From NCBI GenBank assembly GCA_973895155.1, contig OZ316898.1, positions 16,475,420 through 16,539,419 of the forward strand: a DNA stretch of 64,000 nucleotides, written 5' to 3'. Below are positions 1 to 64,000 of the stretch, piece by piece. Within the stretch, counting starts at the first letter, position 1, and every line of letters starts with the position of its first letter. This DNA is from Marsupella aquatica (lineage: Eukaryota; Plantae; Marchantiophyta). The notes below the pieces were generated by a model that saw nothing but the letters and a program-made list of their open reading frames with translations, did no database searches and had not been told where the DNA came from. The translations under genes and the position numbers were made by a program.

Positions 1-5
1 TGGAC

Positions 6-3000
6 GTGGCGGAACACCCTAATCCATCTGACGAGGCTGAGTGCTATCGTGTGTCAACAAGAGCCGAACGGAAGGAAGAGAAGCAGGAGGAGAAACGCAG
101 GAAAAAGCAAGATACTACTCCGGTGCAGCCAGCGATAGATATACCCCCGAAGAAGGACGATGACTACCGACGGGATGACCCGAAGCTATTTTTCCCCCGC
201 ATCGAAGAATTGGTAAAGAAACAGTTGGAGGCCTACGAAGCTCGGGAATACCAGAAGGCAATCGATAAGGACATCAAAGCAGCTGAGACAGCCCGGCGAC
301 AGGAGCAAGAAAAGCAAGATAAGCAAGAGGAAGCCAAGCAGCAACCGAAGGAAGAAAAGAAGGAGGACTATGATATTAAGGAGGATGTGAAGAGTTGCCC
401 GGTTACAGCAACGGTAGGACAACTGCTGCAAAACAATCCACAGTACAAACGACAACTGAGGGAGTTGCTTACGGGTCGACGACGAAGACGACTACCCCGA
501 GTTGGGACCACGGATTGCAACATGATATGCGAGGACCTGGGAGCGCCGGACATCTCTATTGAAATTAATAATTGTACCATCAGGATGGTTCTTGTAGACG
601 GAGGAGCGGGAGTCAACATCATGATGGAAGAAACGTCAGTCAAGTTAGGATACCTCACGTATCAACCCACAGCCCGAGCTATCAGATTAGCAAACGGGGC
701 AAGGGTACTTCCATTGGGCACGCTTACACGGGTACTCACTCTGGTAGGAGGGGTGGAGTTCTATCTCAACTTCCTAGTCATGAGGCCGGTTCGGCCCTCC
801 TCTTATCCGGTCCTCCTAGGCAGGCCGTGGCTGTACGGTGGCCGTGTGGTCACGGATTGGGGAAAGAAGGAGCTACGGTTTGGGACACCCACAGTACGGG
901 TATCATGGGCAATGGACAATTATCAGGGCGAAACCCCATAGGGACCCGAGGAATATGATTCGGAGACCTCGGAGGAAGAGGAACTCAACATGATTGAACT
1001 CATCTCGTCCCTGTCCGAGGAAGATGTCTTCAGAATTGAGGCAACCCGCGAAACACATCTCCTGAATTACCCGAAGGCTGCTATTGAGCCCACCCCAAGC
1101 ACCTCTACTGCCCGGGATGAGGAAACACAAAAATGACTCATCGATACGGAGGACCTGGCTCCAGCTAAGCAGGGAGCCGATGTTGCTTCTACCAGTGCAG
1201 AGCCTCATGACCACGAACCAGCCAAACAACCGGTCGGGGCTGAAACCCCGAGACCAAGACATAAGAAACGAGTCTCCTGGGATCCGTCCATCTCGCAGTT
1301 GGAGGAAGTAACTCCAATCCCGAGACCAATCCCGGTTCCACCCATGTACGGAGGATTTCGGTTAGCTGAACTTGATGCGAGCCTGGACCCAAGCTTGCGG
1401 AACCAGGTTGAAGTCATCAGGAAGGAGCACTACCGGAAGTACACCATTGGGATGGATAAATCGTTTAACCTGGGCCACGCTCTGATAGGGGAGGCGGAAA
1501 AGTCTATCCAAGCTCTGCTCAAGGAATATGAAGATACGTTTGCATGGAGCCATCACGATTTAACAGGAGTCTCCCCCGAGTTAGGAGAACACACGATCGA
1601 TTTGAATCTGGGGGCCCATGCAGTACAGCAGCGACAACGTCGCATGAACCCAAGGTACTCCATCTTAGTGAAGGAGGAAATTGATCGTCTCCTCGCCGCA
1701 AATATCATCTACCCGGTAATGGCCAGTGACTGGGTCTCTCCCATCGTCATTGTACCAAAAAAGGGAGGAACGGACAAAAAACCTAAGATCCGGATTTGTT
1801 AGGACTATCGTAAGCTGAACGACGCGACCCGAAAAGACCATTACCCATTACCATTCACGGATATGGTTCTAGATATGGTAGCCCAAAATGAAATTTATAC
1901 ATTCCTTGACGGATATTCGGGTTATAACCAAATCTGGATTCGCTTCTCGGATCAGCTCAAAACAACGTTCACTACGGAATGGGGGACTTTCGCATTTTGG
2001 AGAATGTCGTTCGGATTGTGTAACGCTCCGGCCATGTTTCAGCGACTCATGATGAATATCTTCCATGATTTCCTATGGGAATTTCTGGAGATATTTATCG
2101 ACGACTTCGCCATCTTTGGAACTGTCGCCATGCACCCCGAACACCTAAGACGTACGTTCCAACGATGCCGAGAGGTTAACCTCAAACTACATCCCGCTAA
2201 ATGTTTTTTCGGGGTAGAGGAGGGAGTATTACTCGGGCATCGTGTGTCCAAACGGGGTATCGAGGTGGACCAAGAGAAGGTCGCGGCCTGGATGGCGATG
2301 GTGTTTCCTGTAGATCAAAAAGCGGTACGATCCTTCTTGGGCTATGTAGGGTATTACCGTCGGTTTATTAAAGACTTTGCTAAAATAGCGTTGCCCTTGA
2401 CTGAGATGATGAAAAAGGACGCGGTGATCGAGGAGACACCTAGGAGACGGATTGCTTTCAAAGAACTCCGTAAAAGACTCACCACCGCACCTATCATGGT
2501 CACTCCAGACTGGAATAAGGAGTTCCACGTGTATGTTGATGTGTTAGGGTTCTGTATTGGATCCGTGCTCAGTCAGCTTGATGAGAACGGACGCGACCAC
2601 CCCATCTACTTCGCTAGCCGTCAATTATTCATAGCCAAAAAGAATTATTCCCCCACTGATCGAGAAGCTCTGGGAATAATCTACTCGTGTAAAAAGTTCC
2701 GACACTATCTGCTAGGCTACAAGGTCATATTCCACACGGATCATGATAGCCTGAAGTACATGGTCAACAAAGCGAACGTGACGGGACGGATAGCCCGGTG
2801 GGTGCTACTTCTCCAGGAATTTAACTACGAAGTTCGGGTTTGGCCCGGAAAGGCATACCTCAATGCCGACTTCTTTTCAAGGCTGGACGGCGTACCAGTC
2901 GATCAGCCAATTGATGATATTTTTCCGGATGAGGAGTTGTTCCACGTAGGGGCGGGGACGCCAACGTGGTATGGCTCAATAATCACCTTCCTCTTGACAG

Positions 3001-4324
3001 GCCGCATCCCTGACAGCATCAATCAGGAAGCCGCCGCTATGTTTCTACGGAAATCCGGGCCTTACGTCATGGTACAAGGTCACCTACATAAGGAAGGAGT
3101 TAATGGGAAGTTACGACGCTGCTTGGAGTATAAGGAGACGCTTATCATGATGCGGGCCTTGCATGAAGAAGAAGCTAGAGGCCATTTCGCGGCTATCACA
3201 ACAGCCCGAAAGATTCTGGACTCCGGATATTGGTGGCCTACGTTGCATCGGGATGTACAATGCTTCATCAAGGGCTGTGACCTGTGTTAGCGGGCTGGGG
3301 CCCCAAGACGAGCTCATCATCACCCTCTCACGTCCGTACTTCCATTAGCACCGTTCGAAAAGTGGGGTATTGATTATATCGGGCCATTTACTCCCGTTAC
3401 CCGAAGACGAAGATGCAGGTACATCCTGCTAGCTATTGATTACTCCACCAAGTGAGTCAAAGCACGGGCTACGGTGAAGGATGACGCCGCAACCAGCACC
3501 AGGTTCTTATATGAACAGATTTTCACCCGGTTCGGACCACCCTTAGAGTTGGTAAGCGACCGTGGAACACACTTCCTCAATGACACTGTAGCCCAACTTA
3601 CGGAGCGTTACCTAGTCAAGCACCGCAAGACTACCCCGTATCATCCTAAAGCCAACGGGATGGCAGAGAGAGCAAATGGTATCATTGGGAAGATCCTCAA
3701 CAAAACTGTAGCTGCGCACAAAATGGATTGGGATGATAAGTTGTACGCAGCGGTGTACTCGTATAATCTAGCTTACAAAACTACTACGAGTCACAGCCCG
3801 TACTTTCTCGTGTTCGGCCAATATTCGTTGGTGCCCGTCGAGTTTGAAGTACACACTCCACGGGTCAGCATTCGGGATCGCTTACCTGAATCTGAAAGTT
3901 TGTCAGACCGAGCTTATCAGATTGAAGCCTTGGAAGAGGCACGGCTACTAGCAGCTCGACACGCCGTAATGAAGCAACTTCCAAGAAACAACATGACAAA
4001 GGACTACGGAAGGTCGACGTCGTGATAGGCGATCTAGTCCTTCTGTACGACAGTAGGTACATGCAGTTTCCAGGGAAGCTTCATACCCGTTGGTTAGGGC
4101 CCTTCCTAGTCAATCAGATCTACCCTAACAGATCGTTGGAGCTTGCGACGTACGCCGGCGATTTACTCCCCATGCGAGTTAGTTACGATCGTGTAAGGAA
4201 GTACCACCATCAAGACGACGACGCCGAGAGTGATGTTCGCGAGGACGCTTCACAATTAAGCAGGGAGCTATGTGACGCCGCCGGTACGGCGAGTAATGAG
4301 CAATTCAGTCTAAACCGTGCCTAG
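6..4324 (+). pseudogene. gag-pol of element A (protease, RT, RNase H, integrase), disrupted
   Basis: LVDGGAGVN protease, FLDGYSGYNQI and FIDDF RT, FASRQL RNase H, GYWWPTL and SDRGTHF integrase, GPF motif. In-frame stops at 941, 1136, 1802, 3290 and ~3455; frameshift near 3980. Confidence 0.92.
4258..4270 (+). promoter_or_regulatory. Polypurine tract of element A
   Basis: AAGCAGGGAGCTA directly before TGT, preceded by the GAGGACGCTTCACA motif shared with elements B and C. Confidence 0.75.
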
Positions 4325-4629
4325 CACGCGCATTAGGGGTATCTTAGGCCGCTATGATTAGCATAACGATAGTATTTAGGTAGCCATTATGAGTAGGAAA
4401 TCATTAGTCAATAAGGAGAATTCATGTTCGGGCTGGCGGCGCGTCGCCATTCGCACGCCCGGGTTACGAGCGTGGAGGGGCCCCTCCCTCGGGTCCGTAT
4501 AACAAACTTCGGGAGGGGTCCACTAACACGCGGTGACTCAGACCGGCGGAGTGGCCGGTACACTACAAGCGTGAACGGTTTAGCCTATAGGCAGCGAGGA
4601 GATGTCGGGGGATCGACAAGCCCTCAAGG

Positions 4630-4636
4630 TATAAAA
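4630..4636 (+). promoter_or_regulatory. TATA box in LTR A
   Basis: TATAAAA ~360 bp into the LTR and ~100 bp upstream of the ATG at 4738. Confidence 0.5.
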
Positions 4637-4737
4637 AGGGAGCCGACCCTTTGGAGTGCACCAGTCCATCAGTCCACGTGCCAGCTTTGACCCCAGCTCT
4701 CTCGTTCGCTCTAAGTCGCCACTACTATCTCCTCTGA

Positions 4738-7065
4738 ATGTCGCACACGATCCTCTCCAGCTCGGCCATTCGATTCAGGATGCAGTTCCTATCTACCGGA
4801 AGGCACTTGGCCAACTCATTGAAACATGCCAACCCACGCCGATACGAAATCGAACGCGAGTACGAGAGAGCCATCCGCCTAGCAGGACGACACCACTACA
4901 TCCTTAACTTTGACTACCCGTCTCAAAGCGAGCTTTACCGACCAGCAGAGGTATCTGGGTACTTCTTCAACGGAGACAAATATATCAGTTTCTGGGAAGC
5001 ATTGCTTCGGCTTCCGGACGAGGTCTTCAATATCCCGGGTACGATCGACTTGCAACGACATCACTTTGACCACATCCCTGCTCAGGTTCGGGCTATCATC
5101 AACAATGAGTCCAGCACTACCCGTTCGACAAGGTCGTCCGCACTTGCTTCGGAGAACTTCTACCAGCACCTGCAGAGCTTCATGGGAACTAGACCCGCAA
5201 CCACCAGTGCCAGCCCAGTGGACCGCATACCCGTACCCGTACCAACGCAGACTCAGGCTCAGGCTCAGCTTCAGTCTCAGCCTCAGCCTAGCCAACCCCC
5301 ACCGCCGATCGCCCCGCCAGCAGTACAAGTACGCTCCGTCATCAACGCTGTGGACCTTAGCGATGATGACGAGGCTACCCCACCCTTGCTCAGGCGGCCC
5401 AGAGGAGTAAACACCCAGGGGGCCGATACTACATCGTCCCCTCTCCATGCTCGGACCCAAGGAGCGGCTCCAGCAGACAACACGGTGACCGTGGCCGCCC
5501 CGGGACCAATACTAACGGCGGTAGCACTACCTATGCCCGATCGAGAGGATGGGGAGGTGTCACCTTCCCCGAGCCAGTCACGGGGGAAGAAGAGGAAGGA
5601 ACCCGCCACTGCATCCGGGTTACCATTGGCCACGGTAGCCGTGGCCAAGGTAACAATGCACCGCATGGGGGAAAACGTGCATAAGAACATCCTCCATCCC
5701 AAGCATGCGGTGTACCTGAAGACTCAGGGATTCGAGCACCTCGCCGCTCTGCCCTGGAACACTTGCAGGTACTACGAGGAGGACATGACAGAATTTGTCA
5801 AGAATTATGATGACACACGTCAGCATACTCGGCTGCGGGGAAGGAATATGTCCCTCATGGAAGAACGGCTCAAGATGATCTTCGGATTACCCGAAGGTGA
5901 CCATCAAGTCGAATCACGGGCTCCCGGGGGCAAGGGAGCCAAGTACCAATCCTTGAGTTTTCCCTCAGAAGGAGCAATGGACAACGGGTTCGTGATGAGG
6001 ACCTGCCTCATCCCCGAGATAGTTGAGCGACTGGAGTTCCAGAGGTACGCCCTCGACATGATGGAACCCCGGGGGGAGATCTCTGCCGCCCAGGTTATCC
6101 AGGTCGAGAACTATCGACCTAGGAAGTGGGCGTCGTACTTTGCTAAGAAATTCCATGAAGAGATGGAGCGGCGAAGGAAGACATTGTACATTGGCGGGAA
6201 GGCGTATTTTGCTAGCTACATCAAGATCATTCTTGAGTGGTACGCTCGATTTGATCGACAAACCCTTCCCCGTGTCAATGTTACAAAGCTGGTCCCAGCT
6301 AGGTGGGTTTTCCCGGCCTTGGAGAGATGGCCCCAACCCGAGGCCCGAAGTCCAGCGGACACGCCAGCTTCACCCACCCCACCTCCACAAGTAGTTGTAG
6401 TCGTAACCGAGGAGGTACCGGATGGGTCGGTTATCGCAACCGTTGATGCAATCCAACAGGCCGGGCTAAGTACAGAAGTCGGTACGGCGGAGTCCATGGC
6501 CCGGAAGGTAGCCTGTTTCTTCAATCAGGAGTTAGTTGCCGCAGTAAAGGCAGGTCGGGCCCAGTCAGAGGCCCTTCAGAGGATAGAGCGGTACCGGGTG
6601 GAGTCCGTATACTTAAAGAACAAAGTTGCAGCTCAAGAGGCTGAGCTTCTGCAACTACGACCCAAAGTTGCAGCCGTCGATGATTTGTTAGCAAAGGCGC
6701 ACGCCCTTACCGCCCTAGCCGAGCAGGCCAAAGCTGGGAATGAGGCCGAGATTGCACGACTCCGGAACCAGATTGACAGTTTGAAGAATCAAACTGTTAT
6801 CTGGCAGAAGGACCTGGAGGAGGCCGAAGAACGGGCCTAGCGGGACACTGCGGAGATAGCCACGCTACAGGCCGAAGTGGCACGGCTCCAAACCGAAGCC
6901 GAGAAGCAGGACCAGCTGGCGGGCAAGCTGACGAGCGACGCCCAGCAGTTGGAGGAGGCATGCCAGGAGGCCGTGGAGGAGACAGACGCGGCGAAGCAAG
7001 AGAACGAATCTTTACTGGACCAGGTCCAGCTCCTCAAGGCAGACAACGACAGACTTTGTAAGTAG
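4738..7065 (+). CDS. LTR-embedded accessory protein of element A (unknown N-terminal domain, Pro/Gln linker, plant-mobile-domain-like region, coiled coil); one internal TAG at 6838-6840
   Basis: 700-aa ORF continuing in frame to 7065; the segment EFVKNYD..TRLRGRNMSL..IFGLP aligns by eye with the family-B ORF. Confidence 0.75.
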
Positions 7066-9009
7066 CGGGATGGCCGCTCCCACTCGGGCGGCTCTGGCAA
7101 GCATACCAGGCATTAGCGGTGGAGTAGGAATAGAATAGGGTTAGGAGTAGCTAGGTCAGGCTATTGGGACAGGCACCTGCCTTAGTTACAGCAGTACTGC
7201 CATGCTGTCCAGCCTGCGTAGATTAGGATCTTCTAATAAGACACAGCCGTTTTCGGCCTGACAGTCAGATTAGTTAGGACCTAAGTCAGCGAATCTTCAG
7301 GCGGGAGGACACTCCGTTCCCCGGCCCTTAGTATTTAGTGCACCCCTCGGTAGAGGCAAGGGGGGGTTTTAGTCTCAGAGTTGGACATCCGTGGTATGTG
7401 CGGGGAGTCCCGATCTCTGGGAGTGAAAGAGTACCAAGGGGAGGGGGTAGGACTAAGCTTGCCGGGCGAGTGCGGAGCCGGGCTCCGTTGTAGTATACTC
7501 TCTCGGCCTTGAACCTGTTCATTCCGGAGCTATCGGGTCAACCAAGTGTACGCACATGTCCCCTATGTAGTAAAATCCTTTCCCATTATTTCCTTCGTGT
7601 AAATCGAGATTGTATGCTTGTGCGCGTGTATGTGTGTGTGAATCTCGTGTATAGGTGACAACGCCGGGCCGAACGCACTACCCAAGTCGTGCACGGGGTG
7701 CAGCTTGCGGGGATGTGGTTGCGAGCACGGTTGAGGACCTGTATCATAGAATCCGGATCGAAGGCGGACAACATGAAGGCTTAGAAGTCCTTAAGCCGGG
7801 GTCGATCCTGTTATCGACTAAGGTACGTTCCGGCGGCGGAACACAAACCATACCTAGGAGATGTCTGTATCTAACAGTAGGCGCACTTAGCGCTAGTTTA
7901 CGTGAATTAGGTGCATTACGCGCTTCCCTCCCTGCCCGAACCCTCATATTTACGAAGGTGGTGCCCGTTTAAAGCTGAAGCCCGAGTTTAGGCCAAGGCT
8001 GATAACGTGACAGCTTTGGCCAATCCTCCAACAAGAAGAAGATGCCACCCTAGAAGATGATGATGCTGGAGGAGATCATGACCTGGTACATCTGAAGAAG
8101 AAACTTTTCCAAGACTCAAGTGTTCACGAGGTCGCTTCACATTTGAGGAGGGGGTTATGTGGAAAGGTAAAAAGGAGCTACGGAGTGAAAGTGATCCATT
8201 TTAAAACATTTTAACCTTACTTGAAGCTTATTTAGGTTTATCCGTCACCCCTTAATCCATTTTAAGCCTCAAAGGAATGTTATGGAAGAAAGCTAAGAAT
8301 TTTGAGTTTGGAAGGAAGAATCGCTTCGGACAAACAATCGTTTTCAAAGAAATCCGAAAGAAATCGCTCAGAACCGAAGCTGAAGAATCGCTTTGGAAGT
8401 TGGAAAATCGGTTTAGACTTTTGGAAGCAACTTTGACGGATGATTGCGGATCGGTCCGATGTCGGTTTGAGGAGATTTTTGGTGTGTTGGAAAGATCTTA
8501 TCAAGGGCTATAAGGAGAATTTAATTTTGGTCCCAAAAGACCAACTTCAGAATAACCCAAACCGATTCTCCAAGGTTTTTTGGCATATGTTACTTAAATC
8601 GTTTTCTATCTCTTTTCTCACCTCTTGAGCCTTTTCATGAGTTAGATAGAGTAGGATATAGAGGGACATAGTTTAGTGTACCTTTAGGAATTAGATATAG
8701 AGAGAGTCTTAGTCTTAGTTTACCTTTTAGGACCTTTAGTTTAGATGAGAAAAGGTTTTTAGGCTTCTAAACCTTTTGGCATCTTAAACCTTTTGAGGGA
8801 GCCTTACAAGTGGACTCCCAAGATCATGATTCATTGTCTTTTCTTCAACATTGATTTTTGACCAAGTGTGGGTCTTTTTCTCATGCCAAATTGGGCTTAG
8901 GAGAAAGAATTTAATGGAGAAGACTTGTACCACTCACATCAATTGAATTTCAAATATTTCATGAATCAAACTTAAGTATTCAAGTTTTGATGTTTGAATT
9001 AGTTGTAGG

Positions 9010-9156
9010 TGTTATGAATACACAAGATGATAGTAGTCAATAATCCCCACTCACTTCCATTATGCCAAGGACTTATATAGTCCAGAAGGGTTAACATGGT
9101 TGGGTTAATGTTAACCTATCCTATACTAGGGTTAAGTCATATTATGGGTTATAACA
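9010..9156 (-). repeat. Copia 3' LTR (147 bp)
   Basis: Identical to 14656-14802. Confidence 0.95.
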
Positions 9157-9495
9157 CTTCCCCTTGGTTACTTGGACGGGGTGTCAAGGAACCACACATT
9201 TAACCCTAGTTTAAAAGTGGGAGTCACTTATGATGTAGCCTCATCAAACCTTGCTGCTTTCCTCTCAAGGAAGAGTACTACCATCATTACAATTTGTGGT
9301 CCCTAATTCAGAAAGTCTCTAATGTGTATGCTCTAAGTCTAAAAGTAGCCTATTATTGTCTAAGCCAGTGGGCTAAGAGTAAGTAAGCGTTTATTTGTTA
9401 CTCTAGTCGGGGTAGTATTGTATTCATGACGGGGGAACATGTGTCTCTCTGTAAACTGTTCGTTAGATACTACGATTTAGTAGTTTGTCGAGGTT

Positions 9496-12400
9496 CTACT
9501 TCGATTTTGCGTTGGCTGTGTGTTCGTGTCGGGAGTTGTCGTTAGTCGAGGAGGTTAGGGAGGAGAGACGATGCATTCCAATGGCACTGACCTGCTTTCG
9601 ATGTGTAGTCGCTGGTAGCGGCTTGGTGAAGAGGTCGGCGCAATTGTCTTGTGAGCTTATCCACTTTACTTGTATTTGCTTTCCGCTGTGTTCGTGCGTA
9701 AAGAAAAATTTCGGGTCTATGTGCTTGGTTCGATCGGTCTTCATGTAGCTTGTAACTATCTGGTCGACGCATGCCCTATTGTCCTCGTAGATGGTGGTTG
9801 GATTTGTGAGTAAGGTTTTTCCTGTCTGTTTGAGTATATGTGTGATTATACTACGGAGCCAAATCGCTTCGCGGCATGCCTCATAGAGGGCAATTACTTC
9901 GGCGTGATTCGATGACGTTGTGGTTAGGCTCTGCTTCGTGCTTCTCCAAGATATGGCGGTTTTACCCTGCAAGAAGACGTATCCTGTCTGCGACTTTGAA
10001 TCTTGGGGGTCTGAGAGGTATCCAGCGTCCGCGTATCCTGTAAGTTCATCCTCGCTTTCGTTGGGGAAGAATAGTCCCATGTCAATTGTTCCTTGGAGGT
10101 ATCGGAATACTCGTTTTATGCCGTTCCAGTGGCGTATTGTCGGGTGCGCGCTATGTCGTGCGAGGAGGCTCACTGCAAAGGATATATCCGGTCGGGTGTT
10201 GTTGGCCAGGTAAAGGAGGGCTCCGATAGCCGATAAGTATGGCTTATCTGAATCTAGTATTGGTTCGTTGTCCTGTCTTTGCCTGAACATGTCCTTCGCA
10301 GTGTCTAAGGATCTCAACTCCATTGGTGTTGATACCGGGTATGCCTTTTGCATATTGAATTGTTGGAGGATTTTGTTTGTATAGGTAGACTGGCTAATGA
10401 ATGTGCCTGTCTGTAGGTGATCGAACTGAAGGCCGAGGCAGTAAGTCGGTTCTCCTAGTTCTTTCATCTCGAAAATGCCCTTCATTGTGTTGATTGTTTG
10501 TCGTAATAGTCGTTGTGTACCGAAGAGATTAATGTCATCGACATATAGCGCTAACACGACGAACTCTGTGTCTACTCTTTTGATGAATATACAGGGCGCT
10601 ATGTCTTCTGTAATAAATCCGAGTGCTTGTATTTCGGTTTTAAATTTCTGGTACCATATACGGCCGCTTTGTTTCAGGCCGTTTATGGATTTCAATACTT
10701 GCACAGCAAATGCCTGCTGTCCAGTCCTTCGTTTTCCGGGGTACTGGAGTGGTGCTTTCTGTGTGTTGCCACTGCTCAACACAAGGCCTTTACAATCATC
10801 ATTAGGGATAATCTGGTCAATTCCCGACTTCATATCCTTGCTCAGGTTCGGGTATTGCTTCCCCTGAATGTGTTCTGCCACTCTTTCGAGTAATTCCTTT
10901 GGTGCTTTCATATGAATTTCGGAGTCTAAGACTCCATATAGGTATGCCGTTACTACGTCCATAAGGATATTGCATAACTGGTGTTTGCGAGAGAAAGCAA
11001 TTAAATACCTGAATGTCGTCACGTCCATTACTGGTGAATATGTTAGATCATAGTCCCTGCCTGGGATCTGGGTGTATCCTTTTGCTACTAACCGCGCTCT
11101 GTATCTGATAACATCACCTTTTGCATTTCGCTTTTTAATGAACGTAAATCGGCTGTCTGTATAGTCATTGTTAGGATCAACTTGTTTGACTGGTCCGAAG
11201 ACTTGTCGACGGATTAGTGCATCCATTTCTGTGTCAATGGCCTCTTTCCAGTGTGGCCAATCTGACCTTGTTTGTGCTTCTTTGATTGTTAAAGGGTCCG
11301 AAGTATCATTGGTTATTTCTTGAGCTATATGGTAAGCAAATTGTTCGTCGACAGTAGTGTTTTGTCTCGTGTAAATTTGTCCTGTATGCTTATACTGAAT
11401 TGACATCTCCTCATTACCCGATATGTCTGGTGTCTCGGATTCATTATTAATGAAGTGAAAAGTAGTTTCAGGAATTACCTGATGGGGGCGTCTTTGGCGG
11501 GGTCGGGTATCATGTGATCCTGGTGGCCTACCTCTTTTCGCCTTAGGGGCAGCTACTGTTGCTGGAGGAGTATTCATTTGTACTCTGGCTGGTACATTGG
11601 TTGCCTCGTTGTGTGATTTTGTAACATTTGCTGCATCATTAAATGCATCTGGGATCTTATCCAGCATCTCGTGGAGGTGGAGTAATCGTCTAACTTCTGC
11701 ATCCGTTTGTTTCGTCCTCGGGTCCTGGTTGAGTAAGTTTCTGCTGTTCCAGTTGATCTGGTGTGGGTGCAAGTCCCCTGTCATTTGTTTGTCTATGCTT
11801 AGGGTGGGAAAAGTGTCTTCGTAAAAATGACAATCTGTATGTCTGGCCTTAAACACATCGGCTGTTGTCGGTTCCAGGTAGCGAATGATCGAGGATGAGT
11901 CATTTCCGATGTAGATTCCTTCTTGTCTTTGAGGTCCGATTTTTGTACGCTTGGGTCCCAGTATTGGGACCATGACTTTGCATCCAAATACCCGCAGGTG
12001 TGACAGGTCTGGAGGTAGTCCGAACGCTAAGTGGTGTGGAGTCTTTGTGTTGAACGCCGATGGTCTGTATTGAAGCAGTGTGGCAGCATGGAGGACTGCG
12101 TGTCCCCATGTGGATAGGGGTAACTTTGAATTCATTAACAGGGGTCTGGTTATCATCTGTATACGCTTGATAACGGATTCTGCCATTCCGTTTTGGAAAT
12201 GGACATATGGGACTGAGTATTCAGTGTCAATGCCCGCTGCCCAGCAAAACTCATCAAATGCTTTTGAGGTGAATTCCCCTGCACCATCCACTCTCAGTTT
12301 CCGAATTGGATGTTCTGGGAATTGTGCTTTAAGCTTTAGAATGTTGGCCAGTATCCTAGCGAAGACCAAGTTGCGTGTAGAGAGTAGAGATACTTGCAGC

Positions 12401-14108
12401 CATTTGGTCGAAGAGTCGATGATGGCCAGGAAATACTTAAACGGTCCACTTGGTGGGTGGATCGGGCCGCATACATCTGCGTTCAGGTGTTCCAGGAAGT
12501 TCGGGATGGCATAGATTGTCTTCTGTATTTGTGGGCGTGTAATCAGCTTCCCCTGAGAGCACGCCAGGCATTGCCTTTGTTTTGTTGATGGGTTGACTCC
12601 TTGGGGGATTCCACGGGAGTCATGAATAATTCTGCGGTACATATTTACTCCGGGTGTCCCAGTCGACAGTGCCATAAGTATGTGATATCAGGTAAGTCTG
12701 CAGTGACATAGTGAGCTTGAATTTGAGTTGCGTAGAGGCCTGGTGGTATAAGGGGTAAGGTTTCTTTAATATGTATACCTTGTTCGGTAACCTCCACGAT
12801 TTGGAGGGTATCTTCCTCGTCTGTTTTCACTGTGCGCAGTTGATATTTATTTGCGACTATGTCTCGGAAGCTGATGAGGTTCCTTGTAGCTTGCGGGGCG
12901 AATATCGCTGCTTCGATGGCGAGTGCAGTGCCTCCTGGGAATATTACCGTGGCTGTGCCTTTACCCTCCTCAATCTGGTTTGTGCCTGAAATGGTGGTCA
13001 TATGCCGGGCTGATGGGGTAATTGAGTGGAAATATTTCTTGTCCTTTAGTATTGTATGAGACATACCGCTGTCAATTATGCCCAGATTGGGGTCTTGTAG
13101 TGTGTAGGGTCCTCCTGCTGGAGTTACTATGTGGGTCTCCACTTCATGAGGTTGTTCGGGGTCTTTGTAGGTGGCTATTGCTTCTTCTAGCTCCATGTAG
13201 TTCCCTGCTGGGTTTTGTTTGAGTCTAGCTCTTGATTCTGTATGTTTCCTGGCTGTTTGGTCCGATGCCCAACAATTTTTCTTCAGGTGTCCTATTTTTC
13301 CGCATCGGTAGCACATCCTGTCATCTTTGGTGTTGTCCGATGCATTATCACTCATCCTGCCTCTGCCGCCTACTCCCCTGCCTCTTGTGTTGTATGATTG
13401 TCGATATCCTCGACCTCTGTAGGATTGGTTTCTACCTCTGCCTTGGTATCCGCCTCTGCCTCTTGGTCAGCCTCGTCCCATGTTATCTCGCTGATAGTAA
13501 TTTATCTCTGGTTTGTGTGGTGGTGGTTCTGTTCCCGCAGGTCTTTTTCGGGCGTTTTGCATGGCGACCACCTGTTGCTTCTCTTCTACAAGTAAATGTG
13601 CGATAAGATCTGAATATGTGGTGAATTGCATATTTCGGTACTGTGTACCGAGTGCAATGTTTGATTCGGGGAATGTACTCAGTGTCTTGTCGATCTTATC
13701 TGCGTCTGGGACTGGATGGCCGCAGAGTTCTAGTTGAGAGGTAATTTTAAATAAAGCGCTGTTGTAGTTAGCAATGGAAGTATGATCCATCACTCGTAGG
13801 TTGTACCAATCGCGGCGAGCCTCAGGAAGCCATATTTCGCGCATATGGTCGAATCGGGCCTTTAACTTGTCCCACAGGAGTCATGGATTGACTTCGTTCA
13901 TGTATTGGGATTTTAGTGAGGGAACCAAGTGCTGGCGCAAAAGGAACACGGCCTTGGCCTTCTGTTGTAGAGTCAGATTTTGGTCTGTGATTAATGTATC
14001 TTCAAGCTCCAACGATGCGAAGTATGTTTCCGCATCTACGGCCCATGTCAAGTAGTTGCTGCCGTCTACTAGTAGGGCTGGGAAATGTAACTTCTCCAAT
14101 GTCGCCAT
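9496..14108 (-). pseudogene. Copia gag-pol (gag, CCHC, PR, INT, RT, RNase H)
   Basis: CYRCGKIGHLKKNC, IIDSG, WHCRLGHP, LYVDD, GYADAGY and ADLFTK motifs; TGA stops at 13881 and 13467; frameshift at GHPG (~12650). Confidence 0.92.
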
Positions 14109-14640
14109 GTCTATTTCGCCTGATTTTGGGCCTTATAAATATATGGTGTTCCTTTGTATCAAATGCCTATGACTTTCGCCTTGTCCCGCCCGATCGATCG
14201 GCTGTTGTGATGGATCAAGTTAACCAAAGGAAAGAGAAACGATAGCGATCCTTTCGCTCAAGGCACGGGACTCATCTGCCCCTTGAATCGCATCCAAATT
14301 GTCCCCGATGGAGTTCGTTCGTATGTCCTTGTGTGCGGTCCTCAAAGTTTTCAGTTTTCGCCAATGTCTTTTATTTTGTTTTTCGCGTCTCGTCGCGTTG
14401 TCTCCTTCGTTCAAGGTTGAGAATCTTCGCTCGTGATTAGGCTCGACGCTCTATGGCCAGTTCTTTGTTCTTCGATCATAAGCTTGTTTTCTCTATTCTC
14501 GGGAGGTAGTTAGGCGGTTATTCTCGCCATTAGAGCAAAAAACACACAACATTGTGTTGTTTTCTTTGTGTGGACCTCGATCTATTGAGTTGTCAGATTT
14601 TGGGGAGGGAGCATATGTAAAAAAAAATGTAATTGAGCAA

Positions 14641-14655
14641 GTCGCGCTGATAACG
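14641..14655 (-). promoter_or_regulatory. Copia primer-binding site (half-tRNA-Ile type)
   Basis: CGTTATCAGCGCGAC abuts the 5' LTR and lacks the TGG needed to pair with a tRNA CCA end; resembles the complement of a tRNA-Ile anticodon arm. Confidence 0.7.
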
Positions 14656-14802
14656 TGTTATGAATACACAAGATGATAGTAGTCAATAATCCCCACTCAC
14701 TTCCATTATGCCAAGGACTTATATAGTCCAGAAGGGTTAACATGGTTGGGTTAATGTTAACCTATCCTATACTAGGGTTAAGTCATATTATGGGTTATAA
14801 CA
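14656..14802 (-). repeat. Copia 5' LTR (147 bp)
   Basis: Identical to 9010-9156. Confidence 0.95.
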
Positions 14803-15231
14803 GTAGGAAATAGATTTGAATGGATAACTAAGGTGTGCCTTTGAAATCTAGTTGAAATGGGAATTGTACCAACCTTCATGACGTAAAACCGATCACTAAT
14901 AAGTGTATAAGGAAGTTAGAAGGAAGAGAAAACCTTTCAATCTATCGAGAAGAAGCCAAACCTAAGGAATTTCATTTCAGCATTTGTGACATACTAATCG
15001 TTTCAGGATTATATAAGGAAAAACAGCAACAAAATCGCTTGGAGATTTCGAACATCACAAAACCTTGGTAAATCGCTTTGTTTATTCTTTACGGGACCGA
15101 ATTTTGGTATTTAAGGATAAAAGTATATACATTTGTATTATTCCACTTACCACATTACTTCTTGTACTCAAATCTCATGATAAACATATTTCATTTCGCA
15201 CGGGGCAAATGCATATCCCTCTTTTGAAGCC

Positions 15232-18200
15232 ATGGCTCAAACTATCGTTGTCACGAGGAAGGACACTCAGGATATAATCACAATTCCCGTCCTCGAATCA
15301 TCTGAATCAAAGTGTGTTTCAGAGGAATATTTGGGAGTGAGATTTGATGTCGCCAAGGAGTCTATTTTAGCGATCTCGTTAGTGTCGGTTTGTTTGGGGG
15401 AGACTCCAGTTTTCTACGATGTTGTTCATGGTCAAAGATATTGGACTCTGGAGGCTCAGAAAGAATATGAGGTTTTTGTTTTGAGAGATTCTGGGGCCTC
15501 CTGTACTCGTCCTCCCACAGCGGCTGAACTCGATGTCATCGAACTCTTGGAAAGTTCTGGAGATGATAAGCAAGCGACAACTACTCTCGGAGAGAAGATT
15601 CCAGTTTACCCATCCGAGGTTAAAAAGGAGTCTAATGCGGATCGAGAAAAGATTGTGCCTTTGACTGTGTACCGGCAGAGTGCAATGGATACAATCTTGA
15701 AATCCAAAGGTCATAGTGAATTGTCTCGGTTTATAAGGGGGAGTGATTTTGTTCATCATGTAGTGCCTAGTCTTCCCACATCTTACAATGGGAATGTGGT
15801 TTTTGAGTTACCCCCGGTAGACTGTGTGAACGCAAAAGGTGAACGTTTGAAAGATATGGATCGTGGTAAGGATTGTTATTATTGGACTCGGATTGTGAAA
15901 ACGTCTTCAAATGTTCTTCCAAAGAAAATGTGGGATTTCGGGAAAGTCCAGTGTACGGGATCGCTGCAGTGTCGAAATAATGCTTGTTCGTGGTGGAAAG
16001 ACAACAAGTTTCAAAATAATGAGATGTGGGCAAGAACCCCAAAACTTTCGGGCCCATTCCGAGTTGGGGAATTGATCTCCGAAGGTGGAGTTGTTGTCAC
16101 CATTGCTTCGAACCTCCGATGTGCGTTGAGGCCTGCCCTGCTCTAATGTTCTACATGTATCCATCTGCAAAAGTTGACGTTAAGTCTTTGGCCCACATGT
16201 CGCGACTAGCTGTTCATATGGGATTTCACAATCATCCCAGTCGACGGGTCTTTTCGAGGGAGGCAGAAAAGGTTGCAAGGTCTCATCTGGAGAAGGGATT
16301 CACTGCAAACCCCATGGTATCCCCGGCAGGGATTAAAAACTCTGCGACTGAGACACTGACGAATACATTTTGCGAGGCCTCTATTGAAGAAATCTCTCTT
16401 GAAGAAGAGAAGGAAATCTGGGAGTCCCTGATGGTCGTCGCATCTCCTCAGAAGTTTGCATCCGTATTAAGGAGTGTTCGTCAAGATCAGAAGGGGAAAG
16501 GGGAACTGGAATTTCTTGTGAGGATGCAAAAGTGTATCCGACTGCCTTTTCTTCATAGGTTCTTGCTCCCTGGTCAAGGCTATCGGGACAAGAGTGCTCA
16601 TATCTATAAAATGACCGTAAAAGGTGACGGGAGTGGTCTGGACCTGCTCCAAAGAATGAAACCTGGTGGGTCGTTAGAGGGTTCATAGGTAAGTTTTGAC
16701 GTGATGCATCGAAGCACGGCAGATTGGCTTACTTTCAATGCCCATGTATATGATCATCATTACCGGGCACTTTGCACCATATTCACTTGTGAGCTAAAGG
16801 CCGAAGATGCAAAATCTCTGGAGAGAGCCTGGCGTTTGATGTTAGAGGTTGCCGATGAAAATGGTTTACAGGATGTTACAATTCGGGGATTCATGGCGGA
16901 CAATGCTCAGGCTGGTTGGAATGTTGTTTGAAACGTGTTCTTTGACGGTGTACCCGACCCAGAGCGAGAAAGATCAGATGCCTTTCATTTTTTCCAATCT
17001 TTTCATCGTCATTCCCGAGAAGGTGTAAAAGATGGAAAGCACGGAGAGCACAAGGAGATGTGGGATCGTCTTTGGAACGCGCCAACTTTCTTGAAAGCAT
17101 ATCGAATCTTGAGGGAAATCGATGATTGGTGGAGGTCTGGCAATTGTCACTCAGGCAAACTTCAGATGCTGCAAGGGTGGCTGTCTTGGTGGGTTGTCCG
17201 ATGGAGACAATGGGGGAACTTCATAAGACTGGTGAGTTATACACTGCTCTAGGATGCATGTTCCCATTAATAGCACTCGGCGCTAGTGAAGCATGTGTGA
17301 GATAGAAGAGTTCCTTATCCGCAATAGTAGCGCCGAGCGCTAATAATCCGTATGGACTATGAGTGATGTAAGGACTACCTTTATTCTGTGTTAAACGGTT
17401 CTTTACATGGAAATATCATCATCAGTTATTTCCATTGTGTTGCCACTTTTGTGTGCAATTTCTTACATGTACTAAACCCTTGCATGCAATGTTTCAGAGC
17501 AAGAGTGCCGAAGAGGCTGGGATGATTCCTAATTGTACTGGTTCGGAATCTAGGCATGCTGGAATGAAAGCATGGCAACAAAAAAAAAAGGTTGGTATGT
17601 TTGAAGGATGCAAAACGGACCAAAATAGAGCGGTTGCTCAAATTGCTGCTTATACTGCATACAAAAGGGGATTGAGCAGAGGAACTGGCCCAACTATTTT
17701 TGAGCTTGCCTTTAGATCGGCGGACTTGGCTGGGTCACCGCGTCTCTTTGAGGGAGCCACCAATCTCCTCCTGTCAAACGCTGTTGAGTTTGATTTGGAA
17801 AGAAGCATTCCATTGAATGGTGATGTTGTAACTCGATCGGTGAAACAAAAAGGACATGCAACTGGGAACATCTCGGCAGAAGACTTGCACAGGCATGATA
17901 CCATCCTTGTTACTTCACCAAATACAAAAGGTTTGAAAAGGAGAAACCTGCATTCCACTGATTTCGAGAAAATGCCTTCTACGCCTTCAGCCGGTGGAAT
18001 TGATGCGGTCCATAATTTTTCAGAAAGCGATGCTTCTGAGGAAGTTGTGGTCATTGACACACCTACGCGTCGAGCAACGAGATCCTCTGTCCCACCAGTG
18101 ACACCTGCAAGACCTGTCGAGACTGCATATTGTCATTCAGTTTCCCCAATGGAAAGTGAAGTACCTCCCGGTGCTTGGCAGTTGCGTCAGACCTCAAAAC

Positions 18201-19024
18201 GGGGTGCGGGTCCAGTGTGTAACGGAACACTTGGACGGGGAGGTAGTCGTGATGAATGTCAAAATCGAGTAAAGAAGGTTGGCCTTCCGAATCCAGATGG
18301 TGTTGTTGCAATTTCTGTGAGAGGATGCAGAATGTTCAGGGGGCAACCTTATAACGATCAAATATGGTTTTTCCCCAATAACCACTGTCACCGAAGCACA
18401 ACAAGGAGAGGAGTCTCGAACATTCCCAATGTTCCTTCACATCTCCCAATTGCCAGAGGGACCAATCTTTCTGGAGCAGAGATTCAATTTTTGAAAGAAC
18501 AAGGACTTATTCTCTCCGAAGGCCGTGGAGATGAAATCGAAGCACCGTTGCCTTCTGCGTTACGGATTGATGTCAATCTTTTCCCGGAGAGGATCAACCT
18601 AACTGACCCATCTGTGAGGTGGGCTTCAAGGAACGGGAAGAAATGCTTGCAAAGAGTGCATCTTACCCAAACACATTTGAAGAGAATTGAAGCCTCTGAA
18701 AAAGAAGTGATGAGCGTCATTGGAGAGAGGGAGATCACGAGTGGAAATGCGTCGGGGAAACAGTTTTGTATCCGGACCCATGAACATGAGAGATCAATCG
18801 CCTCTTATTGGGTTCAGATATGTTGTTTCCCATGTTGCTCCTGCGAGGATTTCTACCATCGGCATACTTATCGGAAGCCTTACATGCCTTGCAAACATGT
18901 GTATTGGGTGTTCAAGAATGTGTTCAAACTGGATGTGCTCGATTCGACATTATGTAGCCAGCCAATTCTAACGTTGGGAGAAGTCCGTTATATACTTGAT
19001 AGGCAGTTGGGAACGAGAACGTAG
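15232..19024 (+). pseudogene. Mutator-like (MULE) transposase with C-terminal SWIM finger, copy 1; intron 17232-17497
   Basis: FD..H, GFMADNAQA, DAFH and N...ESRH motifs; SWIM CSC..CKH; phase-0 GT-AG intron joins the ORFs in frame; stops at 16688 and 16931; frameshift near 16090. 5' end uncertain. Confidence 0.75.
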
Positions 19025-19876
19025 ACTGTTGCTTTATCGTTGAACAGCTACAATTGTAGTTTGTCTTTTCTAACGGGCAGAAGTGTGAGTTCTTAAAGTG
19101 TTGTTTTTTTGTATAATACAATACTAGCGTCGGGCGCTAGTATTGTATGACTTTGTTTTGACTTCATATTTTGTGGCAATATATTGGAGTCCTTGTGTGA
19201 AATCGTCAAGAAATTTCCTCTGATGTTGTACAATGGTGGGACCCACCATAATATTGTCCGCACAATTATTGCATATATGGATGCTACATACCGTGAAGAG
19301 AAGAAACTAAAATGCATACAAGAAAAAAATATACTCATACAAGAAAACAGAAACTCATACAAGAAAACAGAAACTCGTACGAGTAAATAGATATGCTCAT
19401 GCGAGGAACTTGTTTACTCGTATGAGACAAAATTTTGCTTGTACGAGGCAAAATTGGCTCGTATGAGAATATCTATTTACTATTTGCTAGCACGGTAGTT
19501 ATACCCATTCAATAATGTAATATGATACAGGCATCCTATTTCGTATGCACAAGGAAAAACAACAAGGGTGTTTCTCTGAATAACCACCATTTGTTCAAAT
19601 AATACACCATAAATTAACTGTTTTAAAAATGAAGGCTATCGACCTCGCTAGCAAAAAAACAACCAACATATGGTATTTTTGTATATGCTTGAAAAGAACA
19701 TTCCTTTATTAATGGAAATATCTATGCTCACAACTTAGAAACAAAATATTCTACTCCTTATGGTCATGATATCATGGTCAAAATATCTCACCCTCCGAGA
19801 AATCTAAATTAATTAAAACAAAATCCAACTTACTTCTCACTTAAAAAAAACTCTTTCCAAAGAGGACCTGTCCATC

Positions 19877-21628
19877 TCAAACCTCAATTGCCCGTTCAGT
19901 AAGATCAGAAATTTCTGCTATGGTTAAAATAGGCTGCTTAACAATATCATCACTATCCAAGTTCAAACGGTAAACATTCTTAAAAACCCAAAGGATATGT
20001 TTGCAAGACATATAAGGTTTTCCATGCGAATGCCACTTGAAGAAATCTGGACAGGAACAACAAGGAAAAGAGCACAACTGAATCCAATATTTACTCGACT
20101 TACTTGGATTGTTTTCATGAGTAGCAATCAAAAACTGTGATCCCCATCCGTTTCCTTGGACGACTTTCTCAGAAGCTACGACCCTCATTTGTTCATCATT
20201 TGCAGCCTGAATCCTTTTCAAGAGTTCTCCTGTGAATTGAAACGTTGTCGAGTACCTTTTCCATTCCGTGTCTTCATTCGTCTATTTGGGTAGGTTACAT
20301 CAACCTTCTCTGGAAAAGAGTTCACGTCAATGCGAAGTTCCACCCGGTTTGGAGGAGAAACAATGCCATCTGGTTGGCAGTCCATGTAGTAGAGACCCTC
20401 AATTTGAAAACCCATCTGAATCAAGAAGTTGATTTCAGGAGGTGTTAATCTGTCCCTCGATGAACTTTCAGAGATTCAGGAACTAAAGGAGTTGGGAAAT
20501 CGACTTGCGACCCCTTGTTTTGTGACAAATATTGTTTGGACAGAAGTACAGAAGTTGAGTGTGCGGCGAAGTGATCCTCAAACCGTGGATGGCAACCCCA
20601 ACAACACCGCATGATCTTTTGTGATACCCAACTTCCTTGATGAAGTTCCTACACTCGTCTCTTCCAGAAATGGTTCGATCCATAGACCCATTGCAGACTG
20701 GACCATTTCCGTTTCCACACCTCCGGAAGTGCCAAGTCCCAAATGGTATGTCTACTTCATGTACAGCTGGTATTCGCCGAGGTGGAATATGAATTGGTTC
20801 CCCTGTACCAAGAGGAGATACAGCTTTTTCATGCAATGGCCTTGGAATTTCTTGAGTGTCATCAATCAACATATCAGTGCCATTTTCTTCATTATCAGAA
20901 AGAAGGATCACAACGGATGGGTCCAAAACAATTTCTGGACCTCTAGACGACATTGAGTGATGGAGTATTCCGGAAGTTTCCAAAACATCTTGCTTATCTT
21001 CCACCACTTTCACACTTCCAAAATCCAAATATAGATTTCTAGGATGTACCCCTTGGTCACTGCCTCGGTTCGCATTACCCTATCATGTCGATGAGAGTCT
21101 TCAGCACCAACTCTTGCCAAAGCAGGACCTTTTCACTTTCCAGACTTTGTGCAAAGATCCCCGTGAAGTGGTTGGGTACGATGGAAATCATACTTTGGAG
21201 ACGACTCAAGCAAAGATTTGATGCTTTCTCAAAAGCATCAAGAGATCCAAGAGTATCTGCATGCAAGTTCAAAAATGGTTGGTCCATGTCCCTTGTGACA
21301 TCCCTTAATGTACGCAGCAAAGGCAGCAATCTGTCCACCAACTCGATTTTGATCCAATTCACAAGCTTCCAACAATCCGATCTTCCTCTTCATTTGACAG
21401 GCTCTCATTGATGCATGTACAGATTCCGCTCCAGTACAATTTGGCATCAATGCTGACTCCTTTGTTGTTTGAGTCTGAAATCCAATACAAAAACAACATA
21501 AGGTTGTGTATCATGATGAAAGGCCCCAAACATAAACTCCCAATTTAACCAGAATGCTAGCGACCTCGCTAGCCAACTCAAGTGGTTTACTTCACTTACC
21601 AGTCTGAAGTAGTTTCCCCATTGTCGCC
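19877..21628 (-). pseudogene. MULE/SWIM transposase copy 2 (3' half), frameshifted; intron 21475-21599
   Basis: MPNCTGAES..GPTIFELA and YWIQLCSFPCCSC..CKH are homologous to copy 1; same intron position after RQWG. Confidence 0.75.
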
Positions 21629-21629
21629 G

Positions 21630-24600
21630 TTTGGTTGTCGGCCCGCCGCTGTAGGTTCTCCATCTTCCTTGTGAATTCCTCCAACTCCTCCTGGGTCTCG
21701 TCCAGGTCTTTGCGCGCCTCCTCTAGCTCCTTTTTGGCTTCCTCCAATTCTGTCTTTAAGGTAGCCCTCTCCTCCTGGGTTGCTCTTAGCTCCTTGTCGA
21801 GCTCTACTATGACCACAGACTCCATCTTATTCATCTTGGCATAAGTCTGGTCAAGCTGGTCGTCCTTTTCACGCAGGTCGGCCTTGAAGCTGGCCGTCAG
21901 GGATGCAAGCTCCTGCTGCAGCGCAATAATCCCTTGATAGGATTTCCCTAACTCTGCTTCCTTCTGCTCAAGGGCTCCGCGGATATCTTCGAGCTCTCCT
22001 TTCAACGCCCTCTCCCTTCTCTGAGTCTCCGCCATGGCCCGGTTGTTGGCGGTTAAGTGGGCCTCCTCTGCGTCCCTTAGCTCCCGCTTCCATTTCTCTC
22101 TTTCCTTGACTACGCCGGCCAACTCTCCTTGGGTCCGAGTCAATTTATCTTTGATAATCTGATTGTCAGACTGAGCGGTATCCAACTGCCCCTGCATGAT
22201 GTTTAGCTCCTGCCGCTTAATCCGTAGCTCATCTTGGGCTTTCTTGGCTGCCTGCAGGACTTCCACCTCGGCTTCCTTCTCCCTAAGCCGCCGGATGACC
22301 TCGTCCTTTTTGCTTCTCTCCAAAGCCACCGCTTCTTCTAATCGGTGCTTCTCCAACCTCTCCCTCTGGAAGAAAGGTCCCTGCTCCAACTCCTCCCCAA
22401 AGATGTTGAGCGCCAGGTCCCCACACATCTCGCCGTACTCCATGGCTCTATCTTTAGCATAGGTGGAGTAAGTAGAAGTCATCGGCAACAACCACCTCGG
22501 CCTCTGCTCCCAAGCCGCCTTGCGGATTTCTTCTACGGTGGCAAGAGGGTTGCTTCTTTTTTTGGCAAGCCGCCTGATGTCCTCCGGCCAATCTCCTCTT
22601 GGTAAATCTTTCTCCCTAGCCAGGGCTGCCCTCTCTTCCTCCCTGAGTCGCTCCTGAAAATCTTGTGCCATCTGCTTTATGCCATCAAAGCTTGGGGGAG
22701 CAACCTCTGGTGGGGGAGACTCGGGGCTACTCTGCTGGGTGGGGTCCCCTCGAACTACTCTTGGAAGCGTGGGGATAAATCGGCCACAGGTCCTTACTCC
22801 TGGAACATGATGATCCGACCCATAGCCGGAGTTATCATTGGTGTAGTCCTCCACCGCCTCCTCCACTACTTGGACTCCCGGCTTCCCCCTTTGTTCCCCT
22901 CGTCCACCAGTGAAAACGGCCTCACAGATCACGGGCCCTTGTTCCTCCTCTGGGTTCCAGGCTGTCCTCTCCCTCTACTCTCCGCGGGAAGGAGCCTTAG
23001 GCTGCTCTACCTCCGATTCGGGGCTTCAGGCTCCCACATACATTCGCACTCCCGACTTGTGTTCCGGCCTCCTTCTCTCCTTGGCTCCGGTAAAGGGGTT
23101 TTCCCTCCTGAGTCGGCTTAGGCCAGCCTTTGGGGTAGTGTCCTGTACCGGTGCCGTTGCTGTTACTGGTGCCGTTCTCTCCTTCTCCAGCATTTTCAGC
23201 AGATTCTGCATGCCTGATTGCTGCATCGGCAAGTCTTCTTTCCTTGGCCAAAACACCTGCTCGATCGTAGGACTGACAGGCTGGTTGGGCTCTTTTGTTG
23301 CCGGCCTCTACTCCAGAACCTCCTCCGGTGCCCTTGCCGATAGGGGAAGTACTACGGCAAAGATTTGATTTCTGGCATACCGGCACAACAGCGGCATGTG
23401 ATAGCCAAGCCGGGACACGCTTCCCACGTCGATCACTTGCTGTTCCTCCTTCAACATCTTCTTCAGTTGGTTGAGGAGGTACCCGTTGTAATCCCGACTT
23501 GGGTCTGGCCTTTCTGCCAGGTAGACCTGAGCCTTGCCGATCTCTGCCCTCGGCAAGTTACAATGCATGGTCACCCGCAAGAAATCGATCATCTCTCTGA
23601 TGTGCGGGTTGGTGCAGGTATTCCGGAAGAAGCCATTCTTCATTGATGGTCCTGGGAACGACCGGAACTCCTTGTCAGGTAAGGTCTTCTTGGTATCAAC
23701 CTTGGTCTTATTACTCATCGGCAAGCCAAACACCTCGGCAATCACCCGGGGAGTGAGATAGAAATCCTTCCCATACACCCTCGTGGGATTGGTCTCGGGT
23801 TCCCATGATCCCACGAATTCTAATAAGTTTGAGTCCGGCACCTTCGGCTTCAGCCATGGTAATCTTACGAAGGCTTCCAAGCCGGATCCGGCCATGGAGC
23901 CCTGGTACTTCTTGGTCTGCATGGCCGTAAAGCATGCATCCTCCTCCCGTGCAAAATGTAATTGCACTTCCTCTGGTAGGGTCGCCGTCCAGCCTTTCCA
24001 GGTGTCATCATTTGTTGGAATGGCATTGATGGGATCGACCTCCTCCTCTTCGGCTTCTCCTTGCCTCCTGTTCTGCTGCTCTGCTGGTTTCCTTGGTGCC
24101 GCCGACCTCGTTCTTTTTGCCGGGGTGGCCTCTTCGTTGTTGTTTCCTTTCCTCTTCATCTCGGCTGCCGTGGATGTTTCTCCTAGCATAGTTGCCTTTG
24201 TCCACCCTTCCGTGCTACCCTTCAACTCCTAGTGCGCGTCGTTGCAGTGGTGGATGGCTTCCCGAATGCCGACGATTCTGTCTTCGCAAAACAGAAGGTC
24301 ATCGAGCTGATTGGCAGTAGGAGTCCACAAGAACTCGGCCTTGATGAGTTCTCCTCCTAAGAAGGCAGACTTCTGCAGCTCCCACAGTCGAGCGAGCTCC
24401 TGCCATTCTCGAGCTGCTCTCTCTGATTCTTCGTCCTCGTAAGTCCCAATGTACTCAATTGCCCATTCGAACAGGCATCCCCAAAAATGTGTCGCTTGAT
24501 TGACGTTGCTCATACCCTCCTTGACTCGATCGTTGGTATCTGTTCCCACCCAGAGTGCTTGCCTAAGCAGCTGACAATATTTGGCCTCCCATAGTCGTCT

Positions 24601-24837
24601 GCCCAGTTCGTGCTTGCAAATGAGCCACCATTCTTTGCGAGCGGTCCTTACCCCTCTCCTCCTCTGGTCTTCCCTCCCGTTGGTCACTCCTAGCCGCCAA
24701 CGCTTAGCGCGCCCTAACCCTAATCGTGTTCTCTCCCCCGGCGTCCTTACTTCCGGCCTCGGCCCGGGTTCCATAGTCATCCTTAATTGTTTATATTTTC
24801 CTTGTCTTGTTACTATACTAAGGTGTTTCCAGGGTAC
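21630..24837 (-). mobile_element. Fragment D: more divergent copy of the family-B LTR with its accessory ORF (ORFs 24229-24852, 23308-24225, 21592-22932)
   Basis: Colinear with 26310-29450; interrupted by element B on the right and joined to MULE copy 2 on the left. Confidence 0.85.
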
Positions 24838-27800
24838 TGTGGTGCGTCCCATGGCTCCCTAAACCCAAGAAACCCCCCCAGCGCAAGCCAATTCCCGCAG
24901 GTTTCTCGCTTGGCGAGGCCGTTTCCGCGGCTTAGCGGCATGGGATGCTACTAACCTCCTTCTACTACTACTATTAACATTTTACACACATATACTGGAT
25001 AGATCCTTCATCGGGTCATGAGATACGTAGCCAGCCTAATCTAGGCCTTCCCTTGTCTTCCCCTCCGTCTTGTTAGGTATGTTTGGATTCCGCTGCCGGA
25101 ATGATCCCCAATAGGCTTGGTTAAGCCGCTAAGACCTCTCTCAGCTCGACACATCCAACTCTCACTCCCCTGCTTACTTTCCTTCCTCTATTGGTTGATG
25201 TGGGCACTCTTCACACAAGTTAATGCGACACACAAATAGCAAAATGACTCCTTCTGACTGAGTCATACCATGCACTTGCCATACAAACAGTACATCTCAT
25301 ACACAAGCTCTGCGAACTAAGCCGTGAGGCCAACTCTATTCAGCTCTTAGGCATGAGGAAACATGAATATACACAAGGTCACGGTATGACTAACCGAGAG
25401 CTTCTCTTACTACTTGATCCCAGCCCGGCTGGTGCAAACTAAAAACTTGCTAAAGAAGAGGCCCTGAGCTCCCCGCTGCCCAGGTACTTATCCTGGTAGT
25501 GGATCCGCCTAATTCTTTGCAGCCTAAGCCTAATCTACTTAACTGGATCTACCTATGTACAGCGAGGCAGAAGTACAAGTGTTGCTCTTACCAGTGGAAC
25601 CGCAATCCCACTAAGCTAAGTGTCAGGGCCACCTCCTGGTCCTGATCCTAATCCTAAACTTAGAGATCTGAGCCCGCTCTGCCCACTCACGCCTCCTCCC
25701 TCCACGTCCGCCCTTCCTAAAAGGAACGACGCCCTTGCACCATCACGACATCGGTGGTGGATCCTCAATGGACGCCGCCAACGCTCCCTCCGCAACCACT
25801 GCCGTAGGTTTGTTCTCTGACAGATTACCTGCCCTTGACTGAGTCAACTCTCCATCGGCCTGACTGGGCCCACCCTCGGCTTCGGCCTCGGCTCGGAAAT
25901 CATTCTCGGCTACGGCCTCAGCCTCAGCTTCGGCCACGGCCTCCCCGGCCTGCTCAAGAGGTGGATCTGGGTTACCGGCCTCATTACTGAGTAGTTCGGC
26001 TTGGGTCGCGCCATCCCCACCTTTGGTGATAGCGGGATCTATTGCCGTGTTCATGCCGGAGGTTGGTACCGGTTTGAGTACGGCTTGAGAGGTCGAATAA
26101 CCTCCGGACCCCAAAGGTTTCTGCTTCTTCTTCTTCACTATCTCCATAGCCGGTTCCTTCCCCTTGCCGCCAACGTCCGGCACCGGGCCGTGTGTCATGG
26201 CTGGTCATTCGGCAATTACCACCCCGGGTAACTGGTTTGCCCCAACGGGAGATGGACCTGATGCAGCTAAGCATTTAAATACTGCGGCTTGTTTCTTCAG
26301 CCGCTCTATTTGGTTGTCGGCCCGCCGCTGTAGGTTCTCCATCTTCCTCGTGATTTCCTCCAACTCCTCCTGGGTCTCATCCAGGTCCTTACGTGCCTCC
26401 TCCAGCTCATTTTTGGCTTCCTCCAATTCCCTGTGGGCTTCCTCCAATTCCTTCTTGGTGGTAGCCCTCTCCTCCTGGGTTGCTCTTAGCTCCTTGTTGA
26501 GCTCTGCTACGACCTCAGACTCCATGTTATTCATCTTGGCATAAGTCTGGTCGAGCTGGGCATCCTTCTCCCGCAGGTCGGCCTTGAAGCTGGCTGTCAG
26601 GGATGCAAGCTCCTGCTGTAGCGCAATAATCCCTTGATAGGATTTCCCTAACTCGGCCTCCTTCTGCTCAAGGGCTCTACGGATGACCTCGAGCTCTCCC
26701 TTCAGCGCCCTCTCCCTTCTCTGAGTCTCCGCCGTGACCCGGTTGTTGACTGCTATATGGGCCTCCTCTGCGTCTCTCAGCTCCTTCTTCCATTTCTCCC
26801 TGTCCTTGATTGCATCGGCCAATTCTCCCTGGGTCTGAGTCAGTTTATCCTTGATAATCTGATTATCAGCCTACGCAGTGTCCAACTGCCCCTGCATGAT
26901 GTTCAGCTCATGCCACTTAATCCGCAGTTCATCTTGGGCTTTCTTGGCCGCCCTTAGATCTTCAATCTCGGCTTCCATCCTCCTAAGCCGCCGGATGACC
27001 TCGTCCTTCTTGCTTCTCTCTAAAGCCACCGCTTCTTCTAATTGGTGCTTCTCCAACTGCTCCCTATGGAAAAAGGGTCCTACCTCCAACTCCTCCCCAA
27101 AGATGTCGAGCGCAAGTTCCCCACATATCTCACCATACTCCATGGCTCTATTTTTAGCGTAGGTGGAGTAAGTAGAAGTAATCGGCATCGCCCATCGCGG
27201 CCTCTGCTCCCAAGCCGTCTTGCGGATCTCTTCAATTGTGGCTAGAGGTTTGCTTCCTTTGTCGGCTAGCCGCCTGATGTCCTCCGGCCAATCTCCTCCT
27301 GGCAAATCCTTTTCCCTAGCCAGGGCTGCCTTTTCTGCTTCCCTAACTCGCTCCTGAAATTCCTGTGCCGTCTGCTTTATGTCGTCAAAGCTCGGGGGAG
27401 CAACATCTGGTGGGGGAGACTCTGGGCTACTCTGCTGGTTGGGGTCCCCTCGAACTACCCTTGGAAGTGTGGGGATAAACCGGCCACTGGTCCTTACTCC
27501 TGGAACGTGATGGTCCGACCCATAGCCGGAGTTATCATGGCTATAGTCCTCCACTGCCTCCTCCACCTCTTGGACTTCCGGCTTCTCCCTCTCCTCTTCG
27601 CCGGTAGGAGCTTCAGGCAATTCTGCCTCAGATTCAGAGCTTGAGACTCACACATATATTCGAACACCCGGCTTGGATTCTGGCCTGATTCTCTCCTTAT
27701 TTCCGGTAAAGGGGTTTTCCCTTCTAAGTCTGCTTAGGTTGACCTCTGGGGCAGTGTCCTATATTGGTGCCGCTGCCGAAGCTTGCCGTCTTTTCCTTCT

Positions 27801-29502
27801 CCAGCATTTTCAGCAGATTCTGCATGCTTGGTTGCTGCATCGGCAAGTCTTCCTTCCTTGGCCTAAACACCTGCCCAATCGTAGGGCTAACAGGTGGTTG
27901 AGGCTTCTCTGCTACCGGCCTCGGTGCTGGAGCTTCCTCGGGTGCCCTTACCTGTAGGGGAAGTACTTGGGCAAAGGTCTGACCTCTCGCATATCGGCAC
28001 AACAGCGGCATGTGATAGCCAAGCCGCGACACGCTCCCCAGGCCGATTACCTGCTGCTCCTCCTTTAAGATCTTCTTCAATTGGTTGAGGAGGTACCCGT
28101 TGTAGTCCAGGCTTGGGTCTGGCCTCTCTACCAGATAGACCTGTGCCTTGCCGATCTCTGCCCTCGGCAAGTTACAATGCATGGTCACCCGCAAGAAGTC
28201 AATCATCTCTCCTATGTGCGGGTTGGTGCAGGTGTTCCTGAAGAAGCCATTCTTCGTTGATGGCCCGGGGAACGACCGGAACTCCTTGTCAGGCAAGGTC
28301 TTCCTGGTATCAACTTTGGTCTTATTGCCTATCGGCAAGCCAAACACTTTGGCAATCACCTTGGGAGTAAGATAGAAATCCTTCCCATATATCCTTGTGG
28401 AATTGGTCGCGGGTTCCCATGACCCCACGAATTCTAATAGGTCTAAATTCGGCACCTCCGGCTTCAGCCATGGTAATCTTACAAAGGCCTCTAAGCCGGA
28501 TCCGGCCATGAAGCCTTGGTACTTCTTGGTCTGCATGGCCGTAAAGCATGCATCCTCCTCCCGTGCAAAATGTAGTTGCACCTCCTCTGGTAGGGTTGCC
28601 GCCCAGCCCTTCCAGGTGTCATCCCTGGTTGGAATGGCATTGATGGGATCGTCCTCCTCCTCTTCGGCTTCTTCCTGCCTCCTACTCTATTGCTCGGCTG
28701 GCTTCTTTGGTGCCGCCGACCTCGTTCTTTTTGCCGGGGTGGCTCCATCGTTGACGGCTCCCTTCCTCTTCATTTTGGCTCCCGTGGATCTCTCTCCTAG
28801 CACGGTTGCCTTTGTCCACCCTCCGTGCTACCCTTCAACTCCCAGTGTATGTTGTTGCAGCATTTGATGGCTTCTTGGATGCCGACAACTCTATCTTCGC
28901 AAAACAAAAGATCGTCGAGCTGATTTGAAGTAGGAGTCCACAAGAACTCGGCCTTGATAAGTTTGCCTCCTAAGAAAGCCGTCTTCTGCAGCTCCCACAA
29001 TCGAGCGAGCTCCTACCATTCTCGAGCTGCCCTTTCTGATTCTTCGTCCTCGTAAGTCTTGATGTACTCAGTTGCCCGTTCGAACAGGCATCCCCAGAAA
29101 TGTGTCGCTTGATTGATGTTGCTCATACCCTCCTTAGGTCGATCGTCGGTATCTACTCTCTCCCCGAGTGCTTGCCTAAGCAGCTGACAGTAGTTGGCCT
29201 CCCGTAGTCGTCTGCCTAGTTCGTGCTCGCAAATGAGCCACCATTCCCTGCAAGCGCTCCTTACCCCTCTCCTCTTCCGGTTCTTCCTCCCGTTGATCCT
29301 TCCTAGCCGCCAACGCTTAGCGCGCCCTAACCCTAATCTTGTTTTCACCCCCAGCGTCCTTACCTCCAGCCTCGGCCCGGGTTCCATAGTCGCCTCTAAT
29401 TGTTTATATTTTCCTTGTTTTGTCCCTATACTAAGGTATTTCTAGGGTGCACTCCTGCTTTACCCACTTAACTGGCCGAGTGATTCCTGGCTAGGCATCA
29501 CA
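24838..29502 (-). repeat. 3' LTR of element B (~4.67 kb)
   Basis: PPT AAGTGGGGAGCTA then TGTGATGC at 29502; ends GCACCACA at 24838 (7/8 inverted match); the same end precedes the PBS in the 5' copy. Confidence 0.85.
25743..29387 (-). pseudogene. LTR-embedded accessory gene of element B (ancestrally one ORF of ~1,200 codons)
   Basis: Several breaks are open in copy D or the 5' LTR and vice versa (TAG/CAG at 29013 and 26871, TGA/GGA at 26205, TGG in B where D has TAG at 24229); terminal stop shared with the 5' LTR copy. Confidence 0.8.
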
Positions 29503-32500
29503 TAGCTCCCCACTTAATTGTGAAGCGTCCTCACGAACAACTTCATCTTCGTCCATATAGTATTTCTTGAGGCGGTCATAATGGATGCGAACTGGATACA
29601 CTTCTCCCGTAATGTTGGCCAATTGTACGGAGCCATTGGAGAACTTCATGGTTACTCTAAAGGGTCCTAACCAGCGAGTGTAAAGCTTACCTGGAAACTT
29701 ACTATACCTACTATCATAAAGTAATACAAGATCACCGGTGTGAATACTAACTGCTTTCAACTTTTTATCATACTGTTGTTTCATGGTTTTTTGTCTATAT
29801 TCTATTCTCTCAGCTGAAATCATTCTTGCCTCCTCTAAAGCTTCTAATCTATATTCTCGCTCCTTCAGGCTCTCCTCCGCTGAGGCTCTTTCCTCAATTG
29901 TAACTTGAATTGTAGGGATCTCAAGTTGCATGGGTACCAGAGCTTCTTGTCCAAAGGTTAAGAAAAAGGGTGTATGTCCGGTAGTGGTTTTATAGGCTAA
30001 ATTATAAGCAAAAACAGCAGCAAATAATTTATCATCCCAATCGAGTTTGTTCTGAGCTACTGTCTTGTTCAATATCTTTCCTATAATTCTGTTTGCTCGT
30101 TCTGTCAACCCATTTGCCTTTGGATGGTAGGGAGTAGTAGGCCTATGTCTAACTAAATACTGCTCATTTAAACGACTAATTATATCATTCAGAAAATGGG
30201 TTCCTCTATCACTAACTAATTCTAGGGGTGCTCCATACCTGGTGAAGATCTGCTCATACATGAATCTAGCCGTAGTAATTGCATCATCCTTCGTGGTTGG
30301 TCTGGCCTCTACCCATTTAGTTGCATAATCCGTAGCCAGGATTATGTACTTGTTTTGTCGAGGGTGGGTCAGTGGTTTCAGAGGTCCGATGTAATCAATA
30401 CCCCACTTCTCAAATGGTGCCAGAGGTAGAATAGGGTGCAGTGGATGTCTGGTGGACGCCCTTGGTCCTCCCGCTCGTTGACAAGGATCGCATTGTTTGA
30501 TAAACTGATAGACATCCTTGTGCAAGGTGGGCCACCAGTAACCGACATTTAATATCTTTTTAGACGTGGTTACTGGGGCAAAATATCCGCCGGCTTCTTC
30601 TCCATGCATAGCCCATAAGACTTGTTTTACCTCTCCCTTTTCTAAACACCTTTGAATAGTGCCGCTGATTCCATACCTGTGTAGTACACCCTTAATGTAC
30701 TGATACTGTCTGACCTTCCGCAAAAAGACTGCGGCTTGTTCTCGGCTTAACCCTGGCTGTAATCTGGAAGTGCTGAGAAAATGTAAAATCTCAGGGTACC
30801 ATGTATCAGCTATTTCCACAACGAATAGTTCCTCGTCGGGGAATCGATCATCGATGCAATCCGTGGCAGGTTCACCTGTGATTCTTGAAAAGAAGTCGGC
30901 ATTGGCGTGTAACTTTCCCGGCTTGATCCTCAGCTCATAGTCAAACTCCTGTAATAGCAAAATCCATCTTGCTACTCTGCCTGTAAGGTCCGGCTTATTG
31001 ACTAGGTACTTCAAACTTTCATGATCGGTATGAAAGATTACCTTGTACCCTAGTAAATAATGCCTAAACTTTTTACAGGAATAAATGACTCCTAATGCTT
31101 CCCTCTCTGTGGTGGAGTAGTTCTGTTCGGCATCGGCAAGCTGACGGCTTGCGAAGTATATGGGATGGTCCCTTCCTTTCTCATCCAACTGATTTAGTAC
31201 TGAGCCGATACAGAAGCCCGAGACATCTACAAAAACATGAAAATCTTTGTTCCAGTCCGGTGCTATCATGACTGGGGCCTCTACTAACATCTGCTTCAAT
31301 TCTACCACCGCTGTGACTCGTTCGGGTGTGGGTTCGAAGTCTGCTCCTGCCTTGAGCATGTTGGTTAATGGTAAAGCTAGTTTGGCAAAATCCTTGATGA
31401 ACCAGCGATAGTAACCAATGCATCCCAGGAAGGATCTTACATCCTTTATGTTCTTAGGTTGCATGATATCTAGCCATATTGCTAGCTTACCTTTGTCAAT
31501 CTCAATGCCCTTCCTTGATACCTTGTGACCTAGTAGCACCCCCTCGGTTACTGCAAAGAAACATTTATCTGGGTGTAACTTGAGACCTACCTCTCTGCAT
31601 CTCATGAAGGTTTTCCTGAGATATTTAGCATGTTTCGATGCCTTCCCGAATACTGCAAAGTCATCAATGAAGATTTCCATGAACTTTCTCAAGTAATCAT
31701 GAAAAATGTTTACCATCAATCGTTGGAACATAGCTGGTGCGTTGCAGAGTCCAAACGGCATACGATTGAAGACATAGATCCCCCATTCCGTGATGAAGGC
31801 CGTCTTAATTTGGTCTTCCTGCCGAATCCTGATTTGGTTATAACCAGAGTACCCATCCATGAATGAATATAGTTCATGACTGGCTACCATGTCTAGTACC
31901 ATATCAGTAAAGGGTAAGGGAAAATGGTCTTTTAACGTCGCTTCATTCAGTTTCTTGTAATCCTGACAAACCCGGATCTTGGGTTTACCATCGGGTCCAG
32001 CTTTCTTGGGAACTATCACAATTGGAGACACCCAGTCTGAATGCAGGACTGGAGTGATGAATCCAGCTTCCACTAGTTTGTCAATTTCCGTTTTGACCAG
32101 CAGGGAATACTTCGGGTTCATCCTTCGAATTGGTTGTCTGAATGATTTGGCTCCTAACATGAGATCAATTCGATATTCCCCTAATGTTGGATCTACTCCC
32201 TTTAGATCTTGGTGACTCCATGCAAACACATCCTGAAATTCAATTAGTAAGTCACTGATCTCTTTCTCAAGCTCAGGTGCTAGGTCTCTCCCTAAGTTTA
32301 GTTCCCTCCCTTCTCCTAAGTCGAGCTTCCGGTATTGCCGTGCTTGGATCATATTAATCTGCTTCTTCAAATTTGGGTCCAGCTCGGCTTCTAGTCTCTC
32401 CAATCTCATACCTCCATAAACTGGAATCTCGGCTGTACTAGCCGAATCAGTTTCTCCCTTGGTGCCCACAGACTGTCCCCTTGCCGGCCTATTCGGTTTT

Positions 32501-32757
32501 GAATTGGTAGTCAGTTTTCCTTCCTGCCTCGGCTCTGGATTCTGTCTGTGCATCTCATCCACCTCTTGCTCCTGAGGGTCAGGCCGCTGTGCTCTCCCGA
32601 CTTCTAATAGGGCCTCAATTTGTTCTGCCACTGTAATCAGCCTGTATGCCGATCCCTTGGTATTTAATTCCTTGCCGATGATCGATGGCGTTGTGGACCC
32701 TGTCGGCTCTGCCACAACGCCTGCAGAAAATCCACTATCCCTGCTACTGCTCCCCAC
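29491..32757 (-). CDS. pol of element B (RT, RNase H, integrase), open 1088 codons, probably reached by -1 frameshift
   Basis: FMDGYSGYNQI, FIDDF, FASRQL, WGIDYIGP, SDRGTHF and WLGPF motifs; GHF-to-GYF change in the integrase zinc finger. Confidence 0.93.
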   Translation of the reverse strand: MGSSSRDSGFSAGVVAEPTGSTTPSIIGKELNTKGSAYRLITVAEQIEALLEVGRAQRPDPQEQEVDEMHRQNPEPRQEGKLTTNSKPNRPARGQSVGTKGETDSASTAEIPVYGGMRLERLEAELDPNLKKQINMIQARQYRKLDLGEGRELNLGRDLAPELEKEISDLLIEFQDVFAWSHQDLKGVDPTLGEYRIDLMLGAKSFRQPIRRMNPKYSLLVKTEIDKLVEAGFITPVLHSDWVSPIVIVPKKAGPDGKPKIRVCQDYKKLNEATLKDHFPLPFTDMVLDMVASHELYSFMDGYSGYNQIRIRQEDQIKTAFITEWGIYVFNRMPFGLCNAPAMFQRLMVNIFHDYLRKFMEIFIDDFAVFGKASKHAKYLRKTFMRCREVGLKLHPDKCFFAVTEGVLLGHKVSRKGIEIDKGKLAIWLDIMQPKNIKDVRSFLGCIGYYRWFIKDFAKLALPLTNMLKAGADFEPTPERVTAVVELKQMLVEAPVMIAPDWNKDFHVFVDVSGFCIGSVLNQLDEKGRDHPIYFASRQLADAEQNYSTTEREALGVIYSCKKFRHYLLGYKVIFHTDHESLKYLVNKPDLTGRVARWILLLQEFDYELRIKPGKLHANADFFSRITGEPATDCIDDRFPDEELFVVEIADTWYPEILHFLSTSRLQPGLSREQAAVFLRKVRQYQYIKGVLHRYGISGTIQRCLEKGEVKQVLWAMHGEEAGGYFAPVTTSKKILNVGYWWPTLHKDVYQFIKQCDPCQRAGGPRASTRHPLHPILPLAPFEKWGIDYIGPLKPLTHPRQNKYIILATDYATKWVEARPTTKDDAITTARFMYEQIFTRYGAPLELVSDRGTHFLNDIISRLNEQYLVRHRPTTPYHPKANGLTERANRIIGKILNKTVAQNKLDWDDKLFAAVFAYNLAYKTTTGHTPFFLTFGQEALVPMQLEIPTIQVTIEERASAEESLKEREYRLEALEEARMISAERIEYRQKTMKQQYDKKLKAVSIHTGDLVLLYDSRYSKFPGKLYTRWLGPFRVTMKFSNGSVQLANITGEVYPVRIHYDRLKKYYMDEDEVVREDASQLSGELCDA

Positions 32758-35657
32758 TTAGCCATTTCATCCAATTGACTTACATCTTTTACTTCCTCCG
32801 GAATTCCAGCTAAAAAGGTGGATTCTATTGTAAAGCAGTCCTCGACCTCTTCGTCTTCTTCTTCCAAGTCACCTTTCATTGGTTCTTGCCATAACCCGCT
32901 GGGGGGTACCTCTGGTCCAAAGACACTTTCTTCGGTTTGGTCAACGAGGCATTCTAACCAACGTACTTCATCGGCTGACTCCAGTCCACTGTCGTACCCA
33001 TCTACTTCCCTTATGCTTTTCCTATGGTCATCCTTAGTGTCCCAGGATACCGTGATAGAGGGGGTCCCGAAAGTGAACTGCTTTTTACCCCAATCTTCTA
33101 TTACCTCGGCTAGGTACAGCCATGGCCTGCCAATTAATAGCCGAAACGACGTAGGGTTTACCGGCTTCATTACTACATAGTTAATGCTAAAGAAGATACC
33201 TCCTATCTTTGTCTTGATGCCGGTTAACACCCCCGTGGGAATGACCTGATATCCATTGGCCATGTTCAACACTCTTCCAGTCATCTCCGGTGTTAGACCC
33301 CATCCTTTTGCTGTTGAATCAATCATGATACATACCCCGGATCCTCCATCAATGGGTACCCGTAGTAATATTTCTCCTTGAATCATTAATGGTAAAGCTG
33401 GGGCTCCTTGATCTTCCTCTATCATCAGCACGTCGGATTTGGTTGCTACCTTGGGTAATCTCGGCTTGCCGAGAATAGCCTTCCTTAATTGCTTCCGGAA
33501 GTACGGGCTATTTTTCAATAGTTGACCAACTGTTGCCGAGACTCTAGAGTCTAGCACATCTTTGGCCAGGTCATAGGGAACAATCGGATTCTCCTCCGGT
33601 GGTGTTTCCTTCTGGGCTTTGGCCTGTTTTGCCACACTAGTCTCTACAGCTGTTGGATCCTCCGAAGCAAACAATGCTTTTGCTCGTTTCACATCCTTGG
33701 CTATGGCTTCGGTATTCTCCAGGGTTTCTAATTCTCTTAGTTGTTCCTTAACACTAGCCGTAACAGAGGGGTAGAACAACTTAGGATGATCTCGATTGAA
33801 GTCGCTATCTTGTGAAGGATTGGGTTCGCTGGTGGGCTCATGGCTTACCTGTATTGCCGGAGCCCTCCCTTCTCCTTCCGTTGATGTTGACGAAGAGTCG
33901 ATCTTTTCTTCCTGGACCTTCCCTTTATTTTTGGCCAGCCCATCCCACCTTTCCTTCCTTCTGGTAGATCGAGTAGAGACCCGGTAGCAATCATGATCTA
34001 AATCCTCTTCTGAGAAGGTTGATAGGGCTTCGGCCTCATCATCAGATGGTACGAACTCTGCCTCGGCATCCTCTTGCCATCCTAGTTCGATGTGGTTGAT
34101 TTGAACTCCTCCGGGGGTAGTACCTGGCGGTAAGACCTTAACTGGCAAGAGCTTATGATTTGCGGCCAGGCCTGCCACCCAAGTAGGACATTGCCCTAGC
34201 ATATGACCTTCTTGTCGGCATCCCATACATAGCTGAGCTGGTTGTCCATCACCCTGTTTGCGTGCATTCGGGCACTCTCTAGCAAAATGGCCAGGTTGAC
34301 CACAGTTATAGCATGTCGCAAATCTCTGCACATTCGGCCTAGGAGGTACTGACGGGTTCTGAATAATCCGAGGATACATCTCTCCCGGATTGTTCCTTAA
34401 TCCTGACCACAGAGATGCAGGTCTGTTGGATAGGTCTCGTGCTCCAGTCTCACTGATGCCAAAAACACTATCAGCGGCATCTCCTAGAAAGTACTCTACT
34501 TCTCCCTGACATGGTCTGATCTCGGCCACATGCCGAACATGATTAGTATTCAGTTTAGGACACGCATCTTTATGGTGTCCGGTTTTATAACATAAGGCAC
34601 ACCATACAGAGCTATCCTCCTGTACTACCTTCTTCTTCGGCTTTACCTCTGCAATTATAGCCTTAAGTTGCTCGGTAAGGGCTACGATGTTATCTGGTGG
34701 CTTAGCCTCCAGCTTGACTTTCGTCTTCCCTCTCCTTCTGCCCTTCCTTTTCCTAGTTTTTTCTTCTTCAGAACTAGAAGATGACTCACTCTTGCTACTT
34801 CCACTATCCGAGCTTGAGTTATCACTTCTTGACTTCTTAGAATGTTTCTTCTTCTTATCCTTTTTCTTATGGGGTGATCCTTCCTCCGATGAGGAACTCT
34901 CAGACTTAAGCTGTTTCTTTCGGCTTGTGATATCTTCATTAATGTATAATTGAATATCCTTAATTGCCTCGGCCAAGGTCTCCGGGTTCTCCTTCCTAAT
35001 TGCAAAACTCATCTTCTGTGGCAAAGCATTCACCAACCATTGAAGTTGCATACCTTCAGATGCATTGGTCTTTGTACGTCTTACCAGTTTTTGAAAGCGT
35101 TGCAAGAACTTCCTGAAGGATTTGTTCTCCTTGAACCGAAGTCGTCCCAACTTCAGCACTGCTAGTTCTGAAGTTCCAATGGGTCGAAACTCCTTAACAA
35201 AGAGTGTTTTGAAGATATCCCAGATGGCTTGATCTTCCACATCCAATGCTCTGTACCAAGGCCTAGCCTCACCCTTGAACAGGCCGGGAAGAATTTGCAT
35301 CTTGATGGCCGATTCTCCATTTGCTGCAGCGGTTCCCTCGAAATCATCCAACCATTCGTCCGGATCCTCATCTCCTCTCCCATGAAATGCCTTGTAATGA
35401 ATGCGCGACCGTTGGCTCAGTCTGGTCCCTGGCCTCTCGTCTGGCCGTGCCTCTGGTTCCCCCATGTCGGTTGAAGACTCACTTCTCCTTACCAACTCTT
35501 CTTCTGGTATGTCTTCTTCGATGCCACTTCCAGCTTCGGAGCTACCAGCTCTTTCTGCCCCTCTCAGTCGTTGTGTATCATACCACCCGGCGAGCTGCTG
35601 CAGTCGAGCTCTCTCTCGTTGAATCACTCTTTCTTCCCTCGGCGTAAGGTCAGTCAT
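32664..35657 (-). CDS. gag plus aspartic protease of element B (997 aa)
   Basis: Retrotransposon gag core (F.GRGDEDPDEWLDDF), three CCHC knuckles, PIDGGSGV protease, LIGRPWL. Confidence 0.92.
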   Translation of the reverse strand: MTDLTPREERVIQRERARLQQLAGWYDTQRLRGAERAGSSEAGSGIEEDIPEEELVRRSESSTDMGEPEARPDERPGTRLSQRSRIHYKAFHGRGDEDPDEWLDDFEGTAAANGESAIKMQILPGLFKGEARPWYRALDVEDQAIWDIFKTLFVKEFRPIGTSELAVLKLGRLRFKENKSFRKFLQRFQKLVRRTKTNASEGMQLQWLVNALPQKMSFAIRKENPETLAEAIKDIQLYINEDITSRKKQLKSESSSSEEGSPHKKKDKKKKHSKKSRSDNSSSDSGSSKSESSSSSEEEKTRKRKGRRRGKTKVKLEAKPPDNIVALTEQLKAIIAEVKPKKKVVQEDSSVWCALCYKTGHHKDACPKLNTNHVRHVAEIRPCQGEVEYFLGDAADSVFGISETGARDLSNRPASLWSGLRNNPGEMYPRIIQNPSVPPRPNVQRFATCYNCGQPGHFARECPNARKQGDGQPAQLCMGCRQEGHMLGQCPTWVAGLAANHKLLPVKVLPPGTTPGGVQINHIELGWQEDAEAEFVPSDDEAEALSTFSEEDLDHDCYRVSTRSTRRKERWDGLAKNKGKVQEEKIDSSSTSTEGEGRAPAIQVSHEPTSEPNPSQDSDFNRDHPKLFYPSVTASVKEQLRELETLENTEAIAKDVKRAKALFASEDPTAVETSVAKQAKAQKETPPEENPIVPYDLAKDVLDSRVSATVGQLLKNSPYFRKQLRKAILGKPRLPKVATKSDVLMIEEDQGAPALPLMIQGEILLRVPIDGGSGVCIMIDSTAKGWGLTPEMTGRVLNMANGYQVIPTGVLTGIKTKIGGIFFSINYVVMKPVNPTSFRLLIGRPWLYLAEVIEDWGKKQFTFGTPSITVSWDTKDDHRKSIREVDGYDSGLESADEVRWLECLVDQTEESVFGPEVPPSGLWQEPMKGDLEEEDEEVEDCFTIESTFLAGIPEEVKDVSQLDEMAKWGAVAGIVDFLQALWQSRQGPQRHRSSARN
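32687..32733 (-). promoter_or_regulatory. Candidate programmed -1 frameshift signal
   Basis: G GAU UUU in the gag frame (32733-32727), 5-nt spacer, perfect 10-bp stem GGCGUUGUGG/CCACAACGCC, inside the gag/pol overlap. Confidence 0.75.
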
Positions 35658-35705
35658 TACCTACGCTTCCTTTCTAACTTCATATCTCACGGCTTAAGAA
35701 ATGCC

Positions 35706-35722
35706 CCCTCCATCTAGCGCCA
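35706..35722 (-). promoter_or_regulatory. Primer-binding site of element B (probably tRNA-Asn)
   Basis: TGGCGCTAGATGGAGGG 4 nt from the LTR end; matches the plant tRNA-Asn 3' end as I recall it with one mismatch. Confidence 0.7.
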
Positions 35723-35726
35723 AAAA

Positions 35727-37776
35727 TATGGTGCGTCCCATGGCTCCCTAAACCCAAGAAACCCCCAGCTCAAGCCGATTCCCGCAGGTTTCGCGCTTGG
35801 CGAGGCCGTTTCTGCGGCTTAGCGGCATGGGACGTTGCTAACCTCCTTCTACTATTACTATTAGCCTTTTACACACATATACTGGACAGATCCTTCATCG
35901 GGTCATGAGATACGTAGCCGGCCTAATCTAGGCCTTCCCTTGTCTTCCTCTCCTTCTGGTTAGGTATGTTTGGATTCCGCCGCCAGAATGATCCCCAATA
36001 GGCTTGGTTAAGCCGCTAAGACCTCTCTCAGCTCGACACATCCAACTCTCACTCCCTTGCTTACTTTCCTTCCTTCTGGTTGATGTGGGCACTCTTCACA
36101 CAAGTTAATGCGACACACAAATAGCAAAATGACTCCTTCTGACTGAGTCATACCATGCACTTGCCATACAAACAGTACATCTCATACACAAGCTCTGCAA
36201 ACTAAGCCGTGAGGCCAACTCTATTCAGCTCTTAAGCATGAGGAAACATGAATATACACAAGGTCACGGTATGACTAACCGAGAGCTTCTCTTACTACTT
36301 GATCCCAGCCCGGCTGGTGCAAACTAAAAACTTGCTAAAGAAGAGGCCCTGAGCTCCCCGCTGCCCAGGTACTTATCCTGGTAGTGGATCCGCCTAATTC
36401 TTTGCAGCGTAAGCCTAACCTACCTAACAGTAATCTACCTGCCCGAATCTACCTATGTACAGCAAGGCAGGAGCACAAGTGTTGCTCCTACCAGTGGAAC
36501 CGCAATCCCACTAAGCTAAGTGTCAGGGCCGCTCCTGGTCCTGATCCTAATCCTAAACTTGGAGATCAGCGCCCGCCCTGCCCACTCACGCCTCCTACCT
36601 CCACGTCCGCCCTTCCTAAAAGGAACGACGCCCTTGCACCGTCACAACACCGGTGGTGGATCCTCAATGGACGCCCCCAATGCTTCCTCCGCAACCACTG
36701 CCGTTGGTCCGTCCTCTGACAGATTACCTGCCTCTGACCGAGTCAACTTTTCATCGGCCTGACTGGGCCCACCCTCGGCTTTGGCATCGGCTCGGGGATC
36801 ATTCTCGGCTACGGCCTTAGCCTCGGCTTCAGCCATTGTCTCCCCGGCCTGCTCAAGAGGTGGATCTGGGATACCGGCCTCATTACTGAGTAGTTTGGCT
36901 TGGGCCGCGCCATCCCCAACTTTGGTGATAGCGGAATCTATTGCCGTGTTCATGCCAGAGGTTGGTGCCGGTTTGAGTACGGCTTGAGGGGTCAAATAAC
37001 CTCCGGACCCTGAAGGTTTCCGCTTCTTCTTCTTCACTATCTCCACAGCCTGTTCCTTCCCTTTGCCGCCAACGTCCGGCACCGGGCCGTGTGTCACGGC
37101 TGGTCCTTCGGTAATTACCACCCCTGGTAATTGGTTTGCCCCAACGGGAGATGGACCTGATGCAGCTAAGCATTTAAATACTGCGGCTTGTTTCTTCAGC
37201 CGCTCAGTTTGGTTGTCGACCCGCCGCTGTAGGTTCTCCAACTTCCTTGTGATTTCCTCCAACTCCTCCTGGGTCTCATCCAGGTCCTTACGTGCCTTCT
37301 CCAGCTCGTTTTTGGCTTCCTCCAATTCCTTATGGGCTTCCTCCAATTCCTTCTTGGTGGTAGCCCTCTCCTCCTGGGTTGCTCTCAGCTCCTTGTCGAG
37401 CTCCGCTACGACCTCAGACTCCATGTTATTCATCTTGGCATAAGTCTGGTCGAGCTGGGCGTCCTTCTCCCGCAGGTCGGCCTTGAAGCTGGCCGACAGG
37501 GACGCAAGCTCCTGCTGTAGCGCAATAATCCCTTGATAGGATTTCCCTAACTCGGCCTCCTTCTGTTCAAGGGCTCTCCCTTCAGCGCCCTCTCCCTTCT
37601 CTGAGTCTCCGCCGTGACCCGGTTGTTGACTGCTATATGGGCCTCCTCTACGTTTCTCAGCTCCTTCTTCCATTTCTCCCTGTCCTTGATTGCGTCGGCC
37701 AATTCTCCCTGGGTTTGAGTCAGTTTATCCTTGATAATCTGATTATCAGCCTGCGCTAAGTCCAACTGCCCCTGCA
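35727..37776 (-). repeat. Truncated 5' LTR of element B, including the coiled-coil end of the accessory ORF (36642-37776)
   Basis: Colinear with 24838-26896 with a few percent mismatches and a 19-bp deletion near 37577. Confidence 0.9.
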
Positions 37777-38624
37777 GGCCACCATCTCCTAATCTGCATT
37801 GAGTCCAAGCGTGATGTGCTATGATAGATTTTCAGTTTGTCACCGTCGAGGTCCAACAAGATTAACATACAAGTCCGCATCCCAATCAATGCTCATTATG
37901 GTTGCTATCTAATTCCTAGTCTAAACATGATTGTTGATTACTATGTATACCTCTTCCTACAGTACTTCTATGGTCCTATTAACCTTATATGTCTTAATCT
38001 ACTAGAAGAATGAATGCAAGTGACACATTGCTTGTGTCACGCTTTTGCATTTGCTCCATTCTTAAATATACGGTTTAGTGAAGTTATAGGCTAGAGGCAA
38101 GGTTGAAGGTCATCGGATGTAGGAGCTTGGTGGGAAATTGGATGCTTGAGGGCCGTTGGTCCAAGCCCACTATTGTCCGATCTCACTATTGAAGTTGCGG
38201 GTTCAAGGGGTTTTGTAAGAGTCATTTGACTTGGGAGCCGACAACCAAAGTTATCCTCTAAGCTATGCATGGGGTGTTCCAACTCTTCTCTTTGGAAGAC
38301 GACGTCTTGGTTTTTTTGTCAGAGCTTGGTGGGAGGGTTGAATTGTTTCTAGTCGGGGCATGTGGTGAGTGTTCAAGGTGGAAGACAACAATGTGGCAAC
38401 AAAAACTGAGTCCACACCGCAATACCATTAAAACCAGTCCGTACCCATCTTCTGAGCTTTGGCTAAGTAGGGAGCTCAATCCAACATTGTTGACAAGGCT
38501 ATAATAGGAGAAGTTGAGCCCTCATCATTGGAGCCAGGGTCTCCTAAGAAGCGGGTATTGTGAAGCCTGGATCTGCCAACCTTGGAGGAAGAGGTGGAAC
38601 CCGAGAAAAGCCCGGGCCTGACTC

Positions 38625-39378
38625 CACCATCATACAAAGGAGTTTGATTAGCCAAACTTGACTTTGGTCTGGACCAAAGCCTAAGGGATCAAGTGGAAGT
38701 TATCCAAAATGAACACTATCATAAGTATACAATCGGGATGGACAAGACATTTAACCTAGCTAGGCAATGCACTAAAGGGGCCTGAGGAGAAGTCCATTCA
38801 AGTGTTGTTACAAGGAGTATGAAGATGTATTCGCATGGAGTCATCATGATCTGACAAGTGTCTACCCCGAGTTGGGAGAGCACACAATTAACTTGAACCT
38901 GGGAGCCCATGCCATGCATCAGAGACAAGGCGCATGAATCAGTGCTACTTGACCTTGGTAAAGGAAGAGATAATTTGACTACTTGCCATGAACATCATTC
39001 ACCTGGTTAGGGCTAGTGATTTGGTGTCACCTATTGTTATTGTGTTGAATAAGGGTGGCACGGAAGGGAAGCCAAGATCCCAATCTGTTAAGACTATTGC
39101 AAGTTGAATGGTGCTATGAGGAAAGATCATTATCCTTTACCCTTTACCCTTTACAAGTATGGTCCTTGACATGGTGGCTTGCCACGAGATCTATACCTTC
39201 TTAGATGGGCCAAATCTTAGACAATCAAATATGGATCCAATTTTTGGACCTACGTTTTTAGGAGGATGCCCTTCGGGTTATGCAATTCCCCAACTATGTT
39301 GTAGGGAAGCAAATCTAAATTTGCATCTGACCAAATGTTTTTTTCCAAGTAGAGGAAGGTGTACTACTTGGGCATGGG
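38625..39378 (+). pseudogene. Degenerate gypsy RT fragment related to element A; resumes briefly at ~42535
   Basis: MVLDMVACHEIYTFLDG; ..GVLLGH before and KHGFEVDQEK after the CRE-like insertion. Confidence 0.75.
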
Positions 39379-39384
39379 GCTTTT

Positions 39385-42300
39385 GTGACCGCTGCCTCCC
39401 CTATGGTGCCTCAGATTCCTCTCGTTCAGCGTTGTCTCCGTCAGTGCCTCATGTTGGGTCAGTCTGGTGAGTTCTCGCGGGCTGCGCACTTGTTGGTTCC
39501 CCTTTCGCCTGCCTCATCCTTCGAGGAGACCATTGGCGCCCTACGGTCTCTTCATCCCCCTTTGTCCTTTGGGATCCCTGGATTTGTTGGGAGTTTCTTG
39601 CTTGAGCCTGAGTTCTCCCTCTCTCGGGAGGTCTTCATTTCATCTGCCCTGTCTCTCCGCTGGTGGCCTGTCTGGGATGATGTTTGAGCATTTGAGGGAT
39701 TGCTTCCTCCCGGATGACTCGGCTTTTGGATTCTCTCAGCTTTTTTAGGTTTGTGCCCATGTTGTCGGGGGTCGTATTCCTCCTATTGTGGCGCGGCTCC
39801 TAGGTGCTAGTTGGCTTTTGGCCATGGCCAAGGTGCTGGATGAAGTTAGGCCCCCTAGCCAGTGGTGAGGTTCTTTATCATATGGTTAGTCATTGTGTTT
39901 GCCTTCAGACTTGGTCACCGTTTGCGTCTCACCTTTCCCCTCATCAGTTTGGCATGGCCACCCCAGGGGGTTGTGAGAGTGTCATGCATGGCTTGCGTGC
40001 TATCGCATACCTCCAGCCAGATTGGGCAATGATCTAGGTGGGTGTGGCCAATGCCATCAACACTGTTTCACGACGGGCCATTTATGAGGAGCTTTGGGAT
40101 GTCGGTGGTGTGATTGCATCCCTCATTCCTTTTGTTTGCGCCTTCTATGGGTCTCTTGCCCTTTTGTTCTACCCTGTCCGTCTCAGCCCTAGCTCTTACA
40201 CGACTATTCTTTCTGAGTTGGGCACTCGACAAGGAGATCCTATTGGGGGGTTTTTATCTGGCATCGCACACTTTCGGACTCTCCAGGCTTCTGCGGCTGC
40301 TTTTTCTGGGTGCATGTTCTGTCCATTGCGGATGATACCCATCTTGTGGCACCAACATCAGTTTTGGGGGATGCCTATATTCATTTTGTGGACCAGTTGT
40401 CCCTTCTTGGCCTCTCTGTCCAGCCCTGCAAGTGTGGGGTCTGGTCTCCGCATCCCCTCGCAGACTCTTTCTCCCTGCCCCTGCTCGGTATCCCCATTCG
40501 GACTTAGGGCATCCGGGTTCTTGGTGTACCTTTTGGGGGAGAGGCTTTTGTTCGTGAGTTTTTGCAGGCTGCATTATCTCAAGATGTCCTTCACATTGAT
40601 TAGTTGGTGGCCCTCGGAGACGTCCAAATTGCTTTCATGATTTTGGTCCAGTGCTTTGTTCAACGCCCTTTGTACCTTCTTCGGACTTTGCCTCCCACAC
40701 CTATGTTTCTGTCTCTACTCTCTTCATTTGACACCACCATGATGGAGGCTTTTAGTCACCTTATTGGTCCTGGGGCCTTTGACGAAGAGGACGGCTCTTA
40801 TACTACTCGGCAGGCTTCTTTGCCCCCGTCCGGTGGGGGCATGGGTGTTTCCTCAGCTGTGGTCACTGCTCCCTGTGCCTTCCTTGGTTGTTGTTGGGCA
40901 AAGGGGGGCCCTGCTCTGGCCTCCAGGTCCATTGTGGATCTTCGACCCATCCTTTTTGACCTTGTCATTGGGGTGGAGGATGGCAGTCTTCCTTTCCAAG
41001 TTCAGCTCCACCACGCTGGGTCATTACTACCCGAGGTTGTGCAGGTTGCTGTTCCCGCTTTTGTGGAGTTTGTCTTTGATAGTCCGGATCATGTTTAGTA
41101 GGTGATATCCGACCGCATGCACTGTCATTCCCTTTCTAGCATGCTCTCCGATGCACCTTCGGATCTCTGTTTGGGCCCGCCTCTTATCTTGCTCGGGTTT
41201 TGGTTTGGGTGCATGGCTTTTTGCGAGTCCTCTCTGGGCCCCCTTCCGCATGAGCTCCTTCCTCTTCACCACATCTATGCACCTTCGTCTGGGTCTCCCT
41301 CACCCTTGCCTCCTTGGCCAACCCTCTTGTGTCTGTGGGGCTTCTTTGGACCCATCCGGCATTCATATTCTTAGGTGTAGCCACGGGAGTGAGCGGACGG
41401 TGACACATGATGACATTCAGGATGTGGTTGCTGCCATTGCCCGGGACTTTGGTTACCATGTTGCTACGAAGCCACGACATGTCCTTCCCTCCAGGAATGG
41501 CATTCCAGACCTGCGTTGAGCTGACCTGGTTTTTTCTTGGGCAGGTGTTTGTTCCCTTGGTGATGTGGTGGTTGCCGATCCTACTGGTGGGGGTAATGTT
41601 GCTGTGGCTGTCCATGTTCCTAGACATGCTGCTGCCAAGGCAGCTCGGCTCAAGGAGGAGGCCTATGCGGTTCTTTACCCGGGGGATCTCTTCTTCCCTT
41701 CACCATTGAGGCCTTTGGTGCTCTCCACCCTCGGTTTGACCACTTCCTTTGGGCTTGTGTTGTGTTGTGTTTTGTATTGAGCGGAGTCTCCTCCTGTTTT
41801 TGTCCTCACGACCTTCTTTCGACATAGGGTATCTATGGCACTTATAGGGGCCCAAGCTTTCACTATTTTTTGTAGGGCCAAGGTAGTTGGTTTTAGGGGC
41901 TCTCGACAAATTCCCCTCCGTGACCCTCCTATGCGGTTTACTCCAGAACTCTACCAGGCTTTTCAATTTACCGCCTAGTGGGGTTTTTGGTTCATTGTTT
42001 GCTTCTTAGTCTTTTGGTTTTTCTGTGTTACTCCTTGACTTTGTGGGTCTCGTTGGTCTTCTTGGGGGCTTTTCCTTCCCCTCCCTTTATTGGGTCCTTT
42101 TGCCTTTGGGACCATGTCTCCTTTGGCATTCTTGTCTTTTTGGCAGTGTGATATATATATAAAAACATGGCTTTGAGGGGTCTTCTTGGGGGCTTTTCCT
42201 TCCCCTCCCTTTATTGGGTCCTTTTGCCTTTGGGACCATGTCTCCTTTGGCATTCTCGTCTTTTTGGCAGTGTGATATATATATAAAAACATGGCTTTGA

Positions 42301-42535
42301 GGGGTCTTCTTGGGGGCTTTTCCTTCCCCTCCCTTTATTGGGTCCTTTTGCCTTTGGGACCATGTCACCTTTGGCATTCTAGTCTTTTTGGCAGTGTGAT
42401 ATATATATAAAAACATGGCTTTGAGGGGTCTTCTTGGGGGCTTTTCCTTCCCCTCCCTTTATTGGGTCCTTTGGCCTTTGGGACCATGTCTCCTTTGGCA
42501 TTCTCGTCTTTTTTGGCAGTGTGATATATATTTAA
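39385..42535 (+). mobile_element. Degenerate non-LTR retrotransposon, CRE/SLACS-like (RT, CCHC, restriction-like endonuclease)
   Basis: NAINTVSR, GTRQGDPIG and IADDTH RT motifs; CVCG..HILRC; H.D.IQD; D..DVVVADPT; ends in a (TA)n/A tail. Confidence 0.75.
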
Positions 42536-42551
42536 AAGCATGGCTTTGAGG
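42055..42551 (+). repeat. Tandem array, 4 x 124-125 bp
   Basis: The ATGG of CATGGCTTTGAGG recurs at 42167, 42291, 42415 and 42540. Confidence 0.95.
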
Positions 42552-42951
42552 TAGATCAAGAGAAGCTGACACTATGATTTCAGAAGTATTCTCCTAGACC
42601 TCAACTCTAGCTTCTCTGAGCAAATTATAAGTAAGATTGGAGCTAATGACGATGCATATCGAGAAATCGGAGGTGTACCAAAAAGTGTTTAGTGTTGTGT
42701 ACTCCTGGCCTGTGCGAGGGAATTAGTATAGGTGGTGCTGTTCGATGCTTTACGCGAGGGTATTTCCTTTGTCTTCGTCGTACCCTGGTTTAGGTTTTGC
42801 ACTTCTGCTTCGTTTGCTTCCTCCGGAGGTTGTTCGTCTTTCCATCCCGGTCCGTTTGGCATTCCTGCGTTTCCGGGATCGTAGCAAATTCCGCTTTGGG
42901 CCATCTAGAGGATTTCATCGTGCTACCGATAGAGAGGAAGGGAGTGCTGCC

Positions 42952-44139
42952 ATGCCTCCTAAGGCTGGCGCGAAGGGCAAGGTCCCGGTCGCGGAGCGCC
43001 CGATCCTGGGCCGATTTTCCTCCCATTTGAAGATCGGAATCGTCGGCCTACCAAATGTCGGAAAATCAACTCTCTTTAACACTCTCACCAAGCTCTCGAT
43101 CCCAGCTGAGAACTTCCCCTTTTGTACGATTGAGCCGAATGAGGCTCGCATCAACATCCCAGACGAGCGCTTCGACTGGCTGTGTCAACTCTTTAAACCT
43201 AAGAGTGAGGTCCCAGCTTTCCTCGAAGTGCACGACATTGCAGGATTGATTCGAGGTGCGAACGAAGGAGAAGGACTAGGAAACGCCTTTCTATCCCACA
43301 TCCGAGCTGTGGACGGTATATTCCATGTCGTAAGGGCATTTGATGATGCAGATGTGATCCATGTCGAGGACACCGTCGATCCTATTAGGGATCTAGAAGT
43401 CATACATCAGGAATTACGTCTCAAGGATATTGAGTTCATGCAGAGGTCCGTGGAGGATGCAGAGAAAGGTTTGAAGCGAAGCCCTAATGACAAACAGCTT
43501 AAAGCTGAGTTAGAGTGTTGTCATAAGGTGATTGACTGGCTCACGGAAGGGAAGGATGTCAGACTGGGCGACTGGAAGGCAGCAGAGGTGGAGTTCCTCA
43601 ACACGTTTCAGTTGTTGTCTGCTAAGCCTGTTGTGTACTTGGTCAATCTCACAGAAAAGGACTATCAGCGGAAGAAGAACAAGTGGCTTGCAAAGATTCA
43701 CACATGGGTGCAGGAACATGGGGCCGACCCTATCATTCCTTTTAGTGGTTTACTTGAATCTAAGCTTGCCGATATGACACCTGATGAGGCAGCGGCATAT
43801 TGCAAACAGAATGAGCTTGTAAGTGCGCTGCCCAAGATCATTAAGACCGGATTTACTGCAATTCACCTCATTTACTTCTTCACGAGCGGCCTAGACGAGG
43901 TGAAGTGCTGGCAGATCAGGAAACAATCCAAAGCTCCACAGGCTGCTGGGGCGATTCACAGTGATTTTGAACGGGGTTTCATCTGTGCGGAGGTCATGAA
44001 ATTTGAAGATCTCAAAGAGCTTGGAAGTGAAGCAGCTGTGAAGGCTGCCGGAAAGTACAAACAGGAGGGGAAAAACTACGTGGTGCAGGACGGTGACATC
44101 ATTTTCTTCAAGTTTAATGTATCAGGAGGTAAAAAGTGA
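42952..44139 (+). CDS. OLA1: Obg-like ATPase 1 (YchF), intronless, 395 aa
   Basis: [30 protein letters not shown] domain ending [13 protein letters not shown]; the ATG at 42952 gives the eukaryote-type MPPK start. Confidence 0.96.
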
Positions 44140-45980
44140 CAGGGTGCAGGCTGGAATTCGCACCCTCCAAAGGGGTTAGCTGGATACAACAGTGATTTAT
44201 CAGGCCCAAAGGTAGGGAGCAGGTCAACCTATTTGTTTCTAGCATGGGTGTCGTCACTTATTATTGGCCTGTAACAATCCTGGAGAAGAGTATATTTTTG
44301 ATGCAGATGGGTCTCAGTACACCACAGGAGAGGTCATTGCACAAGCGAGAATGTTTATTTTGAATTTGTTTCCTTCATTATTATTCTTGCAGGTGGGCTG
44401 ACTATTCGCTGATTTGCAATTTGGAACGTGTTATTACTATGCTGGTCATATGTAATCGTGCACTTCACATTTAAGGGGATCGTCGATCATCCCGGTCTGT
44501 CCGTAGAAAAGTTAGTGATGAGACAGCGAAAGGTAATTTTTGTTTGAAATAAATGCCATTGAGAATACCATCATCCAACCACCACGAATCGAAGGAGTGA
44601 TTCTTTTTCTGAGATATCACCGAATACTGGTTTTCTTGGACATGGAAAGAACAACTATATAGAGCACCGAAATTTCTACGCTCTTTGTGAATCAAAGTTG
44701 TCATTTCTCCTACTTCTTGCTGCAGAGAATGTCCGAAAAGTAGATTAGTCGCATTTGAACAGTTCGGCAGTGTCTACCTTAGCGCTGGGTGCAAAATGTG
44801 CCGCTCTATATCCAATCCGGCAGGGGAAGAAGTGTTCGGTCGTCTCTTAAACAAAAAGGAACTCTGCCTGGTCTCTGCGAAATAATCCCTAACTCTATAT
44901 TATTGATTAGGAAATCTTCCAATGTCAAGCGGATACAACCTTTACTGTATGAGACACGCAAATGTAGGAGTCTGCGTGATGCTCTCACAGTATGCAAATA
45001 CTGTCCACTCCCTACCGTGGAAGATTAGCTACCTAAGCCGCAATCGAGAAATGCTTCTGGGACTAGTTCTTGCCACCTTTTCCTCACTAATAGACCCGAA
45101 AACTGGAGAAATTCTTGATCCCCACTTCTAACTAGAATAGTCTAGTCAGATGATGCAGGATACGAATATGTTGGGCAGTGCGTCACTTCTGGAGCTGAGA
45201 TGGTTGTTCCCCTGGTGTACTTTGAGGTGGGAGAGTAGTTTCGCCAAATTCAACTCCAATCCATGAAGTCGAGGATAATTAGTCTATGTGTCGGACCCTT
45301 CAAGTAAGACGTATGGATGTTGTCTAAAGTAGTTGTACAGCTGAGCTTGAAAGCAGAACTTCCGTGATGGCTCCTCTGTGAGAGCTTATTCAGGAGATTG
45401 TATAAGGGTCATCCAGCTTGGCAATTGAGTTCAAGCATTTGTTTCGCTTGAAAATGAGATTAGCCGCTCTTGTTTCAACTTGGTTTGATTCTGTCGGATC
45501 CACAAAGAAATTGCCCTCTACCGTCGAGATACAAATCTGTACGGTATTATTTTGGTGAATGTTTTCCTTTCTCGCATGGGTAATTTATCTTGAGTGTAGG
45601 ATGGCTCAATATCAAACGTCACCTTAGGACGGAATTACTTGAACATGGTCTGGACTAAAACCATTATTCTATGGAAGTCTGCTACCGCCCCAAGGTGTTG
45701 TCACCGATTCGCTTGACGACTCTGTAAGACGCCAAGAAGGCAATGCATTGCAGTCTCATGTCCGGACGTTAACAAACTGGGTTGAGCGTTGAAACCTTAA
45801 TGTTTACTTGCTTACTTTGTTTCGTGCTGCAAATCTACCCTCAGTAGCTAGCGACGAGGAATATCGACTGTTCTCGATGGGTCTTGACAGAAACATCATC
45901 ACATTAAAGCTTTCGCTAATATAGAATTAGACATGATGGTGTGAGCAAACCTTTGTTACAGAGTCCTATGCACTCGACTA

Positions 45981-46725
45981 CGTGTGTGCTCACTGTGTCC
46001 CTGGCTAATCTTACTAATAAATCGTGAACATGTGTGTCCCTAGCTAATCTTACTAATAAATATATGTGTGTGCTCACTGTGTCCCTGGCATATCTTACTA
46101 ATAAATTGGGAACATGTGTGTGCTCACTGTCCCTAGCATATCTTATTAATAAATGGGAACATGTGTGTGCCTTAGTGTGTCCCTCGCATATTTACAACTA
46201 TAATAAGGGATCTCTTGCCCTTTTCCGTCCTTTGTCCCAATACAAAAAAGTTCCAGGGTGGGAAAGATTCACAACCGTTGGATTTGATTGGTTGTTTTCA
46301 CTTACCATTGAAGGAGGAAAGGGGCACCCCTGGTGCATATGTGCTTCCCCATGCTGTCCCATAAATGCCCTGGCTAGACTCCCTATGGGCCGACCTTCCT
46401 TGTGCCGTGCAACACACGGGCATAAGGCTCCTCTTACTAATAAATCATGAACATGTGTGTGCTCAGTGTGTCCCTAGCACCCTAGCTTATCTTACTAACA
46501 TGTCTGTGCTCAGTGTGTCCCTAGCTCCCTAGCTTATCTTACTAATAAATAATAAATAGTGAACATAAGCTACTTTCAAGGCTAGTGTCTAGAGAGAAGC
46601 CTCTAGACCCTAGCTTAAAATATGGACAAATTGAACTCAAAAATAAGGACAAAACTGGACTTCAAATATGGACAAAATTGAACTAAAAAATAGGGACAAA
46701 ACTGGACTTTAAATAAGGACAAAGT
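45981..46725. repeat. Degenerate short-repeat cluster, probably a non-autonomous DNA element
   Basis: About six copies of TGTGTCCCT(A/G)GC..ATCTTACTAATAAAT, followed by ~21-bp GGACAAAA repeats. Confidence 0.55.
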
Positions 46726-47576
46726 GAGGGTCAACTCAACAAATGAAGATGGGGCATATATAGTGAGAGATAACATTGAATTTTTTTTCAAGTTTTTTAG
46801 GGTCTTCATCTCTATTTATTTAAGGAACTGTTAATCAGGCTAGGTGTCAAAAACTGTTGAACAACACAGCCCCGTCCTCAAAGGTAGTCCGGCCAATATG
46901 ATGATGTCACATTAACTCTCTTCCTTCCATCTCTACTCTTGACCTTAATTTTCTTGTACAGGTTTTTACATATGTCCCCCAAACTACCCTAATTTGATAA
47001 CCTGTCCCCCAAAACAAGTTCTAATTGGGTGTTTCTGTTGGAGGCAACGGCCCCCTTGCTCTCGGTGGAAGGAATTTGGGAGGAGATGGATGAGGGAGAT
47101 GAGGAACGATCTGCCTCTGAGCAACAGTCAGACATGGATTTATCTGAATACGAATGTCTAAACATGGATTTATCTGAATACGAAGGTCTAATTTCACGTA
47201 CTGCGAGTAAGAAGGATCGGGCCAGGAAGCTGGGACGACGCTCCCCTCCTGATGATAAGAAAAAGGATAAAGTCAAGAAGAACGCTAGGAATCAGAGGTC
47301 CTTACAATTTGCTGCTGGTTCCAAATTGCAGGACATTGATGGATGGGTGACTCCTGGACGAAGGCTATCCCGTGATAAGAAAAAGAAATCTGAAATCCAC
47401 CTGTGGAGACCGAGGAACTCTCTAAGGCGGGAGAGAATATGGCCCTGTCTTTGGTGATGAGCCCTGCTGCAAGCCCTGCAAGGGCTACCTCCGGGCTGGG
47501 ACCCCCTCTCTTGCTCCTGTTTAAATAATTTTGGTCTCAGCTTTGTGTGTCTTGATGAAGCTGCTTGGTGGAATGA

Positions 47577-49005
47577 GTGATGGGGCTACTTAAATTTGCC
47601 TCTTGGAATGTTTGCGGCCTTTGTAATCCGGATTGCAAATATGTGGTTTTGCGATGGGTGTCCTCACTGCGACCCTCGCTGGATGCACTTGCTTTACAGG
47701 AAATCGAGGCTGAGGGATTTAGACTCCATAATGCCTTACTTACTATACTCCCTTCCTATCAGCATTTCTATTCTGCTCCTGAGGATGGGAGAGGTGGAAC
47801 TGCAATTTTAATCAGTCCCTTGTTTACTGTGACGGCCTCTGGACGGTTTGACAGGGTGTATTGGTACAATTTGAGCACTCTGGAGGAAAGTTTGGTCTCA
47901 TAAGTTTGTATGCACCTTACTCCTCGGGAGAGAGATTACTCTTGTGGAATGATCTATTAAATGAATTGCCTCAGGAGCGTTGGATTCTTTGCGGGGATTT
48001 TAATCCACGGGAGAGAGATTACTCTTGTGGAATGATCTATTAAATGAATTGCCTCAGGAGCGTTGGGAAGGGAGCTAGAGGTATGGCGTTTGTTCAAAAT
48101 CCGTTTTGACCTCCTGGATGCTATGTCCATTTTGGGCCAGGTGAGGACTGGTGCCACTTTCACCTGGCGCAGGGTCCGGTTTGGCAGACTTGTTCAATCA
48201 CGGCTTGATCGGTTTTACTTCAGTGAGAAGGGACAGTGGATGGAAGAAGCGACTGAGCTTATACATGATGGTTCGTCGGCCCTGTCCGACCATGATCCTA
48301 TTTTGATAACCTTTCGAGTAACTCCACTCATAGCGTCTGACTCAATTGCTAGAAGGGCTACCTATTTTAGAGCAAATCCTGCAGTTCTTAAACGAAGTGG
48401 AAACTTGGAGAGGCTGGCTGAAGCTTGGAATACAGAGGTAGAGAATAATGCGGACTCTCATTTGAAATTTGGTAATGCCTATCAACGATTCCGGAGGTGC
48501 TACATGGAAATTCATTTCTTTGCCCATGCCTCTGAGGAAGAATTGGCCTTGATGAAAAACAAGTTACGCTTGTTGAAAATTACAATCCTGGAAGAGTACT
48601 CTGAAGACAATGTCCAGGACTTTGAGACTACAGATCGATGTGTAAGGGAGATGGAGCTGGAAGATGCTCATTACAAGCGCAGACTTTCCAGGATTAATTG
48701 GCTGGGCCAAGGTGATGAGCCCTCGAAATTCTATTTCTCCTTGATACAAGCGAGGCGACTAAGGGATAACATGGAGTATCTGGTTGGAGCGGACGGACAA
48801 GAGATTCGTGAAGAAAAAATGATTGTTGGCGAAGTGCAGCAGTTTTGTGAGACTCTATATTCACCTGCGGAGCTGAATACAGAGGAACGACTAGTGATGC
48901 GCGGAAGGCTTTGTGGCAACACACGCTTTACTCCCTCTGCTGCGGGAATTCGGAAACTTGAGGCACTTCCAATTATGAAGGAGTTACAGGAGACTTTGTT
49001 GTTGC
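47577..49005 (+). mobile_element. L1-like LINE ORF2 5' part (AP endonuclease), degenerate
   Basis: ASWNV.GL, LQE, LYAP, WILCGDFN, SRLDRFY, SDHDPI and GDEPSKFYF motifs; ~60-bp internal duplication near 47926/48008. Confidence 0.85.
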
Positions 49006-49604
49006 CTGGAGATAGAGCTAAATCCCTCGTATTATGGGTGATACGCAAACAAGGGTGTTGCCTGCAGTTATCAGGGCCAGTGTACAACATTAAGACACAA
49101 TTCGGCACAGAGATTTCACCGAAATTACTGCGCCTCTCCACGATGACCCAATTGCAGCGTAGGTTATCATGACGAAAATTATACACTCTGTACAAGAAAT
49201 AGTCCATGATGGCCCGATTCCATCTTTTGGCAAACACTACGATGCCCGGCTACACTGCAAGTCTTGATCGTGATGAATTTAAGAAAAGATAAAAATCACG
49301 CCCAGAAGGGTACATCGTGTGTCACTCAGTTGACTAGATTCCCCATCAATTTCTTCACAACGGAAAACGAACTGCAAAACTGCTCTTCTGCAAGAAATGG
49401 AGAAACATTCTGAGTACAGGCTGAGGACAAGTACATATATCAAGCCATTGTAAAGAACTCTTCTCTTACATGCATCCACAGACCATGATCAAAGTCGATT
49501 TTTGTTTAGCAGTGGCTTCTTGACTGTAGGTAAAAGGATCGAAGCCTCTTTTCACTCAAGGACTCCATTTTCTAAAATAGTATCAATGCAGAGTCCCAAA
49601 ATAC

Positions 49605-51880
49605 TCACAGGGCCGCCGTCAAAGCAATGGACTGCAGCATGAGAGAGCAATGGATTTCATTTGTACCAGGAAGGCTGACTCCTTTGTTGGCCAATGCATC
49701 AGCCGCACAGTTATACTCCTGACAGGAACCAATTGTCAGACATAAAATGCGAGCATATTGGCTGGCACATGCAATACGTAATGCCTCACGCAAGAAGCTT
49801 ATAACACTCGCAGACTTCACTTCATTGTTGTATTACTGCACTACAACTGCCCATATGCTGGCCGAAGAAGTCCTTGAATTTCAATTCACCATTGGTATAC
49901 ATACTCTGTCCACATGACGAATTTGGAACTCTTTAAAATTTTTTAGCAGCTCGGTGGCTTCCTGCCACAAAATGATGAGGCCTGGATTGTTTATTTTCCA
50001 CTTGCCTCGGACCTGTGCCCAGAACAAGACAACCAGAATTTTCAACAAAGTATGGGAACCAACACCCTAGAAAGTAGGGATACAAATGGATTGATTCGAA
50101 GTTGCCCCCAAAAATCAACGCAACCACCAGGGCTATAGATAAAACCTAAAAACAATGTAACGCGTAAGAAACCCTGGAGAGGGAAGACATGCAAAAGATA
50201 CATCTCCAAGAAAGAAATTTGATTCACTCGTTTTATTTGGACAAATGCCCTCATAATTCCCTCATGTAGGAAATGCGAGACAAAGATATACAAATCTAAG
50301 CGGTAAAGTACCTGCATTGTGACAAGCTTGGAATCTCCCTGTACTTGGATGCGCTGTATTCCAAGATCCAAAGCCCTTCTCATTCCTGCAATTAGACCTC
50401 TGTATTCTGCAACATTGTTTGTGGCCTTACCGAGACCAACACTTATGTTGCACACCTGATCATACAAGTTCTACGTCAGGTTCTACTTTGGAGAAGCACT
50501 ACAACATCAAATTATTGTTAAGTCATTGACATCTTCATGAGAGCAAGCAGCTATTATCATGGACGTCATCGATAATTTGGAGCGAAGTGGGAGAACACGA
50601 ATGCAGAGAAGGGCAAGTGAATAATTTGCCATAAGTCTTTGAGGATTTCCAAACTGATGGTGCACGCTTCAAAATCCTTCGTGGAAAGGGGAAACTTTGA
50701 AAATACCTACCACTGTTCCATCAGGATGACGAAGGAGGGCCCCAGCACCTGCAGCACCTGGATTGCCCTTGGATGCCCCATCATATTCTAATTGATACAT
50801 AACCTGGTTGAAATATGAAACACAATTGTCAGATGCCGGAATTTGTACTCTTCGACTCACTATTAGTTTCTGTTGTCATAGTAGGCTGTAATTCAATTGA
50901 AGAGCAAAGCTACACGCATGGTAAAATGCGAAGACAAGTAGGACATTTCTGGGGAAATCATTCCCGACCGGAAAGGGATGAAAGGTACATTCACGTCAGA
51001 TACTGACTCGAGGTCGGCAGTGAGGTGTGTCAGCGACCGTAAAGGTTCAGCTTCGGTCAGCTGGTCTAGGCCCGGCTCTGTCTTACGAGGATCCAAAAGC
51101 TCCTCATAATCTGCTGGAGCCATTTCAAGCACAGAAGAAGAGATTCGCGATGCATATTTTGTGAATGGATTTCTGATAAGTGCTGCTTGTGATTCCTGTG
51201 AATTGAAAAGTTCAGGGCTTAGATTCTTGCTACTGAAAGCCGCTTCCCAGAATTAAACTCAAAGACCTTAGCTTCATTGCAACACCAAAAAGACATCAAG
51301 GAGTAATCCTCACCTACTCCAGTAAACACTTGTATGAGTGCACGAGACAGTATATATGAAATATCTCACGGAAAACACTGTAGGGTGAAAAAGAGACCTT
51401 GTTTTTGATAAAAATGGCGTTGTGCAACGAGCTCTTTGGCAGAGCCACTTTAGCTACTTTCGTGGAGCGCTTCGACCCCTCCTCTTCCAGATACTGGTCA
51501 GCTTCAGCTTCAGATAGGAACGATTTGTATTTCTGTCCTTTGAATCCCTTCACCTGCATGGAAGTGCCAAGCGAAGGCAATGATGAAAGATTAATACATG
51601 GATGGGATAATTCAGATTCAGGTGAGGTAGACCACTCAGAATTTAATGCCTCAAAAATCTATATGATACCCTAATCAATGCTTGTCAGTGGGAAGCAGAA
51701 TGGGGAAGGATCTCCACAGACCTGGCGCTCACAATCTGCCCAAGTTTCGTAGATGCCCGGCTGATAGCCAGCCGCTACAGCATAATACTTCCGTTTGGTG
51801 GCCATCAACACCGCCGGGCTAAGGGCGACTGTGACCAATATGCTGGCAGCCAAGTGGCTTCTTAGAGTGAACGCCAACAT
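49605..51880 (-). CDS. RNH1: Ribonuclease H1 (N-terminal hybrid-binding domain plus RNase HI domain), about 7 exons
   Basis: YYAVAAG..PGIYETWADCERQV/KGF...YKSF; YDGASKGNPGAAGAG, TNNVAEY, GDSKLV, HVDR/EYN.AADALAN on GT-AG exons. Start (51880 or 51805), linker exon and last exon uncertain. Confidence 0.85.
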
Positions 51881-52228
51881 AGATTATTCCCACACTCTCA
51901 CGCCCCTCCAGACCAAAATCTCACCCTCGACTTCAGTCACGATTCCTGCTCCGAATTCTCCTGAATCCCTTTTCTGATGGATAATTTTCAGACCATCACT
52001 GGCATCTGAAACATGAAGATCAGTCAGTAGATTTTATATAATGTCGATCGACTGGTGTACCTAAGTTCCACGCCAGCTGTCCTCTGACTTTTGCCCACTC
52101 TGCCTTTATTTATCGTGGTCAACATCGTTCATTTTCGGTTTCATGAACGAGAGGGCAAGCGGGCCCATAGTAAATCCAGAAAGCCACCAAAACTTAGTAT
52201 AACAAAAATTCAGATAGCCACAACGGAC

Positions 52229-53135
52229 TATATATATATATCAAATGCCAAAAGACAAAAAGTAGATCCCAAAGGCTAATGGCCCAATGAAAGGGAGGCA
52301 ACAAAAAGCCACAAAGGCAAGGGGCGACCCACCACAAAAGCAACAAAACCAAACCAAGGGCAAATTGAAGAGCTTGGTAGAGCTAGGGGGGTTAAAATGC
52401 AGAGGAAGGCGAAGCAATGGAATCTACCTAGAAGCCCTAAAACCAACTGCGTCACCCTGAGAATAGTGAATGCCTGAGCCCTCTAAAGCGCATTTGACAC
52501 CATCTATCGAGGAGGCCGTGATGACAGACACAAGTAACAAGGCCTCCTCGATCATAGCAAACGGTCAAAGGCCAAGTGTAGAGCCCCCAAAACCTCCACA
52601 ACAAACGGGTAGAAAAGGTCCCCTGGGTAATGTATAGCATATGCCTCCTCCTTGAGCCCCGGGGGTCTCACTATATGGATGACTTCCCATCATCTGTGAC
52701 ATTTTTAGGCCTCGGACCCCCTAAAATGTAAGAAAAAATTATATATTTTCAACCCCTTTAAAGTTGGAATATTCAAAGAATATTTCAAAATACCCTAATG
52801 TCCTTATAAGTCTCAAACTTGGATTTGAAAGACCCTATTATTATTTTGAGCCATGCAGGCCTCACCGCAACATGGCCCGGTATATGGGCAGCCGACTCAA
52901 TGTTGGTCCCACTGGTAAGGTACGCCATGACCACATCCCCAAGGACCCGGACACCAGCCCGAGAGAAGACCAGATCAGCCCGGCACTGAGCGGGAACCCC
53001 ATCTTGGGGTCACAACACATTTGCCGCTCCATTGAGACATGGTACCCAAAGTCATGGGCAGTGGCAGCAACTGCATCCCGAATGTCATAGTGTGTTTCCA
53101 TCCTCTCACTACCATGGCCACACCAAATAATATAA
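52229..53135 (-). mobile_element. 3' fragment of a CRE-like element related to 39385-42535, split by a ~190-bp insert
   Basis: THYDIRDAVAATAHDFGYHV is homologous; 3' UTR and (TA)n tail resemble the 124-bp unit; the insert is flanked by TTGAGCC. Confidence 0.7.
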
Positions 53136-54176
53136 ATGCCCTCCTTGTTCGCCCCCTTAAAAGTGTCGTGCAGGACAGTTAGCTAGTTTTTGTGCTTATT
53201 AGAGATTTGTTTTTGCAAAGTTGAGAACTACATTAGGAGTGATTTCTTGCAGCAAGAGTAACAAAAAAGTTAACCAATATAAAAGGGACTAAGGTGATCT
53301 TGGTACCTGAGTGTGGGATAAGCACTAGCTTTTAGGGTTGATTCATTTTGCAAATTAGAAGCATGCATGCTTCTCATTGATTAAATGGAATACTTGACCA
53401 AGTTAGGATAGAAAAGGCTAACCCCTGAATTAAGTAGGGCATAGGGAAGAGTAGTAAGTAACTAGAGAAGTACTTGGAATAGAGTCAAACTCAGTGTCAC
53501 ACAAGGGCTACCAAGGTTCCTAAAGGAAAATCCTGGTGAAGTGTTGAATGTGTTGGTACAATGGGTTTTGACAAATGTGTTTCCACAAAAGTTGGAGAGT
53601 GAACTTCTTTCCAAGACTCTTGTGACTAAACAACAGAAGACACAATCAGATATCCTGGAAAGTGAATGGATATAGCTTACAGATGTTTTGCACTGCTGGA
53701 TTTTAATATGGTTGGGTAAAAGATGATTCAATGGTGTACAAGTAATGCAACATATATAACAACCAAAAGGAAGGTTGTAAAAATGCTAGCTAGTAGGATG
53801 TCTCTTCCATTGTCTTCAATTGTGCTGCCTAGAGGGAAACTTTCCAAGGAATACGCAAGCTAGTTACTAGGGCATCTCAAAGATGCGTTTTGCAGGCACG
53901 GGAGGTGTCCACAACATGCAAGTTACGGTGTAAGCTGGTAAAAGTTATGGGATGCTGATTTAGGCAGTCAATAACTTTTTTGTGGGAATTGACAGTAACC
54001 CATCATCGTAGACCGCATGACTGTCAAGGATCACGTATGAACAAGTTTATGATTCAAGGGAATGTTTGCTGGGAAAGTTTGGAACATTCGATGAGTTTAC
54101 ACTTTGGAGCATTTGACAACCCTAACTTCCCTAAAAACTTGACATGAAAACGATTACAGTAATAATGAGAAGCCAG

Positions 54177-55029
54177 ACTTCCAGGGCTAAAACTTTTATA
54201 TGGAGGATTATCGCCCAGGGTCTCTTTTCCGGATCTAGAGTGTTGAGTACTGCGAAGTCTGATGGACTTTGTGTGCTACGATGTGGGGTAATGGAGACCA
54301 TTCCACATATTTTCGTTTAATGCAAGCATGCACTTGGTTGCTGGAGTGAGGTCTGTGGATGGCTCACTGGACAGCTTATAGGCCGGACTGTGACTATTAT
54401 TGGCCTTCTATTGTTCTTTCGGTGTAGATCACCTCTGTGGACGCTACGTCTTTTTCGATATACGAGATCCTTCAATGCACATGGCTAGCATGGAACGGCC
54501 AGACCTTTGACTTAGCTGGGAAACGCGTCTTCAATCCAATTTCAGCTACTATGAGACTTTAGATCATTTGTCTGCTGTCACTACCACATCAGGCTCTAGC
54601 CGGAAACATACTCGACTAGTTGGTGTTGTTTCTCTCTTGGAAGCAAAACGAGAATGGATTTTAAGGACTTGTGTTAGACAGGTAGAGTCTTTATGTGAGA
54701 TCATGACTTGCCGCAACGAGACTTAGGTTTAGAGGTAATATTTGAAATGCTTTAACCTCTACTTGCTGATATAGCTTGGCTAGGGTTGACAGGGCTGAAG
54801 AATAGTACAGTGGTGGCCTTTGTTGATGGTTTTTTTAACAGTTCTTGACTGAGTTGCGTGTCATACCTGGTCCACTTTTTGACCTGGACTCTCAACTCCT
54901 TAAATTTGTCTTTCCCTTATGTACTTTTTGCCTTCTTTGAGGAGCTGCTGTCTTTTGGCCTGCTTGGTCCCCCCATCCATGGGGTTCACGCAGAATAAAT
55001 GGAAATTAAAATAATAATCAAGTCATAAA
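54177..55029 (+). mobile_element. 5'-truncated LINE insertion (zf-RVT end)
   Basis: KLFIWRI..C..C..ET..H..C; A-rich tail; 16-bp TSD AATAATGAGAAGCCAG (54161-54176 and 55030-55045). Confidence 0.8.
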
Positions 55030-57071
55030 AATAATGAGAAGCCAGCAAGAACAACTTTTGAGGCTTCTATTTAGGTACCTGGATTGTCCAATCATGCATC
55101 TGATTCTGAAATCTTGTGTGGGAGACTTCCTTTAACCTTGGACAATCCTTAAATGAAGTGAAGTACCAGTCTAGGTGTTTGAACAAACCCAAGAGCCACC
55201 ACACCATAATCTTGTGATTCTCCCATCTCTTCACAAACACTATCAACAGGAATTAGTCTTGTTTTCCTCTCCAATAGGAAGAATTTACTCCAAATAACTG
55301 AAGTTAGTTGACCTGGAACAGATCAACAAACTAAGCATTCCTTAAATTCTGGTATAATAAGTCACATAGTTATAGCTCTGACTGTCTTGAAACAAATCTA
55401 TTCTAGTACTAACCTCATCTCACAGCCTAGCCAGGAAGGGAAGAAAAAACCAACAATTTGAAAGGAAAGACTTGCAAAAGGAGACCCTAATTGGGATTGT
55501 ACGATTTTCCATTTGGGAACCCCTACCTCCCGCCCTACTACTTAAAGTCAAGTTCAAGCTATCAAATTAAATGAGATGACTTGGAATGGATCACTTGGAT
55601 TCAGGAGGAGTAAAGCGCACCCAAAGCTTGCAGTCAAGGAGTCAGACATGCACGATTTTAGCAGTGTTGCCAATGTGAGGATTTGTCTGAGTCAAAATTG
55701 AGGAAGGGTTCAGAGATTTGTATTCAGCTGGTAAAATGCATATGTTTTTTTAACAATTGCAATTCACTCTTTTTAGGATCTTTCAAGAATCAGCTTGCTA
55801 CACTGTCTGGTGACTTCAATTTCTTGTGTCCTGGGTTCTGGCTTTTATGGATGGAAACATCAGGACCCAAGGGTGTCCATCTTCTTGCTTGAGAATGAGA
55901 GGAAGAGACTCAAACAATACAGGGGCTGGATGACGGTCTAGACTACGTTTGTGTCAGAAACTTCAGCCTCTTCGATTGCAACAGATCAAAGTTTGTCTGG
56001 TCAATCCTAACCTGATGTTGGGAGTTTAAATGTACTTAATGCGAGGGCGATTATTGTCTTCATTTAATAGAGGTGGTTAGTCTTTATCAAAGAATCAGTT
56101 ACTTTGCATTGTAGACTTGTCCTTTTTATGTTTAAACTAGTTTTCAATGATTTACTTATTATTGTTAAAATACAAAATGTAAATAAAATATTTACTGATG
56201 AAGTATTTTCTTGGTCTAGAGGCTTGTATTATAGTTACTTTTACTTTAATTTTTACCACATGGTGTCCCAAAATTTACAGGAAAGTGACACAAACATGAT
56301 TGGGGGTGGTTATTTCAATTTGCAAACAAGTAGACATGTTTGTTGCACATGTTATTGATGTGGTGCTCTCTGGTGCCAGAAATTTTGCAAGGGACCCCTC
56401 ATGGGGTCAGTAAAACCACTTCATAGAATGGTCATAGAATGGTCCAAGGTTGTATATTTCTTGATTAGCAATTAGCATGAATGCCCAAGCTTTGCTTATA
56501 AATAAATGATGACTACCAATTATGCACTATTTCGATTCTACCACAATTGTACCTGTGCCCCCAATGGCGTGAGAGGTAAGGCAGGGGTGCCTAAGTGCAC
56601 CGCTTTTGTTGCATTAGCCACTCAACTGCTCATGAGCATGCTGCCTTTAGAAGCCAAACAATAAATAAATTTGGGGCACAACCTACTGTAGCTTAACTCC
56701 TGTTAAAAGTTGTCCAAGGCCCTCGAGTTGCCTCGAATCAAGCTGCCAAATAAGGACTAGACGAGCATACCCTGAAAGTACAGTACGCAGTACGCAGTGC
56801 AAACGCAACGCAACGCAATTCTACATTCCTCGCGTCACTCGACTGCCTCACTCACTGACTTCCTGTCCAATGCATATACCACAACCCTATTCCTCGTTTC
56901 GTTTCGTTCGAGCCCAATCATTCATTTGCCCACAATGACTGAGTCTGCGAGTTTGGGAGCTTTGGACCAGAGCAGATGATTGGAAGCCTCGGACGAGAGA
57001 CGTAGACCCCAATATCCAGCTCGTAGAACGAACCGTGATTGATTTCGTCAGGTGAGAAGAGAGCTCTGGAG

Positions 57072-60000
57072 ATGGCGATGGCGTGCGGGCGCAGCAGCAG
57101 CGCTCGATCGCTATCGACATTATTGCGTAAAGCCGTTGCCAGTCGCTGCTCGTCATTGTCATCATTGTTGTCGGGGTCTTCATGCTCGTCTGATTCGTCT
57201 TCTGCTGCCACTACTGGTGCGATTAGTTCTACTCTCGGCTTTTCTCAAGGAAACAACAGCTCGGATCTGAGGGCTAGTGGCAGTGATACTGGTGCGCCAG
57301 TCCCCGCGGGGCTTACGGGATTGGGAGGTTCCGTTCCGTTCGTTTCGTTCCGTTTGGTTTCTGTACTGGAATTTACGCTGCTTGTCTCTAGTCCCTTCCC
57401 TTCACCGCATTAACCCGGATTATTTGTTGTGAATTGATGTATGAGAATTGATGGAACCACCACTTTTGGTTCATTAGTGAATGGCTGGATTGGATTTAGT
57501 GCTATGAAGTGAACGGATAGGACAGCAATGGTCGACTTAGCTGAATTCTTCGAAGTGCATGCTTTTGTTGGGGTTTTGGATCATAAATGTCTACAATTGT
57601 ATAAACCATTGCTCAAGATTTTCCTCGGAACGAATGGTAGCAGCGCTAGATCTGTGTTGTAGAATAGACCACCAAGAATATGGTACTAGTGTGAAGTACC
57701 TGTTATCGACTTCTCTTTGCATGTCAACGTAAATTTTGATTTAATTCAAGATAATTTAATTGCCTTCATTCTAGTAAGATTGCATGCCAACAAAAAGGTA
57801 GTTCTTAATGAAATTTTAGGGGTTTGGTCACAGACAGAAGTAAATATGGGTTCACTTTTTAACGGTAAAATGTCTGGTATAGCCGATACCTTACAATGTA
57901 GGGAGGAACAGCTCAATTGCCGGGGTTGCTTTGTTTGAATGTGGTATTGGATGAGAAAGTCTAGGAGGTAACTTCAACGCTCAGAGCTGCACATCTTATT
58001 GTGCAAAGTGAACTCCTGCTTTTGGAAACGTGTCATAGGAAGATGTCTGAACTGAATCTGATCGTTGCGCAGACGCGTTAGGCTCCCTCTTCAATAGCTT
58101 CAAGCACGAAGATTGGAACGTGGTAGATGGAGTTCACTCTTTCCAAACTTCCTTTCCTTACTCGGTATGCTCTTGCGAAGATATTATGTCTTGGAGATGT
58201 TCTCATCTCAAAGCGCAAAATCGATTGAGCCGTGATTTTCGCTTCCCTTCCTTTTAGTAGAGAATCAGATTTTGCTATTTTGGCAATGTCTCTTTGTTGT
58301 TGATGGTCTGAGAGACTAGCCGTATTTCCCTGTTTTAAGAGCTGATCTGGTTGATGGAATTCTCAGGCCCTCCTAGGTCGTGCAAGTGCTACATCACTTG
58401 CAGATTCAAGGTCAACTAGGCCATTTTCGAGCCAAGGTGCACCACTTATAGAGGTTAGTTTTTACTTGTGTTCCTCATTCCAATCCTGGTACTTGTCTAA
58501 ATTGGAACTCCTGAACTGGCCATTTGTATTTGGAGCCCTATTTGTGTGAGTGCCCTAGCGTGACAATAAGCGAGATGAACGAATGGCTGCAGGTCTCTCA
58601 ATTATCGACCCTACCGTGGCCACGACATCCACGTCGGGATAGAGATGTACTCCCCAAATGTCAGGCACTGCTATCAAGACCTTCTACTACAAGCTCTCTA
58701 GTGTGTCGTCCGGCATCTCCAGACTTATCTCTTGGGACGAGCAGTGTCGATCAGGTTGGCTCCTAAGTATTTCTACGTATCGTTAGTTGTTGATGGTCGG
58801 GTTGCTGTCCTTTTTAGCGTGATCTCAGATCGATTAGTTTCAGCAAACCCTTCGCTACTCTCATCCTTCTCCAACCACAGGTCTCGTGTCTTTGGTACCC
58901 TCACCATTGCAACTGATAGATTGACGTAGAGTGACTCGACTTAGTCAATCAGTAGTAGAGATGGATACCCTATATATTTCCCCTACAAGTTGCGCCTCAC
59001 TGACGATCACTCATGCACCTGTGCCAGAGCTACATGAAATACTACATTAGCAAGAAAAGACTGCTGTTGAGAATCAAGTGTAGCGCCTGAAAGCTGAGCA
59101 CATTTACATGTTGGAGCACAGGACTAGAGTTGTTTTAATCCTTTGGATCTCTTGGAGAGTTGGAACCTCGGATTAGTCACAAGGTGGCTACACAACATTC
59201 GTGTCTGTCTGGAGGATCTCTCTGAGGAATTGCGGTCCTAGATCTCCGATATGGTGGCTTTGTCTTCATTGATAGCCATAGATCTGTTGGGGATGTGGTA
59301 ACATTTGATCTTACAAGAGTGACTCGCTAGAATTGCATAGACTGCGACACACAATATAGCTTTGTCCTGTCCAACATCGGAGGGTTTAAATAGTGTTCAC
59401 TTTTAGACAGAAGCTCTTAGTAATAGTCACGCTAGTCACACATATACAGGGCATCGAACTGAACTAGTTATTACATATATGACATCGTGGGGTTTTGAGA
59501 CATCTAAATGAACGGGCTGGGAATGTAGCAGCTCATTACGAACACTAATTGCCGGTCATCTGCTCTAGGACAAGTTGGATCCTTTTGCCCTTGTTGCAGA
59601 CGAGCTGGCTATGCTAGGACACAAACTGCGGTCCATGGTAGCTGCAGAGGTGCGGTCTCATTGACTTTCTGCTTGATTCTATGATGGCCTTCGTGTCTGT
59701 TGGGGTCTGTTTGGAAAGATTAAATGCTTCTATTTCTGAAAATGATGGTTATTGAAGCGTCTTGATTTTACTATTGCTGTAGCTCATTCTTATCATGCCG
59801 CTCCGCAAGCCGTGGATTGTAGACTGATGGAGTTGCTTCAGTGTCAACGTTTGTATTACTGCAGTGTTTTCATATTTGGTTATTGCAGAGCTGACAAGGC
59901 TCTGTGCACCTTGATGTGAGCAGGACTGATGACCTATAACTGTTGAAGAATAATTATTCCTCATATTTGGTCATTGCAGAGCTGACAAGGCTCTGTGCAC

Positions 60001-60265
60001 CTTGATGTGAGCAGGATTGATGACCTATAGCTGTTGATGAATAGTGATTTCATCGCAGGTTTTCAGGAACCCATAATTCTCATTGTGTGGTGCAGGTCCC
60101 AAGATTAGCAGAGGCAGCCGAGTACTTCTTTAAGCTTGGTGTTGAGGGCAAGCGCTTTCGGCCCATGGTATTCACCTGTGTGCAAGCTCTCACAATTTGA
60201 CGCCTTATAACAGAAACGAGCTTACGTTGCTTGTGTTTTTCCATTCCGCCCCCCCCCCCCGGCCC

Positions 60266-60299
<34 letters not shown>

Positions 60300-63200
60300 C
60301 GCTCTATCTGTATGGTTGATGCATTCACGATGTGAGATTTAAGACTGTAGATCTTTGACAGGTAACAGCTGAAGGTTATACTTCAAGTGAAACCTAGTCA
60401 TTCATGTTGAAATTAGAATTGATGGCTATATGACTTGGTTTGCGCATTGCAGGTCCTTTTACTGATGGCTTCTGCACTGACCTTTGAGGAGATTGGCCAA
60501 AATTCTGCTGCTGAGTACCAGCGAGTAAGGCAACAACGTATTGCTGAAATAACAGAAATGATACATGTAGGCCATCCCACCTACCATCAAGAACTAGTAG
60601 AATTGTGCCATAAAGTCAGTCTAATTGTGGCTGTGCTTAAATGCATTTTTAAGGTAACAGGTACATTTGCACGTTAGGATTAGCGCGCTTCCTGGCCCCG
60701 CCCCGCCCCGCCCCGCCCCGGCCCCCCGTGCGTACCCATAAAACAGAAACAGAAAACGATTTAAGATAAAACAGAAAGCAATGCGACAAAAGGAAGAATG
60801 AACACTATCTGTATCTGGTATTTCCCCATGTTAAAACCAGGGAGGTTTTTGTAGGAATTACACCCTCTACAGCCCCGAGAATTTTGAAGTTATGGAGAAT
60901 ATGAGCTGTTACTGCTGTCTACTGTAATAGAGCGTGCTTTTGTAGTTATAAAAGATTTGTTCTGTAAAGAGTGCAGGTAGCAAGCCTTCTGCACGATGAT
61001 GTGTTGGATCATGCAGACACACGCAGAGGCATTGGCTCGTTAAATCATGTTATGGGGAATAAGGTACAGTCCGTTATACGCGTGCTTGAAAACGCCATCT
61101 CTAACTTAAAATAAGGGTCAACTTGGTGTATTGTATGGATGATCGTGATAAGTTCTTCCAGATTGCCATGCGACTAGCCTTAGCTTTCCCTCTGTTGGAG
61201 GAAATACTCAATTGGTGGTGCTTGGGATTGATGTTTGGCAGTTGGCAGTATTGGCTGGGGACTTTCTACTTTCCAGAGCTTCTGTTGCACTCGCTTCATT
61301 GCACAATACTGAGGTACCGCTTTTCTCACCGAGAGCACTGCCTGTTTCAAAAAATTCTACTTCGTTTATTTGTGACGGTCTCTAAGAAAGTCCTCTTTTT
61401 GGTCGCTTTTGTATGGGAGATGCTACTACGGGTTCTCCAACGCATGGTCCATTTTAAATACAGTACAAGTCAATCATATGCATTGGCCCTCATGAAATGA
61501 TTGGGGTGACGACAAGGTTGTGGAGTTGCTTTCGAAGGTGTTAGAGCACCTTGTCACTGGTGAAATCATGCAGCTGACAACAGAGACGCAAGAGATGTGC
61601 AGGTGCTCTAAACCCTGACAGTGGGTATCACTTATTCTTTTGCACGTAGCGCCGACAGTTCTTTAAATTGGATCAACTTTTGTTTGCAAGATCCCTGTCC
61701 CTTCAGCTTTTTCACTCGGCCTTCTGTTCTGTTGATAAATCAAAGCTAATAGTTGGAGACAAAATTCGGGCTCAGCTTATCGAAGTGCTTGCTGTTCAGA
61801 TCAAATTTATTGCATTCATGTTTCATCTATCAATTGCTCTAATGCAGTGTTCAACTGCTGATTGTTTTATTCTTGGTGTAGCAGCATGGAGTATTACATG
61901 CAAAAGACTTTTTACAAAACTGCATCTCTCATGGCAAACAGCTGCAAATCAATCGCACTACTGGCCGACCAGCCCAGAGAAGTTGCGGATCTTGCATTTG
62001 AATATGGGCGTCATTTGGTAGGAATTCGTTCAGACCCCGCTGTGACTTTAATGTCTACAGGAGAATTTTCTTTTGGGCACCCTTTTGAATAGTCATTTGT
62101 CAATGTTGTCAAGTATGGTTCGTCATTGTTATCCATCTGCAGCACCTTGAGGATGATAAGATGACCTCTACACTTGTTTTTTTGCAGTTTTGGATTGATT
62201 GGGTTTAATATTGTGATTCTAAGTTGGCGGTTATCTACAGGGGCTCGCATTTCAACTTGTTGATGATTCTTTAGATTTTATTGGAACAAAAGCCACTTTA
62301 GGGAAGCCAACACTTTCAGATCTTGCTCAGGTATCGTGGTTTCCACTTGTGGGACATTTAAACTTTTTGTCTTCTTTTCTTTAGTTTTTTTGTTGTGTCT
62401 AGTGATGTACGAGTTTGTTTCCAACGTTTTTCTTAACTTTTGAAGTGGATTTGGGAATAGAAACCATATTAGCTCTGTTAGTATTTGTTGAGGTGTCATC
62501 TTCGTTTTGAAGTCAGTACTTTGTCGGAGTATCAACGAGCCCCAAACTAGGTTCTTGCTCGTTCTCTGATATTAAATTGGATGCCGGTAGAACTTTCCCT
62601 ACGCACTTCTGCACAACTTGCTTTTCGGAATATGCCCACTTCGTATGTTCGATAATGAATCTGGTTGCTTTTCGTGCATACGTGCAATACTGTGCTTTTC
62701 AGAGTATTCACTTGTGGTGGCCTCCAGACCTTATTTTTGTTTCAGCTACCACCGCCTGCAGAAATGTTGAGCATCCAGACGCCTGAACTGTTGCCCTACC
62801 TGGATCACCGTTGTGTGATTCCGTGTCTTAAGCGGAAAGATTTTAGATCTTTCTTAACATTTATTGTCTACTTTGCAGGGGATAGCTACGGCCCCTGTCC
62901 TGTTTGCTCTAGAGGAGCACCCACGAATATATGATCTTGTTGACCGCAAGTTCAGGAGGTCTGGAGATGTTGACCAGGTAATGCTATAAGGTGACTGGAA
63001 TAAATACTCGCATGCGAAGAAATGCGATCGGAATATTTAAGTTGCAACTACCACTCGAGTTAAGAAATTGATGTTTACACGAAAAGATATTGTGGCCTTC
63101 AATCATGTCCATGTTCTTTGGGAATGATGAGATTTTAACTCTTGTTGGCCCACTTTGGCAGGCTTTAGAGATGGTCCGGAACAGTCGAGGCATTCTGAGG

Positions 63201-63341
63201 ACTCAGCAACTAGCTGCCCATCATGCCCATCAAGCTGCCCTTGCCATCTCTGGTTTACCACCCACTTCGTCCCAGAGGGCGCAACTGTGCAGGAGAGCTC
63301 TCACAGAGTTGACCGAGCAGGTCATTACCCGATCAAAGTGA
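57072..63341 (+). CDS. All-trans long-chain prenyl diphosphate synthase (GPS1/SPS3-like solanesyl diphosphate synthase), about 12 exons, with Ser-rich transit-peptide-like N terminus
   Basis: Exons [79 protein letters not shown]; first two exons less certain. Confidence 0.9.
59884..60040. repeat. Intronic ~90-bp tandem duplication
   Basis: TGCAGAGCTGACAAGGCTCTGTGCACCTTGATGTGAGCAGGA occurs twice. Confidence 0.85.
60248..60298. repeat. Poly-C and (CA)n microsatellite in an intron
   Basis: Read directly; a (GCCCC)n run also lies at ~60695-60727. Confidence 0.9.
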
Positions 63342-64000
63342 GGTAAATTTTGTGGGTCGAAGGTGACCAAACTTTGGGTTGTGGGAACATATTCCCTTAA
63401 TAAAAATCGAATCAAGAACTATTACCGGATACATTGCCATGAAAGGTGGATTGTATTATCTGTTACTACTGCATCCATCCTCCAGGGTTATTATTTTTCC
63501 ACACACTGCCCATGATGTTAACCGTGTTGCCAGCACAATGTGGTTTACCGGTTGATGTCAGCGCCAGACTGAGCTTCATTATGTCAAGAAAACGTCTGCC
63601 CTCTAGGCAATTGTTCAGAACAAGGGTGCAAAAGACAAAAAAGGGAAGGGGAAAACCCTAAAATGCACCGAGGAAAGTCGTGAAATTAAACTGCGGGGGC
63701 CCACTCACAATCACGAGTTCCCTCCAGAAGTAGCATCTACAAGTACAGCAACCGCCATGAATGACAACAAAGACGCGCCCACCAAAGGTTTGCTTGGGCA
63801 TCTCGGTCAGGATTCATATTGTGCTCACTTATAACCAATTGAGAAATTATAATCACAGCAAGACAAAATGTGATCGTTTGATATCTGCCAGAAATGAGAT
63901 GCATCTTGAATCGGAGATCAGACACTACACTAGAGTCTCAATGATTAAAGCGACACAAGACATTACACGAATGTGATGGGGGCCGATTTACAAAATCGTT

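Follow-up and report, generated by a model that had tools for sequence, protein, structure and literature searches.

A protein gene with a predicted VANC21-like core in the probable 3′ long terminal repeat of a liverwort Ty3/gypsy element

The LTRs of plant retrotransposons are generally viewed as non-coding, and the extra ORFs of these elements as internal and without known function. A 64,000-nt stretch of the Marsupella aquatica genome (contig OZ316898.1, positions 16,475,420–16,539,419; hereafter the window) raises the question of whether a complete protein gene can reside within the LTR of a Ty3/gypsy element and, if so, how it would be expressed and what it would do. The element belongs to a family named here A and was compared with two further gypsy families of the window, B and C (Table 1). 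In our preferred reading, to which we assign a probability of about one half, the gene is an accessory gene that has entered U3, where it has a promoter of its own, and encodes a DNA-binding, likely anti-silencing protein.

Table 1. Features of the family A locus and of its family B counterparts (window coordinates)
Feature	Position	Strand	Remarks
Family A internal region	1..4233	+	gag end, protease, RT, RNase H, integrase
Conserved pre-PPT motif and polypurine tract (PPT)	4234..4270	+	common to families A, B and C; three matches in the window, each ahead of a TG junction
Family A 3′ LTR, 3,742 bp, TG...CA	4271..8012	+	probable extent; A 5′ LTR outside the window
TATA box and C/T-rich leader downstream	4630..4636	+	likely promoter of the LTR gene, from sequence
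LTR gene, 775 codons	4738..7065	+	encodes an N-terminal domain, a disordered KKRK-bearing linker, a VANC-like core and a coiled coil
Conserved N-terminal helical domain, about 110 aa	4738..5070	+	without clear structural match
Core domain, residues 302–521	5641..6300	+	predicted VANC21-like fold; weak Transposase_32 (Pfam) link
C-terminus, coiled-coil-like	6490..7062	+	Pfam coiled-coil matches below cut-offs
Internal stop private to this copy	6838..6840	+	sense codon in other copies (>99% of depth, 4/4 runs)
Seven TGTA words clustered in a TG-rich tract	7489..7651	+	likely 3′-end signal near the R/U5 border
29-nt motif common to LTRs A and B, short inverted repeat	7828..7856	+	likely U5 cis-element; no Rfam match
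Insertion target of A: integrase end and PPT of family C	8013..8157	+	empty-site contigs join at 8013; C LTR starts at 8158
Family B 3′ LTR, 4,663 bp	24840..29502	-	homologous but broken gene
Family B 5′ LTR remnant	35729..37776	-	C-terminal part of the gene, then PBS and gag

Pfam searches indicate the protease–RT–RNase H–integrase order of Ty3/gypsy elements in family A, whose internal region is interrupted by several stops and one frameshift; this copy of the element is decayed. The pol genes of A and B each have one RNase H, with no second or extra RNase H found by Pfam in either. The A integrase extends as far as the PPT, and its tail, judged by length only, leaves no room for a chromodomain; Pfam gave no chromodomain match in B pol. 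Family A is a non-chromovirus Ty3/gypsy element, likely from a liverwort, and its pol is 58–65% identical to that of B at the amino-acid level. The A PPT, AAGCAGGGAGCTA, is followed by TGTGACG at 4271, and the junction, which the preliminary description had called the same as in B, is nearly the same (42 of 46 nt identical). The surrounding region is a nest of insertions.

Very probably, the whole of 4271–8012 is the 3′ LTR of family A and carries the complete gene; the gene-in-LTR architecture, proposed from the letters of the DNA, is supported by terminus and depth data, which are indirect evidence, since the 5′ LTR of A lies beyond the window. The LTR opens with TG directly 3′ of the PPT and closes with CA (CGTGACA at 8012). 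In three of four runs the contigs track A to exactly 8012 and then diverge, and empty sites of family C join at 8013, likewise in three of four runs; a contig of run X1 covers 7974–8077 with zero differences. Past 8012, one contig reads TAGCCTTTGTTTTGGCG, resembling the start of the B PBS, TTTTTGGCGCTAG; the TAGC of this PBS-like join, found in that contig only, mirrors the GCTA preceding the LTR start. The depth relative to pol in runs X1, X2 and X3, which is summed contig depth, not copy number, and could be inflated by non-autonomous copies, was 2.8, 3.2 and 4.6 before the ORF, 5.3, 6.9 and 5.9 over it, 2.3, 5.0 and 10.2 after it and 0.05–0.36 in the flank (run X5 was omitted because of its small share and erratic depth). 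The depth bin immediately before 4271 was already high in X2 and X3. Within 4271–8012 the pre-PPT motif does not recur and nothing matches a PBS, and an Rfam search over 4200–8100 gave no matches. Family B provides a parallel, where the C-terminal part of the gene is repeated in the 5′ LTR, the repeat being seen for the last 2 kb of the B LTR.

The same arrangement might be read as an extra ORF of the usual Athila type, placed between pol and an LTR that is short, with a vestigial PPT/TG junction at 4270 and with the depth coming from non-autonomous copies. This is the known position of such ORFs (PMC7264820, PMC6317226), the location of the A 5′ LTR outside the window is in line with it, and a purine run, AAGGGGAGGGGG, occurs at 7436; as an alternative PPT this run was rejected, being followed by TAGG, not TG. 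Against this explanation, which we consider improbable, the conserved pre-PPT motif stands solely before 4271, the part of the LTR preceding the ORF already has 2.8–4.6 times the depth of pol, and the B 5′ LTR includes the coding C-terminus. That the assembly is chimeric here, or that another, nested element mimics an LTR, deserves hardly any credence: the region is full of nested insertions and no single contig covers the whole stretch, but the X1 contig matches the 3′ border without a difference, pol, PPT and TG are unbroken in a layout like that of B, and the termini are TG...CA.

Returning to the gene in the LTR, the ATG at 4738 is followed by 700 codons up to the internal TAG, and the frame runs on to the TAG at 7063–7065, 947 bp before the LTR end. 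The earlier account of a TATA box at 4630, a 700-aa ORF reaching 7065 past one TAG and a tail of about 950 bp ending in CGTGACA was accurate in each respect. The TATAAAA at 4630 is the sole match of the TATA/AATAAA patterns across LTR A, where the pattern search revealed no TATA box 3′ of the ORF; the single TATA pattern match of LTR B likewise lies upstream of its gene. KKRK and RRRK are present. Hydropathy peaks at 1.3 in the best window, which leaves no transmembrane segment, and an env-like membrane protein was rejected on that ground. The C-terminal parts of the A and B proteins are coiled-coil-like, as had been noticed, with sub-cut-off Pfam matches to coiled coils only; Pfam assigned no family to the A ORF or the B cores.

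The alignment of the A and B proteins reported from short motifs was borne out: these motifs are in register, and A residues 322–504 share 25–27% identity with both B copies (E 8e-16 and 2e-15). The accompanying statement that the two LTRs have no DNA similarity holds broadly and fails for the 29-nt motif near the 3′ end. This motif is identical at 25 of 29 positions (blastn E 0.006), reaches a local score of 36, where none of 200 shuffles exceeded 35, and contains a 5–6-bp inverted repeat with a 4-nt loop. The protein has 67 homologues, and the named ones are from liverworts, including Calypogeia fissa and Riccia sorocarpa; a word-based search with the A core returned nothing at 385–1225 aa, and one match with the alignment as the query, while a metagenome contig scan for P0008 gave 103 pattern matches, none confirmed. 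The B gene, the one for which dN/dS was computed, is under purifying selection with a value of about 0.2 (0.18, 0.22 and 0.23 in three gene parts between the two B copies, p ≤ 3e-5); between the B 5′ and 3′ LTRs the value is 0.59 (p 0.08). The selection values and the liverwort homologues support the initial idea of an old, selected lineage trait; since A and B, which are 35–40% apart in pol, both have the gene after the PPT, the design appears to be old and selected.

The model of the core domain (pLDDT 93.6) found its best Foldseek match in VANC21-DNA (probability 0.99, TM 0.54, E 0.017). The comparison of the core model with VANC21 gave a Z-score of 8.0 (7.9–8.0) over 204 aligned residues with an rmsd of 4.1, the next Z-score among 48,161 chains being 2.3; the identity is 10%, and Z-scores near 8 are, by the tool's own grading, common. 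The core is thus predicted to have the VANC21 DNA-binding fold, and modelling suggests that the protein probably binds DNA. Four of 56 aligned relatives match Transposase_32 (PF20167) weakly (best E 1.6e-5, 25 bits vs. the Pfam cut-off of 45), and A itself has no match. The N-terminal domain model is moderate (pLDDT 64), with a best Z-score of 6.3 to helical bundles and many near ties; a sequence search of the PDB returned coiled-coil noise only, and the comparison with viral structures revealed nothing clear. A protein with the predicted VANC21-like core would likely help the element to evade silencing by the host. According to PMC13547354 and PMC5418596, the silencing-promoting protein MAIN has the same fold, so the direction of action is not given by the fold, and the modelled role of countering host silencing is an evenly balanced proposition.

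TGTA words are typical of plant 3′-end signals. LTR B has four of them, 534–446 nt from its end, a distance that matches the A cluster; this match and the position of the cluster 3′ of the ORF indicate a U5 that is likely short, at about 350 bp. The ORF is unlikely to lie in U5, and this placement was rejected, as the cluster puts U5 downstream of the ORF. For the same reason, the original suggestion of an ORF in R/U5 that would open the genomic RNA as its first cistron is unsupported as stated; the TATA box upstream of the ORF, then taken as a sign of R/U5, fits a dedicated U3 promoter equally well as a 3-kb R. We lean towards U3. The TATA box at 4630 would then drive the gene transcript, which would end at a poly(A) site near 7650 and could originate from either LTR or from solo LTRs. 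The genomic RNA would start 3′ of the gene and carry it at its 3′ end, so that gag would be the first cistron; the second promoter that this requires, 3′ of the ORF where no TATA box was found, is putative. The protein, presumably nuclear, would form oligomers through the coiled coil, recognise short DNA words that are specific to the family in its own element and counteract host silencing.

Perhaps the genomic RNA comes from a single promoter at 4630 and has the gene first, within a 3-kb R, in which case translation of gag-pol would require either splicing that removes the gene or internal ribosome entry. The only TATA matches of LTRs A and B, both upstream of the gene, agree with this, as do two donor-like GTAAG sites of B between the TATA box and the gene; however, A has no donor-like site match, and from general LTR biology the 5′ copy of the complete 3′-end signal would have to be ignored 3 kb from the cap, and we regard this explanation as unlikely. 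A further possibility, less likely than not, concerns the protein itself, which, encoded in the LTR, might not be an anti-silencer but a self-limiting repressor, a chromatin-tethering targeting factor for the integration complex or an RNA/particle chaperone. MAIN/MAIL1, described in PMC13547354 and PMC5418596 as having the same fold or domain class and a silencing role, would agree with such functions, as would the absence of motif arrays in A; the function of Athila-domain proteins is not established. Yet the gene diverges much faster than pol (25–27% vs. 58–65% identity) while being under purifying selection within a family, which fits a changing specificity, and B retains a family-specific CG word. 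The B element is CpG-poor but rich in GCCG words: AAGCCG occurs 29 times vs. 7.4 expected, and GCCGA, under synonymous shuffles, 13 times vs. 6.1 in pol and 19 vs. 6.2 in gag. No repeated 5–7-mer stands out in the non-coding LTR parts of A or B, and the CCCG words of A, chosen post hoc, are raised in the copia control too.

The preferred reading, an accessory gene in U3, can be compared with known systems. The Athila/OTA non-chromovirus elements (PMC6317226, PMC7264820, PMC11728184) are likewise Ty3/gypsy elements without a chromodomain, and their extra ORFs (Transposase_32/Athila ORF-1, PMD, Transposase_28) are also in sense orientation, 3′ of pol, and combine a globular domain with a coiled coil. 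However, the published position of those ORFs is internal, 3′ of pol and ahead of the 3′ LTR, whereas in A pol itself extends to the PPT and the repeat that follows holds the ORF; the A-type protein also differs in having no transmembrane segment and no relative at the Pfam cut-off. The additional RNase H of Tat/Ogre/Retand is absent from A and B and, according to PMC13468544, from the liverwort Tat Z2 as well. Set against Phygy/Selgy, characterised as short elements whose interior is coding almost throughout, B gives a mixed picture: its internal region is nearly all coding, but with two complete LTRs the element would measure about 15.5 kb. VANC21 of the Arabidopsis VANDAL21 (PDB 9lnj/9lnk; PMC5735166) has the fold predicted for the A core over 204 residues and, as PMC13547354 states, is element-encoded with a coiled coil, like the A gene product; VANDAL, in contrast, is a MuDR, Mutator-like DNA transposon, and A is a gypsy retrotransposon. 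For VANC factors the target word lies in tandem arrays in the non-coding parts of the element, whereas the non-coding LTR parts of A and B have none, the GCCG word of B is dispersed, and a VANC-like activity of the A and B proteins is a prediction. The sag gene of MMTV (PMC3026287) is also an entire accessory gene within an unusually long LTR, but it belongs to an animal retrovirus with a 1.3-kb LTR, is described as expressed from spliced RNAs and encodes a protein unrelated to that of A. Retrosat2/RIRE3, Ogre and other long-LTR plant elements (PMC3485330, PMC6317226) have LTRs of 3–5 kb as well, but these are described as non-coding, with ORF0 upstream of gag-pol.

Each insertion yields two copies of a gene that resides in the LTR, and such a gene outlasts solo-LTR formation. 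Tentatively, a liverwort Ty3/gypsy lineage may have kept a VANC-like anti-silencing gene in U3 since before the divergence of families with 60%-identical pol, each LTR or solo LTR being a self-contained cassette whose family-specific factor would shield the CG-containing words of the family from methylation in trans; this would be a retrotransposon counterpart, possibly the older form, of the VANC system. The predicted fold connects Athila-type extra ORFs with VANC and MAIN/PMD in a bryophyte and bears on the proposed dicot host-gene origin of VANC, and the LTR gene allows the idea that retrotransposons encode anti-silencers with sequence specificity to be tested directly.

In the window, the pol of family A is of gypsy type, with protease, RT, RNase H and integrase, and extends to the PPT 5' of the A segment, the presumed 3' LTR of this Ty3/gypsy family; beyond the segment lies family C, the gypsy element into which A inserted. 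The layout given in the preliminary description, comprising the PPT/TGT junction, a TATA box, a 700-aa ORF with its extension and about 950 bp up to CGTGACA, was borne out (see the table). The LTR-borne proteins of families A and B do align, as was claimed: residues 322-504 of A show 25-27% identity to both family-B copies (E 8e-16 and 2e-15). The reported lack of DNA similarity to LTR B holds except for one 29-nt motif near both 3' ends (25/29 identical, E 0.006; score 36 versus a maximum of 35 among 200 shuffles), which contains a short inverted repeat. A motif of ~25 nt just 5' of the PPT is kept in families A, B and C, the LTR of the last carrying no sign of the gene.

Features of the A segment and of the rest of the window (positions within the window)
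Feature	Position	Strand	Remarks
A segment start, TGTGACG	4271	+	directly after PPT
TATAAAA	4630	+	upstream of A ORF
A ORF	ATG 4738 to 7065	+	700 codons, one TAG, frame continues; 775 codons in total
A segment end, CGTGACA	8012	+	947 bp past ORF
Family C integrase end, PPT, LTR	after 8012		third gypsy family
Pre-PPT motif	4234-4270, 8122-8157, 29503-29538		three gypsy families
Copia element	9010-14802	-	within family C's LTR
Two related elements	15150-21630		opposite orientation
Second B-type LTR	21630-24835	-	86% identical, head to tail with B's 3' LTR
GCCG words of family B	24840-35728	both	abundant in all genes
124-bp tandem repeat	42055-42551		just before GTPase frame
YchF/OLA1-type GTPase frame	42727-44139	+	470 codons, uninterrupted

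The 5' LTR of A lies upstream of the window, and the LTR extent was judged from contigs of public sequencing runs, five of the six listed containing the A stretch whole or in part. At the right end, contigs in three of four runs track A exactly to 8012 and then diverge; all three loose ends listed past this position start with TAGCC, and one of them reads TAGCCTTTGTTTTGGCG, resembling the start of B's PBS, TTTTTGGCGCTAG. Insertion-free family-C contigs join at 8013 (three of four runs), and the stretch 7974-8077 is covered by a single contig that shows no difference; the 8012/8013 junction is therefore real. If the ORF were instead located between pol and a short LTR, pol-level depth would be expected, but the segment reaches 2.3-10.2 times pol: median relative depths in runs X1, X2 and X3 were 2.8, 3.2 and 4.6 for the pre-ORF part, 5.3, 6.9 and 5.9 for the ORF and 2.3, 5.0 and 10.2 for the post-ORF part, and 0.05-0.36 beyond 8068, with X5 left out and with summed contig depth being distinct from copy number and possibly also raised by non-autonomous copies. 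In X2 and X3, the depth is already high in the bin preceding 4271. The pre-PPT motif is followed by a TG junction at each of its three occurrences in the window, and neither this motif nor a PBS match was found inside 4271-8012. In family B, the final 2 kb of the LTR, including the C-terminal part of the gene, recurs at the 5' end before the PBS and gag. The A segment is a real feature, and a gene-in-LTR architecture, with a left terminus known from this copy alone, is assigned a probability of about 0.88. In X2, a contig was found in which 7025 is connected back to 4274, a hint that A LTRs are rearranged or in tandem at some other place.

TGTA words are a mark of plant 3'-end signals. Seven of them cluster 524-365 nt before the LTR end in A, and four are located 534-446 nt before it in B; therefore, the poly(A) site is likely to lie ~350 nt from the end, and U5 would be short, holding the shared 29-nt motif and excluding the gene. 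The U5 part of the earlier R/U5 placement of the ORF conflicts with this site, which falls 3' of the gene, and seems very improbable. The A gene probably belongs to U3, although the failure to find a TATA box 3' of the A ORF counts against this, as do donor-like sites upstream of B's gene, which are absent in A; a position within a long R appears rather unlikely. If the genomic RNA starts 3' of the LTR gene, gag would come first, special translation would be unneeded and the gene would have its own promoter, as does the internal gene23 of Grande (PMC7264820).

The AlphaFold2 model of the core (residues 302-521), built from 56 sequences, has a pLDDT of 93.6. Its top Foldseek match was DNA-bound VANC21 (E 0.017, probability 0.99, TM 0.54; next match E 2.1), and a full structural search among 48,161 chains gave Z 8.0 for VANC21 (7.9 in a repeat; 204 aligned, rmsd 4.1), with a runner-up at Z 2.3. 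Taken by itself, a Z-score of 8 is moderate; the match to the predicted structure, however, extends over the entire domain and is well separated from all others. Pfam Transposase_32 was matched by four of the 56 aligned relatives, all below the cut-off. This domain is present in Athila extra ORFs (PMC11728184). MAIN, a silencing factor of the host, is a structural homologue of VANC, and coiled-coil oligomers have been modelled for both VANC and Athila-domain proteins (PMC13547354); PMD domains are found in gypsy elements (PMC5418596). The A protein contains KKRK and RRRK; no transmembrane segment was found in it, nor a clear structural match for its N-terminal domain.

VANC21 binds a 9-nt word arrayed across non-coding parts of its own element (PMC5735166). 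In the non-coding portions of LTR A and LTR B, no 5-7-mer stands out against 100 shuffles. In the whole B element, AAGCCG occurs 29 times versus 7.4 expected (corrected p 3e-6), GCCGA in pol and gag exceeds synonymous shuffles, although the family is CpG-poor; GCCG words may be considered a candidate recognition word of B's LTR protein. The best words of A are weak (CCCGAA, 17 versus 5.6 expected, corrected p 0.17), CCCGA is also raised in the copia control, and a dispersed target word would be a lead for B only.

The A copy in the window is dead, its pol being interrupted by several stops, and the gene of family A is likely intact: the stop at 6838-6840 is private to this copy, with a sense codon in >99% of the depth in all four runs. 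The differences listed versus run contigs are mostly transitions, the type left by methylation. The dN/dS values, which refer to family B and not to A, were 0.18 for the core (205 codons), 0.22 for the N-terminus (92 codons) and 0.23 for the rest of the gene (411 codons) between two B copies (divergence 0.14; p at most 3e-5 for all three), and 0.59 (p 0.08) between the B 5' and 3' LTRs. Searching 1.84 billion representatives with a profile of the window's three cores yielded 67 proteins at E up to 0.001; three of ten core homologues looked up belong to Calypogeia fissa and one to Riccia sorocarpa, and C. fissa also accounts for all six proteins matched by the N-terminal domain. These species make a liverwort the likely host. 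Two homologues (P0074, P0080) share the full design of N-terminal domain, linker, core and coiled coil. In two others, P0057 (R. sorocarpa) and P0059, the core is located behind a DDE_Tnp_4 fragment, which would represent either a gene-model fusion or a core domain also carried by Harbinger-like DNA transposons.

Elsewhere in the window, the second B-type LTR, truncated by a DNA transposon and missing approximately the first 50 bp, is possibly a recombination or 2-LTR product. The copia element is young: its two 148-bp repeats are identical, and its target duplication is GTAGG. Each of the two related elements has a C-terminal CxC...CKH motif, which we take to be SWIM-like; a Pfam match was not found for them, and they are likely DNA transposons. 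The GTPase frame is a possible retrocopy.

It is common for plant non-chromoviruses to carry extra ORFs, but published descriptions put these in the internal region (PMC6317226, PMC7264820). Long-LTR elements such as Retrosat2 have their ORF0 outside the LTR (PMC3485330), and MMTV sag is the clear precedent for a gene within an LTR (PMC3026287). The A element differs from Tat, having no extra RNase H, and from Athila in ORF position. In the literature search, outside which lay most subscription papers, the VANC21 structure paper among them, neither a plant element whose LTR contains a gene nor a retrotransposon protein resembling VANC was found. The trait was originally described as shared by divergent families, and this view is upheld: an Athila/PMD/VANC-type accessory gene, with function and transcript layout being inferred, was very probably relocated into the LTR and is kept in two deeply diverged families, A and B, whose pol is 58-65% identical.

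Follow-up and report, generated by a model that had tools for sequence, protein, structure and literature searches.

Background

The role of the extra open reading frames (ORFs) of plant retrotransposons is a long-standing open question (PMC7264820). Among non-chromovirus Ty3/gypsy elements, these include Athila ORF1 (PF03078), Transposase_32 (PF20167), the plant mobile domain of Ogre, and Transposase_28 of Retand; such ORFs are described in the internal region, and LTRs of up to ~5 kb are known (PMC6317226; PMC7264820). The Tat clade (Ogre, Retand, TatI-III) is defined by an additional archaeal-type RNase H (PMC6317226). Retrosat2, RIRE3, and RIRE8 are plant gypsy elements with LTRs of >3 kb and an extra ORF, ORF0, described upstream of gag-pol and not placed inside the LTR in the available part of their description (PMC3485330). 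A gene within an LTR is known from MMTV, in which sag/naf lies in U3, has its own LTR promoter, and is duplicated on integration (PMC9412291).

An accessory protein, VANC21, is also encoded by Arabidopsis VANDAL (MuDR) DNA transposons, with VANC proteins recognizing motifs and stripping methylation (PMC5735166; PDB 9lnk/9lnj). VANC is described as dicot-specific, and VANC21 contains a coiled coil (PMC13547354). The MAIN/MAIL plant-mobile-domain proteins, reported to be structurally related to VANC, are motif-binding chromatin factors, some of them retrotransposon-carried, with the PMD-A clade being retrotransposon-encoded (bioRxiv 2024.09.27.615353; PMC13547354).

Here, we describe an element, family B, in a 64,000-nucleotide stretch of Marsupella aquatica contig OZ316898.1 (hereafter the window). 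Like the non-chromovirus extra ORFs, its accessory ORF follows pol in sense orientation in an element that lacks a chromodomain, however the family B gene lies wholly in the LTR rather than the internal region (PMC6317226; PMC7264820). Among the papers listed in our literature search, which covered few subscription journals, none showed a gene contained entirely in the LTR of a plant retrotransposon.

Element structure and LTR boundaries

The family B element comprises the following features:
24838..29502, minus strand: 3' LTR, 4,665 bp, TGT...ACA; flanks vary at 29502, and 24838 corresponds to the pre-PBS end of the 5' repeat
29503..29532, minus strand: PPT and conserved upstream block, common to two other families in the window
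29491..32757, minus strand: pol (RT, RNase H, integrase), without chromodomain or extra RNase H; its stop falls within the LTR's first 12 bases
32664..35660, minus strand: gag with zinc knuckle and protease, 998 codons, open
35705..35722, minus strand: PBS-like TGGCGCTAGATGG
35727..37776, minus strand: truncated 5' LTR remnant, the 3' 2,050 bp of the LTR, which include the final 1.1 kb of the ORF

The order gag, protease, RT, RNase H, integrase is that of a Ty3/gypsy LTR retrotransposon, with gag-pol filling the 6.2 kb internal region. No chromodomain follows the integrase and pol ends at the LTR, a non-chromovirus feature in REXdb. The hallmark of the Tat clade was not found, with pol containing no Pfam domain for an archaeal-type RNase H, and no Athila-type extra ORF lies between pol and the 3' LTR, the family B ORF being inside the LTR. 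Compared by description only, Phygy/Selgy elements are short with a polyprotein filling the internal region, whereas family B combines such an internal region with LTRs of 4.7 kb. In an RT tree built without labelled REXdb references, family B clusters with elements of Calypogeia (support 100) and separately from the angiosperm rows.

On the minus strand, a purine tract with TGTGATGCC at 29502 and GCACCACA at 24838 bound a 4,665 bp unit, as proposed in the initial annotation. Position 29502 is the exact point at which contigs exit into unrelated flanks in 4/4 runs from two studies (15, 7, 15, and 7 contigs), with contig agreement behind this point of 0.40–0.49 in the four runs, compared with 0.62–1.0 in the other 20 of the 24 listed rows, and with two contigs carrying >400 extra letters past it. 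Position 24838 doubles as the pre-PBS end in the upstream repeat and as the break point of copy C, an older LTR discussed below. The terminus of the 5' repeat is a one-base variant of the 3' LTR end, and lies 4 bases ahead of the PBS-like TGGCGCTAGATGG at 35722, which we take to be of the tRNA-Arg type. The 5' repeat (35727–37776) and 24838–26896 are 94.6% identical ungapped over 2,037 columns (83 transitions, 26 transversions), and its segment 36642–37776 holds ~1.1 kb of the same ORF, again in agreement with the initial annotation. The region 24838–29502 is the true LTR of family B and encloses the ORF, so that the earlier placement of the ORF within the terminal repeat stands. Truncation of the 5' LTR remnant at 37776 leaves the element without its far end and without the second TSD, and the window contains neither a TSD pair nor a complete 5' LTR of family B.

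Summed contig depth drops at the 29476 bin in 4/4 runs and also across 29503; this is no measure of copy number, and carries no weight as evidence. The PPT block has three matches in the window compared with 0.02 expected by chance, none among the viral contigs searched, and three in metagenomes, all of which overlap a single sequence of bacterial appearance that shows no similarity to the element. A scan of metagenomes for related loci yielded 317 candidates, none of which was confirmed.

The accessory gene

Three features make up the 5' part of the LTR and the gene:
29403..29408, minus strand: sole TATAAA of the LTR, a putative promoter element, 95 bp from the LTR start; conserved in copy C (24795)
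29127..29387, minus strand: in-frame upstream stretch, likely 5' leader; no coding selection, two conserved GTAAG donor-like sites (29363, 29264)
25743..29126, minus strand: LTR-borne accessory gene, likely ATG at 29126, ~1,127 codons, dN/dS 0.17–0.38; broken in this copy

The accessory ORF is a real gene shaped by purifying selection, with a dN/dS of 0.276 over 1,006 codons (CI 0.22–0.35) against a neutral value of 0.68, values of 0.87 and 1.10 for the shifted frames, and 0/300 neutral simulations falling below 0.47. This ratio among the copies is not near 1, and bears out the earlier suggestion of one ancestral ORF. The full frame proposed for it, 29387–25743, does extend over 1,215 codons, or 78% of the LTR (~1,200 codons and ~78% in the initial annotation). 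Its first part probably does not belong to the gene, however, with codons 1–88 giving a dN/dS of 1.19 (CI 0.54–3.40) and differences by codon position of 12/13/7, compared with 0.17–0.38 in six segments from codon 89 onward. As codons 1–88 are unselected, the gene likely starts at 29126, leaving ~1,127 codons and 72% of the LTR. The ATG context at 29126 is kept in copy C (24513), and the gene start likely sits downstream of the single TATAAA of the LTR. In two families, the LTR carries TATAAA ahead of the ORF, with TGTA clusters after the stop, and on sequence grounds a solo LTR could plausibly serve as a gene complete in itself.

Since the ORF lies within the LTR and is a real gene, each insertion carries two gene copies, as had been claimed, and each solo LTR would carry one. 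In its position inside the LTR the gene is comparable to sag/naf of MMTV (PMC9412291). MMTV is a vertebrate retrovirus and its sag protein is unrelated, with the family B gene, at 72% of the LTR, being several times longer. The sag protein is ~320 aa in length.

Related copies and decay

Two further LTRs in the window carry related sequence:
21630..24837, minus strand: copy C, an older LTR from a sister subfamily, with element B inserted ~54 bp in from its start; truncated at 21630
4271..8012, plus strand: family A, putative 3.7-kb LTR with the same PPT and TGTGAC at 4271, TATA at 4630, ORF 4738–7116, and a putative right end

Copy C is ~87% identical to the family B LTR, and contigs link 24837 to 29470 in 4/4 runs. 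The family A ORF (4738–7116) is homologous to the family B accessory gene (E 1e-17), with cores 25% identical, such that the gene-in-LTR layout recurs in a second family of the window, within LTR limits that are putative.

The accessory gene is broken in all three window copies, with six in-frame stops (two of them where frameshifting disturbs the frame) plus several frameshifts in the 3' LTR, a 19-bp deletion in the 5' LTR remnant, and four stops in one frame in copy C. Decay by C-to-T changes favours CG and CHG, a methylation-type pattern, with C-to-T differences between the two family B repeats of 16% at CG, 8% at CHG, and 4.5% at CHH. Despite a K2P divergence of 0.056 between the two repeats, gag and pol are free of stops, an outcome seen in 1/500 and 0/500 simulations; the two repeats may therefore not be sisters of one insertion.

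The accessory protein

Two regions of the protein are distinguished:
27955..28623, minus strand: core domain, 223 aa, predicted VANC21-like fold; 67 relatives, model of the copy C equivalent, bipartite NLS-like motif just upstream
26297..27065, minus strand: long coiled-coil region, approximate limits; sub-cut-off coiled-coil-type Pfam matches only, dN/dS 0.19

Protein searches based on word matches gave no relatives of the accessory protein, whereas a full HMM search did (67 for the core at E<=0.001). Calypogeia fissa proteins account for 5 of the 10 relative clusters examined, and the arrangement of core, linker, and coiled coil is also observed in relatives. The predicted core model, built for the copy C equivalent, has a pLDDT of 90.2; a model from three sequences reached 32.6 and was set aside. 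The best structural match of the core is the VANC21-DNA structure 9lnk, which came top among 48,161 chains with a Z of 7.6 over 205 residues (rmsd 4.4), the runner-up having a Z of 2.4. In Foldseek, 9lnj (TM 0.51, E 1.1) is the sole listed row above 0.2. The likeness of the predicted core to VANC21 is moderate, and the model suggests a fold of the VANC/plant-mobile-domain type.

At the sequence level, core and VANC21 share 8% identity, and a profile search against PDB sequences gave no VANC21 match. A Pfam scan of 59 aligned members (E<=0.01) detected neither the VANC sequence family domain, which is DUF1985, nor the plant mobile domain PF10536, the latter setting the family apart from MAIN/MAIL proteins, with which structures were compared by description only. 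As a transposon-encoded accessory protein with this predicted core fold (PMC5735166; PDB 9lnk/9lnj) and a coiled coil (PMC13547354), the family B protein parallels VANC21, however it belongs to a bryophyte retrotransposon rather than a eudicot DNA transposon, and repeated target motifs were not found. For the latter, exact 7- and 8-mers in six non-coding LTR stretches were non-significant in 12/12 tests, the best result being matched in 12 of 100 shuffles. Repeated 8–9-base target motifs in the non-coding parts of the element are a hallmark of VANC.

Proposed function and alternatives

We consider it an even proposition that this Ty3/gypsy LTR-borne gene of ~1,127 codons encodes a nuclear DNA-binding protein, with the predicted VANC21-like core and coiled coil, that acts in trans to keep the family's own methylated copies transcribable. 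The TATA box close to the beginning of the LTR would drive an mRNA ending in the TGTA-rich 3' part, and as this transcription unit would lie inside the LTR, expression from both LTRs and from solo LTRs may be possible. The protein would form a coiled-coil oligomer, enter the nucleus by its predicted signal, bind a family-specific motif, and oppose silencing, such that every insertion, as well as every repeat left behind, would likely supply a gene helping the family to escape host silencing. More tentatively, and with some doubt, the LTR could hold every part of an anti-silencing gene, from the promoter through the VANC-like ORF (possibly in a giant R) to the poly(A) region, a solo LTR could stay an active helper, and VANC-type anti-silencing could be a retrotransposon trait older than eudicot VANDAL.

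A shared fold by itself proves no function. Counting against a VANC-type reading are the host protein MAIN, which shares the fold and acts in TE silencing (PMC13547354), and the lack of an enriched repeated motif in the LTR non-coding stretches.

Within the same architecture, the protein could instead be a plain trans-activator or chromatin tether that binds the LTR, turning on the genomic RNA or steering integration, and leaves silencing marks in place. The fold and NLS-like motif suit any DNA-binding role, MAIN/MAIL proteins are described as binding promoter motifs and maintaining gene expression (bioRxiv 2024.09.27.615353), and VANC-type motif arrays were not found in the LTR non-coding stretches, however the one solved structure that the core resembles belongs to an anti-silencing factor and the element shows methylation-type decay, and we regard this role as rather unlikely. 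It is improbable that the protein restrains the element by MAIN-like silencing or copy-number control: MAIN, with the same fold, participates in TE silencing (PMC13547354), and a gene that each solo LTR retains would increase with copy number, but a purely restraining gene would be harder to keep under purifying selection in two families that share 25% identity in the core.

An env-like or particle protein, of the kind formerly suggested for the Athila extra ORFs, appears quite improbable. The long coiled coil would suit such a role, as would the weak match of 2/59 aligned members to PF20167 (E 0.0058), which has been related to Athila ORF1 (PMC11728184), whereas the protein has NLS-like motifs and no transmembrane segment (maximum 19-residue hydropathy of 1.0, 0.8, and 1.3), and a search of viral structures with the model gave no match at E<=0.001. 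Highly improbable, and already largely refuted, is an internal ORF, with the purine tract at 29502 corresponding to a first PPT, as Athila elements have, the true LTR being short, and the upstream repeat belonging to a tandem neighbour. The missing far end and repeats more diverged than intact gag-pol would suggest fit this arrangement, but 44 contigs exit at exactly 29502 into unrelated flanks across 4/4 runs, and the unit contains no purine run of at least 11 with TG directly after.

Implications

The extra-ORF question becomes testable, because the fold predicted for one such ORF now connects it to a protein with proven anti-silencing activity. Deletion by the route that hosts usually take would leave the gene in place, as a solo LTR retains one copy; if the anti-silencing reading is true, recombination to a solo LTR, by which an element is normally disarmed, would leave an active trans-acting helper behind. 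The model further suggests that a VANC/PMD-type fold is used by bryophyte mobile elements. Such genes would escape annotation tools that treat LTRs as non-coding and mask them.

Organisation of element B

Element B, a Ty3/gypsy retrotransposon whose pol (29491-32757) lacks a chromodomain, is laid out as follows.

35727-37776, minus, 5' repeat (LTR remnant)
35722, minus, PBS-like sequence TGGCGCTAGATGG, with the 5' repeat upstream of it
32664-35660, minus, gag-protease, 998 codons, open
29491-32757, minus, pol (RT, RNase H, integrase), 1,088 codons, open
24838-29502, minus, 3' LTR
25743-29387, minus, accessory ORF as first annotated, 1,215 codons
21630-24837, minus, copy C, an older LTR copy, ~87% identical to the LTR unit and adjoining it

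On the minus strand TGTGATGCC at 29502 directly follows the purine tract (PPT), and the far end of the 4,665-bp unit is formed by GCACCACA at 24838. The pol stop codon falls within the first 12 bases of this unit, so that pol and the PPT leave no space between them for a gene. The 5' repeat, cut off abruptly at 37776, shares 94.6% ungapped identity with 24838-26896 and contains 1.1 kb of the accessory ORF, as the initial annotation had noted. The protease and RT lie in different frames (32664-32757), with the relative P0090 being a single 1,700-aa protein and family A, the second gypsy family of the window, having both in one frame; the change is either a lesion or a programmed frameshift. Just past the truncated 5' LTR, the plus strand carries a degraded RT fragment from a related gypsy element (38721-39301).

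Ends of the LTR

The main rival to an LTR-borne gene places the accessory ORF internally, with 29502 as an Athila-type first PPT, reportedly described by Wright and Voytas in 2002, and the upstream repeat as a tandem neighbour. Contigs of four public runs (two studies; one may be the source of the window) were aligned to 29440-29545, with 15, 7, 15 and 7 contigs departing at exactly 29502 into other sequence. Beyond this point they extend for a median of 52-140 letters (more than 400 in two contigs among the matches listed) with an agreement of just 0.40-0.49, which fits many different flanks, and the agreement of 0.62-1.0 in the remaining 20 of the 24 rows listed (of 84) fits subfamily variants. 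In an alignment to a longer stretch, contigs of all four runs connect 24837 with 29470 across short intervening stretches; uninterrupted copies thus run from the end of copy C into the LTR head, and the site at which element B entered an older LTR is therefore 24837/24838. Junctions of 29502 with 28526 and of 25676 with 24838 also occur in single contigs, the pattern that nested insertions would produce. The departures into varied flanks, these joins, and the absence inside the 24838-29502 unit of any purine run of at least 11 followed directly by TG argue against an internal ORF; both positions are element ends, as originally proposed, with the accessory ORF between them.

Selection and decay

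Comparison of copy C with the 3' LTR over 1,006 codons gives dN 0.088, dS 0.318, and dN/dS 0.276 (CI 0.22-0.35), with shifted frames giving 0.87 and 1.10, and 300 neutral simulations matched to the substitution spectrum giving a mean of 0.68 and a minimum of 0.47. Codons 1-88 show a dN/dS of 1.19, compared with 0.23, 0.38, 0.17 (the 223-aa core, 27955-28623), 0.36, 0.25, and 0.19 (coiled coil) in successive later segments, which makes the second in-frame ATG (29126; equivalent at 24513 in copy C, in the same context) the likely start of the gene. The ~1,200-codon ORF initially annotated is thus a real selected gene, though likely of ~1,127 codons, and its position within the LTR means that each insertion deposits two copies, as had been suggested. 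We hold this architecture, a selected gene within the LTR, to be very probable.

The sole TATAAA of the LTR (29408), kept in copy C, precedes the first ATG by 21 bases, a spacing in keeping with transcription beginning at this ATG or downstream of it, and TGTA words are concentrated past the ORF stop (six at 25285-25577).

The accessory ORF is broken in the 3' LTR, the 5' repeat, and copy C. The two repeats of element B give a dN/dS of 0.58 (CI 0.36-1.06), consistent with neutral decay, with C-to-T differences of 16% at CG, 8% at CHG, and 4.5% at CHH. Despite a K2P distance of 0.056 between these repeats, no stop is present in the 966 codons of gag and 976 of pol examined (29491-35660), an outcome reached in 1/500 (gag) and 0/500 (pol) simulations at 2.8% decay per copy, and in 26/500 and 8/500 at half that decay. 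Stop-free gag and pol beside a broken LTR ORF are unlikely under uniform decay; either recombination in the history of this copy or faster decay of LTR DNA may account for them, and neither affects the LTR limits.

The accessory protein

No Pfam family reached cut-off for the accessory proteins of the window, with weak matches to coiled-coil families only. A full HMM search returned 67 relatives of the core; five of the 10 clusters looked up were Calypogeia proteins and the others unnamed or hypothetical. Alignment of 56 of these with the three window domains (59 members, two weakly matching PF20167) yielded a confident predicted core model (pLDDT 90.2, pTM 0.87), for which the best of 48,161 chains was DNA-bound VANC21, an Arabidopsis VANDAL anti-silencing protein (9lnk; Z 7.6, rmsd 4.4, 205 residues, 8% identity), although a Z below 8 can reflect merely a common arrangement. 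The second-best chain reached Z 2.4, and Foldseek placed 9lnj, also VANC21, at rank 5 (E 1.1) with a TM of 0.51, the sole TM above 0.2 among the matches listed. That the modelled match is isolated and covers the whole domain speaks for kinship. The protein lacks a transmembrane segment and carries a bipartite NLS-like motif upstream of the core.

By analogy with VANC, which opposes silencing in trans (PMC5735166), the accessory protein may bind family DNA and counter silencing in trans, in which case copies with a broken ORF could keep moving. We consider this role evenly balanced: against it, no repeated motifs were found in six non-coding LTR stretches, the VANC-related MAIN protein of the host takes part in TE silencing (PMC13547354), and MAIN/MAIL counter Polycomb at genes (PMC13547354, bioRxiv 2024.09.27.615353). 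An internal promoter and poly(A) region would make each LTR a transcription unit, with the accessory ORF placed in either U3 or R. In that arrangement gag would depend on a separate RNA, transcribed from another promoter or spliced from conserved GTAAG sites.

Relationship to known elements

LTRs as long as 5 kb have been described. The extra ORFs of plant gypsy elements are described, in PMC7264820 and PMC6317226, as lying between the LTRs, whereas the gene of element B lies wholly within the LTR, for which MMTV sag is a precedent (PMC9412291). Retrotransposons carrying plant-mobile-domain proteins are already known (bioRxiv 2024.09.27.615353), and whether Athila-type ORFs modulate methylation is left open in PMC12844716. 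Among the publications searched, which included few subscription journals, no case emerged of a plant retrotransposon carrying an entire gene inside its LTR.

The PPT block of element B also occurs in family A (plus strand), with three matches in the window against 0.02 expected.

4271, plus, TGTGAC of family A; TATA at 4630; 792-codon ORF, two late stops
~8012, plus, putative right end of family A

The cores of families A and B share 25% identity over 184 residues (E 1e-17). In a quick RT-RNase H tree built without labelled references (93 of 120 matches retained, at least 85% cover), both join two elements of Calypogeia fissa and one environmental protein in a group with support 100, apart from the angiosperm rows; a leafy liverwort is thus the likely host.

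Other features of the window

Family A seems to have inserted just upstream of a third family (8128-9008), in which TGTGG at 8158 comes after the PPT block and the 850 bases that follow contain no 100-codon ORF. The copia element at 9009-14802 has 148-bp LTRs that are 100% identical, and is therefore a very recent insertion. Three ORFs that match no Pfam family, 320, 550, and 374 codons long, lie at 15184-19024 and 48048-49172. Plant YchF/OLA1 genes usually contain introns, and the open, intronless YchF/OLA1 GTPase gene among the transposons (42952-44139) is therefore possibly a retrocopy; the sequence collection searched contained no exact match to it. A 124-bp unit is repeated four times in tandem just upstream of this gene (42055-42551; 96-98% identity).

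What the first reader, a model, noticed from the sequence alone, without database searches (positions are those of the whole stretch)
32664..32757. Candidate -1 ribosomal frameshift located after the protease
Seen: the open gag-PR and RT-RH-INT frames overlap. In the overlap, G GAU UUU is correctly phased, followed by 5 nt and a perfect 10-bp stem with a 15-nt loop. Loop GCCGA could pair with downstream UCGGC to form a pseudoknot. Slippage leads exactly into the pol frame. Known: GGAUUUU is the shift site of dianthoviruses and umbraviruses; in most frameshifting LTR elements the shift precedes PR. Inference: PR is made 1:1 with Gag while RT and integrase are substoichiometric.
Basis: partly seen in the sequence, partly recalled or inferred. 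Interest (0 to 1): 0.75.

Follow-up and report, generated by a model that had tools for sequence, protein, structure and literature searches.

The report
Gypsy frameshift placed after the protease
In this jumping gene, likely from a liverwort, the shell-plus-protease gene overlaps the copying-enzyme gene one base out of step, and a slippery sequence followed by a predicted RNA hairpin, both kept across sister copies, likely makes some ribosomes slip back one base to reach the enzymes, as bird retroviruses do, although splicing at the same spot is not excluded.

Summary
Observation confirmed on the minus strand. A Ty3/gypsy element has a 998-codon Gag-zinc knuckle-protease frame overlapping a 1,088-codon RT-RNase H-integrase frame by 94 nt, in the -1 frame. 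G_GAU_UUU is in phase, followed by 5 nt and a perfect 10-bp stem (0 of 20,000 shuffles).

The offset is a family trait. Among 242 contigs from four runs, no indel and no change in the heptamer, either stop or the 3' arm was listed. Pol-silent sites varied at 4 of 6 unpaired and 0 of 8 paired positions. The pseudoknot is unproven (5% by chance).

- The same bases form the best splice acceptor in gag-pol, with a phase-matched donor 152 nt upstream, so Ogre-like splicing is a real rival.
- A copy of the polypurine tract lies just upstream, at the element's centre.

The closest sister families keep protease and RT in one frame, so the arrangement is likely derived. Gag-protease split from RT is known (alpharetroviruses, Ogre, Retand); a -1 overlap at this point in a plant element I did not find in print. 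No RNA data were available. Verdict: -1 frameshift 0.65, splicing 0.2; new variant of a known kind.

The parts
32664..35660 (-). ORF1: Gag - CCHC zinc knuckles - aspartic protease - acidic linker; stop TAA 32666-32664
   Evidence: Retrotrans_gag and zf-CCHC; protease: PF09668 E 0.0098 (below cut-off), 21 of 69 aligned relatives hit Asp_protease_2, profile hits Ddi1 protease structures at E 0.002
29491..32757 (-). ORF2 in the -1 frame: linker - RT - RNase H - integrase; first Met at aa 69
32727..32733 (-). slippery heptamer G_GAU_UUU, in ORF1 phase
   Evidence: no variant listed at 1% or more among 242 contigs
32722..32726 (-). 5-nt spacer; its first three bases vary between copies, its length does not
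32687..32721 (-). perfect 10-bp stem (32721-12 with 32696-87) and 15-nt loop; predicted stimulator
   Evidence: one stem variant (32718, a CpG site, 1.3-3.5%); silent-site test
32674..32678 (-). TCGGC, possible second stem with loop GCCGA 32707-32703 (unproven pseudoknot; loops 4, 6 and 8 nt)
   Evidence: common variant at 32703 keeps a G-U pair
32749..32760 (-). exact 12-nt copy of the 3' polypurine tract, about 135 nt from the midpoint of the internal region (candidate central PPT); contains the TAA that closes the pol frame upstream
32721..32872 (-). rival reading: 152-nt candidate intron (donor AAG|GTGACT at 32872, acceptor TGCAG|G at 32721, both phase 1)
   Evidence: no such joint among 1,277 DNA contigs
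29505..29516 (-). 3' polypurine tract, followed by TG at 29502
35705..35722 (-). primer-binding site beginning TGG, 6 nt after the LTR end; tRNA type (Asn) is recalled, not tested
35729..37776 (-). remaining part of the 5' LTR, ending CA; 93% identical to 24840-26896
24840..29502 (-). inferred full 3' LTR (TG...CA, about 4.66 kb), carrying open frames
   Evidence: boundaries inferred from the PPT and the repeat end

Best explanation
This is a Ty3/gypsy retrotransposon family whose Gag-protease frame overlaps the RT-RNase H-integrase frame in the -1 position, and ribosomes likely cross over by a programmed -1 slip on G_GAU_UUU, predicted to be stimulated by the 10-bp hairpin 5 nt downstream. 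Shown: the two frames, the phase, the spacing, the hairpin sequence and their persistence across copies. Inferred: most ribosomes run 21 more codons to the TAA at 32666 and release Gag-protease; a minority pause at the hairpin, re-pair GAU/UUU onto GGA/UUU and make Gag-protease-RT-RNase H-integrase. Protease would then be about equimolar with Gag, and RT and integrase minor, as in alpharetroviruses. Inferred history: the signal arose in this family just downstream of a central polypurine tract, from an ancestor with a single frame. The extra loop pairing (pseudoknot) is possible but not needed.
For: Cassette beyond chance: 0 of 20,000 shuffles; the only one of 5 in-phase heptamers that opens a long -1 frame. 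It fits the published definition: X_XXY_YYZ with GGA tolerated, spacer 5-9 nt, stem-loop or pseudoknot (PMC3542737 passages). Family conservation: 242 contigs laid on 32655-32775 (132, 107, 2 and 1 from runs X1, X2, X5, X6) list no indel and no change in the heptamer, either stop, the 3' arm or TCGGC, while 13 other positions vary. One X3 contig spans 32601-32875 without gaps. Heptamer plus stem: 1 of 27 sites variable against 11 of 48 comparable sites (p 0.026; 12 of 70 and p 0.07 if the PPT and second stem are counted as background). Sites silent in the pol frame vary at 0 of 8 paired and 4 of 6 unpaired positions (p 0.015; 0 of 10 against 4 of 11, p 0.055, when extended to the gag stop). 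These tests were chosen after seeing the data. The three larger length variants seen (90, 3 and 12 nt) all keep frame. Pol is open over 1,088 codons; it would stay open in 3-10% of simulations at 2-3.5% neutral change.
Against: No translation or RNA evidence. The site doubles as a splice acceptor with a matching donor. Five contigs (X1 1, X2 3, X5 1) match the heptamer, 5' arm and loop but stop at 32699 and go on with sequence like the linker behind the stem, so they appear to lack the 3' arm; four of them belong to a divergent subfamily whose frame offset is unknown (loose ends; 14 of 21 rows shown). No two-sided compensatory change was seen in the stem; it is invariant, not covarying. The second stem's 3' strand is kept in 4 divergent X1 contigs with a replaced linker but reads TGGGC in 2 X3 contigs. 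The closest sister families have no offset. Logan contigs drop rare variants, only 57% of X2 was read, and contigs are not independent events.
Confidence: 0.65

Rival explanations
1. Ogre-like partial splicing: a 152-nt intron (32872-32721) is removed from some transcripts and fuses Gag-protease in frame to pol. The U-run and CAG are the acceptor, and the hairpin keeps splicing partial by masking the AG.
For: The donor at 32872 scores best (8 of 9 consensus letters, recalled consensus) of 39 GT sites in 33300-32700. The acceptor at 32721 is the only TGCAG|G and the only six-pyrimidine-N-YAG site in 6.2 kb of gag-pol. Both are phase 1. CAG is invariant and the spacer variants stay pyrimidine-rich. 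The contigs lacking the 3' arm keep the acceptor-side sequence. Ogre joins the same two ORFs by splicing (PMC6317226 passage).
Against: The candidate intron is 64% purine and 24% U, is an open frame and contains the PPT copy. The G of the AG is the first pair of a stem predicted at probability about 1.0. No 152-nt skip among 1,277 DNA contigs, where a 90-nt skip was seen in all four runs. It does not explain the invariant, in-phase GGA or the 5-nt spacing. A divergent set of contigs appears to have GGG at the donor's place (loose ends at 32877; their frame offset is unknown). Ogre ORFs are separated by a spacer and do not overlap.
Confidence: 0.2
2. The offset is an inherited frameshift mutation in a family that amplifies on RT and integrase supplied by single-frame relatives; the hairpin serves packaging or plus-strand synthesis beside the central PPT.
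For: Sister families are single-frame; the hairpin lies 28 nt after the PPT copy; parasitic plant families exist (BARE2, PMC3735527 passages).
Against: Pol is fully open (3-10% expected under neutrality); the common unpaired variants after the site are silent in the pol frame; an in-phase heptamer at canonical spacing would be coincidence (8.8% for phase alone).
Confidence: 0.07
3. Pol is made separately, by re-initiation or internal initiation at Met69 (32553) or from a subgenomic RNA.
For: ORF2 has AUGs at aa 69, 117 and 136, ahead of the RT core.
Against: Leaves heptamer and stem unexplained; the pol frame stays open and shows silent variation upstream of Met69; an RT without Gag needs another route into the particle (established knowledge).
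Confidence: 0.05

Closest known systems
Alpharetroviruses (Rous sarcoma virus, MAV): Gag-Pro / Pol -1 frameshift
   Same: Protease in frame with Gag and made in equal amount (PMC3185560 passages); RT reached by a -1 shift in overlapping ORFs (PMC3542737 passages).
   Different: This is a plant Ty3/gypsy element with no env seen, a G_GAU_UUU site and a long acidic linker; a convergent layout, not a relative.
Ogre (Tat clade)
   Same: [quoted passage not shown]
   Different: Ogre ORFs are separated by a spliced spacer of about 274 bp and carry an extra RNase H; here the ORFs overlap and no extra RNase H was detected.
Retand (Tat clade)
   Same: Break after the protease in 49% of intact elements.
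   Different: Retand has a single in-frame stop, not a frame change; it has the extra RNase H.
Selgy and Tcn1 (lycophyte and moss gypsy clades)
   Same: Overlapping ORFs in plant gypsy elements (GAG:o:PROT-RT-RH-INT, 65% and 60%).
   Different: Their break lies before the protease.
Umbravirus and dianthovirus -1 sites (pea enation mosaic virus RNA2, G_GAU_UUU)
   Same: Same heptamer, active on plant ribosomes (PMC5009743 passages).
   Different: Those need a long-range partner kilobases away; here no loop complement of 8 nt or more exists downstream in the element, and the stop is 21 codons on, not next to the site.
Bryophyte non-chromovirus gypsy elements (Phygy-like)
   Same: RT-RNase H groups at 100/100 with two Calypogeia fissa proteins, P0058 and a second family in the window, sister (98/94) to a clade resembling a Ceratodon protein.
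   Different: No named Phygy reference was available; long LTR with open frames and a different PBS from the table's description; relatives have protease and RT in one frame.

Membership tests
Programmed -1 ribosomal frameshift (canonical) | Overlapping ORFs, second in the -1 frame, closed upstream | tested here: met
   no indel listed among 242 contigs
Programmed -1 ribosomal frameshift (canonical) | X_XXY_YYZ heptamer in zero-frame phase (GGA tolerated) | tested here: met
Programmed -1 ribosomal frameshift (canonical) | Stimulatory structure 5-9 nt downstream | tested here: met
   predicted 10-bp stem at 5 nt, conserved at silent sites; absent in 5 contigs; not probed
Programmed -1 ribosomal frameshift (canonical) | H-type pseudoknot | tested here: inconclusive
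   5 bp, 4.9% by chance; kept in some divergent contigs, altered in others
Programmed -1 ribosomal frameshift (canonical) | Measured transframe product that depends on heptamer and structure | not testable with these tools
   needs reporter, ribosome profiling or mass spectrometry
Ty3/gypsy LTR retrotransposon | Order Gag-PR-RT-RH-INT; LTRs, PBS, PPT | tested here: met
Tat clade (Ogre, Retand) | Additional archaeal-type RNase H domain | tested here: not met
   no such Pfam hit in either ORF at E 0.1
Tat clade (Ogre, Retand) | ORFs after PR separated by a spacer (Ogre) or one stop (Retand) | tested here: not met
   ORFs overlap by 94 nt (table)
Ogre-type spliced expression | Spliced junction joining Gag-PR to RT | not testable with these tools
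   signals present; needs RNA reads
Phygy | RT-RH-INT clusters with Physcomitrium Phygy references | not tested
   no named reference sequence among the tool results; the tree shows a bryophyte clade only
Phygy | tRNA-Trp PBS and 4-bp NCGN target duplication | tested here: inconclusive
   PBS recalled as Asn-type, not tested; 5' LTR incomplete, so no target duplication can be read
Phygy | Short element (7.7-10 kb) without extra ORFs | tested here: not met
   at least 12.9 kb, with extra open frames in the inferred LTR

The most novel reading that the evidence does not exclude
One short patch does double duty: it is both the -1 slip site and a usable splice acceptor. The hairpin drives slippage while hiding the AG, and the central polypurine tract inside the would-be intron penalises any spliced genome. 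Within one bryophyte gypsy clade the Gag/Pol throttle would then have been re-invented at different places: before the protease in the moss branch, absent in sister liverwort families, after the protease here. That would be a natural series for how a programmed frameshift is born.
Probability: 0.12. Interest if true: 0.72.

Novelty: new variant of a known kind. Interest (0 to 1): 0.47.

Why it matters
How plant LTR retrotransposons set the Gag-to-enzyme ratio is known for few elements, mostly through splicing (PMC12786077 and PMC3735527 passages). A 2003 survey, as summarised in PMC5009743, found only +1 cases in plants. The REXdb table lists no lineage with GAG-PROT overlapping RT-RH-INT as its prevailing layout. 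A conserved -1 signal after the protease would add a third plant solution at that joint, beside Ogre's intron and Retand's stop, convergent with alpharetroviruses. It is family-specific and has single-frame sisters, so its origin can be reconstructed. The 100-nt cassette is directly testable in a reporter.

Tried and rejected
No whole genome is held for this window. No RNA holder was listed; this says nothing about expression or splicing.

The metagenome scan returned 80 distant loci (35-45% identity), mostly broken copies; the intact ones (L014, L029) are single-ORF. Of 18 whose PR-RT linkers were screened, 4 had scattered heptamer-plus-stem hits and none shared this cassette. Viral contigs gave nothing. 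The 5 matches in prokaryote genomes equal the 4.3 expected by chance, lack the 3' arm and have no retroelement protein. Rfam found nothing near a gathering score.

The perfect GTAAGT donor at 32783 was rejected: it is phase 0 and its bases differ in most copies. P0260 (46% over 92 aa, ending KWGA...DLQRML at the matching place) could show the same break in a distant relative, but no DNA is available and it may be a decayed copy; not counted. No full-length close relative of ORF1 was found in the protein searches.

Gao et al. 2003 and Steinbauerova et al. 2008 are not held; I saw them only as cited. 'Not found in print' rests on nine paper searches. Of the REXdb supplements I read the lineage table whole and snippets of one other file. 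Its per-element table was not seen and could hold single elements with this layout. Earlier scan notes by sequence and place were empty.

Full report
THE ELEMENT. The finding lies in a minus-strand Ty3/gypsy LTR retrotransposon. ORF1 (35660-32664, 998 codons) carries Gag and CCHC knuckles; ORF2 (32757-29491, 1,088 codons) carries RT, RNase H and integrase, with no chromodomain or extra RNase H hit. The protease is in ORF1: the window's own stretch hits PF09668 weakly (E 0.0098), 21 of 69 aligned relatives hit Asp_protease_2, and their profile matches Ddi1 protease structures. The catalytic Asp is aa 771. A PBS follows an LTR end at 35729, and a PPT at 29516-05 precedes TG at 29502. In an RT-RNase H tree of 36 rows, chosen by me from 123 proteins and 2 translated ORFs, the element groups at 100/100 with two Calypogeia fissa proteins, P0058 and a second family in this window. 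The host is therefore likely a liverwort (inference).

THE OBSERVATION. An in-phase heptamer alone is common (1,769 of 20,000 shuffles of the overlap), but with a 10-bp stem at 4-9 nt it never arose (0 of 20,000). It is the only one of 5 in-phase heptamers in ORF1 that opens a long -1 frame. The stem dominates folding (z -2.99; pair probabilities 0.90-1.0). The loop-TCGGC pairing is 5 bp, arises in 4.9% of shuffles and competes with a small hairpin in the loop.

FAMILY TEST. Seven public runs hold the region, none on record as RNA; I laid six of them. On 32450-33050, 1,277 contigs from X1-X4 showed 120 variable sites, of which 40 were shown. On 32655-32775, 242 contigs from X1, X2, X5 and X6 showed 13 variable positions at 1% or more and no indel. 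None falls in the heptamer, the two stops, the 3' arm or TCGGC. Three are in the spacer, five upstream, two in the unpaired loop and one just after the stem. One is at 32703 (34-46%, A to G, keeps a G-U pair in the proposed second stem), and one is in the 5' arm at a CpG site (1.3-3.5%, breaks a pair). Sites silent in the pol frame vary at 4 of 6 unpaired and 0 of 8 paired positions (p 0.015; 4 of 11 against 0 of 10, p 0.055, to the gag stop). These are post hoc tests on related contigs, so they are supportive, not decisive. Length variants of 90 nt, 3 nt and 12 nt (loose ends) keep frame. Single-base gaps listed at 32563, 32630-32 and 32776-84 lie outside the overlap and are minor or mutually compensating.

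RESULTS AGAINST. Five contigs keep the heptamer side but appear to lack the 12 nt holding the 3' arm (14 of 21 loose-end rows shown). The second stem's 3' strand is kept in 4 divergent contigs whose linker is replaced but altered in 2 others. No two-sided compensation was seen.

SISTER FAMILIES. P0058 (68% in pol) runs Gag to RNase H in one ORF. The window's second family (180-4279, +) has protease and RT in one frame, with two stops. Calypogeia models P0245 and P0059 together show one frame through the linker, though gene models may hide introns. The landmark AKxGA is in the RT frame in those families and in a third remnant at 38464, but in the Gag-protease frame here, about 25 nt before the heptamer. 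Twenty moss-like proteins of 1,316-1,402 aa have protease and RT in one ORF without Gag, and 15 of the 20 begin within 15 residues of the same motif, which suggests a break before the protease there (inferred; no DNA). The -1 offset after the protease is thus likely derived and family-specific.

THE SPLICE RIVAL. The heptamer's U-run and the spacer read TTTTCTGCAG|G, the only such acceptor-like word in gag-pol. The best of 39 donor candidates lies 152 nt upstream in the matching phase (consensus recalled). Removal would join ORF1 to ORF2, as Ogre does (PMC6317226 passages and lineage table). Against it: the stretch is purine-rich (64%) and U-poor (24%), the AG is tied into the stem, no DNA contig shows the 152-nt skip, and it leaves the invariant in-phase GGA and the 5-nt spacing unexplained. 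I weigh frameshifting 0.65 and splicing 0.2. RNA reads would settle it.

CENTRAL PPT. AKxGA is the reading of a 12-nt exact copy of the 3' PPT at 32760-49 (1 hit in 300 shuffles of 6.2 kb), about 135 nt from the midpoint of the internal region. The second family has its own variant at both places (1166 and 4257). Central PPTs are known in HIV-1, Ty1 and EVADE (PMC7197481 passages). This explains why the upstream TAA is conserved, so that stop is not independent evidence for recoding.

COMPARISON. It works like the alpharetroviral layout (PMC3185560 and PMC3542737 passages), using a heptamer known from umbraviruses (PMC5009743 passages). It is not Ogre or Retand (no extra RNase H; the ORFs overlap), and Phygy membership was not testable. 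The REXdb table lists overlaps only before the protease (Tcn1, Selgy and, among copia, SIRE) and splits after it only as a spacer or a stop. Nine paper searches found no plant element with a -1 overlap after the protease. Gao 2003 and Steinbauerova 2008 could not be read, and REXdb's per-element table was not seen. For the other papers in those searches I saw listings only. Two unchecked notes of this scan describe similar -1 signals in Copia elements of other genomes; they are leads, not support.

VERDICT. A real, family-conserved recoding junction after the protease; most likely a programmed -1 frameshift with a hairpin stimulator; pseudoknot unproven; splicing not excluded. New variant of a known kind; interest 0.47.

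Noticed in passing
window 32760-32749 (-) and 29516-29505 (-); 1166 and 4257 (+); 38464 (+): Family-specific exact copy of the 3' polypurine tract in the protease-RT linker, at the centre of the internal region; it changes together with the 3' PPT between two families, and the matching peptide AKRGA is in Calypogeia proteins. Candidate central PPT in a bryophyte gypsy clade.
   Followed up: partly
window 29502-21630 (-) and 37776-35729 (-): Inferred 4.66-kb LTR with sense open frames (320, 258 and a 360-aa coiled-coil type; no confident Pfam hit for the two scanned), followed by a second, partial, 82-87% identical copy in tandem; only 2 kb of the 5' LTR remains.
   Followed up: partly
window 180-6840 (+): Second, related gypsy family (64% in pol), protease and RT in one frame with stops at 939-941 and 1134-1136 (likely decay; a Retand-like programmed stop was not tested), followed by a 700-aa ORF 27% like the 320-aa ORF.
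   Followed up: partly
window 13466-9496 (-): Copia element with 148 nt of identical repeats (9009-9156, 14655-14802) whose integrase-RT frame is also offset by -1 after the protease, at 12687-12645, inside the HCRLGH motif; no slippery heptamer seen by eye, so probably a break in this copy.
   Followed up: no
P0001, P0004, P0006-P0015, P0018, P0020-P0026: Moss-like sister clade: protease-pol ORFs without Gag, 15 of 20 starting at the same place about 100 aa before the protease region, suggesting a recoding point before the protease.
   Followed up: partly
window 32936-33027: In-frame 90-nt deletion variant in the acidic linker, present as DNA in all four runs laid.
   Followed up: no
window 42727-44139 (+): Uninterrupted 470-codon frame that looks like an Obg-like ATPase (name recalled, no call), next to a 124-bp tandem repeat at 42055-42551.
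   Followed up: no
window 17372-19024 (+) and 19886-21534 (-): Two related frames (33-41% identity) facing each other, with a SWIM-like Cys/His motif (label recalled); possibly DNA-transposon remnants.
   Followed up: no
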